Virus record (IMG/VR): IMGVR_UViG_3300045988_060233
Length of the DNA stretch: 39,231 nucleotides
Source: a virus
Strand: one strand, 5' to 3'
Shown here: positions 1 to 39,231 of the stretch, piece by piece
Layout of the letters: each line of letters begins with the position of its first letter
Numbering within the stretch: the first letter of the stretch is position 1
Translations under genes and position numbers: made by a program
The notes under the pieces: model-generated
The model's database searches: none
Seen by the model: only the letters and a program-made list of their open reading frames with translations
Told to the model about the DNA's origin: nothing

Positions 1-99
1 ATTCCCTATAACATTGGCGCTAACGCTTACGCCAGCAATCCCGTCTGGTACAACGGCGGAGACAATAAAAACGGAGAAAGCAAACTCGCCAAAAAAAAC
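1..99. repeat. Terminal direct repeat (circular-closure overlap), identical to 39133-39231
   Basis: Base-by-base comparison of both ends; both end in A8-C. Confidence 0.95.
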
Positions 100-693
100 T
101 TTTTTAACACCGATGGCCGTTTCAAAATTGCAGAGTATATGCACTTTTGCTCCAAACTGCTTGTCAAAGAGCCGAAGGAACGCGGCAAGGCTCCGGCCAT
201 GATTGTGTTCTGCGCGTTTGAGCAGATGCAGGAAATTACCGAATGGGGAAAAAAGTATGGGTTCATGAAGTCCTACCCGCTATTTTTCGTAAAAAACTAC
301 TCGGCCCAGGTGCTCAAAGCAAATATGCGTATCGTAGGCGCTACCGAGTTTGCTGTCGTGCTCTACCGCGACAAGCTCCCAAAATTCAACGGCGGCGGCC
401 ACATGGTCTATAACTGGTTCGAGTGGCGGCGCGATTCCGGCAGGGAGTATCCAAAAATCCACCCCACCCAAAAGCCGGTAAACCTGTTGAAACGCCTGAT
501 TGAAATTTTCACAGACCCCGGCGACGTTGTGATTGACCCATGCGCCGGTTCCGGCTCCACGCTCCGCGCCGCCTATGAATGCGGGCGCGACAGCTACGGT
601 TTTGAGGTTGACCGCAGGTTTTACGCCCTAGCCAAAGAAAAAATGCTCGACTTTTCCCAAGAGCAAATGAAGTTGGAGCAAATCGCAACATGA
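1..693 (+). CDS. DNA methyltransferase, beta-class N6A/N4C type, 3' part (continues from 39049 across the junction)
   Basis: Frame 1 is open from base 1 (IPYNIG...). HPTQKP and VIDPCAGSGST (motif I) lie downstream of the DPPY-like DIPY (motif IV); order IV then I indicates beta class. Stop at 691-693. Confidence 0.8.
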   Translation: MPYNIGANAYASNPVWYNGGDNKNGESKLAKKNFFNTDGRFKIAEYMHFCSKLLVKEPKERGKAPAMIVFCAFEQMQEITEWGKKYGFMKSYPLFFVKNYSAQVLKANMRIVGATEFAVVLYRDKLPKFNGGGHMVYNWFEWRRDSGREYPKIHPTQKPVNLLKRLIEIFTDPGDVVIDPCAGSGSTLRAAYECGRDSYGFEVDRRFYALAKEKMLDFSQEQMKLEQIAT

Positions 694-716
694 AAAAAAC
701 AGAGGAAGTGTAACCT

Positions 717-1046
717 ATGAAAGCCAGACTTCATCCCACCCCGGCCATGCAGAAGGCCATAGACGCTTATGCAGAATCTAAAATTCAGGGCATCCAGAGC
801 CGTGCGCAGGAAGCTGTCATGAAGGAGCGCAACGACATTGCAACCCGCGCCACCTATCTGTGTCTGCTGGCGTGCTATCAGGTCTGTCTTTCTCCCCGCA
901 CCCTGAAACGGATTCAGAATGCAATGACAGGCCCCGTTGCTGATAAATACAATGAGTACCGCAATGACCAGCTTGCCGACCTCTGGGCGCAGGTAACGTT
1001 GCAAAGCATCGGCATTGAAGCACCCCAAACAAAGGAGCCGCTATGA
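717..1046 (+). CDS. Hypothetical protein (109 aa)
   Basis: ATG with GAGGA upstream; stop overlaps the next start (ATGA). Confidence 0.55.
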   Translation: MKARLHPTPAMQKAIDAYAESKIQGIQSRAQEAVMKERNDIATRATYLCLLACYQVCLSPRTLKRIQNAMTGPVADKYNEYRNDQLADLWAQVTLQSIGIEAPQTKEPL

Positions 1047-1330
1047 CCACAACAAAATTCTGCAAGACCTGCGGGAAAATTATGTGGGACGTCCAGCCCA
1101 CAAAGCGCTATTGCGATACCTGCATCCGCAAGCGAAATATCAAAAGCGCGCAGGCATCCTACCAGCGCCGCAGGGATGCCGGTGTTTTGAAAAAAGGCAA
1201 GAAACCCGCTGCACATCCCGCCCTGAAGAAAACCATAAAACCCATTGAACAATGTACCCGCGAAGCCGCCGCCCTGGGCATGACCTATGGGCAGTATGTA
1301 ACCCGCGGGCTAGATAAGGAGTGTTTGTAA
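1043..1330 (+). CDS. Hypothetical zinc-ribbon protein (CxxC...CxxC)
   Basis: AAGGAG 6 nt upstream. CKTCG...CDTC motifs. TAATG coupling to the next gene. Confidence 0.6.
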   Translation: MTTTKFCKTCGKIMWDVQPTKRYCDTCIRKRNIKSAQASYQRRRDAGVLKKGKKPAAHPALKKTIKPIEQCTREAAALGMTYGQYVTRGLDKECL

Positions 1331-1665
1331 TGGGGCTTGATATTACAGTCTGCCGCTACCATACGGAAAAATGCCCGCACTGCGGCAAGCCAATCAAAGG
1401 CACAATCCGCGACCAGGTAGATTCTTGTGGCCGTTTCTGGGGAGAGTATCTCGAAAAAATCGGCTATTCTGTGCCATACGAAATCCGCGAGAAAGAACCG
1501 GAACGCGATTTTTACGGAAAAGACATGACACTAACAACGGAACAGGCAAAACGGCTTGCTGCGTTTGCCAAAGTATACGAACTATACAACTGGGCAATCA
1601 TTGCTGAGCTTGTAGATTGTGCCATAGAAAACGGAGATTTTGTAGTTATCAATGCAGATTGGTAA
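1330..1665 (+). CDS. Hypothetical protein (CPHCG motif)
   Basis: ATG 1330 preceded by AAGGAG (1315-1320). The track start at 1321 is GTG with no spacing to the SD. Confidence 0.55.
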   Translation: MGLDITVCRYHTEKCPHCGKPIKGTIRDQVDSCGRFWGEYLEKIGYSVPYEIREKEPERDFYGKDMTLTTEQAKRLAAFAKVYELYNWAIIAELVDCAIENGDFVVINADW

Positions 1666-1676
1666 GGAGTGAGACT

Positions 1677-2060
1677 ATGGACGTATTAGAGTACGAAAAG
1701 GCACGCATTCGGATGTGTCGCACGATGATTCTAAAAGAGGGCGGGTGCGAAGCCGGCCCGTTGTTCAATGGCTTAAAACGCAGATGCGGGTTTGCCGCAT
1801 CTATTGCCGAAAATATGGATGAGAATGCAATCAGAAAGAATATTGACATCGTAATTAAGTGGGCAAAAGACCACCACGTCAAGACTAGACAGAGTGAGTT
1901 CTTGAAGATGTTCCCGAATGCACCAATAGATGAAGATGATGGAATTTTGTGTATTAGACCTTGCAACGTTGATGAAAGCATTGGATGCACAAATGAAAAA
2001 GGATGCGATGGCTGCAGGCGCAAATACTGGCTCACGGAGGTAACCGACAATGAAAATTAA
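1677..2060 (+). CDS. Hypothetical Cys-rich protein (127 aa)
   Basis: ATG 1677 after AAGGAG (1664-1669), in frame with track ORF 1617..2060. Confidence 0.55.
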   Translation: MDVLEYEKARIRMCRTMILKEGGCEAGPLFNGLKRRCGFAASIAENMDENAIRKNIDIVIKWAKDHHVKTRQSEFLKMFPNAPIDEDDGILCIRPCNVDESIGCTNEKGCDGCRRKYWLTEVTDNEN

Positions 2061-2223
2061 ACTCAAGCGTTGCCCATTCTGCGGTTCTACAGCCGGGTTA
2101 TATGAAAGCTATGACGGTATGTATGTAGTGCAGTGCAACTACTGCAGCATCGGAACTATCCACATGAAAAACAAGCAGGACGCAATTGAGTTGTGGAATC
2201 GCAGAACGGAGGTGACCCCATGA
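2050..2223 (+). CDS. Lar-family restriction-alleviation-like zinc-ribbon protein (57 aa, not in ORF track)
   Basis: GGAGGT 9 nt upstream. Translation MKIKLKRCPFCGSTAG...VQCNYCS...DAIELWNRRTEVTP matches the CPFCG...C..C...A...WNRR pattern of Lar-type proteins. Confidence 0.7.
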   Translation: MKIKLKRCPFCGSTAGLYESYDGMYVVQCNYCSIGTIHMKNKQDAIELWNRRTEVTP

Positions 2224-2224
2224 C
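2212..2224 (+). repeat. 13-nt direct repeat GTGACCCCATGAC (copy 1), spans a start codon
   Basis: Exact copy at 2436-2448. Confidence 0.9.
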
Positions 2225-2420
2225 CATTATTCTTGTTATCGCCGCCGTCTGTGTTTACGACCTGTGCGGCCTGCTCGCCGTCCTGTACATCAACCACACA
2301 GACCGAATGGACACCGTAGACGGCGCAGACAACGTTATTGTCCTTATTTTCTGGCCGCTACTTGTCGTAACCCGAAGCGGCATTGCATGTTATAGAATCA
2401 TAATGAGGCTTCTAAAATGA
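2220..2420 (+). CDS. Small membrane protein (66 aa, two hydrophobic segments)
   Basis: ATG 2220 (ATGA overlap with the Lar-like stop). GGAGGTG 7 nt upstream. Hydrophobic sequence IILVIAAVCVYDLCGLLAVL. Confidence 0.55.
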   Translation: MTIILVIAAVCVYDLCGLLAVLYINHTDRMDTVDGADNVIVLIFWPLLVVTRSGIACYRIIMRLLK

Positions 2421-2435
2421 ATTCTACCCCAGGAT

Positions 2436-2448
2436 GTGACCCCATGAC
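2436..2448 (+). repeat. 13-nt direct repeat GTGACCCCATGAC (copy 2), spans a start codon
   Basis: Exact copy of 2212-2224. Confidence 0.9.
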
Positions 2449-2593
2449 AAAACAGCAACTAGTTGATGAATACGCCCGCAAACATCTTTGCGCAACGTGT
2501 GAGTGGAAGAATGACAATATTTGCACGCTGCCGCGCTGCATGAAAATGGAAGAAAGGAGCAAAAATGAGAGAAAGACCGCTCAACCTAGATGA
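2444..2593 (+). CDS. Small Cys-rich protein (49 aa, not in ORF track)
   Basis: ATG lies inside the duplicated initiation sequence. CATCEW...CTLPRC. Weak SD; overlaps the next gene. Confidence 0.35.
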   Translation: MTKQQLVDEYARKHLCATCEWKNDNICTLPRCMKMEERSKNERKTAQPR

Positions 2594-2954
2594 ATATGGA
2601 ATTTCAAAAGAAAGATACCTTGAATTAAAGCACTTTTGCAAAAGATACGCTGAAATGCGGTTGGAAATTGCTAGCGCAAGAGGGCTTGATTCGGTTTCAA
2701 ATGACGGTTTGCCGCACGGAAACGGAAAGTCAGACCCAACAGCTAGAAAGGCGGACAGAGCGCTAAAGTTAAGCACAGATGTCCGAATCATTGAGGACGC
2801 GGCAAGAGAAGCAGACCCTTTAAACTGGTGTGCTCTGTTGAAAAATGTAACAGAGGGGACGGCTTACGAATACCAGCCTGTGCATTGCGGCAGGCGGCAG
2901 TTTTACGAAAGCAGAAGAAAATTTTTCTGGCTTTTGGACAAGAAAAAAGGGTAA
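2565..2954 (+). CDS. Putative late-gene transcriptional activator (sigma region-4-like / RinA-ArpU-type)
   Basis: AAGGAG 5 nt upstream. C-terminal RRQFYESRRKFFWLL resembles region-4-type HTH ends. Sits immediately upstream of the packaging module. Confidence 0.4.
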   Translation: MRERPLNLDEYGISKERYLELKHFCKRYAEMRLEIASARGLDSVSNDGLPHGNGKSDPTARKADRALKLSTDVRIIEDAAREADPLNWCALLKNVTEGTAYEYQPVHCGRRQFYESRRKFFWLLDKKKG

Positions 2955-3052
2955 CTGTGGGGATGTTGTCAAGTGGTATTATGAATATGCTGGGAACTGT
3001 AAAGAGGGTACATTACAGTTCATAGCAAAACCTCCTATTCTCGATACTGACA

Positions 3053-3077
3053 GCCGGGAAAGACCGGCATTTTATTT
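3053..3077 (+). terminator. Weak intrinsic terminator-like hairpin
   Basis: GCCGG/CCGGC stem (3053-3057/3064-3068), 6-nt loop, then ATTTTATTT. Confidence 0.4.
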
Positions 3078-3270
3078 GCTGCATAGCCAGCCGCAAACTT
3101 GGCCTGACAAGTCAATACGGCAAGGGCGCTGCGCTCCGCAAGCTACGGCGTGGCAAAGGTGCAAGACCTATGTGCAGTACCAGAGGGCAGGGTCGCAACC
3201 TGTCTGTGTGAGCGGGCGCGGTATCCCTCACAAATGATGACAATGGTCGTGCAAACGGCAAGCCGCACAT

Positions 3271-3328
3271 GCCCTTGTAGCTAAATGGCAATAGCCTTGG
3301 TGTGCCGGTTCAAGTCCGGCTGAGGGCA
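3271..3328 (+). ncRNA. tRNA-like element lacking an anticodon arm (acceptor + D arm + T arm, 58 nt)
   Basis: Acceptor stem 3271-3277/3321-3327. D arm GCTA-AATGGCAA-TAGC. T arm GCCGG-TTCAAGT-CCGGC. Only 8 nt where the anticodon and variable arms belong. Discriminator A; no CCA. Confidence 0.55.
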
Positions 3329-3688
3329 CATGCTGGGTCGCTCCCACCGGTGAAAGCCCGGCGCAGGCAAAACGCGATAGATAACCTGAACGCTGTAAGC
3401 AAAGCGGCAAGCCGATCAGGAGCGCGGCGCGATGGCAGGTCGCAACGGGACTTCGAGAGCCTGAAAAAATCTGCCCGGCATCTGCTTGTGCGGACTCCGT
3501 TACTGACGCAGTTACGCATCGCCGAAACCAATAACATCAAAGCAGAGACCGCGGGTAAGCGCGCGGAATACAAGTGCTGCTGAATTACGTTGCGGATTTA
3601 CTCCCCGCAACGGGTGAGGTCGGCACAGCATACACCGACAGGGCGGGAACGCGCTTTTCCTCCGGCGCAAAGGGATTTTGGGGGATAT

Positions 3689-3716
3689 AAGCCTACACAA
3701 ATTGTGTGGGCTTTTT
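3689..3716 (+). terminator. Intrinsic terminator ending the non-coding locus
   Basis: GCCTACAC/GTGTGGGC stem (one G-U) followed by TTTTTGTGTT. Lies just upstream of the terS SD. Confidence 0.7.
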
Positions 3717-3739
3717 GTGTTGTAAAACGAGGGGATAAA

Positions 3740-4165
3740 GTGGCATCAAGAAAAAATCCGGTGGGCGCACCACCTAAATACAGAAGCGTAAAGGCAATGC
3801 AAGAAAAGATTGATGCCTACTTTGAAGCCTGCAAAGGACAGCCGTTCTTAGACGATAACGGCGAACCAATGCGAAATAAAAACGGCTATATCATCTATGA
3901 CGATAAAAAGCCGCCTACTGTGACAGGATTGGCGCTTGCGCTTGGTTTTGCATCAAGGCAGGCGCTTTTGAATTACCAAAATAAACCAGAGTTCAATGAC
4001 ACGATTACGCGTGCAAAGACCCGTTGTGAACAGTACGCCGAAGAAAGACTGTATGACAAAGACGGCTCCGGCGGCGCACAGTTCAGCTTGCGGGCAAATT
4101 TCGGATGGCAGGATAAGCCGGAACAACAGCAGGATAGCGAGGTGCTAATCATAGATGACTTGTAA
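3740..4165 (+). CDS. terS: Terminase small subunit
   Basis: GTG 3740 after GAGGGG. PPKY...YF..C...PTVTGLALALGF.SRQ.L..Y...F...I.RAK...E...FSLRANFGWQD pattern. Directly upstream of terL. Confidence 0.7.
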   Translation: MASRKNPVGAPPKYRSVKAMQEKIDAYFEACKGQPFLDDNGEPMRNKNGYIIYDDKKPPTVTGLALALGFASRQALLNYQNKPEFNDTITRAKTRCEQYAEERLYDKDGSGGAQFSLRANFGWQDKPEQQQDSEVLIIDDL

Positions 4166-5426
4166 GCTATCGGGGATTGTTTCCCCTTGCTTCTCCAAAG
4201 TCCACCGTGAAATCAAGGCAGGCAATGTAAAAGAGCTTGTCGCAAAGGGCGGACGCGGCGGTACAAAATCCAGCTATATTAGCATAGAGCTAATTTTGCA
4301 GCTGCTAAAGCATCCGCAATGCCACGCGGCGGTTTTCCGCAAGGTCGGAAACACACTGCGCACAAGCGTGTATGCGCAAATCGTTTGGGCTATCAATGAG
4401 CTTGGATTGCACGACAATTTTCGTTGCACAGTCTCCCCGATGGAATGCACCTATTTGCCAACAGGGCAAAAGGTGCTTTTTTTCGGTGTTGATGACCCCG
4501 GCAAGGTAAAGTCAATCAAAGTGCCGTTTGGTTATATCGGTATCTGCTGGTTTGAAGAGCTTGACCAGTTTGACGGTGAAGAACAAATCCGAAACGTTGA
4601 ACAGTCCTGCCTACGCGGCGGTGACTGGTTCATTACGTTCAAGAGCTTCAACCCGCCAGCAATGGCGCGGAACTGGGCAAACGGCTACGCACTGAAAGCC
4701 CGAGATGGAAAGCTGATACATCATAGCACCTACAAAACAACGCCCGCAGAATGGCTCGGAGAGCGGTTTATGGCCGATGCGGAATATTTGCAGCGCACAA
4801 ACGAAACAGCCTACCGACACGAGTATCTGGGCGAGGTTGTAGGCAGCGGCACGGCAGTATTCGAAAACCTGAAAATTCAACCAATCACAGACGAGCAGGT
4901 GAAAACATTCGACAGAATCAAGCGCGGCGTTGACTGGGGCTGGTATCCTGACCCATGGGCATACAATGCAATGCACTATGACGCAGCGCGGCGCACGCTG
5001 TACATCTTCGATGAACTGACACGGCGTAGAACCAGCAACAGGGACACTGCGCAACTGCTTTTGGATAGAGGGCTGACGCGTGAGGATAAAGTCTGCGCGG
5101 ATAGCGCCGAGCCAAAATCTATTGCGGACTATAACAAGTACGGCGTAAAGACGTTCCCAGCCCGCAAGGGGCCGAAATCGGTTCGGTATGGCACAAAATG
5201 GTTGCAAATGCTGGAAGCTATTGTCATTGACCCTGAACGTTGCCCGGACACAGCAAAGGAATTTAGCGAGTATGAATACGAGCGGGACGGCAAGACGGGA
5301 GAAGTGCTGGAAGGCTACCCGGATTTGAACAACCACCACATTGACGCAGTGCGGTATGCGATGGAGAGCACAGCGAACAAGGCGGGAGACACCGCCGAAA
5401 CCAGATACAAGAGCATTTTCGTGTAA
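4155..5426 (+). CDS. terL: Terminase large subunit (PBSX/XtmB-like)
   Basis: Walker A-like GGRGGTKS. FFGVDDPGKVKSIK...WFEE motif. 423 aa. Confidence 0.85.
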   Translation: MTCKLSGIVSPCFSKVHREIKAGNVKELVAKGGRGGTKSSYISIELILQLLKHPQCHAAVFRKVGNTLRTSVYAQIVWAINELGLHDNFRCTVSPMECTYLPTGQKVLFFGVDDPGKVKSIKVPFGYIGICWFEELDQFDGEEQIRNVEQSCLRGGDWFITFKSFNPPAMARNWANGYALKARDGKLIHHSTYKTTPAEWLGERFMADAEYLQRTNETAYRHEYLGEVVGSGTAVFENLKIQPITDEQVKTFDRIKRGVDWGWYPDPWAYNAMHYDAARRTLYIFDELTRRRTSNRDTAQLLLDRGLTREDKVCADSAEPKSIADYNKYGVKTFPARKGPKSVRYGTKWLQMLEAIVIDPERCPDTAKEFSEYEYERDGKTGEVLEGYPDLNNHHIDAVRYAMESTANKAGDTAETRYKSIFV

Positions 5427-5441
5427 AGGCGGTGAGAAGAC

Positions 5442-6827
5442 GTGAAAACATACCAAGATTTTGTAGCGGTTGGCGAGGACGAAAAGGCCCGCATGAGTTT
5501 CATACTGGGCGCAATCAATGAGTATAAGGCCGACCATACCACACGCCTTGCAGCGAACGCAAACAAGTATTACCACGGAGAAAACCCTACAATCAACAAA
5601 TACGAGAAAATCATTTACGACATGCAGGGCAAGGCGCACCGTGACATGTACACGGCAAATCACAAGATTGCAAGCAAGTTCTTTGGCTTGGCCGTAGACC
5701 AAGAAGTTTCGTATTTGCTGGGCAACGGCGTTTCATTTCAGGAGCCGGAGACAAAAAAGGCGCTGGGTGCGACGTTTGACGAAGATATTATGGACGCTGC
5801 CCGCCATGCTTTGATTGACGGGCAGTCTTTCGTGTTTTGGAATCTCGACCATGTGCAGGTGTTCGCAGCAGAGGAATTTGTTCCCCTGTACGACGAGGAA
5901 GACGGCTCCATTAAAGCCGGAATCCGTTTCTGGCAGGTGGCAGACAACAAGCCGCTGCGCACCACGCTGTACGAGCTTGACGGCTACACAGAGTACCTAA
6001 AGCCCAAGAGCGATGATATGGCAATTCTCAAGCCGAAACGCGCTTACAAGTTGAAGCTGCGCACCAGCGAGGCAGACGGCACAGAAATTTATGACGGTGA
6101 GAACTATCCGGGATTTCCCATTATCCCGCTGAAAAACGGCGAGCAGGCCCACAGCGAGCTACAGGGGCGACAGAATACCATTGACGCGCTCGACCTTGCA
6201 AGCTCCAACATGGTAAACAACGTTGACGAAGGCAACCTGATTTTCTGGGTTCTGACCAACTGCGGAGGCATGGACGAGCAGGACGATACAAAGTTCATTG
6301 AGCGTCTGAAAACGACCCATGTCGCCCATGCTGACGGTGACGAGGGCGCAAAGGCCACGCCACAGAGCATCGAAGCTCCGTTCCAAGGCACGCAGGCGAC
6401 TATTGATATGCTCACCAAAAAGTTATACGAGGACTTTCAGGCCTTTGATTCTGCCGCTGTCAGCGCTGGCAACCAAACTGCAACGGCCATCAAGGCCAGT
6501 TATGTGCCGCTTGACCTGAAAACGGACAAGTTTGAAAGCTGCGTGACGCGCTGCATCAAGGGCATTTTGGCGGTTGCCGGGCTTGATGACGATCCGACAT
6601 ACACGCGCAACCAGATTATCAACAAGCAGGAAGAAGCACAGACAGTGCTACTCGGCGCAGAATACTACGATGATGAGTACATCACCAAAAAGCTGCTGAC
6701 CATTAACGGTGATGCTGACCAGTACGAAGATTTGATGAAGCGAAAGGCGGCAGAGGAACTTGAAAGAACCAAAAATCCCGATTTCGTTACACCTATGGAG
6801 AGAAATGAGCCGAATGGAACAGAATAA
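5442..6827 (+). CDS. Portal protein (SPP1 gp6-like)
   Basis: 461 aa, positioned after terL. Acidic C-terminus. GTG start after GGTGAG. Confidence 0.75.
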   Translation: MKTYQDFVAVGEDEKARMSFILGAINEYKADHTTRLAANANKYYHGENPTINKYEKIIYDMQGKAHRDMYTANHKIASKFFGLAVDQEVSYLLGNGVSFQEPETKKALGATFDEDIMDAARHALIDGQSFVFWNLDHVQVFAAEEFVPLYDEEDGSIKAGIRFWQVADNKPLRTTLYELDGYTEYLKPKSDDMAILKPKRAYKLKLRTSEADGTEIYDGENYPGFPIIPLKNGEQAHSELQGRQNTIDALDLASSNMVNNVDEGNLIFWVLTNCGGMDEQDDTKFIERLKTTHVAHADGDEGAKATPQSIEAPFQGTQATIDMLTKKLYEDFQAFDSAAVSAGNQTATAIKASYVPLDLKTDKFESCVTRCIKGILAVAGLDDDPTYTRNQIINKQEEAQTVLLGAEYYDDEYITKKLLTINGDADQYEDLMKRKAAEELERTKNPDFVTPMERNEPNGTE

Positions 6828-6999
6828 GGAATATTCCATCCGCATTGACGGAATAAAACCGATGGATTTTACCATTACTCCGGTTTACGCGGATGACAAC
6901 ATCCCGGAAAAAGAACTGAAACGGCTTGACCATTTTGAAATTTCCGGGAGACTTCCAGCTGATTGCAAATGGGAGCTTTACACCCGTGAAAAAATCTGA
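6814..6999 (+). CDS. Small hypothetical protein (61 aa)
   Basis: ATG 6814, 11 nt after GGAGAG. Fills the gap between portal and MuF gene. Start uncertain (6805 also possible). Confidence 0.4.
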   Translation: MEQNKEYSIRIDGIKPMDFTITPVYADDNIPEKELKRLDHFEISGRLPADCKWELYTREKI

Positions 7000-7012
7000 T
7001 TACGCTCACAAA

Positions 7013-8818
7013 ATGACAGATGCCGAGCTTGCAAAGCTGGAACAGCGAATCGCAAAGCTGTACAAAGAAGCTGCTGATGAATTGACCGACACGGTGAAAG
7101 CCTATTTTGAGCAGTTCGAGAAGCGTGATGCAGCCATGAAAGAAAAGCTGGATGCAGGCGAAATCACCGAACAGCAGTACAAGCAATGGCGGCTTGCGCA
7201 GATGGGGCGAGGCAAGCGTTTTGCGGCGCTGCGGGACAAGGTGGCAGAAAGATACACTGATGCCAATGCAACGGCTGTGGCATACGTCAATGACGCCACG
7301 CCGGGCATTTACAGTTTGAACCGCAATTACTCTGCTTACAAAATAGAGCAGGTCTCCGACAAAGCAGATTTTACGCTGTGGGATGAGCAGACAGTGAAAC
7401 GTCTGATTGTGGAACAGCCTGACCTTATGCCGTACTACCCGCCAAAGCGTGCATTGCAGCGCGGCATTGATTTGAAGTACGGAAAGCAGCAAATCACAGC
7501 CAGCGTCACAAGCTCCATCCTGCAAGGCAAAAGCATATCGAAAATCGCTAACGACCTGCAAGGCCGTATGCAGAACATGAACCGCACGAGCGCTATCAGA
7601 ACGGCCAGAACGGCGGTCACAGGGGCGCAAAATGCGGGGCGGCTAGATACTTACAGCGCAGCGCGGGACATGGGCATCAAGCTCAAAAAGCGTTGGCTTG
7701 CCACTCTGGACGGCAGAACCAGACATGAGCACAGAATCTTGGATGGGCAGACAGTAGACATTGACAAACCGTTTACCGTTGACGGTTACGAGCTTATGTA
7801 TCCGGGAGACAGTTCCGCACCGGGTTATCTTGTGTATAACTGCCGATGCACCCAAATTGCAGAGGTTGACGGAGAAGACACTAGCAGCGGCGGCAGACGC
7901 GCTATTGACCCCAAAACAGGGAAATCTGTTCTTGTGGGAGATATAACCTATGCAGAGTGGGCGGGGTGGAAAAAAGAAGAAAAAGCGCAGGAAAACATTG
8001 ACCTACGAGGAAGAAAATCCATTTGGAGTGCTTGGGACGACTACAGAAAACGCTTTGTCGGTCACGGTGTGGAGGTTAAAGCACAAGACATTGAAAATAA
8101 TACACTTCTTGATACCGTCAAAATTTCCAAACTTGACAAAAATGTTTCTGCTAGCATTGTAGACGCGATTGACGGCCTTGGAAACCGATATTATTCTCCG
8201 CTTACAAAGCTTACCGTAATGGACAAAACCGACAGTTTGCTTTCACACGCCTTTGCCGTTGTAAATCATCAATGGGGGCTGGGAAGCGCGGAAATGAGAA
8301 TAAACCCGCTGAAAGTAACAGATTCTGGTAGGAAACATATTTTTGACCTTTCGCAAAAAGGGTATTGTGTTAAATTTGCGGCGGGAGATGAAATAAAATA
8401 TGTTATTACGCACGAATATGGACACAGCTTGTTAAATATCGGAGAAAAATTGCCCGGAAAAGCGCAAAATTTTGCACTTGTTGATTTTACGGCAGTTAAA
8501 AAGGCGAGAAAAGAAATCGAACCTATTTGGGACGAATACTGTAACACAGTGCAAGCAGCGAAAGACAACTATGACAAAATCCGTAAACCGATTGAAACCA
8601 AAATGATTTTTGGAACAGGTGAAGTGACGGACGCAGACAGAGAAGCAATTGCGACAGCAAAAAAGAAATACGACAGCATTAAAATCAGTGATTACTCTCT
8701 GACAAATGCGGATGAATTTGTTGCAGAATGCTTTGCCGATGCGGAAGTTGGCACAAATCCGAGCGAATATTCTTTGGCGGTTTCCAATATAATAAAAAAA
8801 TATTTCGGAAAGGCGTAA
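7013..8818 (+). CDS. Head morphogenesis protein (SPP1 gp7 / Mu F family) fused to a C-terminal HExxH...E metallopeptidase-like domain
   Basis: MuF motif LDGRTRHEHRILDGQ...YNCRC. C-terminal HEYGH (8411-8425) and NADEFVAECFA (8705-8737) resemble anthrax LF-type zinc sites. ATG 7013 chosen over TTG 6926. Confidence 0.7.
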   Translation: MTDAELAKLEQRIAKLYKEAADELTDTVKAYFEQFEKRDAAMKEKLDAGEITEQQYKQWRLAQMGRGKRFAALRDKVAERYTDANATAVAYVNDATPGIYSLNRNYSAYKIEQVSDKADFTLWDEQTVKRLIVEQPDLMPYYPPKRALQRGIDLKYGKQQITASVTSSILQGKSISKIANDLQGRMQNMNRTSAIRTARTAVTGAQNAGRLDTYSAARDMGIKLKKRWLATLDGRTRHEHRILDGQTVDIDKPFTVDGYELMYPGDSSAPGYLVYNCRCTQIAEVDGEDTSSGGRRAIDPKTGKSVLVGDITYAEWAGWKKEEKAQENIDLRGRKSIWSAWDDYRKRFVGHGVEVKAQDIENNTLLDTVKISKLDKNVSASIVDAIDGLGNRYYSPLTKLTVMDKTDSLLSHAFAVVNHQWGLGSAEMRINPLKVTDSGRKHIFDLSQKGYCVKFAAGDEIKYVITHEYGHSLLNIGEKLPGKAQNFALVDFTAVKKARKEIEPIWDEYCNTVQAAKDNYDKIRKPIETKMIFGTGEVTDADREAIATAKKKYDSIKISDYSLTNADEFVAECFADAEVGTNPSEYSLAVSNIIKKYFGKA

Positions 8819-8819
8819 T

Positions 8820-8966
8820 ATGTTCCAAGATATGCCCTATTTTATGGAAAATGAAGAATGGTTCAGGTTTGACGCATCTGTCAAAAAGTATGTACTGACA
8901 AGTGACGCACCACCCAAAGCAAAGGAATCCTATGAGTCGTTTTACAAAGCACTTGAAGAGGATTAA
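8820..8966 (+). CDS. Small conserved-looking phage protein (48 aa, not in ORF track)
   Basis: ATG 2 nt after the MuF stop. MFQDMPYFMENEEWFRFD...LTSDAPPKAKESYESFY. Confidence 0.45.
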   Translation: MFQDMPYFMENEEWFRFDASVKKYVLTSDAPPKAKESYESFYKALEED

Positions 8967-8972
8967 CGTGCA

Positions 8973-9374
8973 ATGAAAATCACACTTGAAGACCATAGCG
9001 CCGAGGTGCTAGAAGCGCTTGATGCTGCTGTTGGAAGAGCACTCGAAAAATGCGGGCTTGTAGCAGAGGGATACGCTAAAAAGCTATGCCCTGTTGATAC
9101 AGGCAACCTACGAAACAGCATTACACACACTGTGACAGACAACGGCGAACGCGCCGCATATGTCGGCACAAACAGCAAATATGGCGTGTACGTTGAGTGT
9201 GGTACTGGAACATATTACCCGGGTGGCAGAAAAACGCCGTGGTTATATCGAGACGCTAAAGGCAATGTACATTTAACGCATGGACAACGTGCACAGCCAT
9301 TTATCAAACCATCTGTTGCCGAGCACGGCGACCAGTACAAAAGAATAATCAAAGCAGAGCTGAAAGGCGGTTGA
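8973..9374 (+). CDS. HK97 gp10-family head-tail joining protein
   Basis: AKKLCPVDTGNLRNSI...YGVYVECGTG matches the gp10-family core pattern. Confidence 0.65.
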   Translation: MKITLEDHSAEVLEALDAAVGRALEKCGLVAEGYAKKLCPVDTGNLRNSITHTVTDNGERAAYVGTNSKYGVYVECGTGTYYPGGRKTPWLYRDAKGNVHLTHGQRAQPFIKPSVAEHGDQYKRIIKAELKGG

Positions 9375-9408
9375 CGCTTTCCGGCTCTTTTTATTGGGAG
9401 TAAAGCAC

Positions 9409-9792
9409 ATGAAAAAAATTCTTTACATCGCAATCGCAGTTATGGCCTCGGCCCTGCTTTTGTGCGGCTGCTCCGAAGCCGATAAAGCAAACGCCAATAT
9501 TTCTAAACAGGCCGATTACTTTGAAAGCGAACGAAAAATCACCGTTTACAACGCCAGAACAGACAAGGTAATTATGGAAGCAGAGGGATACATGTCTATC
9601 TCCAACAATTCCAGCAACGAGCTTGTCTGTACGGTAAAGATTGGCCCCGATACTTACAGAAAGAATTACATCTACCTAAACAGCTACACGATGTATGTTG
9701 TCGAGGATATTACAGGAACACACACAGACCCGTACCATTACAAACTGTATTTCCACACAGATGTGCTTCCCAGCGTTGAGGCGAAACCGTAA
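9409..9792 (+). CDS. Lipoprotein (signal peptide + lipobox LLCGC)
   Basis: MKKILYIAIAVMASALLLCGCSE. GGGAG upstream. Followed by two hairpins. Confidence 0.65.
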   Translation: MKKILYIAIAVMASALLLCGCSEADKANANISKQADYFESERKITVYNARTDKVIMEAEGYMSISNNSSNELVCTVKIGPDTYRKNYIYLNSYTMYVVEDITGTHTDPYHYKLYFHTDVLPSVEAKP

Positions 9793-9806
9793 AAACAAGT
9801 TCATTT

Positions 9807-9844
9807 AGCAACTACCGAGACTTTCTCGTCGGTTGCTATTTTTA
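9807..9844 (+). terminator. Intrinsic terminator after the lipoprotein gene
   Basis: AGCAAC...GTTGCT stem with inner CGAGA/TCTCG, then ATTTTTA. Second hairpin AAAACAGC/GCTGTTTT at 9851-9874. Confidence 0.5.
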
Positions 9845-9930
9845 TACGCAAAAACAGCGAAGCACTGCTGTTTTGAATAAATAATCTCAAATGACGAAGA
9901 ACCGTCACAGAAGAAAAGGAGAGAATCCAC

Positions 9931-10569
9931 ATGGCAAAATTTACACGCGCTGAAATCCGTAAAATCATTGGCGAAAGCTGCACTGACGAAATTGAAAATC
10001 AGCTGGTGGCGCTCCATCTTGGCGTTGTTGACCCGCTGAAGGACGACGTCACGCGGTATAAAGCCGATGCAGAAAAGCTGCCGGGCGTTCAGAAGGAGTT
10101 GGACGACCTGAAAGCGCAGGGCGACGGCGGCTACAAGGCTAAGTATGAAGCAGAGCACAAGGCTTTTGGGGACTACAAGGCCAACGTAGACGCTGAGAAA
10201 ACAACGGCTGCCAAAGAAAAGGCGCTGTCAGACGTCCTGCTGAAAATCGGCATTTCTGAAAAACGGATTTCCTCTGTCGCACGCCTTGCAAAGGGAGACG
10301 GCCTGCTTGACAAACTGGAATTGGATGACAAGGGCGCTATCAAAGACGCAGCTGCACTTGAAAAGAGCCTCAAGACCGATTATGGCGAGTACATCACCAA
10401 GAGCAGCACCAAAGGCGCAGACACGTCTACTCCCCCTGCCAACAATGGCGGCAAGGCCCTGACGCGGGAGGACATCTACAAGACGGACGATAAGGGTCGT
10501 TATGTACTGTCCACCTCCGAGCGGCAGGCGGCGCTTGTGAACCTCATGCAAAACGAATCTGACGATTAA
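9931..10569 (+). CDS. Scaffolding protein (GP20-like)
   Basis: Charged coiled-coil protein directly upstream of the capsid gene. ...LLDKLELDDKGAIKD...LK pattern. Confidence 0.7.
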   Translation: MAKFTRAEIRKIIGESCTDEIENQLVALHLGVVDPLKDDVTRYKADAEKLPGVQKELDDLKAQGDGGYKAKYEAEHKAFGDYKANVDAEKTTAAKEKALSDVLLKIGISEKRISSVARLAKGDGLLDKLELDDKGAIKDAAALEKSLKTDYGEYITKSSTKGADTSTPPANNGGKALTREDIYKTDDKGRYVLSTSERQAALVNLMQNESDD

Positions 10570-10586
10570 CAGAAAGGAGCCAAAAT

Positions 10587-11519
10587 ATGGCTGCAAAAAC
10601 TAACCTGACTACCGCCGCCCAGATTACTGTCAATGCCCGCGAGGTTGACTTTGTCACCCGCTTTGGCAAGAACTGGGACGCGCTGCGCACCATCATGGGC
10701 ATTATGCGCCCCATCCGCAAGGCCCCCGGCACGAAGCTGGTCTCCTATGAGGCCGCTGTTGACGGCACTCTGGCTGGCGGTACGTCCGTTGCCGAAGGCG
10801 ATGAGATTCCGCTGACCAAGATGAAGGTCGAGCCCAAAACCTACGGCGACATTGAGATTGCCAAGTATGCTAAGAGCGTATCCGTTGAGGCAGTCGCCAA
10901 GTACGGCGCAGATGTTGCCGTTGAAAAGACCGACGAGGCGTTCCTTGTCGCCCTGCAGAACAAGGTTCTGGGTGACTTCTACACCTTCCTGAACACTGGC
11001 TCTCTGGCTGTAGCTGCTACCACTTGGCAGCAGGGCCTTGCTCTGGCAAAGGGCAACGTGCTGGACAAGTTCGCCAGCATGGACCGTGATGTTACCGAGG
11101 TTGTCGGCTTTGCCAACATTCTGGACTTCTACGGCTATCTGGGCGACAAGGAAATCACCACGCAGACCGCCTTCGGCCTGACCTATGTTCAGAATTTCAT
11201 GGGCTACTCTACCCTGTTCCTGCTGCCAGAAAAGTACATTGCAAAGAACAAGGTTATCGCCGTGCCTGTTGAGAATATCGACCTGTATTACATCGACCCC
11301 GCCGACAGCGATTTCGCCAAGCTGGGCCTGAACTATACCGTCGAGGGCGAAACAAACCTGATTGGTGTGCATGTTGACGGCGACTACAGCCGCGCAACTG
11401 GCGATATGTACGCTCTGATGGGCATGAAGCTGTGGGCAGAGTACCTGGACGGCATCGCTGTTGCCACCATTACGCCCGCAGAAACCCGGAGCGCAAAAAC
11501 TGCCAAGGCAGCACAGTAA
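10587..11519 (+). CDS. Major capsid protein
   Basis: 310 aa, AAGGAG SD, follows the scaffold gene. Confidence 0.8.
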   Translation: MAAKTNLTTAAQITVNAREVDFVTRFGKNWDALRTIMGIMRPIRKAPGTKLVSYEAAVDGTLAGGTSVAEGDEIPLTKMKVEPKTYGDIEIAKYAKSVSVEAVAKYGADVAVEKTDEAFLVALQNKVLGDFYTFLNTGSLAVAATTWQQGLALAKGNVLDKFASMDRDVTEVVGFANILDFYGYLGDKEITTQTAFGLTYVQNFMGYSTLFLLPEKYIAKNKVIAVPVENIDLYYIDPADSDFAKLGLNYTVEGETNLIGVHVDGDYSRATGDMYALMGMKLWAEYLDGIAVATITPAETRSAKTAKAAQ

Positions 11520-11534
11520 AAAAGAGGGAGTGCA

Positions 11535-11960
11535 ATGCTTGAAGAATTGATGAGGGAGTGCCGGAACTGGTTTGTCACATCGAATGGCGTCCATCTGGGC
11601 GAGTTCAGCATCAAGGGCGGGAGCATTGCGCTCCCTTTTTTGCGTGCCGGACAGTATTTCCGCATTGTGGGCAGCGTTCTGAACGATGGTGTGTATCAAT
11701 ACGGCAACTGCTCGTTGAGGGATGAAACCTTTGACGGGGCTATCTGGGCCATGGCCGTGCCTTCCGAATTTCTGCGCCTTGAAGAAGAAATCAAGGCATG
11801 GCGCACGCAGTACGAGAACGCCGCAAATAGCCCATTTCAAAGCGAGAGCTTTGCGGGGTATAGTTACACCAAATCGAGCGCGAACGGCAATTCTGGCGGC
11901 TCTGTGACGAGCTGGCAGGGCGTGTTTGCTTCTCGGCTGAACAAATGGAGAAAGCTATGA
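11535..11960 (+). CDS. Hypothetical head-tail connector-region protein
   Basis: Position only. GAGGGAG SD. Confidence 0.5.
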   Translation: MLEELMRECRNWFVTSNGVHLGEFSIKGGSIALPFLRAGQYFRIVGSVLNDGVYQYGNCSLRDETFDGAIWAMAVPSEFLRLEEEIKAWRTQYENAANSPFQSESFAGYSYTKSSANGNSGGSVTSWQGVFASRLNKWRKL

Positions 11961-12322
11961 GCCTTTTAGATGATTTTTCGCATAGCTGCATCATCATGGA
12001 CAAGCTGACAAAGCCTGACGGAGAAGGCGGCTATGCTACCGAGTGGAGAGAGGGCGCAGAGTTTGCGAATTATGTTGCACTGGACAGCAGCCTTGAAGCA
12101 CGGCAGGCCGAAGCGCAGGGCGTGACCAGCGTATATACCGGAATTGTGCGTAAAGATGTGCCTATTGAGTACGGCAGCGTGTACAAGGACTTGACTACTG
12201 GGGCATATTTCCGGGTCACAAGCCGCCCGGAAGAAAAGCAAGCCCCTGCAAGCGCTTCCACTATGCTGAACGGCCTAAAAAGTTTTACGGCTGAAAGACT
12301 GCGGGAGGGATTGCCTACATGA
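11957..12322 (+). CDS. Putative head-closure / head-tail adaptor protein
   Basis: ATGA coupling at 11957. Size and position typical of this role. Confidence 0.45.
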   Translation: MSLLDDFSHSCIIMDKLTKPDGEGGYATEWREGAEFANYVALDSSLEARQAEAQGVTSVYTGIVRKDVPIEYGSVYKDLTTGAYFRVTSRPEEKQAPASASTMLNGLKSFTAERLREGLPT

Positions 12323-12687
12323 CAAAGGGCGCTGCATTACAGCAGTTTTTCGGGCAATTTATGACCGCATACCCCAGCAACGCCGTGCCGAAAGACGCGG
12401 TGCTCCCATACCTGACATATGATGCCGTGTTTGACGCATGGGGCGGCGGGGCGGTATCGCTGACGGTCAACATGTGGTTCCATACCACGAGCGAAGCAGT
12501 GCCCAATGCAAAGGCGCTTGAGCTTTCTGACGCGCTGGGCATTGGCGGCGTGACGCTGCCGGTAGATGGCGGCTTGATTTGGTTAAAACGCGGCTCCCCG
12601 TTCTGCCAATCGCTAGCAGATGACACAGACAAAAACCTAAAACGGCGGTACATCAACGTGACCGCCGAATTTTTATGCCCAAATTGA
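12319..12687 (+). CDS. Putative neck / tail-completion protein
   Basis: Position upstream of the major tail protein. ATGA coupling. Confidence 0.45.
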   Translation: MTKGAALQQFFGQFMTAYPSNAVPKDAVLPYLTYDAVFDAWGGGAVSLTVNMWFHTTSEAVPNAKALELSDALGIGGVTLPVDGGLIWLKRGSPFCQSLADDTDKNLKRRYINVTAEFLCPN

Positions 12688-12696
12688 GGTGAAAGC

Positions 12697-13290
12697 ATGA
12701 AATTTACTCGTATTCCTGAATCTGCGTTTAAGGAACTTGTCCTGAACGCGGGCTATCTTGCAACTACGTTTGACCCGACTGCCGGTACTGCGCCGGAAGA
12801 AAGTGCGCTGCTGGGCGCCACAACTGGCGGCATCAACTTTACGGCTGTGCCCAGCTTTACCGACTTCGGCGAGGACATCGACAACTGTCCCAAGAACATG
12901 AAAGAGCTGAAGCAGATTGAATCTTGGGAAGTCAAGTGCAGTGGCACTTATGTTTCGGCATCGGCAGAAAATGCCAAAAGCATGCTTGGCGCTGCGGATG
13001 TTACGACTACTTCCAAGGTTTCCAAAATTACGCCGCGCAATGATTTGAAAGACAGCGACTTTACCGATTTGTGGCTGCTGTGCGATTACTCTGACAAGCA
13101 CGGCACTACGAACGGCGGTTTCTGCGCCATTCACATGATGAATACGCTGTCTACCGGCGGTTTCAGCTTGCAGACGGGCGACAAGGAAAAAGGCCAGATG
13201 AGCTTTGAATACACGGCGCACTACTCCATTACCGCGCAGGACACTGTGCCGTGTGAGGTTTATATCAAGGCCGGAGAGGATGAAGCATAA
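12697..13290 (+). CDS. Major tail protein
   Basis: 197 aa, GAGGTGA SD, immediately upstream of the chaperone pair and tape measure gene. Confidence 0.7.
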   Translation: MKFTRIPESAFKELVLNAGYLATTFDPTAGTAPEESALLGATTGGINFTAVPSFTDFGEDIDNCPKNMKELKQIESWEVKCSGTYVSASAENAKSMLGAADVTTTSKVSKITPRNDLKDSDFTDLWLLCDYSDKHGTTNGGFCAIHMMNTLSTGGFSLQTGDKEKGQMSFEYTAHYSITAQDTVPCEVYIKAGEDEA

Positions 13291-13661
13291 TGCGGATTTT
13301 TTCTGAACTTAGCACTGACGAAGCGCTGGAAGTCGTTTTGCAAATCGCGCAGCCCATCACAAACCTGATCGATGATGAAGCGCTTGTGAAAGAGATGCAG
13401 AAAGCTATGCCGAAGGGCGAAACGACCCGTATTGCAATGCAGCGTTTTGGCCTTGCGAAAATTGTTAAGCTGCTGAACATTGCGTTGAAGCAGCACCGCG
13501 AGGATGTGTACGCAATCCTTGCCCCGTTCAACGGTCTGACGCTGGAAGAAATCGGCAAACAGAATTTCCTTATCACCTGCAAACAAGTTTACGACCTTGT
13601 GAACGATAAAGGTTTTGTTGATTTTTTCAAATCGTATCTCGGTGGCGGGCAGAACAAGTAA
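13290..13661 (+). CDS. Tail assembly chaperone (G-like)
   Basis: TAATG coupling. Position. Slippery site near the 3' end. Confidence 0.7.
   Translation: MRIFSELSTDEALEVVLQIAQPITNLIDDEALVKEMQKAMPKGETTRIAMQRFGLAKIVKLLNIALKQHREDVYAILAPFNGLTLEEIGKQNFLITCKQVYDLVNDKGFVDFFKSYLGGGQNK
13622..13628 (+). promoter_or_regulatory. -1 programmed frameshift slippery heptamer T_TTT_TTC
   Basis: X_XXY_YYZ in the G frame. The -1 frame is closed by TGA at 13619-13621 and is open from 13622 to 13954. Confidence 0.65.
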
Positions 13662-13954
13662 TCCCTGTACTGCTGAAAATGCCGAAACTGAGCGCAAAGG
13701 CGCTTGTGTCGGCGCTGCCTTACGCTTTAAAAGCTGATTTTGAAGAACAGTTGTACAAGGTGTACATGACTGACAGTGCGTGGAGCCTTGTAGTAGCTGT
13801 GACAGGCGTAAAGGACAGGCCAGCGAGATATATTGATATCATCCACCCGCACAAAGTAGATACGCGGACACCAGAACAGGTGCAGGCGGATTTCAAAGAT
13901 TTTGCGGCGCGGCATGGATTGAAAGAAGCAGAGAAAAAAGCCGCCCAAACATAG
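13628..13954 (+). CDS. Tail assembly chaperone T-extension (expressed as a G-T fusion by -1 frameshift)
   Basis: Frame -1 relative to G. No SD before the in-track ATG 13679. Confidence 0.6.
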   Translation, partial: QIVSRWRAEQVIPVLLKMPKLSAKALVSALPYALKADFEEQLYKVYMTDSAWSLVVAVTGVKDRPARYIDIIHPHKVDTRTPEQVQADFKDFAARHGLKEAEKKAAQT

Positions 13955-13960
13955 GGCGGC
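13934..13960 (-). terminator. Intrinsic terminator of the antisense moron
   Basis: GCCGCCC/GGGCGGC stem with 7-nt loop. A6 at 13934-13939 gives a U-run on the minus strand only. Confidence 0.6.
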
Positions 13961-13965
13961 TAAAC

Positions 13966-14340
13966 TTAGAAACAATTTTTGATAATGGCTTTATAAGTCG
14001 GCTCGTCAACTTCCAACAGGAAGCGCTTGCCGCTGTAACGCCATTGCGGGTCATCTATAAGCTGTATAACAACCTGATAAACGCCTTTTTGCTTGGCAGT
14101 CATTGCACCGGCAACCATGCCAGCACCACCAAACAAAGCACCGCCGACCATGCCGCGCATAACGCCGGAAGCCATAGATGTTTTGTGAGTTTCATCTACC
14201 ACAGAGTAACCGGCAACAGTACGGCTGTTTAGTTCAAGTGCTGATAGACCACCAACGTCCATAGAGACTTTGCCAAATGAAACAGACACCTTTTTGCCCA
14301 TAAAATCACCGGCGATTACTGCATTTTTTGCTTTTGCCAT
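13966..14340 (-). CDS. Glycine-zipper membrane-associated protein (124 aa), antisense moron in the tail operon
   Basis: AGGAGG (14349-14354) 8 nt upstream of ATG 14340. GVMRGMVGGALFGGAGMVAGAM glycine-zipper segment. Confidence 0.7.
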   Translation of the reverse strand: MAKAKNAVIAGDFMGKKVSVSFGKVSMDVGGLSALELNSRTVAGYSVVDETHKTSMASGVMRGMVGGALFGGAGMVAGAMTAKQKGVYQVVIQLIDDPQWRYSGKRFLLEVDEPTYKAIIKNCF

Positions 14341-14361
14341 AAAAAACACCTCCTATTGCTT

Positions 14362-14390
14362 AGAATACAGCAGATAAAGCAGAAATTCAA
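14362..14390 (-). promoter_or_regulatory. Candidate sigma-70-type promoter for the antisense moron
   Basis: Minus strand TTGAAT-N17-TATTCT. The leader would be very short. Confidence 0.35.
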
Positions 14391-14405
14391 GAAGGGAGTG
14401 ATAGA

Positions 14406-16796
14406 TTGGACGTTTTTAACTTATATGCAAAATTAAGTCTGAACACAGACGACTATGAAAAAGGCGTTGAAAAGGCAAAAGGCGGCGCATCATCTTTGAT
14501 GGACGTGTTTAGCGGTACGCTGCTTGGAAATGTCGTTTCGGACGGTTTGCGGACCGTAGCCAACGGCATTACGGAAATCGGGAAAACCGCTGCAAACATG
14601 GCTGTGTCGATTGGCAAGGCATCGCTGGACAGCTATGCGGACTACGAGCAGCTTGTAGGCGGCGTGGAAACGCTGTACAAAGATAGCGCGGGAATCATAG
14701 AGAGCTACGCAAAAGACGCATACAAGAATGTAGGTCTTTCAGCAAATGATTACATGGAAACATCCACATCGTTTGCGGCTGCTCTGGTTTCAAGTTTGGG
14801 CGGTGACACAGGAAAAGCCGCTGAAATGGCAAATACTGCAATTTCGGATATGTCCGATAACGCGAACAAGATGGGCACCGATATGCAGTCCATACAGGAT
14901 GCATATAACGGATTTGCGAAGCAAAACTATACTATGCTCGACAATCTTAAGATCGGCTACGGCGGTACGCAGGCTGAGATGAAGCGGCTTATCAAAGAAG
15001 CTGCTGCCATGACGGACACGCAGAAAGAGCTTGGCGTAACGGTCGATTCCAACAGTATGTCCTATGCGAACATTGTACAAGCGATTCATGTCGTGCAGGC
15101 CAACATGGGCATCATGGGAACGACCAGCAAGGAAGCTGCAACTACAATTCAAGGCAGTACAGCGTCGATGAAGAGCGCTTGGGAAAATCTTTTGACTGGA
15201 ATTGCAGACCCGGAGCAAGACTTTCAAACCTTGGTGGACAACCTTGTTGACAGCGTTATTACTGCCGGAAACAACATTATACCGCGAATCAAAGAGATTG
15301 TTCCTACTTTGATTGATGGTTTGAGCGAACTGGTCACACAGCTTGCGCCTTATGTAAGCAGCGTGATTATGGAGCTTGAACCGACTATTGAAGAGGGCTT
15401 GCAGGCACTTTTCGGTGGGTTAAGCAGCGTAGCAAGCGAATTGCAGCCCATTGTTGCTGATGTGTTTTCTTTTTTTGGCGATGCAATTATTTCCGGGCTG
15501 ACAAGCGCGATTGAAAACTCTGACTTTTCGTTCCTGCTTGACATTTTTGACAATGTTAAAACAGCAGTTGAAGAAGTCGTGCCTGTAATTGAAGAAATTG
15601 CCCCCGCGCTTGTGACGGTTGGTGCAGCTGTAAAAGGCTGGCAAATCGGGACGAAAATTCAAAAGATGGTAACGGCTTTTGACGAAGCCAAGGTTGCTGT
15701 TTCTTTGTTCAGCATGGGACTTTCTGACACGGAAATTGCACAGGGTGCGCTCAATGGCACATTAAAGGCATCCGAAGTTCTTGCCGGATTGCTTACAGGG
15801 AAGATTTCCCTTATGACGTTGGCACAGGCGGCAGCGGCAAAAGCGCAAGCCGCTTTTAATGCGGTTTTGGCAGCAAACCCAATTACACTGGTTGTGGTTG
15901 CAATTGGCGCACTGGTTGGCATTTTGGCTGTGCTGTATGCAAAGAACGAAGATTTTAGAAACGGCGTTAATGCTGCGTGGGATGCGATTTCTGCCAAGAT
16001 TCAGGAAGTCGTGGCATTTGTACAGCCTTATGTTGAAGCTGCTATGCAGGTTATTGGGCAGGTCGTTACGCAGGTCATTACAGATTTGACCCCAGTCATA
16101 CAGAGCATCGGTGAAGCGTTCAGTGCTGCATGGAGCCTTGTACAGACTGTATGGGCATGGGCAAGCGCATTCTTCCAGGCTATCTTCCAGTCAATTGTGG
16201 TCATCTTTACGCCGTTTGCACCGATTATCAGCGGATTCTTTCAGGGCGCGTGGATTATCATTCAAAGCATCTGGAATGTTGCGGTAAGCTTTTTCCAGAC
16301 TGTGTTTGATTTGATTACCAGCGTGTTCTCTACGATTGACGCTGTGTTGTCTGGTGACTTTCAGAGCGCGTGGGAGTCGATTCAGGGCATCTTTGAAGGT
16401 GTGTTTGGCTTTTTCTCTACGGTCGGCCAAAACGTTGTAGAGGGCATCAAGGGTGGCATTGCGGCTGTTTGGGGCGGTCTTGTCAGCTTCGTGCAGGGCT
16501 TGTGGGATGGCATCAAGAGTATTTTTGTCATCAATGCAAGTGATGTGAAAAACAATACGGGGTCTGACAGCCATCGTGCTGGCGGCCTTGACTATGTACC
16601 GTATAACGGATATGCGGCTGACCTGCATCGCGGCGAGATGGTGCTGACAGCTGATGAAGCGGACAGCTACAGACGCGGTAAGGGCAGTGGCAGCGGTTTT
16701 ACCCTGACGCAAAATATTTACGCGGCAAAGCAGACGCCGGTTGAACTGGCGGCAAGTACAGCGGCGTATTTCCAGCGGGCGAGGTGGGCGTTATGA
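14406..16796 (+). CDS. Tail tape measure protein
   Basis: 796 aa, Ala/Gly/Ile-rich with hydrophobic repeats. TTG start after GGGAG. Position. Confidence 0.85.
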   Translation: MDVFNLYAKLSLNTDDYEKGVEKAKGGASSLMDVFSGTLLGNVVSDGLRTVANGITEIGKTAANMAVSIGKASLDSYADYEQLVGGVETLYKDSAGIIESYAKDAYKNVGLSANDYMETSTSFAAALVSSLGGDTGKAAEMANTAISDMSDNANKMGTDMQSIQDAYNGFAKQNYTMLDNLKIGYGGTQAEMKRLIKEAAAMTDTQKELGVTVDSNSMSYANIVQAIHVVQANMGIMGTTSKEAATTIQGSTASMKSAWENLLTGIADPEQDFQTLVDNLVDSVITAGNNIIPRIKEIVPTLIDGLSELVTQLAPYVSSVIMELEPTIEEGLQALFGGLSSVASELQPIVADVFSFFGDAIISGLTSAIENSDFSFLLDIFDNVKTAVEEVVPVIEEIAPALVTVGAAVKGWQIGTKIQKMVTAFDEAKVAVSLFSMGLSDTEIAQGALNGTLKASEVLAGLLTGKISLMTLAQAAAAKAQAAFNAVLAANPITLVVVAIGALVGILAVLYAKNEDFRNGVNAAWDAISAKIQEVVAFVQPYVEAAMQVIGQVVTQVITDLTPVIQSIGEAFSAAWSLVQTVWAWASAFFQAIFQSIVVIFTPFAPIISGFFQGAWIIIQSIWNVAVSFFQTVFDLITSVFSTIDAVLSGDFQSAWESIQGIFEGVFGFFSTVGQNVVEGIKGGIAAVWGGLVSFVQGLWDGIKSIFVINASDVKNNTGSDSHRAGGLDYVPYNGYAADLHRGEMVLTADEADSYRRGKGSGSGFTLTQNIYAAKQTPVELAASTAAYFQRARWAL

Positions 16797-17647
16797 GTTT
16801 TTTAAGCAAGACTTTCAAGTACGTCAATTCGCTGGGGCAGTCTATCGTGTTTGACTACGCGCATGGTTATCTTATCAGCAAGCCGGATGGCATTGATACA
16901 ATTTCGGTCACTGCCAACACGGCTCAGGGCATCGGTCAAGTAGGTGCTACTGTGCAATCTAAGGCCATTCAGACGCGGCCTATTACCATCAATGGAAAAG
17001 TTATCGGCGACAATGCACAAGCGCTGAAAGACGCGCTTATGACCGTTGTACGGCCTGACCTGACCGGGGTGTTATATGCCGGAGACTGGCACATAGACGT
17101 TATTGTAACGGCATCTCCTACCATTGGCGCATCAAAACGAGGTGCGCCGTTCCAGCTTGGCCTGCTTGCCCCCTACCCGTATTGGGAAAGCGGCGAACGA
17201 AAGGCAATGCAGCTGCGCGGCGTGCAAAAAGGTTTTAAATTCCCGTGGAATATCAGCAAAACGTATTATTTTGGCAAAGTCATTGTGCTAAAATACATTG
17301 TTTTGCAGAATTTTGGGCAGTTTGATGTGCCGTTTAGGTTGGAAATCAATTGCATTGGCGAGACGGCAACAAACGTAGGCATTGAAAACATGCTGACAGG
17401 TGAAGTGCTGCGGCTGGAAAAAACGCTTGTGGAAGATGAGCGTGTCGTTATCAAGACATCGCACGGGAAAACAACGGTCACAAGCTCTAAGGACGGTGAC
17501 TGCCGGGGCGCACTTACGCTTGAAAGCACACTGTACAGAATTCATACGGGCGATAATGCGTGGAAACCTACTGCGGACAGTGGGCTTGAAAACGTTGAAA
17601 TGAGCGTTTCGTTTGCGGAAGAAAGTGCGGGTGTAACGGTAATATGA
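16793..17647 (+). CDS. Distal tail protein (Dit-like)
   Basis: ATGA coupling to the tape measure gene. Size and position. Confidence 0.65.
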   Translation: MSFLSKTFKYVNSLGQSIVFDYAHGYLISKPDGIDTISVTANTAQGIGQVGATVQSKAIQTRPITINGKVIGDNAQALKDALMTVVRPDLTGVLYAGDWHIDVIVTASPTIGASKRGAPFQLGLLAPYPYWESGERKAMQLRGVQKGFKFPWNISKTYYFGKVIVLKYIVLQNFGQFDVPFRLEINCIGETATNVGIENMLTGEVLRLEKTLVEDERVVIKTSHGKTTVTSSKDGDCRGALTLESTLYRIHTGDNAWKPTADSGLENVEMSVSFAEESAGVTVI

Positions 17648-18654
17648 GATTAGAGCTGTTCTCCCATGACCTTAGTAACCGACACGAAATCACGCACGCG
17701 ATCAGCAGCGAGTTCAGCGACTACTATAACGATGTGGGAAAATTTACGGTAGTTTTGCCGATGGATGATTACAACATCGGGATAGTGGAGCTGGATGCTG
17801 TTTTGTACATTGTAGAGCGAAGACTTGCGTATACGGTGGAAGAAATACAGTTCGATTGTGATAATAGCGAAATCACGTTGAACGGGTACAGTCTGAACAA
17901 TAAGCTAAACCGGCGTGTTATTGCGGCAACTTCCAGCATTGCCAACGTGGAAACGGATGTATACAGCGTTATTACTGCCAATCTGCGTGGGCTTCCTATA
18001 CTGCTGGCAGAGAAAAAAGGCTTGACAGAAACCGTGACGGCAACAGAGGTGTACGGGGATGAACTGTTAAACTGCATACAACCGATTTTGACAGATGCCG
18101 GGATTGGGAACCGGATTATTTTGAACTACAGAGCCAAGACGGAAACGTTTGAATTGTATAAGGGTGTTGACCGCACAAAGGGATTAGACGCCGTGCTGTT
18201 TGTGCAGGAACGCGGAACAGCGCCCGGTCTGGTAGTTGACAAGGATATTTCTGAATACAAAAATGTGTGCTACTGTGAAGCGCAGTACAAAGACGGTACA
18301 AAGTTTGTGGTGCAGGCTGGCACGGCAAGCGATTCGGAACGGCGCGAACTGTGGGCGAGCTTCAGCGGAGATAGCCAGCAGGATGGCGAGACAAACGCTG
18401 CGTTTCAGACGCGCGTTAAACAGTATGCGGCGTTGCAGCTAGGCAGTCATTTGAACCGCAACGGATTTTCGATTGACGCTGACGGTGACGAGCTTGGCAC
18501 GGCATATAATGTCGGAGATTTGGTTTGGTGCGTTTCTTTGCGGCTGGGTGTAAAGTACAAGGCAAGAATCACGGCAGCAAAGTATTCACAGGATGCAAAC
18601 GGATCAAGCGTCAAGCTGGTTATTGGCGACCCGATTTTAACAGTTTTGAGGTGA
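17644..18654 (+). CDS. Tail-associated protein (siphovirus Gp37-like / Tal N-terminal type)
   Basis: Position after Dit. N-terminus MRLELFSHDL...GKFTVVLPMDDYN. Confidence 0.55.
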   Translation: MRLELFSHDLSNRHEITHAISSEFSDYYNDVGKFTVVLPMDDYNIGIVELDAVLYIVERRLAYTVEEIQFDCDNSEITLNGYSLNNKLNRRVIAATSSIANVETDVYSVITANLRGLPILLAEKKGLTETVTATEVYGDELLNCIQPILTDAGIGNRIILNYRAKTETFELYKGVDRTKGLDAVLFVQERGTAPGLVVDKDISEYKNVCYCEAQYKDGTKFVVQAGTASDSERRELWASFSGDSQQDGETNAAFQTRVKQYAALQLGSHLNRNGFSIDADGDELGTAYNVGDLVWCVSLRLGVKYKARITAAKYSQDANGSSVKLVIGDPILTVLR

Positions 18655-18658
18655 TAAA

Positions 18659-19960
18659 GTGGCAGAAATCAAAAATTTCCCGAATGACGTGGATGAATAC
18701 ATCGGAGCCGAAAATGTTATGAAATGGCTGCATGGGCGTTCCAGCGGCGTTTTTGGCGCAGATGGCAATTTAAGTGTTACCGCAAACGGCGATATGACGG
18801 TAAGCGTTTCAGATGGCGTGGGCTGGCTGGCGAACGACAAAGCGGACGGCACAGTTTTTTGGAATGATACAAAAGAACAGACTGGAAGCGAGTTGCAGCT
18901 GACAATCCCGTTGCCAGATGCCATTTTGCCACGTATTGACAGGATTGTTGTTAGCTGGGACACGGTGAATTATGCGGAAAAGCCGCGTATTGAAGTGCTA
19001 AAAGGAACGCCGAATAATGCACCTACCGCCACGGAACTTACAAACAACACTTTAAAACGGCAAATTTCTCTTGCGCGTATTTACGTTGCAGCAGCTGTAA
19101 GCCGCATTTCTGCGGATAGCATCACGGACGAACGGCTTGACCCCGATGTATGTGGGCTTGTTACGGACTGGGTTAGCGTTGACACTACCACCATTCAGGC
19201 GCAGTTTTCCGCATTGCTTGAAAAGGTAAAGACTGAGCTGTCGCAACTGCACGGTGGCACAGCAATGATGACAAAGGCGCAGTATGACCCGTCTGGTGGC
19301 GGGTTAAATGTCTGCGTGCAGGAATATGAGTGTAACAAGAGCGGCAGCGTGTATGCGCTGATGGGCGAGGGCGCGGTGGGGCGGTTTAAAGTCCCCGCCG
19401 CGTGGAGTTCGGGCGACACGTGGACAGTCAACGGTGTGGCTGTACCTGCGTACTGCGGCGCGGATGCGGCGGACGGTGACAGCGTTGTGACCGGGCGCTG
19501 GGTGCTGTTTACCTTTGACGGGAGCCGACTGGATTTTAACGGCGGCGGTGGATTAAGCGCGTCCAAGCTGGCACAGGCCACCGCCGCAGATACCGATGTG
19601 CTGACCGGAAAGAAATACTACGCAGGCGGCAAAACCATCAAAGAAGGAAAAATGCCGAACCGAGGCAGCTGGGGGGCAACGCTCTACCCCGGAGGTGTGG
19701 CAACCATCCCCTCCGGATTCCACGATGGGAGCGGGCAAGTCACCGCTGTGAGTCTGAAAACGGTGACAATCACTATGGCCACTTCATATGGTGACTGGGT
19801 ATACACGTTGCCCAGTGGCACATTGGTCGGTGTTTCGAACATCGCTGCTTCTGGTAATAGTTCCGAAATAGCAAGTCTAACAATTTCGGGTAACACCGTG
19901 CGCGTTACATGGAGCGGCAACGGAGTTATCAACCGCCAGATTACATTGATTTACTACTAA
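18659..19960 (+). CDS. Tail fibre / baseplate structural protein
   Basis: 433 aa. Position. GTG start. Confidence 0.5.
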   Translation: MAEIKNFPNDVDEYIGAENVMKWLHGRSSGVFGADGNLSVTANGDMTVSVSDGVGWLANDKADGTVFWNDTKEQTGSELQLTIPLPDAILPRIDRIVVSWDTVNYAEKPRIEVLKGTPNNAPTATELTNNTLKRQISLARIYVAAAVSRISADSITDERLDPDVCGLVTDWVSVDTTTIQAQFSALLEKVKTELSQLHGGTAMMTKAQYDPSGGGLNVCVQEYECNKSGSVYALMGEGAVGRFKVPAAWSSGDTWTVNGVAVPAYCGADAADGDSVVTGRWVLFTFDGSRLDFNGGGGLSASKLAQATAADTDVLTGKKYYAGGKTIKEGKMPNRGSWGATLYPGGVATIPSGFHDGSGQVTAVSLKTVTITMATSYGDWVYTLPSGTLVGVSNIAASGNSSEIASLTISGNTVRVTWSGNGVINRQITLIYY

Positions 19961-20035
19961 GAGGAGAGGTGAAACCATGAGAGAGCCAATCGTAATCAAC
20001 GCCGATAAACTGTTGTATTGTTAAGGAGGTAGGAC

Positions 20036-22327
20036 ATGGTACATACTTTGAGACTTGACAACTACTCCCCCACCCCGCGAAAGCTGGTGCTGGGGACTAA
20101 TTCCAGCTTTGGCACGGAGAGTATCAAGATTGAGCGCGGGGCCGGGTGGGACGGGCTCAATCTCACCGCAACGTGGCACATCCCCGGGCGGGAAGAGCCG
20201 CTGCGCGTGGCCTTGCTGGATGGGGATGCCATGGACGTGCCGCCCGAGGTGACGAAGGAGGCCAAGGATGGCGTGCTTGTGCTGGCCGGGCTGGCCTCCG
20301 GCGTGCAGCGGGCGAGTTGTAACGTGGAGTATCTTATCCTTGAGCAAGCGGGCGTATACGGCGGCGCGGATGCAGAGCCGACGCCCGAGCTGGCGGCGCA
20401 GGTGCTGCAGGCGGTGCAGGATGCCCGGGACGCGGCAAAGGACGCCGATCAGCGCGCCACGAACGCGGAGAACGTCGCCAACAGCGTGAGGGAGGACGCC
20501 GACAACGGGAAGTTTATCGGCCCAGTCGGCCCGCAGGGGCCTGTTGGGCCGCAAGGCGCGCAGGGTATCCAGGGCGAGAAGGGCGACACCGGAGAGCGCG
20601 GCCCCCAAGGTGAGCAGGGCGTTCAGGGTGTACAAGGCGAGAAGGGCGATACCGGCGCGCAGGGGCCTGTTGGCGAAACTGGCCCGGTTGGCCCCAAGGG
20701 TGATACTGGCCCGCAGGGTGAGCGCGGTGAGCAGGGGCCGCAGGGAGAGGTTGGCCCGGAGGGGCCTGCCGGAAAGGACGGCGTACAGATTGATGATGCG
20801 GCGGTGAGCGAGGACGCGCCGTGGAGCAGCAAGCACATCATTAATATGCTCTGCCCACCGCTGGAAGAAAGTGGAAATCCTGTTGTGTGTTACCCTGTGG
20901 CGGGTTATCCGCTTGGCGTGAAAGCGAAGTGGGAGCCCATGCAGGAGGGCACGGGAACGCCATATCCGGCAGGTGGCGGGCCTAACAAGCTGAATGTGGC
21001 CGGAATTGTGAGCAATAGAACGATCTCCGGCATCACCTTTACCGTAAATGCGGACGGCACGATTGGTGTGAATGGAACTTCTACCGCAATCTGCTTTTTG
21101 AATTCGAATACCAAATTTAATAAAGCCTATCTGCAAAAAATCCCAGCAGGGACTTACCGTCTTGACTTTGCACAGACTGCACTTGGCATCTTTTTGTTTG
21201 GCTACTACGAGGACAGCAGCGAGACCCCGATTGTGTATGCGGGGAACGTAGTGACCTATGCGCAGGACGCCTACGTTGGGCCGCAGATTCGCGTTGCTGC
21301 TGGCGCTACTGTGAATACCACAGTGCGGCTGATGCTGCACACTGGCACAAGTACGCCGAGCGCTTACGCTGGGTGGGAAAACATCCGTCCCATCAATGGC
21401 AGAGACAGTGTGACGGTTGAACGGTGCGGGGAGAATCTGCTGAATATAAAACCCTTTAACAAATTCACAAAGAAAGGCATTACGTATGAGTATGTTCCGA
21501 ATACCGGTATTCATGTATCCGGCACAGCAACGACTACTGTGGATGGCCCAACGTTTCCGGTTTGGCATCTGCCGCCTGGAAAATACTACGGGCTGGATAC
21601 AGGTGAAGGAATTTACGCTAGTATTGTGGTGCAGAGAAATGGGAAGACCTTGTGGCTAAATGCCAAAGGCGCTTTTGAGATTTTGGCTGGGGATGTAACT
21701 AAGTATTGGTACACGATTGTGAGTGCCGGCGCAACGGTTGACAAGACAGTGTATCCGTACATCGTCCCTGGCACCACCGCCCCCACGACCTACACGCCGT
21801 ACATCGGGCAGACCAACACCCTGACCCTGCCCGAAACCGTATATGGCGGTGAGGTGGACGCGGTGACGGGAGATGGAAGCAATAACACAAAGATTATCAC
21901 GCTGGACGGCAACGAACTGAAATTCAGACTATACAACAACATCTATTATAACCTTCCGAATCATTCTGCACCAGGGATTTCAACACGTGGAATTATTTGT
22001 GTCAGTCACTTTAACAGCAAGTTTTTTGGCGTGAATACAGATTACGATTTTTGTTTTTTGTCAAAGTCTGATATTGATAATCTGTTTGCCAACGCTGACG
22101 ACCTGAATGCCTACCTTGCCGCCCAGAACGACGCTGGCACGCCCGTGCAAATTGCTTATAAGCTGGCAACGCCCACTCCATTCACTGCGACAGGCGCACA
22201 GCCCATCCCCGCGCTTGCGGGAGCTAACACAATTCTGACCGATGCCGACAGCGCGACTGTGACGGGACGCGCTGACCCCATAAAGAGAATCACTGATTTG
22301 GAAGCAGCGGTTGCTTCTATCAACTGA
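20036..22327 (+). CDS. Tail fibre with collagen-like triple-helix segment
   Basis: TAAGGAGGT SD. 763 aa. G-X-Y run. Confidence 0.75.
20519..20782 (+). repeat. Collagen-like G-X-Y repeats (about 29 triplets)
   Basis: [30 protein letters not shown]...GPAGKDG. Confidence 0.9.
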
Positions 22328-22340
22328 AAGGAGTAATAAA

Positions 22341-22607
22341 ATGGCTATCAAGAGTAAAGCACGGCACGATTTAACATTGCGCAGCATCAAGCGGGAAATT
22401 GCAGCAGGACGCGACGTTGCGTTTTGGCTTGACAAAGCGTACACGCACTACGACAACGGCCTGCTGGATGAGGCAGACATTGCCGAGGTGGAGACGCTGG
22501 CGCAGGCGTATTATGATGCGGTGGATGCGAGAGAGCGCGCAGACGAGGTTGCGGAGACGCCGGACGTGCCGGAGATTGACGGCGCTGAAAATACCACCAA
22601 CGAATGA
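22341..22607 (+). CDS. Hypothetical protein (88 aa) between fibre and lysin
   Basis: AAAGGAG SD. ATG 22341. Confidence 0.55.
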   Translation: MAIKSKARHDLTLRSIKREIAAGRDVAFWLDKAYTHYDNGLLDEADIAEVETLAQAYYDAVDARERADEVAETPDVPEIDGAENTTNE

Positions 22608-22621
22608 TAGGAAGTGATACC

Positions 22622-23860
22622 ATGATTTTTGGCGGGAGAAATCTCGTGAAGTACCCGTACAGCCGCTACGGCTACACGCGCGGCGGCGGCAAGATTTGGC
22701 ACGGCGGCATTGATGTTTGCGGGTTGGATGACGACAAAATCCGCATGCCCGGCTACAACGGCAAGAGCATTGCAGGAACCGTTGTTACAGCCCGCATCGT
22801 GACGAACAAGAGCAACAAGACATGGGAATGGGGCTATTATATCTGCGTGAAGCTGGACGCAAACCAGACCCCGGATGCAGTGAATTACCTGTATTTTTGT
22901 CACTGCTCCAAGTTGCTTGCAAGCGTAGGGCAGAAAGTAAAGACCGGCGATGTGCTGGCGGTTGTCGGACAGACTGGCAACGCCGCAGGCACATGGACGC
23001 ACTGCCACTTTGAAGTGCGAGCCACTGCCACGAGCAAGGGTCTTGACCCGACTGCGTATGCAGGCATACCCAACAAGGCGGGCACATACGGTGACCAGCC
23101 TGCACAGCCCAGCGGCGAGGAAGTTCTGATTGATGTGTCTCACCATCAGGGTGCCATCGACTGGGCAAAGGTTCCCTACCGTGCCATTGTTCGCATCGGG
23201 TATCGCGGCTACGGCAGCGGAAAGCTGATGAAGGACGAGCAGTACGATGCCAACCTTGCAGGGGCGAAAGCAAGCGGAAAGCTGTTAGGCTTTTACTTCT
23301 TCTCGCAGGCCATCACGGTGGAAGAAGCCCGCGAGGAAGCTGATTTCTGCGCCAGCCTGGCCCCGACAGGCTATCCCTTGTTCTTCGACAACGAATGGGG
23401 ACACACAACCAAGACCGGCGTACACGATGGCCGCGCCGACAACCTGACGAAAGACCAGCGCACGGCAATTGCAATGGCGTTCTGTGAGAGGGCCAAAGCG
23501 CACGGATTTACAGCGGGCATTTACACCTTCACGGCCTTCGCAACCGCGAACATCGACTACGCCTACCTGTGCGAGGATTACATCGGCTGGCTGGCCGACA
23601 CCCGCGCCAACTACGACACAAGCCTGCCGCGATACATCCACCAGTACAGCCAGACCGCAAAGGGCGGCGTGCCGGGCATCACTGGCGTGGTTGATTTGAA
23701 CCATTTGGTCAAGGCCCTGCCTGCGGTGGACAAGCCAGAAAGAAAGCTACAAGTGATTACCATCGGGCCGGTGAGCCAGGGAGATGCGGATGCAATTTAC
23801 CTGCTGTGCCAGAGCCGCGGCCTGACGGATGCAGGACTGTATAAAAGCGAATGGGCCTGA
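22622..23860 (+). CDS. Endolysin: M23 peptidase + GH25 muramidase domains
   Basis: HGGIDV...HCHFEV (M23 type). LIDVSHHQGAIDW...GFYFF (GH25 type). ATG 22622 has GGAAGTGA upstream. Confidence 0.8.
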   Translation: MIFGGRNLVKYPYSRYGYTRGGGKIWHGGIDVCGLDDDKIRMPGYNGKSIAGTVVTARIVTNKSNKTWEWGYYICVKLDANQTPDAVNYLYFCHCSKLLASVGQKVKTGDVLAVVGQTGNAAGTWTHCHFEVRATATSKGLDPTAYAGIPNKAGTYGDQPAQPSGEEVLIDVSHHQGAIDWAKVPYRAIVRIGYRGYGSGKLMKDEQYDANLAGAKASGKLLGFYFFSQAITVEEAREEADFCASLAPTGYPLFFDNEWGHTTKTGVHDGRADNLTKDQRTAIAMAFCERAKAHGFTAGIYTFTAFATANIDYAYLCEDYIGWLADTRANYDTSLPRYIHQYSQTAKGGVPGITGVVDLNHLVKALPAVDKPERKLQVITIGPVSQGDADAIYLLCQSRGLTDAGLYKSEWA

Positions 23861-23881
23861 CGCCCGGAACGGAAGTGAAGA

Positions 23882-24133
23882 ATGACAGATTGGGATATCG
23901 TCAAGGACATTGTTGTACTTGCTGGACTGATTATGACGGTCACGACGCCGCTGTTGAAGTTGAATACCAGTATCACGCAGCTGAAAGCGCTGCTTGACAG
24001 CGTGGCCAAGCAAGTGCAGGAAAACGACAAGAGCAACAGTGCGAGCCATAAACGGTTGTGGGAGCACAACGAAGAGCAAGATGAAACGCTGCAACGGCAT
24101 GAGCAGCGTTTGCACGATTTGGACGGAAAGTGA
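23882..24133 (+). CDS. Holin-like / lysis accessory protein (N-terminal TM + coiled coil)
   Basis: IVKDIVVLAGLIMTVTTPLL followed by a charged helix. Position. Confidence 0.45.
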   Translation: MTDWDIVKDIVVLAGLIMTVTTPLLKLNTSITQLKALLDSVAKQVQENDKSNSASHKRLWEHNEEQDETLQRHEQRLHDLDGK

Positions 24134-24144
24134 GGTACAGCTCT

Positions 24145-24339
24145 ATGGGTGATTTTATCAAGAACATTGCAGCGCTTTTCAAGGTAAAAACCATTGTGAC
24201 GCTGGTTGTCGTTGCAGTGTTTGCGGCATTGGCGCTGCGGGAGAAATTACAGCCTGACACGGTCATGACCATTGTGACAATGGTTGTGGCCTTTTATTTT
24301 GGCACACAGACCGAAAGCAAGAACAAGAAGGATGAGTAA
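24145..24339 (+). CDS. Holin (two TM segments, charged C-terminus)
   Basis: KTIVTLVVVAVFAALAL...VMTIVTMVVAFYFG...KNKKDE. Confidence 0.65.
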   Translation: MGDFIKNIAALFKVKTIVTLVVVAVFAALALREKLQPDTVMTIVTMVVAFYFGTQTESKNKKDE

Positions 24340-24341
24340 TC

Positions 24342-24506
24342 ATGCCAAAGTTTGATTTTGTCGGCGGTTTGCTGACCGATGAAGAAACGGATGTTTTGCA
24401 GCTTCGGCGGCGCGGCTGGCGCAATGCTGATATTGCGGCAGAACTGAATTGCAGCGAGCGCACGGTAAAACGGCGCGTTCGCAGCATCAAAAACAAAATA
24501 GGCTAA
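24342..24506 (+). CDS. Small LuxR/GerE-type HTH protein (54 aa, not in ORF track)
   Basis: LTDEETDVLQLRRRGWRNADIAAELNCSERTVKRRVRSIKNK. Confidence 0.55.
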   Translation: MPKFDFVGGLLTDEETDVLQLRRRGWRNADIAAELNCSERTVKRRVRSIKNKIG

Positions 24507-24510
24507 TTTA

Positions 24511-24548
24511 AAGGGCGCGGCTGCTTTTGTGGCCGCGCCCTTTTTTAT
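24511..24548 (+). terminator. Strong intrinsic terminator after the lysis cassette
   Basis: GGGCGCGGC/GCCGCGCCC stem followed by TTTTTTATTTT. Confidence 0.85.
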
Positions 24549-24557
24549 TTTGTCCCA

Positions 24558-24608
24558 AAGACGGCACAATGTTGGCACTTTACTGGCCTACGTTGTGCCG
24601 TCTTTTTG
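24558..24608 (+). terminator. Second hairpin (12-bp stem, 23-nt loop) with T-rich tail; terminator or leader element
   Basis: AAGACGGCACAA/TTGTGCCGTCTT followed by TTTGTG. Confidence 0.4.
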
Positions 24609-24638
24609 TGTACAATTAAGATAAAAGGAGCGGTTCGA

Positions 24639-25016
24639 ATGGCATACAAGCAAATCAACCTAAACCCGGAAGAAAAGCGCGTCGGCGATTGTACCGTCAG
24701 AGCCATTGCAGCCGCAACGCATCAATCATGGGCGGCTGTATATGCGGCGCTGGTGCTGGCAGGATTTGAACTGCATGATATGCCGTCTGCAAACTATGTT
24801 TGGGGCAGCTATCTGCGGCGATGTGGGTGGAGTCGTTCGGCAATTCCGAACAACTGCCCGGATTGCTACACGGTAGCGCAGTTTGCGCGTGAACATCCAC
24901 ACGGTACATACATTTTGGCAATGGCTACGCATGTTGTATGCTTGCAGGATGGGGATTGGCTTGATACATGGGACAGCGGCGATGAAGTGCCGCTGTATTA
25001 CTGGCAGAAAGGATGA
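24639..25016 (+). CDS. Putative papain-fold (C39-like) cysteine peptidase, 125 aa
   Basis: AAGGAG 8 nt upstream. GDC(18)TVRA ... TH(98)VV ... DTWD(112) in Cys-His-Asp order and spacing. Confidence 0.4.
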   Translation: MAYKQINLNPEEKRVGDCTVRAIAAATHQSWAAVYAALVLAGFELHDMPSANYVWGSYLRRCGWSRSAIPNNCPDCYTVAQFAREHPHGTYILAMATHVVCLQDGDWLDTWDSGDEVPLYYWQKG

Positions 25017-25022
25017 TTGACT

Positions 25023-25493
25023 ATGGCGTTTGGAGTACCGTATCAGCCCGGCTATATGCCGAACTATTATCCAATGGGGCAGCAGATGCCGTCGGCCATG
25101 CCCGATCAGCTTACACAGCTCCGGCAAGCGGCATATCCGCAGCAGCAACCGGCACAGCAAAGCTCGCCTATTATCTGGGTGCAAGGCGAAGAGGGAGCCA
25201 AAGCGTATATGGTGGCGGCAGGGAACAGCGTGCTGCTGATGGACAGCGAAAATAGTACATTTTACATTAAGTCCACCGATGCCAGCGGCATGCCGCAGCC
25301 ATTGCGCGTTTTTGACTACTCGGAACGCACGGCAAGCCAGAAGCAGGCCGCACAGACAGCGCAAAAATCGAAAGAGGAATATGTCACACGGCAAGAGTTC
25401 AACGCGTTGACAGCCCGCTTTGACGCGCTGGCGGCAGATAAACCTTTAACGCGCAAGAAAAAGGAGGCAGACAATGAGCAACCCTCTGTTTAA
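25023..25493 (+). CDS. Hypothetical protein: P/Q/Y/M-rich N-terminus + small beta-rich domain + charged tail
   Basis: AAAGGA 9 nt upstream. PIIWVQGEEGAKAYMV...FYIKSTDASG. Confidence 0.6.
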   Translation: MAFGVPYQPGYMPNYYPMGQQMPSAMPDQLTQLRQAAYPQQQPAQQSSPIIWVQGEEGAKAYMVAAGNSVLLMDSENSTFYIKSTDASGMPQPLRVFDYSERTASQKQAAQTAQKSKEEYVTRQEFNALTARFDALAADKPLTRKKKEADNEQPSV

Positions 25494-25692
25494 CGCTCTT
25501 GGCGGCGGCAAAATGCCGGGCGCAATGGGACAATTCCAGCAAATGATGCAGCAGTTTCAGCAGTTCCGACATGATTTTCAAGGCGACCCGAAGCAAGAAG
25601 TTCAAAAATTGCTGCAATCTGGGAAAATGAGCCAGCAGCAGCTAAACCAGCTGCAAGCAATGGCGCAGCAGTTTCAGAGCTTTTTAAAATAG
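25474..25692 (+). CDS. Gln-rich small helical protein (72 aa)
   Basis: AAGGAGG SD. MSNPLFNALGGG then QQF repeats. Confidence 0.6.
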   Translation: MSNPLFNALGGGKMPGAMGQFQQMMQQFQQFRHDFQGDPKQEVQKLLQSGKMSQQQLNQLQAMAQQFQSFLK

Positions 25693-25746
25693 GTTCAAAC
25701 CGTGCGCACGGTGAACAATACATTCAACTTTTGAAAGGAGTTAAAC

Positions 25747-26523
25747 ATGAGTCTTTCTTCGGACGGCACTGTTATGACAATGCCTGTTCAGCCCGCGAAT
25801 ACGGGCAATGGCAACGGCTGGGGCTTTGGCGGCGATGGTGCGTGGTGGATTATTATTCTTTTCCTCTTCGTTTTCTGCGGCTGGGGCGGCAACTGGGGCA
25901 ACAACGGCTTTGGCGGCGGTAATGGTGCTGGCGCTGTCGATGGCTACATCCTCACCAGCGACTTTGCCAACATCGAACGCAAAATCGACGTCGTGAACAA
26001 CGGTCTGTGTGACGGCTTCTATGCTCAGGCACAGCTTGTCAACGGTGTGCAGAACGCTATGCAGCAGGGCTTTATGAGCGCCGAAATCAGCCGCGCCAAT
26101 CAGCAGGCGGCATTTATGCAGCAGCTCAACGCCATGCAGATGCAGCAGGCTAATTGCTGCTGCGAGACCCGCGAGGCCATCCAGGGCGTAAACTACAACC
26201 TCGCTACGCAGGCTTGCGACACGCGCCAGACTATCCAGAACGGCACGCGGGATATCATCGAGAATCAGAACGCCAATGCGCGTGCGGTGCTTGATGCTTT
26301 GACCGCTCAGCGCATCGAGGCAAAGGATGCCAAGATTGCCGAGCAGAACCAGCAGCTTTTTGCCGCACAGCTTGCCGCAAGTCAGGCTGCGCAAAATGAA
26401 ACGCTGAAAGCCTATATGAGCGGACAGCTTGCTTACTACAACCCCCGCCCTGTTCCGGCTTTCCCCGTTCCTGCTCCGTATCAGTATGGAAATTGCGGCG
26501 CCTGCAACGGCTGCGGATGCTAA
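25747..26523 (+). CDS. Gly/Trp/Asn-rich single-pass membrane protein with Q/N-rich coiled coil, CCC motif and C-terminal CxxCxxCxC
   Basis: AAAGGAG SD. AWWIIILFLFVFCGW TM segment. NCCCETR. Ends GNCGACNGCGC. Confidence 0.65.
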   Translation: MSLSSDGTVMTMPVQPANTGNGNGWGFGGDGAWWIIILFLFVFCGWGGNWGNNGFGGGNGAGAVDGYILTSDFANIERKIDVVNNGLCDGFYAQAQLVNGVQNAMQQGFMSAEISRANQQAAFMQQLNAMQMQQANCCCETREAIQGVNYNLATQACDTRQTIQNGTRDIIENQNANARAVLDALTAQRIEAKDAKIAEQNQQLFAAQLAASQAAQNETLKAYMSGQLAYYNPRPVPAFPVPAPYQYGNCGACNGCGC

Positions 26524-26572
26524 AAATGAATACGGCAACTTGTCGGAACATCTGACATGTTCGGCCCCGTGC

Positions 26573-26621
26573 CGATAGTGCAAAAAGGGGCGGGGCAATC
26601 GTCCCGCCACTATCTTTTTTT
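26573..26621 (+). terminator. Intrinsic terminator inside the cargo region
   Basis: GATAGTG...GGCGGG/CCCGCC...CACTATC composite stem followed by T7. Confidence 0.6.
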
Positions 26622-26636
26622 GAAAGGAATGATTTT

Positions 26637-27059
26637 ATGGCTGAATTTACAAATGCCAATACCGTGAGCGTGGCAGCAGGCCAGAACGTGCCGCTGACGG
26701 AAACGGCAGTAGCGGGCAAGGGCTGTGTCGTACACAGAGAGGGCGCCGGTATTGTTACGCTGCGCGGCATTACGAACCAGTGCAAAGCTCGTTTCAAAGT
26801 GGGCTTCGGTGCAAACGTTGCTATCCCTACAGGCGGCACAGTGGAAGCTATTACGGCGGCACTTGCCATCAACGGTGAACCGCTGAACAGTACGACTGCA
26901 ACCGTGACACCGGCAGCAGTAGAAAACTTCTTTAATATCTATGTGACGTCTTTTGTTGAAGTTCCGCGCGGCTGCTGCCTGACCGTTGCCGCCGAAAATA
27001 CAAGCACACAAACCGTTTTGTTTGCAAACGCAAACTTTGTGGTCGAGAGAGTGAGCTGA
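26637..27059 (+). CDS. Putative C1q/TNF-like (BclA C-terminal-domain-like) beta-jelly-roll protein
   Basis: Alternating beta pattern ...GIVTLRG...ARFKVGFGANV...ITAALAINGEPL...NANFVVERVS. No collagen stalk. Confidence 0.4.
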   Translation: MAEFTNANTVSVAAGQNVPLTETAVAGKGCVVHREGAGIVTLRGITNQCKARFKVGFGANVAIPTGGTVEAITAALAINGEPLNSTTATVTPAAVENFFNIYVTSFVEVPRGCCLTVAAENTSTQTVLFANANFVVERVS

Positions 27060-27071
27060 AAGGAGTAAACC

Positions 27072-27449
27072 ATGAGTAAAAGAGTTTTGTATGACTTGAA
27101 AGACATGCTGTGCGCAGAACTGGACGAAATTGGAAAGAAGGGTGAAATGTCTGCCGGTGACTTAGAAACTGTTCACAAGCTGACTGACACTATCAAAAAC
27201 ATCGACAAAATTGTCATGCTGGAAGATGATGGTTACAGCCGCGATGGTGATTGGAGCGCGAATATGCGCGGCAATTATGGACGCGGCAGCAGCTATGCGC
27301 GGCGCGGTTCCCATTATGTGCGTGGCCATTACAGCATGGACGATGGGCGCGATTCACTGATTTCCCGCATGGAAGATATTCTGCGCGGGGCTGACAGCAA
27401 AGACAGGGAAGTCATCCAGCGCTGCATTGACACGATGCGAAACGGTTAA
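27072..27449 (+). CDS. Hypothetical protein (helical ends, central R/G/S/Y-rich segment)
   Basis: AAAGGAG SD. 125 aa. Confidence 0.6.
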   Translation: MSKRVLYDLKDMLCAELDEIGKKGEMSAGDLETVHKLTDTIKNIDKIVMLEDDGYSRDGDWSANMRGNYGRGSSYARRGSHYVRGHYSMDDGRDSLISRMEDILRGADSKDREVIQRCIDTMRNG

Positions 27450-27466
27450 AGTGAGGTGTAAGGGCT

Positions 27467-27820
27467 ATGGTTGACGTGCGAGAGATTGACGGCGCTATAG
27501 CCGAAATCGAAAACAGCGAACTCACCATGACCAGAGTTAAAAATTTGGCAGCGCTGTATGTTGTGAAAAATCAGCGTCTTGCAGATGCGTCCCATTCTCC
27601 GCAGAAAGCAAAACTGCAAGAGCCTGTGCGCTACTACGAAGCGGCAGAGCCGTCTACAAGGGCTGCTGTTGGCAGCAGTGACTTTTTACGGGCTGTGTCA
27701 AACGTAGACATCGCAGCAGCGCTGAACGTGCTGGATGAGCTTATGTCGGCCTTGTATGTAGCAAACCCTAAAGTTTATAATGGCGTAATGCGGAAATTGG
27801 AGCGTTTACAGGATGAGTGA
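27467..27820 (+). CDS. Hypothetical protein (117 aa)
   Basis: GTGAGGTG SD. C-terminal VLDELMSAL...P..Y motif. Confidence 0.55.
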   Translation: MVDVREIDGAIAEIENSELTMTRVKNLAALYVVKNQRLADASHSPQKAKLQEPVRYYEAAEPSTRAAVGSSDFLRAVSNVDIAAALNVLDELMSALYVANPKVYNGVMRKLERLQDE

Positions 27821-27950
27821 ATTTTTGGAGATTGTAAAAAAGACCGATACCGGGCGAGTGTTGCGTGTGCTGGATGAGTTTATGGATGCGCTGAAAGAAG
27901 CGCAACCGGAAGCGTACAAAGATTTGGTACACAACTTGATTAGGAAATAA
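27813..27950 (+). CDS. Small protein (45 aa, not in ORF track) paralogous to the C-terminus of the preceding protein
   Basis: Overlaps the upstream stop. VLDEFMDAL...P..Y motif shared with 27467..27820. Confidence 0.45.
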   Translation: MSEFLEIVKKTDTGRVLRVLDEFMDALKEAQPEAYKDLVHNLIRK

Positions 27951-27954
27951 GCGA

Positions 27955-27976
27955 AGTGTGTACTAAAGTGTGTACT
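27955..27976 (+). repeat. Two tandem AGTGTGTACT repeats (candidate integrase arm-type sites, P arm)
   Basis: 27955-27964 and 27967-27976. Related copies at 28149-28158 and 28162-28171. Confidence 0.6.
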
Positions 27977-27988
27977 TCATAAACAAAA

Positions 27989-28022
27989 TAGCGTAGATTC
28001 TAACGAATCTACGCTATTTATT
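27989..28022 (+). terminator. Strong intrinsic terminator ending the cargo operon
   Basis: 12-bp stem TAGCGTAGATTC/GAATCTACGCTA, TAAC loop, then TTTATTAT. Confidence 0.8.
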
Positions 28023-28023
28023 A

Positions 28024-28049
28024 TGGAGCGGCTGATGGGAGTCGAACCC
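28024..28049 (-). other. attP core: 3' fragment of a tRNA gene (T-loop, 3' T-stem, acceptor 3' strand, CCA)
   Basis: Minus strand reads GGGTTCGACTCCCATCAGCCGCTCCA. No matching 5' acceptor, D or anticodon arms nearby. Confidence 0.65.
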
Positions 28050-28148
28050 TGCCGCATTGCAAACCGTTGGTATTTTCTGCCTTTTATACTTTATATAATG
28101 CTACTTGGCATACTGCATTTCGGTTTTTGCTACCGTCTGAAAACAAAA

Positions 28149-28171
28149 AGCGTGTACTTTTAGTGTGTACT
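28149..28171 (+). repeat. AGCGTGTACT + AGTGTGTACT repeats (candidate arm-type sites, P' arm)
   Basis: Same orientation as the 27955-27976 copies. The second copy overlaps the int stop. Confidence 0.6.
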
Positions 28172-29236
28172 ATCTAAGGCGCTTCTGAAAGCTGCATCTA
28201 GCGCAGATGCAATCTTTTCTGCCTGCCCGTTTACGGAGTGGCCGTACACGCCGAATGTGTCCATGTTGCGGCTGTGGCCGACAAGAGCCTTGACTTGCCC
28301 CTCTGGAAGCACATTGGCGATTGACACAAATGTGTGCCGCAGTTCGTACAGGGAGACATACTGTATATTATTGTGAGCACAATACTTGCGCCACCATTTA
28401 TAAAGCAGATGCTCGTCGGTTACGCCAAACACGCTTTTTTCTTTATTGGTGGCTTCACGCTGTGCTTCCAGCACGCTCTTTGCCATGTCGGACAGTTCAA
28501 TAGCGCGAATCGCATTGTCGTTCTTCCCAGTCGTGTGTTCTCCGTAAACATTGATTGCGCGTTTCAGATAGATGCAGCCATTTTTCACATCTTTCCATTG
28601 CAGGCCCAGAAGCTCCCCGGGACGCAGGCCCGTAAGCACTGCAAAGCGATATGCGTTTACATAGGGGTCTACTATTTCCTTGCCTCTGAACATGGTCTTG
28701 TCGCTTGTCATGAGTATTGCCAAATCCTCCGGCTGCAATATTTTCTTTCTGGGCTTCGGCGTCCCCTCTGGTATGTGCAGCGCGTCTGGCGTGAATGTTG
28801 TGTACCCGGAATTTCTGGCGAAGCGGAAAAAAGAAGTTATATCTCCGTAAAGGTTCTGTAGCGTCTTGCGGCTCTTGCCTGCTGCTTTGGCGTTGTCCAA
28901 CACAGCCTGCACTTGCTGCTGTGTGAGCGATTCAAGCCGTCTGTGGCCTATTTCCGGCTGAATCCAGATGCGCCATCGGCTTTCTTTTGGTCTGTAGTTG
29001 CTCTGCCCTGATATTTTAGAGGCCCTTTCCAAATACTCTGCATACGCGCTCTCCACAGTCTTCCCGCGCGTCTGCAAGCCTTTTTCCAGCCAGTCATCCG
29101 CTTTTTTGTTTGCTTCTCGCTGGCCAGTGCGGCCCGGCTTCGCACTGGTAAATGTCTTGCGCACTCCGTTCTTCTGCACATTGATTTGCCAACGCCCGGC
29201 GCTTTCAATCCACTTTGCTGTATTTGTCCTTTTCAT
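28160..29236 (-). CDS. int: Tyrosine integrase
   Basis: 358 aa. ...LRHTFVS...LVGHS...Y catalytic-region pattern. AAGGAG SD. Adjacent to attP. Confidence 0.85.
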   Translation of the reverse strand: MKRTNTAKWIESAGRWQINVQKNGVRKTFTSAKPGRTGQREANKKADDWLEKGLQTRGKTVESAYAEYLERASKISGQSNYRPKESRWRIWIQPEIGHRRLESLTQQQVQAVLDNAKAAGKSRKTLQNLYGDITSFFRFARNSGYTTFTPDALHIPEGTPKPRKKILQPEDLAILMTSDKTMFRGKEIVDPYVNAYRFAVLTGLRPGELLGLQWKDVKNGCIYLKRAINVYGEHTTGKNDNAIRAIELSDMAKSVLEAQREATNKEKSVFGVTDEHLLYKWWRKYCAHNNIQYVSLYELRHTFVSIANVLPEGQVKALVGHSRNMDTFGVYGHSVNGQAEKIASALDAAFRSALDSTH

Positions 29237-29237
29237 A

Positions 29238-29266
29238 TTGCGGCTCCTTTTTTTGTGTGTTATAAT
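29238..29266 (+). promoter_or_regulatory. Candidate extended -10 promoter (TTGCGG-N17-TATAAT with TGT upstream)
   Basis: Perfect TATAAT at 29261-29266 and TG at 29258-29259. Faces away from int. Confidence 0.35.
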
Positions 29267-29301
29267 AATGCCGTCAACTTTTTATGTTGACGGCCCTTTA
29301 T

Positions 29302-29345
29302 CCCTTGCTGGTGTGGCACCACCGGCAGGGGATTTTTTATTTTTC
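29302..29345 (+). terminator. Plus-strand intrinsic terminator (12-bp stem) between int and the HTH gene
   Basis: CCCTTGCTGGTG/CACCGGCAGGGG (two G-U pairs), 6-nt loop, then ATTTTTTATTTTT. Confidence 0.6.
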
Positions 29346-29930
29346 CCTTGCGTTATATTCTTCGTTGCCTGCCAGAACGGCAGCTTCTCCGGCTTGCAGG
29401 CATATTTGCAGGCGGTCAAAGTCCGGCTTGATGCTTTCCGGGCATGGGTCATCTCCAGTTACGGTATCTATCCGGTAATTCTGTATTACGGCCTGGCAGA
29501 CGCGTACACGGCTTTGCATGGACGTATGCGCGTTAGCACACAGCAAATCTATTTGGCCCGCCCAATCGCTCCCGTGCGCCCCACAAAGGATATACAGCAG
29601 GCGGCGCTTATACAGGCTCGGCATCTGAGCGATATAATCAGAAAGTGCCTTGTCTACCTGCTCGTCCGTCCAGTTTGGAGTATCGGTATCGCTGAATGCA
29701 GACGGCATCCAGATGCGCTGCAGCCAGCGCCAGGGGGATTGTTTGCAGACGGTGAACCACATCAACAAATCATCGCTTCGGATAGGGGAAAGCCCTTCTT
29801 CCCAGTTGCGCACCGTGCGGATGTTCACATCCATCTGCCTGGCTACATATTCTTGCGAAAGCCCGGATTCCAACCGGCACTGCGAAAGAATAAGTCCTTC
29901 ACGTTCTCGGAAATCAGCTCTACTTTCCAT
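29337..29930 (-). CDS. XRE-family HTH protein with about 130-aa C-terminal domain of unknown function
   Basis: LSQEYVARQMDVNIRTVRNWEEG HTH. GAGGGTG SD. Confidence 0.65.
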   Translation of the reverse strand: MESRADFREREGLILSQCRLESGLSQEYVARQMDVNIRTVRNWEEGLSPIRSDDLLMWFTVCKQSPWRWLQRIWMPSAFSDTDTPNWTDEQVDKALSDYIAQMPSLYKRRLLYILCGAHGSDWAGQIDLLCANAHTSMQSRVRVCQAVIQNYRIDTVTGDDPCPESIKPDFDRLQICLQAGEAAVLAGNEEYNAREK

Positions 29931-30113
29931 TTCGTCACCCTCAATTTTTTACATGTTTTGCACTTCAAATGCGGTAAAATTTTTCTACCGTAGCAATCAG
30001 GAAAATATAAAGAAATATTTCTTCAAAAAATGCTATGGGAATAAATGGAAGCTATGGTATAAAAAACATGTTAAGATTCTTACTGTAGACAGAAAACACA
30101 GGAGGAATCAACA

Positions 30114-30236
30114 ATGAATAACGTGGAACGTCTGAAGAATTACCAAAACCGTAATGCGGCAACCATTGAAGCCCTGTACCGTGCTGTGCTGCAAGACCGT
30201 GCAAGGAGGGAAGCAGACCATGAAGAAACTGCCTGA
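30114..30236 (+). CDS. Small protein (40 aa, not in ORF track)
   Basis: AGGAGGA 7 nt upstream of the ATG. Helical, basic. Confidence 0.4.
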   Translation: MNNVERLKNYQNRNAATIEALYRAVLQDRARREADHEETA

Positions 30237-30296
30237 TTTGGATGTTCCACCAAGACACGGGCGCAGAAGACCGAAAAAGCGGATTATAAAGACTTG
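30219..30296 (+). CDS. Micro-ORF (25 aa, highly basic)
   Basis: AAGGAGGG 8 nt upstream. Overlaps the end of the 40-aa ORF. Confidence 0.3.
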
Positions 30297-30362
30297 ACAA
30301 ATGAGTATTTTTGTGAAACTGTTGAAATACAACTTCAAGTTGTGTAAAATACAATCAACGGT

Positions 30363-31070
30363 TTACGAATCGCTTACACAGTCATAAATAACGGCTCCGT
30401 TAAGAACACTAAGTAATGTGTTGTCCAAATTTGCATCATTAAGAACATTGGTCATAATAACGGCATCGTCTAACCCATTTTGTTTTGCCTGTTCTACAAG
30501 CTGTTTGTTTAATTCAACAAAGGTGTCAACAACGTTGGATTCCCATTCTTGCTTTGCGTTTTCATCACCAGAGGACGCAAGCGCTGCCCCCATTGCAAGG
30601 TTGTCACCCCACACAGAAAGGGTTATTCCGCTATCATCATATTCAACTTTGTATTTATCCTCTGCGTAAGACTGAGAAGCAGCATACTCAACAATTGCGG
30701 CAAAAAACTTCATGTCGCTGTTATCGGTGCTATCGCTGCTTTCCTGTAATGGTTCTTCGGTAGGCTCTGGCGTTGCGGTGATTTCCGGCGTAGGCTCCGG
30801 GGTAGCGGTTGCTTCTGGCGTTGCTGTGGGCGCAGGCTCTTCAGTTTTTTGGCTTGTTGTATTGGGTGCGGCCATTACAGCGGCTACAAAGAAAACTACA
30901 GGGATAATAATGTTTAATGGCTTTTTTAAGTGCTGCTGAATTGCTTCGACAGGCGCAACGGTGATTGCCGCGCCAAGAAGTAAAACAACGGAAATTGGGC
31001 TGCCGCATACAGGAACAAACAAAATGCACAAAACAGCAATTACCCATCGTACGATTTGCTTTTTAGACAT
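30363..31070 (-). CDS. Membrane protein with Pro/Thr/Glu-rich linker and extracytoplasmic domain (candidate superinfection exclusion)
   Basis: AAGGTGG SD before ATG 31070. TM segments. TEEPAPTATPEATATPEPTPEITATPEPTEEP linker. Confidence 0.65.
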   Translation of the reverse strand: MSKKQIVRWVIAVLCILFVPVCGSPISVVLLLGAAITVAPVEAIQQHLKKPLNIIIPVVFFVAAVMAAPNTTSQKTEEPAPTATPEATATPEPTPEITATPEPTEEPLQESSDSTDNSDMKFFAAIVEYAASQSYAEDKYKVEYDDSGITLSVWGDNLAMGAALASSGDENAKQEWESNVVDTFVELNKQLVEQAKQNGLDDAVIMTNVLNDANLDNTLLSVLNGAVIYDCVSDS

Positions 31071-31148
31071 AATAGAACCACCTTTACATTTTTTGGGAGG
31101 AATCAGCAATGACGGACACAGAAAAGCTTATTGAAATTGTTTCAACCT

Positions 31149-31592
31149 TTACGCCTGACCAGATGACCGATTTTGTAACTGCTGCGCAAGATTTAATAAA
31201 GCGCTTGCAAGCTGAGGGCTCTCTTGGCAAAGAAAAATGAGTTTTTGTACATCTTGCGGCAAATCAGATATTAGCCCATCGCCTTGTGCGGTGGGCTTTT
31301 TTGTAGACAGATTGTCGAGGTATGTCAACATTTTAGCAGTATCAACCTCCCCGCCAGTATACACGCTGGCGGGGTTTTCTTTTTCCCCGGTCAGGTCGGC
31401 AACGGTGACTCCTAACTCGTTAGCTATTGCGACCAGTTTGTCATAAGGCGGGGAACTTGGCCTCTTTGCCATTTTGCCGATATACCCATTTGAAAAACCG
31501 AGCTTTTCCTCTAGCCTAGTCAAGCTAGTCTTTTTCTTTTTGCACAGGGCACGAACGGTTTCTACAGTTTTAACATTATCCACAAAAATCAC
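31149..31592 (-). CDS. CI-like repressor (XRE HTH)
   Basis: HTH LTRLEEKLGFSNGYIGKM. Divergent from the cro-like gene. GTG start, no clear SD. Confidence 0.65.
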   Translation of the reverse strand: MIFVDNVKTVETVRALCKKKKTSLTRLEEKLGFSNGYIGKMAKRPSSPPYDKLVAIANELGVTVADLTGEKENPASVYTGGEVDTAKMLTYLDNLSTKKPTAQGDGLISDLPQDVQKLIFLCQESPQLASALLNLAQQLQNRSSGQA

Positions 31593-31593
31593 C

Positions 31594-31628
31594 TAGACTA
31601 TTTGTGCATATTTTTAGGCGATAGTCTA
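31594..31628. promoter_or_regulatory. Candidate operator half-sites (TAGACTAT / ATAGTCTA inverted pair; third ATAGTCAA at 31765-31772)
   Basis: 8-nt inverted repeat 31594-31601 / 31621-31628. TAGGCGATA direct repeats at 31615-31623 and 31637-31645. Confidence 0.4.
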
Positions 31629-31657
31629 TTGACTACTAGGCGATAAGCTAGTATAAT
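31629..31657 (+). promoter_or_regulatory. Early rightward promoter (TTGACT-N17-TATAAT)
   Basis: Near-consensus hexamers with 17-nt spacer. Confidence 0.6.
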
Positions 31658-31793
31658 AGACAGCATAGAGGGCAACAAAGAACCAAGCCCCCTAAAATCC
31701 AGCGGACTAGCTAAAAATATGCTGTTATAAATCTCGCAAGTTCATAGTAGCATATTTTCTAGCAATAGTCAACTAGAAAGGAGCTTTTGCTAG

Positions 31794-31988
31794 GTGAATA
31801 TTTCGAAAATTGATGCGCTGTGCCGAAAAAACAATATTTCTCGCACAATCCTTGAGGAACGCGCCGGAATCTCAAACGGCGCACTTGGCAAGTGGGAGAA
31901 ATCGCCTTACGGTCCTAGCATCACGACGCTAAAGAAAGTGGCTGACTATTTCGGCGTGCCGATTGATTACTTGCTAGCCGATAACTAG
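31794..31988 (+). CDS. Cro-like HTH protein
   Basis: 64 aa. AAGGAG 10 nt upstream of GTG. LEERAGISNGALGKWE HTH. Confidence 0.65.
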   Translation: MNISKIDALCRKNNISRTILEERAGISNGALGKWEKSPYGPSITTLKKVADYFGVPIDYLLADN

Positions 31989-32005
31989 AAAGAAAGGAAT
32001 AACCG

Positions 32006-32131
32006 ATGCTTATTTACATTTTTCTTTACATGATTGGTCAGCAGCTCAATATGGGTACTACCTACTGGGTTTTGTTCTGGGTCTGCCTGACCGCCAGCAT
32101 CGTCCACTGCTTTTGCAAAGTTCATAGATAG
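32006..32131 (+). CDS. Small hydrophobic peptide (41 aa, not in ORF track)
   Basis: AAAGGA 7 nt upstream. MLIYIFLYMIG...YWVLFWVCLTASIV. Bracketed by 12-nt repeats AGAAAGAAAGGA. Confidence 0.35.
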   Translation: MLIYIFLYMIGQQLNMGTTYWVLFWVCLTASIVHCFCKVHR

Positions 32132-32172
32132 GCTGTAAGTGAACTGATCGCAGAAAGAAAGGAGTGACCACC

Positions 32173-32466
32173 ATGGCAAACCTTGCTTTTACCGCTCTAA
32201 TCAAAAGCAAGGGCTACAACAAGAAGCGGCTTTCCGAAGAGTGCCATATTCCGGCAGCAGTTATTTCGCAGCGCATCAACGGGCGCAGCCCTTGGGAGTG
32301 GCGCGAGGTCGGCAGAGTATGCCAAGCGCTGGACATTACATACGACGATTTTGCCCGCTATTTCCCATCCGGCATCGTAAGGCCCACGCCCAAAGAGCCA
32401 ACGCGCGAAGAACGAGTAGACAACTTACTTGCCCAGCTTCGGGAAGTTCTTATTGAGAGGGCATAG
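32173..32466 (+). CDS. HTH-type early regulatory protein
   Basis: AAGGAG upstream. KKRLSEECHIPAAVISQRINGR. Confidence 0.55.
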   Translation: MANLAFTALIKSKGYNKKRLSEECHIPAAVISQRINGRSPWEWREVGRVCQALDITYDDFARYFPSGIVRPTPKEPTREERVDNLLAQLREVLIERA

Positions 32467-32587
32467 CTCTGCACAGATAGGCGACGGCGAGGAAAAGCCT
32501 TGTGTTGATTGGCAAAGGCACAAAACGCGGCCTTGGGCAGTGGAGAAACAGCGGCAAGGGCCGCTTTGAATGGGAGGAAATCAAAGA

Positions 32588-32842
32588 ATGATTACTAAAA
32601 CAAAAACGCCGCCCCGGTGCACCACCACCGGAACGGCAAAAAAACAGAGCATCGCAAAAAGCTATAACTGTATTCTATCACTGAAACGCGCCGCCGTCAA
32701 GCTGGCAATCACCGCAGATTTGGTGCTGCTGCTGGCTGCGCTCGGCTCTCTCAACATCCCCACCACCATCGCCGCCCTGCTGGCGCTGAATCTGCTGTGC
32801 GGACTGTATCTAAAGGAGGCATCCAGCCATGAAGAAATTTGA
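32588..32842 (+). CDS. Small membrane protein (84 aa)
   Basis: GGGAGGA 9 nt upstream. Two hydrophobic segments. Confidence 0.5.
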   Translation: MITKTKTPPRCTTTGTAKKQSIAKSYNCILSLKRAAVKLAITADLVLLLAALGSLNIPTTIAALLALNLLCGLYLKEASSHEEI

Positions 32843-33599
32843 ACTGACCGCCGAATTTGTAACGAACGTTTTCGGGAAGAAGCTGTTCCGTATTAAGGCT
32901 CTCGTCGCTTTTGGCAACGTCAAGAAGGGAGAACTCGGCGGATTTATTGAGAAGGAAGATAACCTCTCCCACTCCGGCAATGCGTGGGTCTCCGGCGATG
33001 CGCAGGTCTACGGCAATGCGCAGGTCTACGACAATGCGCGGGTCTACGGCGATGCGTGGGTCTTCGGCGATGCGCAGGTCTCCGGCAATGCGCAGGTCTA
33101 CGACAATGCGCGGGTCTTCGGCAATGCGCGGGTCTACGGCGATGCGTGGGTCTACGGCAATGCGCGGGTCTACGGCGATGCGTGGGTCTTCGGCGATGCG
33201 CGTGTCTACGACAATGCGTGGGTCTACGGCAATGCGCGGGTCTCCGGCGATGCGCGGGTCTTCGGCAATGCGCGGGTCTACGGCGATGCGTGGGTCTTCG
33301 GCGATGCGCAGGTCTCCGGCGATGCGCGGGTCTCCGGCGATGCGCGGGTCTACGGCAATGCGGACTACGCTGTCGTTACAGGCTTCGGCCGATATTTCCG
33401 CGCGACAACATTTTTCCGCTGCAAGGATAAAATTATCCGCGTACAGTGCGGTTGCTTTTATGGTGATTTGGCGCAGTTCCGTGAGATCGTCAAGAAAACC
33501 CACGGCGACAGCAAATACGCTAAAGAGTACCTCGCAATCGCCGACTTGATGGAGCTGCATTTTTCTGATGAAGAAGAAAATCAGGAGGCAGCCAAATGA
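32829..33599 (+). CDS. Hexapeptide-repeat (predicted beta-helix) protein with conserved N- and C-terminal caps
   Basis: 21 full and 1 degenerate copies of [GD][ND]A[RQW]V[YFS]. N-terminal ...GELGGFIEKEDNLSHSGNAWV. C-terminal ...CGCFYGDLAQFREIVKKTHGD. Confidence 0.75.
   Translation: MKKFELTAEFVTNVFGKKLFRIKALVAFGNVKKGELGGFIEKEDNLSHSGNAWVSGDAQVYGNAQVYDNARVYGDAWVFGDAQVSGNAQVYDNARVFGNARVYGDAWVYGNARVYGDAWVFGDARVYDNAWVYGNARVSGDARVFGNARVYGDAWVFGDAQVSGDARVSGDARVYGNADYAVVTGFGRYFRATTFFRCKDKIIRVQCGCFYGDLAQFREIVKKTHGDSKYAKEYLAIADLMELHFSDEEENQEAAK
32976..33371 (+). repeat. 22 tandem 18-nt units (consensus GRCRATGCGYRGGTCTHC)
   Basis: Read directly. Near-invariant codon choice. Four reading frames stay open across the array. 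Confidence 0.95.
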
Positions 33600-33823
33600 C
33601 CAGCTTCTGGGGGCATCAAGATAACCCCTTCCCGCCTGCCGAACCACGCCGCCCCCGCTGCCCTGTCTGCGGCGAAGAATGCGAAACTATCCACTTTATC
33701 CCTGCAAAATTCGGAACGGAAATCATCGGCTGTGATATGTGCTATAACCCCGGCGACTTCCCCGGTGAAGATGTCCAAGAGGACGACCCTTGGGAAGATT
33801 GCCGCTGTATGGAGGACTACTAA
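33596..33823 (+). CDS. Hypothetical zinc-ribbon protein
   Basis: ATGA coupling. CPVCGEEC...CDMC. Confidence 0.55.
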   Translation: MTSFWGHQDNPFPPAEPRRPRCPVCGEECETIHFIPAKFGTEIIGCDMCYNPGDFPGEDVQEDDPWEDCRCMEDY

Positions 33824-33824
33824 A

Positions 33825-34157
33825 ATGACCATTGACGACATCAGCGCCCTGAAACAGGCGCACGCACTTTTGAAGGGTCGGCATCTTGCCGAGTTCATCC
33901 CCACTGGAAAGGGCATCAGCGCTTGCTATTTCAACGCTGTGCAGGCTGCCCGCCGCATCTATTCCGAGAGCATCGGCGCATTTGTACCGCTTTTCGCAAA
34001 ACATGAATACGGCCTGAACAGCACCTATTTTCTGGCAGACGGCATTCCGGTCTACTACTATGACCTAAAAACCCGCAAGCCGGACACGGCCCTGCCGCCC
34101 GCCAGCTGCTACCGCATCCACCTAACGACAGAGGACAAGGAAGGAGAAGCAATCTGA
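33825..34157 (+). CDS. Hypothetical protein (110 aa)
   Basis: GGAGGA 8 nt upstream of ATG 33825. Confidence 0.55.
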   Translation: MTIDDISALKQAHALLKGRHLAEFIPTGKGISACYFNAVQAARRIYSESIGAFVPLFAKHEYGLNSTYFLADGIPVYYYDLKTRKPDTALPPASCYRIHLTTEDKEGEAI

Positions 34158-34864
34158 TGTTTAACGAAAAAAAATCGGAGTATTCGCTTAAATCCCGTCA
34201 AGAGGTCCCCGTTATCCAAAGCGCAAAATACATTGCAAGCCGCGACAAAGCATTAAAGGCCATCAACGATAGACCGTACCTAAAAGAATCTGATTTCTGG
34301 ATTTTAATGAACGAGACCAAAACCGGGAAAATGATGTACACCGGCTTGATTATCAGCCACAACGCCTGCTTGAAGATTAACGATAACATGCCGGAAAAAG
34401 ACAAATTCAACCCGGATTGCGTATCCGTTGATAAATCTGGATATTGGAACTCTCTTGTATTCACCTACGCCAACAAGCAGCAGGGACTTTACGAAGTTGG
34501 CGAAGCATCTGCGCAGAACTGTAAGAACGCTTACCCTTACGCAATGGCATACAAACGCTTGTTTGACCGTGTTGTTTTGAAAATCTGTAAACTTGCGTTT
34601 GACGGCATCTATTCCGATAGCGAAGCAGATGAATTTAAAGAGCGCTATGAAGAAGAGCCGCAGCCTGTCACAACAGCGCCAGAAGTTACCGCACAGATTG
34701 TAAAGGACATGGCAACAACTGCGCTGAAAGGATATGCACAGCGAACCGGGAAGGACAACAAAACGGTTCAAACAGAAGCAAAAACCTTTATTGGTAAGTT
34801 GTTTAAGGACTTCACCGATGATGATTGGCGCAGCGTTGCAAAGGAGTTTGAACACAGGAAATGA
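34157..34864 (+). CDS. Putative single-strand annealing protein (Rad52/Erf-like superfamily)
   Basis: GEAS...N...YPYAMAYKRLFDRVVLK...YSDSEADEF resembles SSAP core ends. Neighbours are NinB-like protein and SSB. Confidence 0.4.
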   Translation: MFNEKKSEYSLKSRQEVPVIQSAKYIASRDKALKAINDRPYLKESDFWILMNETKTGKMMYTGLIISHNACLKINDNMPEKDKFNPDCVSVDKSGYWNSLVFTYANKQQGLYEVGEASAQNCKNAYPYAMAYKRLFDRVVLKICKLAFDGIYSDSEADEFKERYEEEPQPVTTAPEVTAQIVKDMATTALKGYAQRTGKDNKTVQTEAKTFIGKLFKDFTDDDWRSVAKEFEHRK

Positions 34865-35406
34865 AGCAGCAAATTTCCATCAAGACCGCCGTTGTTATCG
34901 GCAACACAATTACGCTGGAATGCTCCCCCGCTGACTGCGATAAAGCCCGCGCCGTTATTGACGAGGGCAAGCCCCTTGCTGCTGTTATCGGCACGGCCTC
35001 ACAAAAGCGCAGTCTCTCGGCCAACGCTTACGCATGGGCGCTCATGAACCAGCTTGCCGCAAAAATCAACCGTCCTGTGCTGGACATCTACCGCGATTTG
35101 ATACGCGACATCGGCGGCAGTTCCGCCCTTGTCACCCTCCGTGCCGATGCTGCAAAGGCATTCAAAAACGGCTGGGAGAGCAAGGGCGAGGGCTGGCAGG
35201 TTCACAAGCTCGATGAAATGACCACCCCGCAGGGGACTTTCTACAACCTGCAATGCTGGTACGGCTCTTCCCAGTTCGACCCCTCACAGATGCACCGCTT
35301 GATTGAACTGATCGTTCAGGAGTGCCAGCAGCAGGGCATCCCCACCATGACCCCAGAAGAAATCTCCAAGTTGAAAGGACTGACAGACGATGCAGACCCG
35401 CAATGA
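34861..35406 (+). CDS. NinB/Orf-like recombination mediator
   Basis: KRSLSANAYAWAL... and ...GSSQFDPSQMHRLIELIVQECQQQGI parallel the lambda Orf layout. Confidence 0.45.
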   Translation: MKQQISIKTAVVIGNTITLECSPADCDKARAVIDEGKPLAAVIGTASQKRSLSANAYAWALMNQLAAKINRPVLDIYRDLIRDIGGSSALVTLRADAAKAFKNGWESKGEGWQVHKLDEMTTPQGTFYNLQCWYGSSQFDPSQMHRLIELIVQECQQQGIPTMTPEEISKLKGLTDDADPQ

Positions 35407-35710
35407 ATTTGGCGTGAAGCTTGACAAGAACGGCTACGCGCCGTCACTGTTCGTACATGAATCGTTCCGTTGTTATCACTGCCACCGCTTTGGAGACACC
35501 GCCAGACATGAAATCTACGGCGGAAGCCGCCGCAAGGCCAGCAAGGCGCTGGGCCTCTGGATTAACGTCTGCCCCGCCTGCCACGCCGCCATTCATTCAA
35601 GCGGCGACCTGCAAGACCACTACCACAAACAAGGCCAAATGCTTGCAGAAGCCTACTACCATTGGAACCACGACGACTTTCGCCGCCGCTTCTATATTAA
35701 CTACTTGTAG
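35390..35710 (+). CDS. Conserved phage zinc-finger protein (CxxC...CxxCH, HNH/NinG-like)
   Basis: CYHC...RHEIYGGSRRKASKALGLWINVCPACH. Confidence 0.45.
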   Translation: MQTRNEFGVKLDKNGYAPSLFVHESFRCYHCHRFGDTARHEIYGGSRRKASKALGLWINVCPACHAAIHSSGDLQDHYHKQGQMLAEAYYHWNHDDFRRRFYINYL

Positions 35711-35719
35711 GACTAACCT

Positions 35720-36184
35720 ATGTTGAATGTTGTTGCTATTATTGGCCGTATGGTCAAAGACCCGGAGCTCAAAACCACGAACAGCGGCAAGTCCGTCTGT
35801 TCCTTCCGCATCGCCAACGATTCCGGCTATAAGGATGCCAGCGGCCAGAGCCAGACGAACTGGCTCGATGTCACCGCATGGGGAAAAACCGCAGAGTTCG
35901 TCTGCAAATACTTCCCAAAAGGTGCCCTCATTGCCATTGATGGCCGCTTGCAGACGCGCCAGTATCAGGACAAGAACGGCCAGAACCGCACAGCCGTTGA
36001 AATTGTGGCCCAGAACGCGAGTTTCTGCGGTAGTAAGGAAAGTACCTACCCCGCCCCGCAGAACGCCGCACAGCGCCCCGCAGCCACCTCACAGCGCACG
36101 CAGGGCATGCCCGACGTTTCCTATTCTTCCGGCCAGTCTGACGACTATGCCCTCATTGAGGATGAGGGGGATTTTCCGTTCTAG
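35720..36184 (+). CDS. ssb: Single-stranded DNA-binding protein
   Basis: OB-fold N-terminus NVVAIIGRMVKDPEL...TNWLDVTAWGKTAEF. Acidic tail DEGDFPF. Confidence 0.9.
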   Translation: MLNVVAIIGRMVKDPELKTTNSGKSVCSFRIANDSGYKDASGQSQTNWLDVTAWGKTAEFVCKYFPKGALIAIDGRLQTRQYQDKNGQNRTAVEIVAQNASFCGSKESTYPAPQNAAQRPAATSQRTQGMPDVSYSSGQSDDYALIEDEGDFPF

Positions 36185-36196
36185 GAGGTGCGCGTC

Positions 36197-36436
36197 ATGA
36201 AAGAAAGAACGAATGAAAGAAAGCAGCCGAGCCAGCTTGACCAGATTTTAGCCGTGCTGGAATCCGGCGGCACATTTACCGCACTGGATGCACTCGAGGA
36301 CTTCGGATGCAGCCGCCTTGCCTCCCGCATCACAGACCTAAAGCGCCGGGGCGTCCCGGTAGCCTCCCGTATGGTACAGCGCCGCAACCGCTATGGTCGG
36401 CTTTGCCGTGTCGCGGAGTATTACATGGAGTGTTGA
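36197..36436 (+). CDS. Winged-helix DNA-binding protein
   Basis: AGGAGGTG 6 nt upstream. FGCSRLASRITDLKRRG. Confidence 0.5.
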   Translation: MKERTNERKQPSQLDQILAVLESGGTFTALDALEDFGCSRLASRITDLKRRGVPVASRMVQRRNRYGRLCRVAEYYMEC

Positions 36437-36439
36437 AAA

Positions 36440-37219
36440 ATGGCAAACGAGGGCTTCATCAAGCTGTACAGAAAAATGCTCGAATGGGGCTGGTATGATG
36501 ACGGCCCCACAAAGGACGTGTTTATTCACCTACTGCTGATTGCCAGCTACGAAGACAAGTTCTATCGCGGCATCCCTTTGGAACGTGGTCAAGTTGTTAC
36601 CACTGTAAAGGAAATGGAAGTCAAACTCGGGCTAACAACGCAACAAATCCGAACCGCTTTGTCCAAGCTGATTTCAACAAACGAAGTAACAAAGAAATCG
36701 ACGTCGAAATTTACCGTCTACACGATAAATAATTACGCTGATTATCAATCATCCAACAACGACAATAACAAACCAGCAACAAACGAGCAACAAACGAGCA
36801 ACAAACCCTCTAATACTAAGAAGGTAAGAAGTAAAGAATATATAGCTACTACTGCTGCCAGCGACGCCGGGTGTGACCTGTATAACCAGGATTTATCCGA
36901 CTGCATCCAGTGCTATGAACAGAACTGTGGTTCCATCCCCCGCGCTGTATCCGATGAAATCAAAGCGGCCCTGCAAAAATTTCCAGCCGCCATTATCTGT
37001 CAGGCAATCGAAGAAGCCGCCGTTCATAACTCCCGGCGTTGGAGCTACATATCCCAAATCCTGGCACGCTGTGAGCAGGAAGGAATCTACACTGTGGAAG
37101 CTTTCAAGGCAAAGCGCGACAGTGCTAAAGCGACCCGCACCGCGCCACGCCAGACCGACACCACAGCCGCGATGGAGCGATTAAAGCAACTCGCGAAAGG
37201 AGTGACCACCGATGACTGA
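36440..37219 (+). CDS. Replication organizer (N-terminal wHTH + DnaD-like C-terminal domain)
   Basis: FIKLYRKMLEWGWY.... C-terminal NSRRWSYISQILARCEQEGI is the DnaD/DnaB_2 type. Confidence 0.7.
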   Translation: MANEGFIKLYRKMLEWGWYDDGPTKDVFIHLLLIASYEDKFYRGIPLERGQVVTTVKEMEVKLGLTTQQIRTALSKLISTNEVTKKSTSKFTVYTINNYADYQSSNNDNNKPATNEQQTSNKPSNTKKVRSKEYIATTAASDAGCDLYNQDLSDCIQCYEQNCGSIPRAVSDEIKAALQKFPAAIICQAIEEAAVHNSRRWSYISQILARCEQEGIYTVEAFKAKRDSAKATRTAPRQTDTTAAMERLKQLAKGVTTDD

Positions 37220-37571
37220 ACAGGAAACTGCCGTCTTTCTGCTGTCCTGCACCAACTACTGGGCAAACATCATGCGCGGCAAAGACCCGGACGAAATGAC
37301 AAAAGCCTGGGCCACAGCACTGAAAGATGTCCCCTTGCAGGCGGCCAAGAGCGGTGCGGAAAATCTGGCCACCACACTGAAATTCCCACCCACCGTTGCC
37401 GAACTGCGCACGGCGGCAGCGGAATTTCTCCCGCACAAAATCGAATCCTTTGACGTCCTGTTCGCCCGCACCTGCCATGAGTGTCTGCACTTTGACACGC
37501 CGCTCTATCAAAAAATCCAGCGCGACGAGGTAAATACGCAGGAGGCGCTGAAACTGAATGGCAAAGTATGA
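37212..37571 (+). CDS. SPP1 G39P-like helicase loader
   Basis: ...KAWATALKDVPLQ...LKFPPTVAELR pattern. Confidence 0.6.
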   Translation: MTEQETAVFLLSCTNYWANIMRGKDPDEMTKAWATALKDVPLQAAKSGAENLATTLKFPPTVAELRTAAAEFLPHKIESFDVLFARTCHECLHFDTPLYQKIQRDEVNTQEALKLNGKV

Positions 37572-37704
37572 AATCATCACCTATTCCCGCTCTACCGGCG
37601 ACATCACCCACTCCAAGCGCCTGTATTCCACACGTTGGAATGCCGAAGCCGCCCTGCGCACCGCAGGTTACACCCAAAATCCAAACCTGCCGGATATATG
37701 GTAA
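37558..37704 (+). CDS. Small protein (48 aa, not in ORF track)
   Basis: AGGAGG 12 nt upstream. Start overlaps the end of the upstream loader gene (stop at 37569-37571). Confidence 0.35.
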   Translation: MAKYEIITYSRSTGDITHSKRLYSTRWNAEAALRTAGYTQNPNLPDIW

Positions 37705-37742
37705 AGCGAGAAGTATTTCAGCAAAGTAAAGGAGATAGCACC

Positions 37743-38664
37743 GTGAGCAAAGAAGATTGGGGCATTGTGACCATGCCGACAAACGGCGACCCGGAGAAAA
37801 TCGCCATAGGGCGGTTGAAAGCGGCAAGCGACATGGCACTAAAGTATTACGGCACGCCGCTTGTGGTAACGACCAGCGGCGGCAAGGACAGCAGCGTATG
37901 CGTAGAACTTGCACTGAGGGGGGGGCATCCCGTTTGAAGTGCAGCACAACCACACAACAGCGGATGCGCCGGAGACAGTGCGGTTTGTACGGCAGGAATT
38001 TGCCAGACTTGAAAATCTGGGCGTGAAATGCACCATTAACTACCCCGTTTATAAGGGCAAGCGCACAAGTATGTGGGACCTAATCCCGCAAAAACTGATG
38101 CCGCCGACACGAATCGTGAGGTACTGCTGCGATGTGCTGAAAGAACAGGGCGGAAACGGGCGGTTCATCACGACTGGCGTGCGGTGGGCGGAAAGTAGCC
38201 GAAGAAAGCGCGACAGAGGCGTTTTTGAAGCATACACCCGGAACAAAGATAACAGAATCGTTTTGAAAGGCGAAGAACAGGAGCCGAGCAAAATCTTTGA
38301 AGGGTGCAAGGTGGCCGCAAAACGCGTAGTAAACCCCGTTGTGGACTGGACGGACAATCAAGTATGGAGCTTTTTGCAGGATGCAAAGGTGCCTGTAAAT
38401 CCGTTGTATGAATGTGGGCTGAATCGTGTGGGGTGTATCGGATGCCCACTCGCAAAGAAAAGTAAACGATATGCGGAGTTCCGACGCTGGCCTGCTTACG
38501 AGAAGCTCTACATACAAGCCTTTAACAGGATGCTTGATGAGCGCAGAGCGCGCGGAAAGCTGGACGGAAACTGGATGATGGGCGGTACAGGGCAAGATGT
38601 GTTCCGCTGGTGGATGGAAGAAAATGTACTGCCAGGACAGATGAGCGTGGAGGACTTTACATGA
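37743..38664 (+). pseudogene. PAPS-reductase-family (PP-loop ATPase) gene interrupted by a +1 frame change in a G8 run
   Basis: TTSGGKDSSV PP-loop in frame 0 stops at 37935-37937. Frame +1 opens exactly at the G run and continues GIPFEVQHNHTTADAPET...CIGCP. Confidence 0.7.
37918..37925 (+). repeat. Poly-G tract (8 G) at the frame junction
   Basis: Read directly. Seven G would restore a single ORF. Confidence 0.95.
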
Positions 38665-39074
38665 TCCAAAAATACATTATCTCCCTTCCCCCTATTACCA
38701 AGAAGAACTCCCAGCAAATCCTTACCAACCATCGTACAGGCAAGCCGTTCATCGCCCCCAGCAGGCAGTATAAGAAGTACGAACAGGCCGCTATGTGGTA
38801 TCTCACCCCAAAGCCGAAAGCCCCGCTGTCGGGCCGCTACCGCGTCGCCACGGTGTTCTATATGCCGACCCGCCGCAAAGTAGACCTCACGAACTTGATG
38901 GAGGCTGCACATGACACCCTTGTCGCCGCCAAAATTCTGGCCGACGACAATAACACCATCATTGCCAGCGTGGACGGCTCCCGCGTACTGTACGACAAAT
39001 CCAACCCCCGCACCGAAATTTTCATTGAAGAAATGGAGGATGAAGCAGATGCCAATCTGCGAACTTTACCATGA
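38661..39074 (+). CDS. rusA: RusA-family Holliday junction resolvase
   Basis: ATGA coupling. PPITKKNS...FYMPTRRKVDLTNLMEAAHDTLV...DDN pattern. Confidence 0.75.
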   Translation: MIQKYIISLPPITKKNSQQILTNHRTGKPFIAPSRQYKKYEQAAMWYLTPKPKAPLSGRYRVATVFYMPTRRKVDLTNLMEAAHDTLVAAKILADDNNTIIASVDGSRVLYDKSNPRTEIFIEEMEDEADANLRTLP

Positions 39075-39231
39075 TAATTTTCAAAATTACAAGTGCTATG
39101 GAATCCCACACGCACAGCTTGTAATCGCCGATATTCCCTATAACATTGGCGCTAACGCTTACGCCAGCAATCCCGTCTGGTACAACGGCGGAGACAATAA
39201 AAACGGAGAAAGCAAACTCGCCAAAAAAAAC
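39049..39231 (+). CDS. DNA methyltransferase, 5' part (continues at base 100 after the duplicated 99 nt)
   Basis: GGAGGA 8 nt upstream of ATG 39049. MPICELYHDNF...VIADIPYNIG. Same frame as 1..693. Confidence 0.75.
   Translation, partial: MPICELYHDNFQNYKCYGIPHAQLVIADIPYNIGANAYASNPVWYNGGDNKNGESKLAKKN
39133..39231. repeat. Terminal direct repeat (circular-closure overlap), identical to 1-99
   Basis: Base-by-base comparison of both ends. Confidence 0.95.

What the first reader, a model, noticed from the sequence alone, without database searches (positions are those of the whole stretch)
2955..3739. About 0.78 kb gene-free, GC-rich, terminator-bounded locus between the late regulator and terS: candidate large structured phage RNA
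Seen:
- In an otherwise tightly packed genome, 2955-3739 has no ORF with an SD. The track ORFs here overlap on both strands and are Arg/Ala/Cys-rich.
- A strong intrinsic terminator (3689-3716) ends the region just before the terS SD. A weaker one lies at 3053-3077.
- By hand count, GCAA occurs 14 times in 3080-3716; about 2-3 are expected for random sequence of that length. All copies are in plus-strand orientation. GAAA and GTAA loops also sit on short stems (for example 3349-3358).
- Helices found by eye: long-range 12 bp 3126-3137/3419-3430 (one G-U); 8 bp 3588-3595/3605-3612; 3170-3175/3265-3270; 3181-3206.
- Duplicated mini-hairpin CGGCAAGCCG at 3256-3265 and 3405-3414. Duplicated GGTCGCAAC at 3191-3199 and 3438-3446.
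- A tRNA-like element is embedded at 3271-3328.
Known: GOLLD and ROOL are large ornate RNAs often carried by Firmicutes prophages, frequently next to or enclosing tRNAs.
Inference: this is a plus-strand structured RNA of about 0.65 kb. It may belong to one of those classes or be a new one. I cannot confirm a match to either consensus from memory. A pac recognition region could share the same DNA.
Basis: partly seen in the sequence, partly recalled or inferred. Interest (0 to 1): 0.8.

Follow-up and report, generated by a model that had tools for sequence, protein, structure and literature searches.

The report
Mosaic structured-RNA leader before phage terminase
The 0.78 kb gap before the terminase genes of this gut phage is a real non-coding, plus-strand string of about ten independently folding RNA modules, one already catalogued as the D12-methyl motif and one a tRNA lacking its anticodon arm; it is not a single GOLLD- or ROOL-type giant RNA.

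Summary
Region 2955-3739 is non-coding. It is bounded by terminators and is rich in GCAA on the plus strand only. It contains a tRNA-like element at 3271-3328.

- Rfam finds no GOLLD or ROOL. It finds the known D12-methyl motif at 3588-3651 (89.6 bits) and a tRNA lacking its anticodon arm (39 bits).
- About 300 related gut-phage loci show a mosaic of modules: terminator hairpin, three-way-junction Domain 1, M2, tRNA-like slot (real tRNAs in relatives), core, M5, long hairpin, pseudoknot, D12-methyl, CCUCC/GGGGG hairpin, terminator.
- Local helices show compensatory changes: 11 of 30 pairs in Domain 1 and 22 of 124 pairs elsewhere.
- Modules are gained, lost and swapped independently. Only D12-methyl and what follows it stay fixed, always just upstream of the first packaging gene (terS, a DNA methyltransferase or another terL).

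Best reading: this is a tRNA-punctuated leader of the late operon. Its last module most likely gates or assists read-through of the terminator at 3689-3716. That mechanism is inferred, not shown.

The finding is moderately interesting. It gives a new context and extension for a known motif, plus several modules absent from Rfam.

The parts
2955..3052 (+). Spacer after the upstream ORF. It holds the conserved element TATTATGAATATGCTGG, a hairpin (2997-3002/3013-3018) and TTCATAGC. A promoter-proximal role is possible but untested.
   Evidence: The same element follows both kinds of upstream regulator gene in relatives. The scan found no sigma-70-type promoter on the plus strand in 2400-4200.
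3053..3077 (+). T0: a terminator-like hairpin GCCGG/CCGGC followed by AUUUUAUUUG
   Evidence: Found by the terminator scan. It is 99% paired in 20 relatives. In other loci, different GC hairpins or a tRNA 3' end replace it, always followed by TTTTATA.
3077..3179 (+). Domain 1, a multi-helix junction. Helices: P1 3077-3085/3171-3179; P1x 3086-3088/3125-3127; P1a 3090-3093/3118-3121 (hypervariable); P1b 3128-3133/3149-3154 plus 3136-3138/3146-3148; P1c 3157-3160/3166-3169.
   Evidence: Alignment A2 holds 44 distinct sequences. 94.6% of cells are paired and 11 of 30 pairs have compensatory changes. Slid controls give 25-48% paired. No Rfam match.
3181..3270 (+). M2, three hairpins: 3181-3184/3203-3206 with 3188-3191/3199-3202; 3208-3212/3227-3231 with 3214-3215/3225-3226; 3246-3249/3256-3259. 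Some relatives carry an unrelated module here instead.
   Evidence: Compensatory changes occur in the second and third hairpins. The alternative module is visible.
3271..3328 (+). tRNA-like element without an anticodon arm: acceptor 3271-3277/3321-3327, D stem 3280-3283/3292-3295, T stem 3304-3308/3316-3320 with loop UUCAAGU
   Evidence: Rfam tRNA 39 bits against gathering score 29; ARAGORN negative. It is conserved in 61 of 127 unique contexts. Other relatives carry canonical tRNAs at the same slot.
3334..3391 (+). Core module, three short hairpins (3334-3337/3343-3346, 3347-3350/3358-3361, 3362-3364/3374-3376) with nearly invariant loops. In the examples examined it usually begins 3-5 nt after the tRNA or tRNA-like 3' end.
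   Evidence: Present in 112 of 127 contexts. Adjacency to tRNAs is shown. One CCGG/CCGG to CAGG/CCUG compensatory change. The weak group-II-D1D4-4 hit (25.7 bits, gathering score 49) falls here.
3392..3477 (+). M5: hairpin 3392-3395/3405-3408 and stem 3434-3440/3469-3475. Some relatives carry an unrelated module here.
   Evidence: Compensatory changes in both helices. The module swap is visible.
3481..3546 (+). Long hairpin (D-E): 3481-3487/3540-3546, 3488-3492/3515-3519, 3493-3496/3510-3513, 3498-3501/3505-3508, with a 20 nt 3' internal loop (3520-3539)
   Evidence: Five of 13 inner pairs are compensatory. Further variants appear. Present in 87 of 127 contexts.
3549..3578 (+). Pseudoknot module: S1 3549-3553/3562-3566, A-rich loop AAUACAAG, and a weak S2 (3558-3561/3575-3578) in this window
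   Evidence: S1 has a C-G to U-A change. In relatives S2 takes at least 7 different complementary sequences with the same topology. The window's own S2 is no better than shuffles.
3588..3651 (+). D12-methyl RNA motif (Rfam RF02950): P1 3588-3595/3605-3612, P2 3619-3623/3635-3639, conserved tail AGGGCGGGAACG
   Evidence: 89.6 bits against gathering score 57, full-length match. P2 covaries: GU..AC changes to AC..GU in 8 of 20 sequences.
3651..3684 (+). Hairpin GCGC/GCGC (3651-3654/3665-3668). Its loop CCUCC (3659-3663) can pair with GGGGG (3680-3684).
   Evidence: 100% paired, with a U-G to U-A change in 6 of 20 sequences. Different sequence but the same pairing in L234. Absent from type B and C contexts.
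3689..3716 (+). Strong intrinsic terminator: 11 bp stem 3689-3699/3703-3713 plus U-run
   Evidence: Found by the terminator scan. Invariant in relatives. It forms in the MFE with no competing structure.
3727..3742 (+). terS ribosome-binding site (GAGGGGA) and GTG start at 3740
   Evidence: Read directly from the sequence. The ORF from 3740 matches PF16677 GP3_package and the PHROG terminase small subunit family.

Best explanation
WHAT IT IS
The region is the non-coding, rightward-transcribed leader of the packaging/late operon of a human-gut siphophage lineage. Its closest tie to a cellular genome is a 202 kb contig of a Gemmiger (Oscillospiraceae) MAG. The leader is a string of independently folding RNA modules that recombine freely between phages.

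SHOWN
- Each module has its own covarying local helices, and no long-range helix ties modules together.
- One slot holds a tRNA-like element without an anticodon arm. Relatives carry real tRNAs (Thr, Trp, Met, Ser and others) there or nearby, all on the same strand.
- The last module is the known D12-methyl motif. In every D12-selected locus examined it sits directly upstream of the next gene. A terminase or Dam-methylase gene was confirmed within 3 kb in 116 of 141 contexts.

INFERRED
- Late transcription, probably driven by the upstream RinA-like or unknown regulator, runs through the array.
- RNase P and RNase Z recognise the acceptor/T-arm 'elbow' of the tRNA or tRNA-like element. They cut at about 3270/3271 and 3328/3329 and split the leader into stable structured pieces.
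- The core hairpins, starting 3-5 nt after the tRNA-like 3' end, then cap the new 5' end of the downstream RNA.
- The pseudoknot, D12-methyl and CCUCC/GGGGG block act in cis on the transcribing polymerase or on the terminator at 3689-3716. This gates or promotes read-through into terS, much as a put-like or protein-assisted antitermination element would.
For: Non-coding:
- No ORF is conserved.

Plus-strand RNA:
- All 76 ARAGORN tRNAs in 127 related contexts are on the plus strand.
- Both terminators are on the plus strand.
- GCAA outnumbers TTGC 15 to 1.

Structure:
- Domain 1 is 94.6% paired, with 11 of 30 pairs compensatory.
- The other 22 helices are 93.7% paired, with 22 of 124 pairs compensatory. 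Slid controls give 33-41%.
- The pseudoknot S2 has at least 7 different complementary versions.

Known pieces:
- D12-methyl scores 89.6 bits and tRNA 39 bits.

Modularity:
- 147 unique contexts fall into dozens of different module orders.
- Module frequencies range from 48% to 88%.
- The core-to-D12 distance ranges from 136 to 413 nt.
- Minimal loci keep only D12, the hairpin and the terminator.

Position:
- 116 of 141 unique downstream contexts have terS/terL, Dam methylase then terS, or a second terL type within 3 kb on the same strand.
- The Dam-like methylase is inserted after the terminator in L006-type loci.

Need for read-through:
- No sigma-70 promoter-like site lies on the plus strand of 2400-4200.
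- Only 23 nt separate the terminator from the terS start.
- The terminator forms in the MFE with no competing fold.

Upstream gene:
- In L004-type relatives it resembles RinA / sigma-70 region 4 (27 bits, below the 31.9 cut-off).

tRNA to core adjacency:
Against: - No transcript data were available. The promoter, processing sites and read-through are all inferred.
- The window's own upstream protein has no assigned family, so 'late regulator' is unverified.
- Type B and C contexts have D12-methyl but no terminator directly after it. A purely terminator-specific role therefore cannot be general.
- D12-methyl shows no alternative antiterminator pairing, and no similarity to any known antitermination RNA was tested or found.
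- The leader itself contains the upstream terminator-like hairpin T0, which a downstream cis element could not override.
- Whole-region folding energy is unremarkable.
- The modules could equally be trans-acting stable RNAs.
Confidence: 0.55

Rival explanations
1. The modules are trans-acting stable small RNAs, for example host-takeover or anti-defence decoys. They would be co-transcribed with tRNAs and released by processing. D12-methyl plus the terminator would be the 3' end of such an sRNA, and its position before terS would be incidental (a permissive 'moron' slot).
For: - Rfam files D12-methyl as an sRNA gene.
- Content varies like a cassette array and is interleaved with tRNAs.
- Each unit is preceded by a hairpin plus TTTTATA junction.
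- A strong terminator ends the array.
- From my own knowledge: T4 encodes stable RNAs of unknown function inside its tRNA cluster.
Against: - D12-methyl keeps its position right before the first packaging gene in three unrelated gene contexts, including ones without a terminator.
- No internal promoter was found.
- No target or partner is known.
Confidence: 0.2
2. The region is one large ornate RNA of about 0.65 kb with a global tertiary fold, either a new GOLLD/ROOL-like class or a distant member of one.
For: - Its size, GC content, many GCAA-containing loops, phage setting and tRNA neighbourhood match what is described for GOLLD and ROOL (PMC5737381).
- 68 of 127 contexts carry all five main sequence anchors, in roughly the same order where the order was examined.
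Against: - No GOLLD or ROOL match appears even at E<=10, nor at gathering score in 16 relatives.
- The proposed long-range helices fail.
- Modules are deleted, duplicated, reordered and swapped with no compensating change elsewhere.
- Whole-region z-score is -0.59.
Confidence: 0.1
3. The region is a DNA-level signal: a pac or cos recognition region, or a binding array for the late regulator, with the RNA structure incidental.
For: - It lies immediately upstream of the terminase genes.
- The near-palindromic junction motif TATGCTGCATA is repeated one to three times per locus.
- No canonical promoter was found, so an unusual regulator site must exist somewhere in the region.
Against: - Compensatory base changes that preserve helices are not expected for protein-binding DNA.
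- There is strong strand asymmetry.
- The same D12-methyl sequence precedes two unrelated terminase systems and methylase genes.
- tRNA genes are embedded in the region.
Confidence: 0.08
4. The region is the decaying remnant of a tRNA gene cluster and its spacers, with no function of its own.
For: - The window's only tRNA-like element lacks an anticodon arm.
- Relatives have zero to three real tRNAs in the same region.
- Frequent deletions and fusions cut through modules.
Against: - The truncated tRNA-like element is itself conserved in 61 of 127 contexts with intact acceptor, D and T arms.
- Non-tRNA modules show compensatory changes and nearly invariant loops across 72-99% identical relatives.
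Confidence: 0.05

Closest known systems
D12-methyl RNA motif (Rfam RF02950; Weinberg et al. 2017 motif set)
   Same: Positions 3588-3651 match the whole 64 nt model at 89.6 bits: two hairpins, the conserved linker ACGGGUGAG, the P2 loop CACAGCAUA and the tail AGGGCGGGAACG. In relatives such as L006, a D12-class (Dam-like) methyltransferase gene follows it, which is the association that, from memory, gave the motif its name.
   Different: - In this window the next gene is terS, with no methylase between.
- The motif is the last module of a ~640 nt structured array rather than a stand-alone element.
- A conserved 3' extension (the hairpin with CCUCC/GGGGG plus a terminator, or GGGG followed by a U-run) and a preceding pseudoknot are not part of the 64-position Rfam model.
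GOLLD and ROOL large ornate RNAs
   Same: They share a phage or prophage setting, frequent neighbourhood with tRNAs and a size of several hundred nucleotides with many helices (description in PMC5737381).
   Different: There is no covariance-model match. The architecture here is not fixed, no multi-stem long-range organisation is supported, and the modules recombine independently.
Phage tRNA clusters with co-transcribed stable RNAs (T4 tRNA region, species 1 and 2 RNAs), and tRNA-punctuated transcripts such as MALAT1-mascRNA. This comparison rests on my own knowledge and was not tested here.
   Same: Structured non-tRNA RNAs are interleaved with tRNAs on one strand. A tRNA-like element could serve as an RNase P / RNase Z processing signal.
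   Different: No sequence relationship was tested. Here the array sits in the leader of the packaging operon and the tRNA-like element lacks the anticodon arm.
HK022 put RNA and other cis-acting processive antitermination RNAs (a 'works-like' comparison only, from my own knowledge)
   Same: D12-methyl is a compact two-hairpin RNA of about 65 nt. It lies upstream of a terminator and of a long operon that must be read through.
   Different: No sequence or structural similarity was tested, and no evidence of polymerase binding exists. Some D12-methyl copies have no terminator directly downstream.
HDV-like 'theta' ribozymes that follow tRNAs in gut phages (from my own knowledge), and other self-cleaving ribozymes
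   Same: The conserved structured core begins 3-5 nt after the tRNA or tRNA-like 3' end.
   Different: By manual inspection the core cannot be threaded onto the nested double-pseudoknot order P1-P2-P3-P1-P4-P2. Rfam gives no HDV, hammerhead or twister match. Twister-sister scores only 14 bits against a gathering score of 34.
Catalogue of 10,006 candidate structured RNAs in IMG/VR viruses (PMC10690425)
   Same: That survey reports candidate structures upstream of large-terminase and N6-adenine methyltransferase genes, and tRNA-like candidates in gut phages.
   Different: I could not check whether these particular modules are in that catalogue. No function or array organisation is described there.

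Membership tests
D12-methyl RNA (RF02950) | Full-length covariance-model match above the curated gathering score | tested here: met
   89.6 bits against 57, model positions 1-64 of 64, at 3588-3651 on the plus strand
D12-methyl RNA (RF02950) | Two hairpins whose pairing is kept by compensatory change | tested here: met
   In P2, two pairs switch G-C/U-A to A-U/C-G in 8 of 20 sequences. P1 has one compensatory pair, and further variants such as CGUUGCAAAG/CUUUGCAACG occur.
D12-methyl RNA (RF02950) | Location upstream of a D12-class N6-adenine DNA methyltransferase gene (the name-giving association, recalled from memory) | tested here: not met
   In the window the next gene is terS. The association holds in 10 of 141 related unique contexts, where a Dam-like gene lies between the terminator and terS. 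As I recall the family description, this association is frequent rather than obligatory.
tRNA (RF00005) | Acceptor, D and T arms with a canonical T-loop | tested here: met
   39 bits against gathering score 29. Arms lie at 3271-3277/3321-3327, 3280-3283/3292-3295 and 3304-3308/3316-3320.
tRNA (RF00005) | Anticodon arm and anticodon | tested here: not met
   Four nucleotides stand where the model has 18. ARAGORN finds no tRNA in the window.
GOLLD / ROOL | Match to the family covariance model | tested here: not met
   Neither family is among the matches up to E=10 on 2900-3800. Neither appears at gathering score in the window or in 16 related loci.
GOLLD / ROOL | Conserved multi-junction architecture with long-range helices or pseudoknots spanning the RNA | tested here: not met
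   The proposed long-range helices have no compensatory support and break on module swap. Module content varies freely.
GOLLD / ROOL | Phage or prophage setting near tRNAs | tested here: met
   Terminase genes are adjacent. Relatives carry zero to three tRNAs inside the region. One relative lies on a 202 kb contig of a Gemmiger MAG.
Group II intron | Domain 1-4 model above threshold, domain V/VI, and an intron-encoded protein | tested here: not met
   group-II-D1D4-4 scores 25.7 bits against gathering score 49. No domain V/VI (Intron_gpII) match appears up to E=10. There is no conserved ORF.
Self-cleaving ribozymes (twister-sister, HDV-like, hammerhead) | Covariance-model match or a compatible core fold next to the tRNA | tested here: not met
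   Twister-sister scores 14 bits against gathering score 34, and no other ribozyme family appears up to E=10. Manual threading of the core onto the HDV-like helix order failed (sequence inspection).
Intrinsic (Rho-independent) terminator | GC-containing hairpin directly followed by a U-run on the transcribed strand | tested here: met
   3689-3713 has an 11 bp stem followed by TTTTTGTGTT. 3053-3068 has a 5 bp stem followed by ATTTTATTTG. Termination activity itself cannot be tested here.
put-like processive antitermination RNA | Nascent RNA binds RNA polymerase and suppresses downstream terminators | not testable with these tools
   Only position and shape are suggestive.

The most novel reading that the evidence does not exclude
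There are two parts to the most novel reading not excluded.
1. D12-methyl, with its flanking A-rich pseudoknot and CCUCC/GGGGG hairpin, is a phage-encoded cis-acting RNA that makes RNA polymerase read through the terminator guarding the packaging operon. This would be a put-like or factor-assisted antiterminator in phages of Gram-positive gut anaerobes.
2. The mosaic modules upstream are cut out at tRNA and tRNA-like punctuation marks into stable RNAs that act in trans. This would be a previously unrecognised kind of recombining 'RNA cassette array' in phage genomes.
Probability: 0.15. Interest if true: 0.8.

Novelty: new variant of a known kind. Interest (0 to 1): 0.55.

Why it matters
- D12-methyl has been an orphan motif known, as far as I recall, only from metagenomes. 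This locus and its roughly 300 relatives place it at the head of the packaging operon of a definable gut-phage lineage. They also link it to a cellular MAG contig (Gemmiger) and show that the methylase association is secondary.
- The locus supplies several covariation-supported modules that are absent from Rfam: the Domain 1 junction, the core, the long hairpin and the A-rich pseudoknot. It also supplies a conserved tRNA without an anticodon arm, which is a natural candidate for an RNase P/Z processing signal.
- If the cis-antitermination or processing model is right, it would be a tractable example of RNA-based control of late gene expression in phages of hard-to-culture gut Clostridia.
- If the model is wrong, the array is still a rich and unusually recombinogenic set of phage non-coding RNAs of unknown function.

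Tried and rejected
1. GOLLD, ROOL, tmRNA, RNase P, group I/II intron and ribozyme membership. Rfam at gathering and at E<=10 gave only D12-methyl and tRNA above threshold. group-II-D1D4-4 (25.7 against 49 bits) and twister-sister (14 against 34 bits) fall below threshold.
3. A long-range pairing of the D12 tail (3641-3646) with 3471-3476, suggested by RNAalifold. It is 98% paired but shows only one-sided pyrimidine changes against G. It competes with the covarying local stem 3434-3440/3469-3475 and is absent from loci that lack that module. It is therefore not required.
4. A helix between the A-rich linker before D12 P1 and the U-run after the tail. Linker types and tail types combine freely, so this is rejected.
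5. An HDV-like fold for the core was rejected by inspection.
6. The A-rich 'GAUAUAAAU' as a -10 promoter box. Spacing to any -35-like hexamer is wrong and the flanks covary as RNA stems.
7. Protein coding was rejected.
8. blastn against INPHARED phage genomes found no match.
9. The genome contigs pattern was too degenerate. Of 105 hits, only L093 and L131 are real.
10. Family assignment of the window's upstream 129-aa protein through Pfam, NCBIfam, PHROGs and PDB sequence search gave only an unknown-function PHROG.
11. The supplement of the Weinberg 2017 paper, for the D12-methyl description, is not held. A full-text search for 'D12-methyl' returned nothing.
12. Thermodynamic z-scores of the whole region are uninformative.
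Full report
SETTING

The window carries a phage packaging module. terS runs from 3740 to 4165 (GTG start; PF16677 GP3_package; PHROG terminase small subunit). terL runs from 4155 to 5426 (Terminase_3). A long rightward late operon follows.

The ORF that ends at 2954 (129 aa) has no Pfam, NCBIfam or PDB relative and hits only an unknown-function PHROG. The label 'late regulator' is therefore a guess from position. In some relatives, a RinA / sigma-70 region 4-like protein occupies that position, scoring 27 bits against a cut-off of 31.9.

CHECKING THE OBSERVATION

The region is non-coding. Each of six candidate ORFs between 3076 and 3700 picks up frameshifting indels and in-frame stops in most of 19 aligned relatives. 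Substitutions show no codon-position bias.

The two plus-strand terminators are present, at 3689-3713 (strong) and 3053-3068 (weak).

GCAA occurs 15 times in 3080-3716, against 7.5 +/- 2.3 in dinucleotide-preserving shuffles (p about 0.0025). The reverse-complement word TTGC occurs once.

The two duplicated strings exist. GC is modestly raised.

Whole-region folding energy is not unusual on either strand: z = -0.59 and -0.64. Only the last 199 nt stand out, with z = -2.65.

WHAT RFAM RECOGNISES

Only two things pass curated thresholds.
- The D12-methyl motif at 3588-3651 scores 89.6 bits against a gathering score of 57 and matches full length.
- With permissive filters, the tRNA model matches 3271-3328 at 39 bits against 29. 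The acceptor, D and T arms are aligned, and 4 nt stand in place of the anticodon arm. ARAGORN finds no tRNA or tmRNA.

GOLLD and ROOL do not appear even at E<=10. A group-II-D1D4-4 hit (25.7 against 49 bits) and a twister-sister hit (14 against 34 bits) are sub-threshold and lack the other defining parts of those families. Sixteen related loci likewise give only D12-methyl and tRNAs in this region.

RELATIVES

A search with terS fetched 80 IMG/VR loci whose upstream regions are 72-99% identical to the window in patches. Pattern scans with D12-methyl and with the core motif added more. Together these give 147 unique D12 contexts.

In species-representative genomes, the element appears on a 202 kb contig of a Gemmiger MAG (Oscillospiraceae, Bacillota) and on a contig binned as Bulleidia. 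The INPHARED phage collection has nothing similar.

THE REGION IS A MOSAIC

Sequence anchors for the modules occur in dozens of different orders and numbers. Among 127 contexts with enough upstream sequence:
- Domain 1 is present in 104;
- the core in 112;
- the long hairpin in 87;
- the tRNA-like element without an anticodon arm in 61;
- all five anchors together in only 68.

In addition, 57 contexts carry one to three canonical tRNAs: Thr-UGU, Trp, Met, Ser-GCU, an odd 84-86 nt 'His-AUG' and others. All 76 are on the plus strand.

The distance from core to D12-methyl ranges from 136 to 413 nt. Natural deletion and fusion variants exist. One example replaces D12 P1 with a whole Domain 1 (L093). 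Minimal loci (L032, L004) keep little more than D12-methyl, the following hairpin and the terminator next to terS.

Modules are joined at a recurring junction, TTTTATA|TGCTGCATAGC. Different GC hairpins or a tRNA 3' end precede it.

STRUCTURE

Domain 1 (3077-3179) was tested on 44 distinct sequences. 94.6% of cells are paired, 11 of 30 pairs have changes on both sides, and slid controls give 25-48% paired.

A map of 22 further local helices across 3053-3713 was tested on 20 sequences. 93.7% of cells are paired, 22 of 124 pairs have compensatory changes, and slid controls give 33-41%.

The long hairpin 3481-3546 has several fully compensated variants.

Between it and D12-methyl lies a recurring H-type pseudoknot with an A-rich third loop. 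Its second stem occurs in at least seven different complementary versions in relatives. The window's own copy has only a weak second stem.

Five to seven sequences break at seven of its pairs, chiefly the six relatives whose 3' module is swapped, and it overlaps a covarying Domain 1 helix. The proposed 3170-3175/3265-3270 helix clashes with the covarying closing stem of Domain 1.

The string CGGCAAGCCG is, in both copies, the 3' strand of a covarying hairpin plus a tail, not a hairpin itself.

No inter-module helix is supported. This argues against a single global fold.

WHAT STAYS CONSTANT

D12-methyl is always followed, on the same strand, by the start of the next gene. Three kinds of tail follow the conserved AGGGCGGG.
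- Type A (as in this window): a GCGC hairpin whose CCUCC loop can pair with GGGGG or GGAGG, then a strong terminator, then the ribosome-binding site of terS or of an inserted DNA methyltransferase.
- Type B: UAUGGGGAAUUUUUGAGG, leading into a small ORF or a different terL.
- Type C: a similar tail leading into a small zinc-ribbon ORF.

Of 141 unique downstream contexts, 116 have terS/terL, Dam-like methylase then terS, or the second terL type within 3 kb. The Dam-like gene in L006-type loci explains the motif's name.

The 5' modules and the 3' tails combine freely.

MECHANISM (INFERRED)

No sigma-70-like promoter lies on the plus strand of 2400-4200. Only 23 nt separate the terminator from the terS start codon. 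terS must therefore be reached by read-through of the terminator at 3689-3716. That terminator forms in the minimum-energy fold with no competing structure.

The simplest model has three steps.
1. Late transcription starts upstream of the array and runs through it.
2. The tRNA or tRNA-like elements are excised by RNase P and RNase Z, which need only the acceptor/T-arm half that this element retains (established enzymology). The core hairpins begin 3-5 nt after the tRNA-like 3' end and would cap the new 5' end.
3. The invariant 3' block of pseudoknot, D12-methyl and CCUCC/GGGGG hairpin acts in cis to let polymerase pass the terminator, either directly (put-like) or with a phage protein.

I give about 0.75 to the descriptive part (a modular non-coding late-operon leader with known and new RNA modules). 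I give about 0.3 to the specific gating and processing mechanism.

The main rival is that the modules are trans-acting stable RNAs in a permissive slot. The two readings are not mutually exclusive.

A DNA-level pac or cos role is unlikely. The helices covary, and the same element precedes two unrelated terminase systems.

NOVELTY

The 3' 64 nt are an already known Rfam family, and tRNA-like elements and terminators are ordinary. The new points are these:
- the placement of D12-methyl at the head of the packaging operon of a definable gut-phage lineage;
- its conserved 3' extension and preceding pseudoknot;
- several covariation-supported modules that are absent from Rfam;
- the conserved tRNA without an anticodon arm;
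- the highly recombinogenic cassette-like organisation.

A large survey has listed thousands of candidate structured RNAs in IMG/VR, including some upstream of terminase and N6-methyltransferase genes (PMC10690425). Parts of this array may therefore already be catalogued without interpretation.

Noticed in passing
L093:3610-3662 (- strand): This stretch matches Rfam RAGATH-5 above threshold (60.1 bits against gathering score 50). It lies elsewhere on the same 192 kb contig binned as Bulleidia.
   Followed up: no
L131 reverse strand ~1835-3124; L093 ~6300-7310: In the second phage type, a non-coding stretch of roughly 1.0-1.3 kb precedes terL. In L131 it runs from the stop of a 187-aa ORF of unknown family; the left boundary in L093 was not determined. 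It opens with a G/C-tract block (GGGGGTAGGGGGTACCCACCCCCCCC), possibly a cos region, and a further conserved piece ending in a terminator hairpin. The same RNA modules then follow.
   Followed up: partly
window 2984-3024: ATATGCTGG, a hairpin (2997-3002/3013-3018) and TTCATAGC look like the Domain 1 junction motif TATGCTG|CATAGC split by a hairpin. The element is conserved after both kinds of upstream regulator gene and may mark the late promoter or a regulator site.
   Followed up: partly
window 3611-3613, 3641-3647, 3672-3674: Four G-tracts surround D12-methyl P2. In GGGNGGG the middle base varies (C, T or A) while the Gs are mostly kept. This pattern is compatible with a G-quadruplex that has a hairpin in one loop. 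The idea is untested.
   Followed up: no
window 3659-3663 vs 3680-3684 and 3728-3733: CCUCC, which resembles the anti-Shine-Dalgarno sequence, can pair with GGGGG (GGAGG in 6 of 20 relatives). It could alternatively pair with the terS ribosome-binding site GAGGGG, giving a possible translational layer of control.
   Followed up: partly
L020:3467-3552, L025, L040, L054, L055, L064, L074: ARAGORN-86 nt 'tRNA-His (AUG)' elements here, and Rfam tRNA scores them 41-45 bits. They carry an odd insert that contains CATAGC and occupy the same slot as the window's tRNA-like element. It is unclear whether they are functional tRNAs.
   Followed up: partly
L006:2748-3986: The Dam-like methyltransferase inserted between the terminator and terS carries a long LESLQS-type tandem peptide repeat in its middle.
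   Followed up: no
L271, L234 downstream of D12-methyl: In some loci the gene after D12-methyl and the terminator begins with what looks, by eye, like a ParB-like N-terminus typical of phage ParB-methyltransferase fusions. L234 uses a different terminator sequence with the same layout.
   Followed up: no
window 139-693: The N6_N4 DNA methylase hit covers only profile positions 150-221, so the protein seems to lack the N-terminal part of the domain. A Lar-like restriction-alleviation ORF lies at 2050-2223.
   Followed up: no
window 11619-11635 (+): A clean intrinsic terminator (GGGAGC..GCUCCC plus a U-run) lies about 100 nt downstream of the ORF at 10587-11519, inside the late operon. It is another terminator that late transcription must pass.
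   Followed up: no
type B and C loci (e.g. L131, L191, L227): Small conserved ORFs sit between D12-methyl and the next large gene. Type B has a 52-aa ORF starting MDCRFDFEIY. Type C has a 49-aa ORF with two CxxC pairs.
   Followed up: no

What the first reader, a model, noticed from the sequence alone, without database searches (positions are those of the whole stretch)
3271..3328. 58-nt tRNA-like element with acceptor, D and T arms but no anticodon arm
Seen, folded by hand:
- Acceptor stem GCCCUUG/UGAGGGC (7 bp, two G-U pairs), then UA.
- D arm GCUA-AAUGGCAA-UAGC, with the GG dinucleotide in the loop.
- A perfect T arm GCCGG-UUCAAGU-CCGGC.
- Discriminator A3328; no encoded CCA.
- Only 8 nt (3296-3303, CUUGGUGU) stand where the anticodon arm and variable loop should be.
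Known: the acceptor/T minihelix plus the D/T elbow is what RNase P, RNase Z and the CCA-adding enzyme recognise. Decoding-arm-less tRNA mimics exist in tmRNA and in bacterial Y RNAs.
Inference, three options: (a) a processing signal that cuts the surrounding long RNA into two pieces; (b) a decoy for tRNA-binding or tRNA-cleaving host factors such as anticodon nucleases or tRNA-sensing defences; (c) a decayed tRNA gene.
Basis: partly seen in the sequence, partly recalled or inferred. Interest (0 to 1): 0.65.

Follow-up and report, generated by a model that had tools for sequence, protein, structure and literature searches.

The report
Anticodon-less tRNA-shaped RNA cassette in gut phages
The 58-base element is a real, evolutionarily maintained RNA that keeps every part of a tRNA except the anticodon arm, and it occupies sites in gut-phage late operons where relatives carry ordinary tRNA genes, so it most likely serves as a cutting signal for the host's tRNA-processing enzymes rather than as a decoder.

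Summary
ARAGORN makes no call. The Rfam tRNA model scores 39 bits (E=5e-6), with only the anticodon arm deleted.

It is not a one-off deletion. The same 58-60-nt element occurs in 93 IMG/VR phage contigs as 20 sequence variants. Its three helices stay 99% paired, and four base pairs show compensatory double changes. Residues 27-43 are always replaced by 2-3 variable bases, and all canonical tertiary-core positions are present.

No full-length parent tRNA turned up in viral contigs, metagenomes or 185,579 species genomes.

The conserved block ends at the tRNA ends (A-2 U-1 through N73). It sits in three phage backbones, usually just after a terminator-like hairpin inside late-gene RNA. In relatives these sites are empty or hold real tRNAs (Trp, Thr, Asn).

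- **Best reading (inferred, ~0.5):** a non-decoding tRNA surrogate cut out by RNase P and 3' tRNA-processing enzymes, punctuating the late transcript.
- **Rivals:** a trans-acting decoy or ligand, a domain of a larger leader RNA, or a relic.

The same leader also carries a second cloverleaf-like RNA ending in ACCA (3078-3182) and the Rfam D12-methyl motif (3588-3651).

Verdict: a new variant of a known kind.

The parts
3271..3328 (+). The whole anticodon-arm-less tRNA-like element (58 nt)
   Evidence: Rfam tRNA model 39 bits, E=5e-6, model positions 1-71. Own covariance model R1 scores 87.3 bits and finds a single copy in the window. The same element occurs in 93 IMG/VR contigs.
3271..3277 (+). 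Acceptor stem, 5' strand GCCCUUG. It pairs with 3321-3327 UGAGGGC.
   Evidence: 98.6% of cells paired across 20 variants. Pair 2:71 changes C-G to A-U in 3 variants. Pairs 6:67 and 7:66 alternate between wobble and Watson-Crick.
3278..3295 (+). U8 A9, then the D arm: GCUA, loop AAUGGCAA (contains G18 G19), UAGC
   Evidence: Pair 13:22 is A-U in the window and L001 and C-G in most other variants (one has a mismatch), a compensatory double change. Relaxing the D- and T-loop bases in the scan pattern added no further family members.
3296..3303 (+). Linker C26, UU, G44 G45 U46 G47 U48. Residues 27-43 (the anticodon stem-loop) are replaced by 2 nt.
   Evidence: Variants carry UU, AU, UGA, UCA or GUA at the closure. 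C26, G44, G45, G47 and U48 never vary; position 46 is U or A. The numbering is my assignment by analogy with class I tRNAs.
3304..3320 (+). T arm: GCCGG, loop UUCAAGU, CCGGC
   Evidence: 100% of cells paired. Pairs 50:64 and 51:63 show changes on both sides: C-G to U-A, G-C and U-G.
3321..3328 (+). Acceptor stem 3' strand UGAGGGC and discriminator A3328. No CCA is encoded here.
   Evidence: Sequence. The discriminator is A in most variants, G or C in a few. In context C the element is followed by an encoded CCA.
3260..3270 (+). Apparently unpaired 5' leader AAGCCGCACAU (I saw no covarying pairing in it), ending in A-2 U-1
   Evidence: All 22 distinct upstream contexts end in U at -1; 21 of the 22 have A at -2. 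Sequence conservation shared between contexts starts here.
3246..3259 (+). Upstream hairpin: GUCG, loop UGCAAA, CGGC
   Evidence: Variants read ACUG..CAGU, GCCG..CGGC or GUCG..UGGC and keep the pairing. I read this from the context list; it was not scored formally.
3332..3376 (+). Conserved module that starts 3-4 nt after the discriminator: hairpin GGG/CCC (3335-3345), hairpin CCGG-UGAAAGC-CCGG (3347-3361), hairpin CGC..GCG (3362-3376)
   Evidence: In context A it follows whichever tRNA or tRNA-like element fills the slot. Variants CAGG..CCUG and CGU..ACG keep the pairing.
3078..3182 (+). Second tRNA-shaped RNA in the same leader: 7-bp acceptor stem GCUGCAU/GUGCAGU, three internal arms, discriminator A, encoded CCA
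   Evidence: Found in 57 loci in sizes of 59-121 nt. Sequence contexts diverge immediately after the CCA. RNAalifold predicts an acceptor stem, three arms and a T-like hairpin; 4 pairs show compensatory changes, including 3:70 U-A to C-G.
3053..3068 (+). Terminator-like hairpin plus U-run that closes the upstream genes. The leader starts directly after it.
   Evidence: Terminator scan.
3588..3651 (+). D12-methyl RNA motif (Rfam RF02950), at the 3' end of the leader
   Evidence: 89.6 bits against a gathering score of 57.
3689..3713 (+). Terminator-like hairpin (11 pairs) plus U-run, just upstream of the small terminase gene
   Evidence: Terminator scan. The small terminase gene is called at about 3797-4165.

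Best explanation
The element is a selectively maintained, non-decoding tRNA surrogate.

It folds into the acceptor/T-arm helix, the D/T-loop elbow and the tertiary core of a class I tRNA. Residues 27-43 are replaced by a 2-3-nt closure at the 26:44 position.

It is carried as a discrete cassette in the transcribed spacer that leads into, or lies within, the late (packaging and head) operon of a group of human-gut temperate phages. Their host is probably a member of the Clostridia.

Proposed mechanism (inferred, not shown):
1. The element is transcribed as part of the long late RNA.
2. Host RNase P cuts at U-1/G1.
3. A 3' tRNA-processing activity cuts after A73. This would be RNase Z where no CCA is encoded, or trimming where CCA is encoded.
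4. The polycistronic RNA is thereby split at this point, as in mitochondrial 'tRNA punctuation'. Where a hairpin lies directly upstream, the upstream RNA would end in it, and in contexts A and C the downstream RNA would begin with a hairpin 3-4 nt beyond the element.
5. A 58-nt L-shaped RNA is released that cannot enter decoding.

On this view, losing the anticodon arm keeps the processing signal while removing any decoding activity.
For: Shown by tool results:
- The structure is real and constrained. 99.1% of stem cells are paired in 20 variants. Four pairs show compensatory double changes, and several more alternate between wobble and Watson-Crick. Only 3 of 320 stem cells are unpaired, each in a variant seen in one contig.
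- Among 33 loci retrieved through the unrelated D12-methyl motif, nucleotide diversity is 0.023 in the element against 0.065-0.098 in the adjacent conserved module. It is also far below the 0.23-0.28 of the outer flanks, but that figure is inflated by non-homologous cassette replacement.
- The residues for the U8-A14, A15-U48, G18-U55, G19-C56 and U54-A58 contacts, the A9/U12-A23 and G45/G10-C25 triples, and the C26-G44 contact are present and do not vary. U8, A9, G10 and parts of the D and T loops were fixed by the scan pattern; the rest are free observations.
- The block conserved between contexts runs from A-2 U-1 to N73, which matches mature tRNA ends.
- U at -1 is found in all 94 copies.
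- The element is interchangeable with genuine tRNAs that must be cut from the same RNA. In context A the slot holds tRNA-Trp with encoded CCA (L003) or tRNA-Thr (L028). In context C the site between the portal and scaffold-like genes is empty in about 70 relatives, armless in 3, and tRNA-Asn in L273.
- It lies on the same strand as the late genes in all three contexts, directly after a terminator-like hairpin and U-run in contexts B and C and in part of A.

From the literature:
- Bacterial RNase P tolerates truncated tRNA substrates. It also cuts mRNAs, polycistronic operon RNAs and phage regulatory RNAs.
- tRNA-like structures in MALAT1 and MEN-beta, and plant mitochondrial t-elements, are processing signals (PMC4919922).
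Against: - No RNA data exist: neither transcription through the element nor any processed end has been shown.
- The slot is empty in many relatives (L002 and others in context A; about 70 loci in context C). The cut therefore cannot be essential for late gene expression.
- RNase P and RNase Z need little more than the acceptor/T helix and the elbow. The unvarying variable-loop and D-loop bases, and the encoded CCA in context C, are better explained if the released RNA itself is recognised by something.
- The same 58-nt sequence has spread into three unrelated backbones, although any tRNA or hairpin could serve as a cut site.
- Thermodynamic folding of a 201-nt context does not keep the acceptor stem and is not better than shuffles.
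- Most contigs come from one metagenome project, so the 93 copies are not 93 independent lineages.
Confidence: 0.5

Rival explanations
1. Trans-acting tRNA mimic. After excision and CCA addition, the 58-mer is itself the product. It would be a non-decoding tRNA body that binds a factor reading the acceptor end, elbow or core. That factor could be a host defence nuclease, a nucleotidyltransferase or acetyltransferase toxin acting on tRNA 3' ends, RNase P, the CCA-adding enzyme, or a synthetase. It would act as a decoy, a sponge or an aminoacyl carrier.
For: - All tertiary-core and loop positions are unvarying while stems drift with compensation.
- The discrete cassette has spread into three backbones in the way tRNA genes do.
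- CCA is encoded after the element in context C, and in the other non-decoding tRNA-like RNAs of these leaders: L041, and the 3078-3182 family.
- A73 plus an intact U8-A14, A15-U48, G18-U55, G19-C56 core is the bacterial leucine identity set. Deleting the whole anticodon stem-loop costs Aquifex LeuRS only 2.5-fold in affinity (PMC2377443).
- At least one defence system cuts a tRNA outside the anticodon loop: Septu cuts the variable loop of tRNA-Tyr (abstract of PMC13096335).
Against: - No partner protein is evident. The window encodes no recognisable tRNA-related enzyme among the 39 ORFs I scanned.
- The element is single-copy, whereas a sponge would be expected to be abundant.
- It has no promoter of its own that I could find.
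- The literature searches found no precedent for a bacterial or phage armless decoy.
Confidence: 0.25
2. Structural domain of one larger leader RNA. The tRNA-shaped units at 3078-3182 and 3271-3328, the hairpin module at 3332-3376 and the D12-methyl motif would act together. One possibility is a regulator of read-through of the terminator at 3689-3713 in front of the terminase genes. The UGAAAGC T-loop-like hairpin might dock on the tRNA elbow.
For: - In context A the module starts 3-4 nt after the discriminator whichever tRNA or tRNA-like element fills the slot.
- The leader is bounded by two terminator-like hairpins, and terS has no promoter-like site of its own.
- D12-methyl is a curated structured motif.
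Against: - The armless element also occurs without the module and without D12-methyl (contexts B and C).
- D12-methyl occurs without either of them (L012, L025, L049).
- The middle of the leader is a mosaic of alternative cassettes of varying length.
- I found no covariation linking the element to anything outside it.
Confidence: 0.1
3. Decaying tRNA gene. It would be a pseudogene left in a tRNA-rich spacer and shared by descent among closely related phages, with no function of its own.
For: - The spacer does hold real tRNAs in relatives.
- It also holds obvious tRNA debris, for example the D-arm-like fragment AGCAUUGCUCAUCUGGUAGAAA directly after the element in L017, L055, L062 and L064, and a shorter version in L037.
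- Several other occupants of the slot have aberrant anticodon regions.
- Overall divergence within the family is low.
Against: - Five separate double (compensatory) changes, spread over four base pairs, and several wobble-compatible changes are seen, against three singleton mismatches.
- The deletion is exact at the 26/44 boundary. The closure loop varies, but an anticodon arm is never present.
- The element is the least variable segment of the region.
- It is present in three backbones with sharp boundaries at the tRNA ends.
- No full-length parent exists in any collection scanned.
Confidence: 0.1
4. DNA-level site. It would be an integrase attachment core copied from a host tRNA gene, or a terminase recognition (pac/cos) site.
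For: In contexts A and B it lies close to the packaging genes. Many phage attachment sites contain tRNA gene fragments (general knowledge).
Against: - Pairs that alternate G-U with G-C or A-U make sense only for + strand RNA.
- The integrase gene is 25 kb away, at 28160-29236.
- No bacterial genome among 185,579 species representatives carries a tRNA with these D and T arms.
- An attachment core would hold only the 3' part of a tRNA.
- Context C lies between the portal and scaffold-like genes.
Confidence: 0.03

Closest known systems
tRNA-like processing signals: mitochondrial 'tRNA punctuation', plant mitochondrial t-elements, and mascRNA of MALAT1/MEN-beta (PMC4919922)
   Same: A tRNA-shaped fold embedded in a longer transcript, recognised through the acceptor/T-arm helix and elbow by RNase P and RNase Z. 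Cleavage defines the ends of the flanking RNAs. The small RNA released does not decode.
   Different: Those are organellar or nuclear systems. mascRNA keeps a reduced anticodon arm, and t-elements are looser mimics. This element is a phage cassette with a complete tRNA core and an exact removal of residues 27-43. Cleavage has not been shown here.
tRNA genes embedded in phage late transcripts, for example ileZ-argN-argO downstream of the late terminator in Stx phage 933W (from memory)
   Same: Same kind of position: in line with late genes and just after a terminator that late transcription must read through. In relatives the very same slots hold real tRNA-Trp, tRNA-Thr or tRNA-Asn.
   Different: Those are decoding tRNAs. 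This element has no anticodon arm and cannot read a codon.
Gammaherpesvirus MHV68 tRNA-like RNAs fused to pre-miRNAs (TMERs) (from memory)
   Same: Virus-encoded tRNA-like units that are not aminoacylated and serve as handles for tRNA-processing enzymes, which release a linked downstream RNA.
   Different: That is a eukaryotic virus. The units act as RNA polymerase III promoters and have full cloverleaves. There is no sequence relationship.
tmRNA tRNA-like domain and bacterial Y RNA (YrlA) tRNA-like module (PMC4201824)
   Same: Bacterial RNAs that keep acceptor, T-arm and D-loop features and have no anticodon arm.
   Different: In both, a long helix leaves from the place of the anticodon arm: the body with the tag reading frame in tmRNA, the Ro60-binding stem in YrlA. 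Here the gap is closed by 2-3 nt. There is no G3:U70, no tag reading frame (ARAGORN) and no Rfam hit to either family.
RNase P-processed phage regulatory RNAs: C4 of P1/P7 and CI of P4 (class cited in PMC4919922; the specific examples are from memory)
   Same: Phage non-coding RNAs matured by host RNase P.
   Different: Those are antisense regulators with only a loosely tRNA-like cleavage site. They are not complete tRNA cores.

Membership tests
Canonical tRNA (Rfam RF00005; ARAGORN) | 7-bp acceptor stem, a D arm with G18 G19, and a T arm with a UUCRANY loop | tested here: met
   Full-length alignment to the tRNA model at 39 bits. The helices are supported by covariation.
Canonical tRNA (Rfam RF00005; ARAGORN) | Anticodon stem-loop with a 7-nt loop and an anticodon | tested here: not met
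   18 model positions are deleted. ARAGORN makes no call. None of the 20 variants has more than 2-3 nt at this place.
tmRNA (tRNA-like domain) | Tag-peptide reading frame, pseudoknotted body, and G3:U70 alanine identity | tested here: not met
   ARAGORN finds no tmRNA. Pair 3:70 is C-G (U-G in one variant). No Rfam tmRNA hit at E<=10.
Bacterial Y RNA (YrlA) | A Ro60-binding stem formed by the RNA ends in place of the anticodon arm, and a neighbouring rsr (Ro60) gene | tested here: not met
   The ends form an open acceptor stem. No Rfam YrlA hit. No Ro60-like protein among the 39 window ORFs scanned. Not every ORF was scanned.
tRNA-like processing element (mascRNA / t-element type) | A tRNA-like fold lying inside a longer transcript, between functional RNAs | tested here: inconclusive
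   The position fits in three gene contexts, but transcription was not measured.
tRNA-like processing element (mascRNA / t-element type) | Cleavage by RNase P at the 5' end and by RNase Z at the 3' end | not testable with these tools
   Only indirect features are available: a 12-bp acceptor/T stack, an intact elbow, U-1 in 94 of 94 copies, and no CCA in contexts A and B.
Phage attachment-site copy of a host tRNA gene | Near-identity to part of a host tRNA gene | tested here: not met
   No match to the D-arm and T-arm signature, with any spacing from 4 to 34 nt, in 185,579 species genomes.
D12-methyl RNA (RF02950) | Score above the gathering threshold of the curated model | tested here: not met
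   The motif is present in the same leader at 3588-3651 (89.6 bits). It is a separate feature 260 nt downstream and does not cover 3271-3328. The armless element also occurs without it.

The most novel reading that the evidence does not exclude
The late leader of these phages is an array of tRNA-shaped, non-decoding RNAs. In this window there are at least two: a cloverleaf-like RNA ending in ACCA at 3078-3182 and the armless 58-mer at 3271-3328. On this reading the mature products, not the cuts, are the point. They would be CCA-ended tRNA bodies recognised through the acceptor end and core. They might even be charged: A73 plus an intact core is the bacterial leucine identity set, and the anticodon arm is dispensable for it. 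They would titrate, or be used by, a host factor such as a tRNA-directed defence toxin or nuclease. That would make them a new class of phage-encoded tRNA decoys or aminoacyl carriers.
Probability: 0.22. Interest if true: 0.85.

Novelty: new variant of a known kind. Interest (0 to 1): 0.62.

Why it matters
- **A minimal natural tRNA body.** If the element is cut by RNase P and RNase Z, it is a natural, minimal 58-nt substrate. It would show which parts of a tRNA a phage keeps when only recognition by the processing machinery matters. It would also extend tRNA punctuation of polycistronic RNA from organelles to phage operons.
- **A possible new counter-defence.** If instead the released RNA acts in trans, it would be the first phage tRNA decoy without an anticodon arm. 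That bears on the growing list of tRNA-directed defence systems.
- **A new RNA family candidate either way.** The element is covariation-supported, portable and found in human-gut phages. Standard tRNA finders miss it.
- **More unannotated RNA content.** These leaders hold further non-canonical tRNA-like RNAs, so phage spacers annotated as empty may carry more RNA genes than assumed.

Tried and rejected
- **DNA similarity searches.** Searching 3030-3730 against 50,697 GenBank phages and 5,426 E. coli genomes gave no match.
- **Species-genome scans.** The tRNA-like signature gave 0 hits. The D12-methyl core gave 82 hits, mostly in high-GC genomes; none carries the rest of the motif, so I treat them as chance matches. 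The host could therefore not be identified from prophages.
- **Search for a full-length parent tRNA.** A pattern with the same D and T loops gave 0 hits in viral contigs. It gave 11 metagenome hits, all with other acceptor stems; the ones ARAGORN calls are Thr, Asp, Val and His tRNAs.
- **Host identification by protein.** The exact large-terminase protein occurs only on phage-sized contigs; the one shown is from a human-gut (HMP) metagenome.
- **Energy-based folding.** It is only marginal for the element and uninformative in context, so I relied on covariation instead.
- **Group II intron similarity.** The weak hit (RF02003, 24-28 bits against a gathering score of 49, at 3344-3450 and in relatives) was noted but not pursued. 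It lies outside the element.
- **Automatic ORF-orientation count.** A count around all copies was too noisy to use, because of spurious ORFs in the GC-rich spacer.
- **Promoter search.** No sigma-70-type promoter turned up in 2500-4200. Reading the AU-rich tract before the element as a -10 box was rejected because it lies too close to G1.
- **Literature.** Nothing was found on D12-methyl, and no description of armless tRNA-like RNAs in phages.
- **tmRNA, Y RNA and attachment-site readings.** All three were rejected; see the membership tests.
Full report
**1.

The sequence at 3271-3328 (+) is exactly as described:
- Acceptor stem GCCCUUG/UGAGGGC, followed by U8 A9.
- D arm GCUA-AAUGGCAA-UAGC.
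- An 8-nt linker, CUUGGUGU.
- T arm GCCGG-UUCAAGU-CCGGC.
- Discriminator A3328, with no CCA encoded.

ARAGORN calls nothing in the whole window. With permissive filters the Rfam tRNA model aligns from model position 1 to 71 at 39 bits. The gathering score is 29, and E=5e-6 for 3 kb. Its only defect is an 18-position deletion of the anticodon arm. The filtered gathering-threshold run did not list this hit.

Folding energy alone is marginal (z=-2.1). In a 201-nt context the predicted minimum-energy fold does not keep the acceptor stem. Significance therefore has to come from comparison with relatives.

**2. Setting in the window**

The window looks like a complete temperate siphovirus-type genome of about 39 kb.
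- A DNA methyltransferase fragment, a Lar-like gene and small early genes lie upstream.
- Small terminase (about 3797-4165), large terminase, an SPP1-type portal and a Mu F-like head protein lie downstream.
- The integrase is at 28160-29236, next to repressor-like genes. Replication genes are at 34-39 kb.
- The closest large terminases come from human faecal phages and, below 50% identity, from Blautia and Clostridium phages.
- The exact large-terminase protein occurs only on 20-50-kb contigs; the one shown is from a human-gut (HMP) metagenome.

The element lies in a gene-free stretch of about 840 nt (roughly 2954-3797). Within it, the leader runs between two terminator-like hairpins at 3053-3068 and 3689-3713. 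The stretch also holds the Rfam D12-methyl motif at 3588-3651 (89.6 bits).

**3. The element is a family, not a one-off**
- A scan of IMG/VR with the D12-methyl core returned 64 loci. About 57 are genuine, and 33 of those carry the armless element.
- A scan with a D-loop/T-loop signature and short spacing returned 93 contigs. Together with the window they give 20 distinct 58-60-nt variants.
- Relaxing the loop bases in the pattern added only three unrelated loci. The loops are therefore truly unvarying within the family in this collection.
- A covariance model built from the variants separates members (82-90 bits; the window scores 87.3 and has a single copy) from everything else (31 bits or less).

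**4. Evidence for structural constraint**

On the cloverleaf without its anticodon arm, 99.1% of cells are paired. Four pairs have changes on both sides, a count reached by 2 of 500 shuffles. For percentage paired, covariation score and the other two measures, no shuffle in 500 reaches the observed value. Sliding the 3' partners by one to three columns removes the signal.

The compensatory changes are:
- Pair 2:71, C-G to A-U.
- Pair 13:22, C-G to A-U. This is the window's own variant.
- Pair 50:64, C-G through U-G to U-A.
- Pair 51:63, C-G to G-C and to U-A.

Pairs 3:70, 6:67, 7:66 and 49:65 alternate between wobble and Watson-Crick. This identifies the + strand RNA as the constrained molecule. 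Only 3 of the 320 stem cells are unpaired, each in a variant seen in a single contig.

The linker reads C26, then UU, AU, UGA, UCA or GUA, then G44 G45 (U/A)46 G47 U48. The closure varies in sequence and length. The flanking residues that normally make the 26-44, 45/10-25 and 15-48 contacts never vary. The residues for the U8-A14, A9/U12-A23, G18-U55, G19-C56 and U54-A58 contacts are present in every copy, though U8, A9, G10 and parts of the loops were fixed by the scan pattern. The tRNA position numbers are my assignment by analogy.

In short, residues 27-43 have been removed exactly, and the rest of a class I tRNA core is intact.

Among the 33 loci retrieved independently of the element's sequence, nucleotide diversity is 0.023 in the element and 0.065-0.098 in the adjacent conserved module. 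In the outer flanks it is 0.23-0.28, but that figure is inflated by replacement with non-homologous cassettes.

**5. No parent tRNA was found**
- No full-length tRNA with this D-arm and T-arm signature exists in 2.9 million viral contigs.
- The metagenome collection gave 11 hits, all with other acceptor stems; the ones ARAGORN calls are Thr, Asp, Val and His tRNAs.
- The species-representative genomes have neither a full-length nor an armless match.

**6. The element behaves like a tRNA-gene cassette**

The block conserved across contexts starts at A-2 U-1 and ends at the discriminator. I counted 22 different upstream and 42 different downstream sequences. There are three gene contexts.

*Context A (the window and about 86 contigs)*
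- The element lies in the leader upstream of D12-methyl and terS.
- It sits in a slot 3-4 nt upstream of a conserved hairpin module, GCUGGGUCGCUCCCA-CCGGUGAAAGCCCGG.
- In relatives the same slot holds tRNA-Trp with CCA (L003) or tRNA-Thr(CGU) (L028).
- Other relatives hold aberrant tRNA-like units there: L041 (encoded CCA, 42.5 bits to the Rfam tRNA model), L057/L060, and L035/L036 (with L061 carrying the same type of unit in a different downstream context). L026/43/44, L030 and L033/39 keep a T arm and acceptor stem but get no Rfam tRNA hit.
- In L002 the slot is deleted.

*Context B (L147, L189, L203)*
- The element lies directly after the hairpin GCCCGGUUGAGAUGCCGGGC followed by UAUUUUUAU.
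- An HNH endonuclease gene starts about 40-70 nt downstream.
- Relatives carry tRNA-Met (L344) or tRNA-Leu (L345) within 300 nt upstream of the HNH gene, or nothing.

*Context C (L191, L195, L196)*
- The order is portal gene, a strong terminator-like hairpin and U-run, the armless element with an encoded CCA, a hairpin, an unassigned ORF in the position of a scaffold gene, and the major head gene.
- Of 75 relatives examined, the site holds only a small GNRA hairpin in about 70, the armless element in 3, and a genuine tRNA-Asn(GUU) with CCA in L273.

**7. Mechanism**

Shown:
- A constrained, tRNA-shaped, anticodon-less RNA fold on the late-gene strand.
- Boundaries of the conserved block at the tRNA ends.
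- Interchangeability with genuine tRNAs.
- U at -1 in all 94 copies.
- Structured flanks on both sides in most contexts.

Inferred:
- The element is transcribed as part of the late RNA.
- It is cut by RNase P at G1 and by a 3' tRNA-processing activity after N73.
- The cut separates the upstream RNA, which where a hairpin lies directly upstream ends in it, from the downstream RNA, which in contexts A and C then begins with a hairpin.

Precedents come from the literature. Bacterial RNase P cuts mRNAs, polycistronic operon RNAs and phage regulatory RNAs. The tRNA-like structures of MALAT1 and MEN-beta, and plant mitochondrial t-elements, act as processing signals (PMC4919922).

I put this reading at about 0.5. 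Three things weaken it:
- The slot is often empty.
- Generic processing does not explain why the core and loops never vary.
- It does not explain the encoded CCA in context C.

The main rival, at about 0.25, is that the released 58-mer is itself a ligand or decoy. For example, A73 plus the intact core matches the bacterial LeuRS identity set, for which the anticodon arm is dispensable (PMC2377443). No partner is evident in the window.

The remaining readings are less likely:
- A domain of one larger leader RNA (about 0.1) fails to explain contexts B and C.
- A decaying pseudogene (about 0.1) is contradicted by the substitution pattern, by the exact 26/44 deletion and by the spread across backbones. 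The spacer does, however, contain true tRNA debris.
- A DNA-level site (about 0.03) is contradicted by the G-U alternation and by the lack of any host tRNA match.

**8. Comparison with known families**

The element fails the defining anticodon-arm feature of tRNA. It is not a tmRNA domain or a Y RNA module. It works most like tRNA-like processing signals and like the decoding tRNAs that sit in phage late transcripts.

I found no description of an anticodon-arm-less tRNA-like family in phages. I rate it a new variant of a known kind, with interest about 0.6.

**9. Other findings**

The same leader begins with a second tRNA-shaped RNA at 3078-3182, directly after the terminator at 3053-3068.
- It has a 7-bp acceptor stem, GCUGCAU/GUGCAGU.
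- It has three internal arms, including a T-like hairpin next to the 3' acceptor strand.
- It ends in discriminator A and an encoded CCA.
- It occurs in 57 loci in sizes of 59-121 nt.
- Sequence contexts diverge immediately after the CCA.
- It shows compensatory changes, for example 3:70 U-A to C-G.

An unrelated phage contig (L220) carries a tRNA-Lys-like gene whose anticodon loop is interrupted by a different armless tRNA-like unit ending in ACCA.

Noticed in passing
window 3078-3182 (+): A second tRNA-shaped RNA, directly after the terminator at 3053-3068. It has a 7-bp acceptor stem (GCUGCAU/GUGCAGU), three internal arms including a T-like hairpin (AGGU-GCAAG-ACCU), discriminator A and an encoded CCA. 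It occurs in 57 loci in sizes of 59-121 nt. Contexts diverge right after the CCA, and 4 pairs show compensatory changes. No Rfam tRNA hit and no ARAGORN call.
   Followed up: partly
window 3588-3651 and 3689-3713 (+): The Rfam D12-methyl RNA motif (89.6 bits) is followed by an 11-pair terminator-like hairpin upstream of the small terminase gene. No promoter-like site lies in between. This suggests that late gene expression needs read-through here.
   Followed up: partly
window 3332-3450 (+): A conserved module of three small hairpins starts 3-4 nt after the tRNA-like element. Variants CAGG-UGCAAGC-CCUG and CGU..ACG keep the pairing. The loop UGAAAGC resembles a T-loop. The stretch 3344-3450 gives a weak but repeatable hit to group-II-D1D4-4 (24-28 bits, gathering score 49) in the window and in five relatives.
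   Followed up: partly
window 3182/3183, compared with L024 361-573 and L017: Relatives carry an extra cassette of about 213 nt here, an AT-rich stretch plus tRNA-Trp(CCA). The window lacks it. The hairpin CAGGGUCGCAACCUG (3188-3205) corresponds to the hairpin that follows tRNA-Trp in L009, L017 and L024. The whole leader is a mosaic of alternative cassettes.
   Followed up: partly
L041, L057/L060, L035/L036/L061, L026/L043/L044, L030, L033/L039 (same slot as the window element): Other non-canonical tRNA-like units with a good T arm and acceptor stem but aberrant middles. L041 has a 4-bp stem with loop GCUCGAG and an encoded CCA. L057 has a tetraloop mini-hairpin. L035 is 84 nt long. L026, L030 and L033 lack a D arm and get no Rfam tRNA hit.
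   Followed up: partly
L220, minus strand 3026-2909 (IMGVR_UViG_3300045988_133431, 108-kb contig): A tRNA-Lys(UUU)-like gene whose anticodon loop (CUUUU^AA) is interrupted by an insert of about 61 nt. The insert is itself an anticodon-arm-less tRNA-like unit with an 8-nt linker and an encoded A-CCA. It belongs to a different sequence family. ARAGORN calls the composite a 97-nt 'tRNA-Arg'.
   Followed up: partly
L219 9373-9432 (-) (IMGVR_UViG_2940373808_000002): An AT-rich armless-looking tRNA-like sequence (GGGAAUAUAGCUUAAUGGAAAAAGCAAUACAACGAUAUAGGUUCGAUUCCUAUUAUUCCG) in an unrelated phage. It scores 24 bits with model R1.
   Followed up: no
L017, L055, L062, L064, directly 3' of the armless element (a shorter version in L037): A 20-25-nt insert, AGCAUUGCUCAUCUGGUAGAAA, looks like the D-arm part of a broken tRNA. 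Real tRNA debris therefore exists in these leaders and looks quite different from the intact armless element.
   Followed up: no
window 3549-3576, and several places in relatives (e.g. L001 1940-1965, L009 790-870): A recurring motif: a short GC hairpin (CCGCG..CGCGG) followed by an AU-rich box (GGGAUAUAAA, GGGGAUAAAU or GGAAUACAAG). There are up to three copies per leader. A similar hairpin-plus-UUUUAUAU arrangement precedes many of the tRNA-like units. Its function is unknown.
   Followed up: no
window 3226-3231 versus 3321-3326: The upstream CCCUCA is fully complementary to the 3' acceptor strand UGAGGG. It wins over the acceptor stem in the minimum-energy fold of 3200-3400. It also closes a local hairpin with UGUGAG (3207-3212). 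I did not test whether this alternative pairing matters.
   Followed up: no
L326 and L342, within 300 nt upstream of the HNH gene: Another candidate tRNA-like unit that ARAGORN does not call: T arm GCCGG-UUCGACU-CCGGC, then CAGCGGCU-CCA.
   Followed up: no
window 20001-21000: GC content rises to 0.647, against about 0.50 elsewhere, inside the 763-aa ORF at 20036-22327 (tail region). Not examined.
   Followed up: no
window 139-693, 2050-2223, 37939-38664: A DNA methyltransferase fragment at the window start, a Lar-like restriction-alleviation gene, and a PAPS-reductase-like gene. These are accessory genes of possible anti-restriction or DNA-modification function.
   Followed up: no

What the first reader, a model, noticed from the sequence alone, without database searches (positions are those of the whole stretch)
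24558..27950. Eight-gene post-lysis cargo operon of unknown function, insulated by strong terminators
Seen: a tightly coupled plus-strand operon, with strong SDs throughout, lies between the lysis terminators and the terminator at 27989-28022. An internal terminator sits at 26573-26621. The operon encodes:
1. a 125-aa Cys-His-Asp peptidase-like protein
2. a P/Q/Y/M-rich protein with a small beta domain (IIWVQGEEGAKAYMV...FYIKS)
3. a 72-aa QQF-repeat protein
4. a Gly/Trp/Asn-rich single-pass membrane protein with Q/N coiled coil and Cys clusters
5. a C1q/TNF-like beta protein
6. a helical protein with an R/G/S/Y-rich centre
7. and 8. two proteins sharing a VLDE[LF]M.AL....P..Y motif (about 27700-27820 and 27870-27950)
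None resembles a virion, lysis, replication or known defence protein that I recognise.
Known: the position between lysis genes and attP is the classic lysogenic-conversion slot.
Inference, two competing hypotheses: (a) a surface-layer or spore-coat/exosporium-like assembly module, given the Q-rich, Cys-rich and BclA-CTD-like components; (b) a peptidase plus Gly-Gly-containing substrates, forming a bacteriocin-like or membrane-active system. Either would be an undescribed phage-borne system.
Basis: partly seen in the sequence, partly recalled or inferred. Interest (0 to 1): 0.7.

Follow-up and report, generated by a model that had tools for sequence, protein, structure and literature searches.

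The report
Conserved unknown-function cassette in gut phages
This is a real, strongly conserved set of seven or eight phage genes, found in thousands of gut and rumen Clostridia phages, that matches no described system; its one clearly recognisable part resembles the proteins that anchor the hairy coat of Bacillus spores, and what it does for the phage is still unknown.

Summary
Eight tightly packed plus-strand genes (24639-27950) sit between two strong hairpins after the lysis genes and a hairpin next to attP.

It is not random cargo. Gene order g1-g6 is almost invariant across about 130 related loci. g5 implies g4 in 41/41 loci, g2 in 38/40 and g6 in 35/38. Each protein has thousands of homologues. 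None hits Pfam, NCBIfam or PADLOC.

A small GerE/LuxR-type regulator (24342-24506) followed by a terminator travels with the cassette.

The cassette occurs in three genomic settings:
- after the lysis genes;
- between the MuF-like head protein and the scaffold gene;
- after an integrase.

It is present in Butyrivibrio phage Ceridwen, seen only as lytic. It is absent from Flavonifractor phage Chenonceau, whose capsid protein is 66% identical. So it is an old, dispensable accessory cassette, not simply lysogenic-conversion cargo.

AlphaFold2 plus Foldseek confirm that g5 has a BclA-CTD/ExsF-like TNF fold. g1 has papain-like topology with invariant Cys/His/Asp, but no close solved relative and no C39 signal.

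Best guess (about 0.3): a membrane-anchored, Cys-rich coiled-coil protein (g4) carries an ExsF-like trimer (g5), matured by g1. The bacteriocin hypothesis is not supported.

The parts
24342..24506 (+). 54-aa stand-alone GerE/LuxR-type (sigma-70 region-4-like) HTH protein, the last gene of the lysis operon. It is the candidate dedicated regulator of the cassette.
   Evidence: Pfam GerE scores 40.4 bits against a cut-off of 23.5; Sigma70_r4_2 and Sigma70_r4 are also above cut-off. An HTH of this family lies upstream of, or inside, the cassette in 84 of 133 loci and in all three genomic settings.
24510..24543 (+). Intrinsic terminator closing the lysis operon and HTH gene.
   Evidence: 15-bp stem followed by TTTTTATTTT. 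Folding energy -29.6 kcal/mol, z -7.3. An equivalent hairpin follows the HTH gene in Ceridwen (L082 8284-8311) and Dulem virus 35 (L084 5213-5244).
24557..24610 (+). Second long hairpin plus T-run directly upstream of the cassette. Either a second terminator or a regulatory inverted repeat.
   Evidence: -31.7 kcal/mol, z -7.5. The layout 'hairpin + T-run, then a -10-like hexamer, then SD' recurs in divergent loci with different sequences. No Rfam family reaches its threshold.
24611..24616 (+). -10-like hexamer TACAAT with no recognisable -35. Candidate activator-dependent promoter of the cassette (inferred).
   Evidence: TACAAT, TAGAAT, TAAAAT or TATAAT sits at the same place in divergent loci. 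This hexamer-plus-SD arrangement is unique in the window. Function not tested.
24639..25016 (+). g1: 125-aa papain-like cysteine peptidase candidate (Asp17-Cys18, His98, Asp109).
   Evidence: Triad invariant in 114 sequences of 44-91% identity. AF2 pLDDT 93.8, with Cys18 at the N-terminus of a helix and His98/Asp109 on adjacent strands. Best PDB fold match is only Josephin-2: E 0.2, TM 0.46. phrog_3754, unknown function. At least 7982 homologues.
25023..25493 (+). g2: 156 aa. P/Q/Y/M-rich N-terminus, a small beta domain of about 55 aa, then a C-terminal amphipathic helix and a Lys-rich tail.
   Evidence: phrog_21718, unknown function. No Pfam or PDB match. Alignment A8. Found with g5 in 38/40 loci.
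25474..25692 (+). g3: 72 aa, 26% Gln, Met/Phe-rich small helical protein.
   Evidence: phrog_22984, unknown function. Composition. Found with g5 in 35/41 loci.
25747..26523 (+). g4: 258 aa and the signature protein of the cassette. In order: N-terminal MPVxPA motif, Gly/Trp/Asn-rich flanks around one hydrophobic helix (about 31-47), a helical Q/N-rich region with invariant CCC, a conserved Pro-rich motif (PxPA[FY]), and a Gly/Cys-rich tail.
   Evidence: Hydropathy 2.0 over 17 residues; it is the only TM-like segment in the cassette. Invariant columns. Cys motifs kept in 102/110 unique pairs. 1497 clusters at 50% identity, all about 220-300 aa, with no fusions. phrog_16490, unknown function.
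26589..26621 (+). Internal terminator-like hairpin plus T-run between g4 and g5.
   Evidence: z -3.7. Not conserved everywhere: in Ceridwen the g4-g5 gap is 12 nt.
26637..27059 (+). g5: 140-aa stand-alone TNF/C1q-fold protein, closest to the BclA C-terminal domain and the exosporium anchor ExsF/BxpB. It has four conserved Cys, including PRGCC.
   Evidence: AF2 pLDDT 93.1, pTM 0.86. Foldseek PDB hits: F-BclA CTD 9h38 (E 4.5e-7), ExsF 9h3d, ExsFA 7r1m and BxpB 8d02 (TM 0.76-0.79), BclA 1wck. The viral library gives many stand-alone 130-145-aa gut-phage proteins. About 7000 homologues.
27072..27449 (+). g6: 125 aa. Two helical ends around a variable Tyr/Arg/Gly/Ser-rich centre with a conserved SYARRGxHYVRGHYS motif.
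   Evidence: Alignment A9. phrog_28802, unknown function. Found with g5 in 35/38 loci.
27467..27820 (+). g7: 117-aa helical protein. A peripheral member of the cassette.
   Evidence: Homologues in Ceridwen and Dulem virus 33. g7 or g8 is present in 15/35 g5-seeded loci.
27813..27950 (+). g8: 45 aa, a duplicate of the C-terminal domain of g7.
   Evidence: 42% identity over 43 residues, E 2e-9.
27986..28019 (.). 15-bp hairpin between the cassette and attP. Probably a two-way terminator for the cassette (+) and the integrase (-).
   Evidence: -27.3 kcal/mol, z -10.7. Ceridwen has a terminator at the equivalent place after g7.
28023..28065 (-). attP core (context, not part of the cassette): the 3' part of a tRNA-Cys(GCA) gene. 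GTGTGTACT arm-type repeats lie at 27956, 27968 and 28163.
   Evidence: Sequence reading and motif search. The integrase is at 28160-29236 (-). ARAGORN finds no complete tRNA.

Best explanation
The region is a self-contained, ancient accessory cassette of a lineage of siphoviruses infecting gut and rumen Clostridia (Oscillospiraceae, Lachnospiraceae). It consists of a GerE/LuxR-type regulator gene, a terminator, and then a separately transcribed block g1-g6, with g7 and g8 optional.

Shown:
- The cassette is a real, insulated unit.
- It moves and is inherited as a block.
- It is dispensable for making virions.
- It is not restricted to temperate phages or to the attP-proximal slot.

Inferred mechanism:
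- The products assemble inside the phage-carrying cell, without signal peptides, much as exosporium proteins assemble in a mother cell.
- g4 is a membrane-anchored, Cys-rich, largely helical protein. Through one of its conserved proline-rich motifs it docks the g5 trimer. g5 has the fold of ExsF/BxpB and the BclA head, proteins that bind proline-rich leader peptides or form fibre knobs.
- g1, a papain-like Cys/His/Asp enzyme, processes or cross-links a component. A possible site is the conserved FGG|DG just before the g4 hydrophobic helix.
- The low-complexity proteins g2, g3 and g6, and the helical g7/g8, act as assembly partners or substrates.
- The assembly would act at the envelope of the infected or lysogenic cell, or be released at lysis, for adhesion, receptor masking or envelope remodelling. 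It would not be part of the core virion.
For: Unit and linkage:
- Gene order is practically invariant in about 130 loci.
- Co-occurrence: g5 with g4 41/41, g4 with g5 69/69, g5 with g2 38/40, g5 with g6 35/38, g5 with g1 32/37.
- Terminators bracket the block in the window and in Ceridwen. A hairpin follows the HTH gene in Dulem virus 35.
- A -10-like hexamer recurs after the hairpin in divergent loci.
- The GerE-type HTH is linked in all three settings.

Ancient and accessory:
- Head genes of the window phage, Ceridwen and Dulem virus 35 are homologous (MCP 35-53%, portal 41%). Cassette proteins differ by similar amounts, 30-56%.
- Chenonceau (MCP 66% identical) and Dorea phage DO134P1 lack the cassette.
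- It is present in a phage only seen lytic.

Components:
- g5 fold.
- The ExsF trimer binds proline-rich leader peptides in its inter-subunit clefts, and BclA residues 1-19 are cleaved off (PMC12357932).
- g4 has a single hydrophobic helix, invariant CCC, PxP and terminal Cys motifs, and a conserved N-terminal MPVxPA motif.
- g1 has an invariant triad and papain-like topology.
- No protein other than g4 has a hydrophobic segment or signal peptide.
- Variant cassettes that lack g1 carry a small HExxH protein instead, so a peptidase is a recurrent member. This signal is weak: phrog_87 and sub-threshold Pfam hits.
- Variant cassettes also replace g5 with another small Cys-rich beta protein at the same position.
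Against: - No interaction between any two products was tested; no multimer prediction was available.
- Only g5 has a significant structural relative. It fails the sequence profiles of BclA_C, and no partner carries the exosporium-leader profile.
- The g1 fold match is not significant (E 0.2), and g1 also occurs alone in unrelated phages. Its role may therefore be independent of the cassette.
- g4 topology is ambiguous: there are few charges on either side of the helix.
- Timing of expression is unknown.
- The promoter is only a -10-like hexamer.
- The two named hosts are not known to sporulate, so the spore analogy is purely architectural.
Confidence: 0.3

Rival explanations
1. Lysogenic-conversion moron. 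The cassette is transcribed from its own promoter in the prophage. It changes the lysogen's surface or physiology, for example superinfection exclusion, adhesion or stress tolerance.
For: - Terminator-flanked autonomous unit next to attP and the integrase in the window, in most close relatives, and in Acutalibacter prophages.
- In Dulem virus 39-like phages it follows the integrase on the same strand.
- Presence/absence polymorphism among related phages.
- Ceridwen carries an XRE regulator and an antirepressor, so it may be a recent ex-temperate phage.
Against: - Retained, with co-divergence similar to the head genes, in a phage without an integrase that was only seen lytic.
- Located inside the head-gene cluster in at least five phages.
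- Always co-oriented with the late genes.
- The linked HTH gene is the last gene of the late lysis operon.
- GC content is not deviant.
Confidence: 0.25
2. Optional virion appendage. g4 and g5, with helpers, form a head, neck or tail-associated fibre or decoration (coiled-coil stalk plus TNF-like knob) that broadens adsorption or mucus binding.
For: - TNF/C1q-like knobs are common phage fibre tips. Foldseek hits include the phi812 central spike knob, the cyanophage A-1(L) fibre domain and fibritin-like proteins.
- Five phages carry the cassette between the MuF-like head protein and the scaffold/capsid genes.
- Strong SD sites, late orientation, and presence in a lytic phage.
Against: - g4 has a true membrane-type hydrophobic helix.
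- The cassette has its own regulator and terminators, unlike structural genes.
- A phage with a 66%-identical capsid protein lacks it.
- The MuF-scaffold junction is itself an insertion hot-spot: in the window it holds a low-GC island.
- No PHROG structural annotation.
Confidence: 0.15
3. Counter-defence or host take-over set. g1 is a protease or deconjugating enzyme acting on a host protein, and the others neutralise host systems.
For: - g1 occurs alone in many unrelated phages: Bacillus Tsamsa-like phages, Geobacillus GBK2 and Lak megaphages.
- Its nearest fold, though not significant, is a deubiquitinase-type papain fold.
- Accessory distribution, in both lytic and temperate phages.
Against: - Late-gene orientation and position rather than early.
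- A six-gene invariant order with a membrane protein, a TNF-fold trimer and low-complexity proteins is unlike known anti-defence genes, which are usually single small genes.
- No family match.
Confidence: 0.12
4. Lysis or membrane-remodelling accessory. g4 acts as a membrane-active protein, primed by g1 cleavage in front of its Gly-rich hydrophobic peptide. This would resemble a spanin or a class I fusion protein, and would modulate the last step or the timing of lysis.
For: - Position directly after endolysin and holins in most phages.
- XhlA/'hemolysin'-like and small TM proteins sit just upstream of the HTH gene even in some non-lysis settings: Dulem virus 35, MT837318 and MT835477.
- g4 architecture: Gly-rich hydrophobic peptide, long helices and Cys motifs. 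The only PDB sequence echo is the fusion-peptide end of influenza C/D HEF2, at E about 3, which is not significant.
Against: - The hosts have no outer membrane (my own knowledge, not tested here), so no spanin-type step is needed.
- Several loci lack nearby TM genes.
- The HEF2 similarity is compositional.
- This gives no role for g5.
Confidence: 0.1
5. Bacteriocin-like system. A C39-type peptidase cleaves Gly-Gly leaders from g3 or g4 to release membrane-active peptides.
For: - g1 has a Cys/His/Asp triad.
- g4 keeps an FGGDG motif before its hydrophobic helix.
- g3 of the window has a GGG.
Against: - No Peptidase_C39 match by Pfam. No C39 structure among the 50 best fold matches listed.
- No ABC transporter or immunity gene in any of about 130 loci.
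- The g3 GGG is absent in Ceridwen.
- g4 is a 220-300-aa protein with conserved helical and Cys-rich domains, not a short peptide precursor.
Confidence: 0.03

Closest known systems
ExsF(A)/BxpB and the BclA C-terminal domain of the Bacillus cereus-group exosporium (PDB 9h3d, 7r1m, 8d02, 1wck, 9h38)
   Same: - g5 has the same TNF/C1q-type jelly-roll (TM 0.75-0.79, E about 1e-6 to 1e-7).
- Like ExsF/BxpB, it is a stand-alone protein of about 140 aa with no signal peptide, made in the cytoplasm.
- Its neighbours are Cys-rich and Tyr/Arg/Ser-rich proteins, under a GerE-type regulator. This recalls late mother-cell coat and exosporium genes.
- A peptidase is linked, and the BclA leader is cleaved on attachment.
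   Different: - Sequence identity is 10-16%, with no BclA_C Pfam match.
- No collagen-like partner in the cassette and no exosporium-leader (TIGR03720) match.
- Encoded by phages, including a lytic one, of hosts not known to sporulate.
- The partners g1-g4 and g6-g8 have no counterpart among known exosporium proteins.
Phage morons (autonomous promoter/terminator-flanked accessory units, as defined for lambdoid phages)
   Same: - Insulated by terminators, with a candidate promoter of its own.
- Sits in accessory slots (lysis-attP; MuF-scaffold junction).
- Present or absent among phages with related backbones.
   Different: - Much larger (six to eight genes plus a regulator) and far older than typical morons.
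- Gene order is conserved down to about 30% identity.
- No compositional deviation.
- Kept in a phage only seen lytic.
- Always co-oriented with the late genes.
Trimeric fibre architectures with a coiled-coil stalk and a TNF-like head (Chlamydia Pgp3; phage fibre knobs such as the phi812 central spike and the cyanophage A-1(L) fibre)
   Same: A helical or coiled-coil element (g4) next to a TNF-fold trimer (g5). These proteins are among the Foldseek matches for g5.
   Different: - Here stalk and head are separate polypeptides. No fusions occur among 1497 g4 clusters.
- The stalk candidate has a membrane anchor and Cys clusters.
- No evidence of virion association.
Papain-like cysteine peptidases (Josephin-type deubiquitinases; C39 bacteriocin-processing domains)
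   Same: g1 has an invariant Cys at the start of a helix, plus His and Asp on adjacent strands. Josephin-2 is the best fold match.
   Different: - The match is not significant (E 0.2, TM 0.46).
- No Pfam peptidase family matches, and no C39 relative was found.
- At 125 aa it is smaller than characterised members.

Membership tests
TNF/C1q superfamily, BclA_C-type (g5) | Ten-strand jelly-roll of the TNF/C1q type | tested here: met
   AF2 model with pLDDT 93.1. Foldseek gives 105 PDB matches at E<=1e-3, led by F-BclA CTD, ExsF, ExsFA, BxpB and BclA, then TNF ligands.
TNF/C1q superfamily, BclA_C-type (g5) | Match to the sequence profile of the family (Pfam BclA_C / C1q) | tested here: not met
   No such Pfam hit even at E<=1. 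A profile of 8 diverse g5 sequences finds no PDB relative by sequence.
TNF/C1q superfamily, BclA_C-type (g5) | Head domain carried on a collagen-like or other stalk in the same polypeptide | tested here: not met
   g5 homologues are stand-alone, 135-197 aa.
TNF/C1q superfamily, BclA_C-type (g5) | Homotrimer | not testable with these tools
   Only monomer prediction was available.
Exosporium anchoring system (ExsF/BxpB plus leader-bearing fibre) | Stand-alone ExsF-like TNF-fold adaptor | tested here: met
   TM 0.76-0.79 to 9h3d, 7r1m and 8d02.
Exosporium anchoring system (ExsF/BxpB plus leader-bearing fibre) | Partner protein with the exosporium leader peptide (NCBIfam TIGR03720) | tested here: not met
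   NCBIfam scan of all eight proteins gives no such hit. g4 has proline-rich motifs, but they are unrelated in sequence (PMC12357932).
Exosporium anchoring system (ExsF/BxpB plus leader-bearing fibre) | Expression in a sporulating mother cell | not testable with these tools
   Named hosts are Gemmiger formicilis and Butyrivibrio fibrisolvens. That they do not sporulate is my own knowledge.
C39 bacteriocin-processing peptidase system | Peptidase_C39 domain | tested here: not met
   No Pfam hit. No C39 structure among the 50 best fold matches listed.
C39 bacteriocin-processing peptidase system | Linked ABC transporter and short Gly-Gly-leader precursor | tested here: not met
   No transporter in any locus. 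The g3 GGG is not conserved. g4 is a 220-300-aa protein.
Papain-like (clan CA-type) cysteine peptidase (g1) | Conserved catalytic Cys, His and Asp/Asn | tested here: met
   Cys18, His98 and Asp109 are invariant in 114 sequences and across Bacillus, Geobacillus and Butyrivibrio phage homologues.
Papain-like (clan CA-type) cysteine peptidase (g1) | Cys at the N-terminus of a helix packed against a sheet carrying His and Asp | tested here: inconclusive
   DSSP of the model places Cys18 at the start of helix 18-27, His98 before strand 99-103, and Asp109 at the end of strand 106-109. Coordinates could not be inspected. The best fold match, Josephin-2, is not significant at E 0.2.
Moron (autonomous accessory transcription unit) | Flanked by its own promoter and terminator | tested here: inconclusive
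   Terminators are clear. The promoter is only a conserved -10-like hexamer without a -35.
Moron (autonomous accessory transcription unit) | Present or absent among otherwise related phages | tested here: met
   Chenonceau (MCP 66% identical) and Dorea phage DO134P1 lack it.
Moron (autonomous accessory transcription unit) | Expressed from the repressed prophage | not testable with these tools
   No expression data available.
Known anti-phage defence systems | Match to any PADLOC model | tested here: not met
   No hit for any of the eight proteins at E<=1.
Spanin / class I fusion-protein-like membrane fusogen (g4) | Significant similarity to a known fusogen, and a second membrane to fuse with | tested here: not met
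   The only echo is the influenza C/D HEF2 N-terminus at E 2.9, which is not significant. That the hosts are monoderm is my own knowledge.

The most novel reading that the evidence does not exclude
Tailed phages of gut Clostridia carry a portable, self-regulated kit that builds a spore-surface-like protein assembly in the infected cell. The kit would comprise:
- a protease-primed, membrane-active, Cys-cross-linkable stalk (g4);
- an ExsF/BclA-type trimer, or in variant cassettes another small Cys-rich beta protein, at the same position;
- glutamine-rich and Tyr/Arg/Gly-rich matrix proteins.

The assembly would be released at lysis to coat virions, cell debris or neighbouring cells. That would be a phage-made extracellular coat or adhesin layer that affects persistence or transmission in the gut. 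It would be a new class of phage function with no described counterpart.
Probability: 0.12. Interest if true: 0.85.

Novelty: categorically new. Interest (0 to 1): 0.62.

Why it matters
The cassette is one of the more abundant pieces of fully unannotated, yet clearly organised, genetic material in mammalian gut and rumen viromes.

- Each member has thousands of distinct homologues. g4 alone has about 1500 clusters at 50% identity.
- Gene order is conserved down to about 30% identity.
- Not one member is in Pfam, NCBIfam or PADLOC.

It offers a defined, testable unit: a regulator, a putative enzyme, a membrane anchor, a trimeric head of known fold, and low-complexity partners. An isolated phage-host pair, Ceridwen and Butyrivibrio fibrisolvens DSM 3071, carries it, so experiments are possible now.

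If it builds an envelope- or particle-associated assembly, it would show that exosporium-type building blocks (ExsF/BclA fold, Cys cross-linking, GerE-type control) are used outside sporulation. It would also add a new category of phage accessory function relevant to adhesion, host range or persistence in the gut.

If instead it proves to be an ordinary lysogenic-conversion or exclusion module, it would still annotate thousands of 'hypothetical' genes.

Tried and rejected
**No signal**
- Pfam, NCBIfam and PADLOC scans of all eight proteins, and Pfam scans of divergent homologues, gave nothing above threshold. PHROGs gave only 'unknown function' families.
- Sequence and profile searches of the PDB for g1, g2, g4 and g5 gave nothing significant. 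The HEF2 fusion-peptide echo for g4 (E 2.9) is compositional and was rejected as evidence.
- Rfam on 24200-28300 gave nothing above gathering score. The second hairpin is not a known riboswitch or leader.
- ARAGORN finds no intact tRNA.
- Literature searches for a phage-borne BclA/TNF-like system, and for the related isolated phages, gave no functional or proteomic data on these genes.

**Ideas tested and dropped**
- 'The cassette jumps between unrelated phage backbones.' Rejected: the window phage, Ceridwen and Dulem virus 35 share homologous head genes.
- 'Its position in the head cluster means a head function.' Weakened: the MuF-scaffold junction is an insertion site in the window itself (low-GC island), and Chenonceau lacks the cassette.
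- Cys motifs of g4 and g5 co-vary. Uninformative: they are almost invariant, 102/110.
- The second hairpin is a fixed -42 activator site. Not upheld: the distance to the -10 varies between loci.
- Holin-like TM genes always accompany the HTH gene. Only partly true; they are absent in L085, L087 and L135.
- g4-g5 fusion proteins as a Rosetta stone. None among the 150 best-scoring of the 1497 g4 cluster representatives that were listed.

**Technical failures**
- The search for related loci with the eight-sequence g5 alignment failed because the alignment was too divergent. It was repeated with five sequences.
- One PHROG call failed on a wrong reading frame.

Full report
**1. What is in the sequence**

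The window is a complete circular phage genome: a 99-nt terminal direct repeat joins its ends. It is a public 39,231-bp 'Caudoviricetes sp.' contig whose proteins also occur in Gemmiger formicilis assemblies.

Plus-strand late genes run from the terminase to a collagen-like tail fibre (20036-22327). They are followed by:
- an M23+GH25 endolysin (22604-23860);
- two small membrane proteins (23882-24133 and 24130-24339);
- a 54-aa GerE/LuxR-type HTH protein (24342-24506; Pfam GerE 40.4 bits against a cut-off of 23.5).

Then come two very stable hairpins with T-runs (24510-24543 and 24557-24605; z -7.3 and -7.5), and then the eight ORFs of the finding. After g8 there is a 15-bp hairpin (27986-28019, z -10.7). 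Next is an attP region made of the 3' part of tRNA-Cys(GCA) on the minus strand, flanked by GTGTGTACT repeats. The integrase follows at 28160-29236 (-).

The one addition is that the HTH gene just upstream belongs with the unit.

**2. Is it a unit?**

Yes. I took the window proteins as seeds and iterated profile HMMs over 133 loci. These were 80 IMG/VR contigs found with g4, 44 species-representative genome contigs found with g5, and GenBank phages.

The order g1-g2-g3-g4-g5-g6(-g7/g8) is practically the only one seen. In g5-seeded loci with enough flanking sequence:

| partner of g5 | loci with partner |
|---|---|
| g4 | 41/41 |
| g2 | 38/40 |
| g6 | 35/38 |
| g3 | 35/41 |
| g1 | 32/37 |
| g7 or g8 | 15/35 |

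In g4-seeded loci, g5 is present in 69/69.

The families are very large:
- g5: about 7000 clusters at 90% identity;
- g1: at least 7982;
- g4: 1497 clusters at 50% identity, 761 of them at E<=1e-10.

Carriers are almost all gut or rumen Oscillospiraceae, Lachnospiraceae and unclassified Clostridia. A few are assigned to other phyla, and I take those to be binning errors of about 40-kb phage contigs.

**3. Where it sits**

There are three settings.

- Type A: endolysin, holins, HTH, terminator, cassette, then attP/integrase. Examples are the window, Dulem virus 33, Acutalibacter prophages and bajarodcaudo virus 5. Butyrivibrio phage Ceridwen has the same arrangement but no integrase. There the cassette is again bracketed by terminators (L082 8284-8311 and 12445-12471) and is followed by early genes.
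- Type B: MuF-like minor head protein, cassette, scaffold, major capsid protein. Examples are Dulem virus 35, MT837318, MT835516, MT839484 and bajarodcaudo virus 2.
- Type C: GerE-type HTH, integrase on the same strand, cassette, then DUF4417. Examples are Dulem virus 39 and two metagenome contigs.

The cassette is always co-oriented with the late genes. An HTH of the same family accompanies it in all three settings; in Dulem virus 35 it lies between g1 and g2 and is followed by a hairpin. Homing-endonuclease-like genes have been inserted between g3 and g4 (Dulem virus 33) and between g5 and g6 (Ceridwen) without disturbing the order.

**4. Old but dispensable**

The head genes of the window phage, Ceridwen and Dulem virus 35 are homologous:
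- MCP 35-53% identical;
- portal 41%;
- MuF-like protein 38%;
- scaffold 43%;
- large terminase 46.5%.

The cassette proteins differ by similar amounts, 30-56%. The cassette has therefore been inherited with this lineage for a long time.

Ceridwen was isolated, has no integrase, and has only been observed to grow lytically (PMC7372960). On the other hand, Flavonifractor phage Chenonceau has a capsid protein 66% identical to the window's, closer than either of the above. It has the same backbone but no cassette in either slot. Dorea phage DO134P1 and the Streptococcus, Enterococcus and Lactobacillus phages with this capsid type also did not appear in the g1, g2, g4 or g5 searches.

So the cassette is not needed to build this kind of virion. 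The MuF-scaffold junction is also an insertion site in the window itself, where it holds a 40-45% GC island. Type B position alone therefore does not imply a head function.

**5. The proteins**

None of the eight, nor their divergent homologues, matches Pfam, NCBIfam or PADLOC. PHROGs has families for g1-g6, all of 'unknown function'.

*g5.* With a 118-sequence alignment, AlphaFold2 gives pLDDT 93.1 and pTM 0.86. Foldseek places the model with:
- the C-terminal domain of F-BclA (9h38, E 4.5e-7);
- the exosporium anchor ExsF/ExsFA/BxpB (9h3d, 7r1m, 8d02; TM 0.76-0.79);
- BclA (1wck);
- then TNF ligands, Chlamydia Pgp3 and phage fibre knobs.

The viral structure library contains many stand-alone 130-145-aa gut-phage proteins of the same fold. 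Four Cys are invariant among closer homologues.

*g1.* pLDDT is 93.8. Cys18 opens a helix, and His98 and Asp109 lie on neighbouring strands. All three are invariant, even in homologues from Bacillus and Geobacillus phages. The best PDB match, Josephin-2, is not significant (E 0.2, TM 0.46), and no C39 peptidase appears. g1 also occurs alone in Tsamsa-like Bacillus phages, Geobacillus phage GBK2 and Lak megaphages.

*g4.* This is the only protein with a membrane-type segment (residues about 31-47, hydropathy 2.0). It is flanked by Gly/Trp/Asn-rich stretches with almost no charges, so topology cannot be called. Conserved features are an N-terminal MPVxPA motif, FGGDG just before the helix, a helical Q/N-rich region with invariant CCC, a PxPA[FY] motif and a Gly/Cys tail. 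Lengths are uniformly 220-300 aa and there are no fusions.

*g2, g3 and g6.* These are dominated by low-complexity segments: P/Q/Y/M-rich in g2, 26% Gln in g3, and Tyr/Arg/Gly/Ser-rich with a conserved SYARRGxHYVRGHYS motif in g6. The segments are attached to short folded or helical parts.

*g8.* This is a copy of the g7 C-terminus.

*Variant cassettes.* In Dulem virus 36, MT835477 and bajarodcaudo viruses 5 and 2, the gene after g4 is a different small Cys-rich beta protein. In Dulem virus 39 and MT835477 there is no g1, but a small HExxH protein follows g6, with weak metallo-protease signals.

The recurring logic is therefore: regulator; peptidase; P/Q-rich protein; g4; a small Cys-bearing beta protein; a Tyr/Arg-rich protein.

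**6. How it most likely works**

*Shown.* It is an insulated, regulator-linked, block-inherited accessory cassette whose products, except g4, are soluble and lack signal peptides.

*Inferred.* They assemble in the cytoplasm or at the membrane of the phage-carrying cell. The one solid structural lead is g5. In Bacillus, the ExsF trimer binds proline-rich leader peptides of BclA or F-Anchor in the clefts between its subunits, and the first 19 residues of BclA are removed by an unidentified protease (PMC12357932).

By analogy:
- g4, which is invariably adjacent and has two conserved proline-rich motifs, would be the partner that docks g5;
- g1 would process or cross-link a component;
- the Gln-rich, Lys-tailed and Tyr-rich proteins would be matrix or adaptor components.

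I give this reading about 0.3. Whether the assembly acts in the lysogen, late in infection, or after release by lysis cannot be decided from sequence.

Late lytic expression is favoured by three points: the HTH gene is the last gene of a late operon, the cassette is co-oriented with the late genes, and Ceridwen keeps it. Prophage expression is favoured by the terminator-flanked layout next to attP/integrase and by the type C arrangement.

**7. Rivals**

- Lysogenic-conversion moron: 0.25.
- Optional virion fibre or decoration: 0.15.
- Counter-defence or take-over set: 0.12.
- Lysis or membrane-remodelling accessory: 0.10.
- Bacteriocin-like system: 0.03.

Evidence for and against each, and the decisive tests, are given in the Rival explanations section.

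**8. Comparison with the known, and novelty**

At fold level g5 belongs to the TNF/C1q superfamily and is closest to ExsF/BxpB/BclA-CTD. It fails the sequence-profile, stalk and leader-partner criteria. It therefore may work like an ExsF-type adaptor or fibre head, but it is not a member of the exosporium system.

g1 is papain-like by triad and topology, but it has no significant relative. The cassette behaves like a moron in layout and distribution. It is unlike one in size, age and presence in a lytic phage.

I found no described phage or cellular system with this composition, and no paper addressing these genes. I therefore rate it as an undescribed kind of phage accessory system. The caveat is that this rests on absence of matches and on one confident fold, not on a demonstrated function.

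Interest is moderate to high. The existence of unknown phage genes is not surprising. But the breadth, the strict organisation, the spore-surface-like parts and the availability of a culturable phage-host pair make it a well-posed problem.

Noticed in passing
window 1-99 and 39133-39231: The first 99 nt are repeated exactly at the end of the window. The window is therefore a complete circular (or terminally redundant) phage genome of about 39.1 kb.
   Followed up: yes
window 27956-28171: attP region. The 3' part of a tRNA-Cys(GCA) gene lies on the minus strand (about 28023-28065), between GTGTGTACT arm-type repeats at 27956, 27968 and 28163, with a further GTGTACT at 28152. The phage should integrate into tRNA-Cys. 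Rfam gives a weak tmRNA-3'-end echo at 28037-28049.
   Followed up: partly
window 8001-10000: A low-GC island (0.40-0.45, against about 0.51 elsewhere) lies between the MuF-like head protein (6926-8818) and the scaffold gene. It holds ORFs 8973-9374 (phrog_5 'Neck1'-like) and 9394-9792 (phrog_478, annotated as a recombination directionality factor). This is the same junction that holds the cassette in type B phages.
   Followed up: partly
window 20036-22327: A 763-aa tail fibre with a long collagen-like Gly-X-Y run, in the GC-richest kilobase of the genome (0.65). It carries its own non-TNF C-terminal domain, so g5 is not simply its detached head.
   Followed up: no
window 30363-31109 (-): A 247-aa protein with N-terminal membrane segments and a TPEP/ATPEPT-rich linker, encoded between repressor-like genes on the lysogeny strand. 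It looks like a prophage-expressed surface protein and is a better positional candidate for superinfection exclusion than the cassette.
   Followed up: no
L143 6597-6980; L144 6646-7086; L134 6734-7153; L135 6767-7171: In variant cassettes the gene after g4 is not TNF-like. It is another 127-146-aa beta-rich protein with an N-terminal Cys cluster (CxxxCxxC or GCGGC) and internal CC/C motifs. From memory this recalls the Cys-bearing N-terminal connector plus jelly-roll of endospore appendage (Ena) subunits. No Pfam, PHROG or PDB sequence match was found, so this is only a lead.
   Followed up: partly
L085 8214-8531; L144 7763-8149: Cassettes lacking g1 carry a small (105-128 aa) HExxH protein after g6. 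It gives weak metallo-protease signals: phrog_87, phrog_13742, and sub-threshold Pfam DUF6782 and M78. This suggests that a peptidase is a required role filled by non-homologous enzymes.
   Followed up: partly
L001 8876-9427 (-); L082 10860-11723: Endonuclease/HNH-like genes are inserted inside the cassette at different junctions: g3|g4 in Dulem virus 33 and g5|g6 in Ceridwen.
   Followed up: no
window 25747-25990 (g4 residues about 27-110): The only PDB sequence echo of the g4 profile is the N-terminus of influenza C/D HEF2, which is a fusion peptide followed by a coiled coil. g4's FGGDG aligns to the post-cleavage N-terminus. E is 2.9, not significant and probably compositional, but it is an intriguing architectural parallel.
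   Followed up: partly
L084 4236-4968; L144 4210-4587; L086 1351-1776: In some cassettes that lie away from the lysis genes, an XhlA/'hemolysin'-like coiled-coil protein with a C-terminal TM helix sits directly upstream of the HTH gene; in Dulem virus 35 a second small TM protein is there too. The cassette may bring its own holin-like export or release component. These are absent in L085, L087 and L135.
   Followed up: partly
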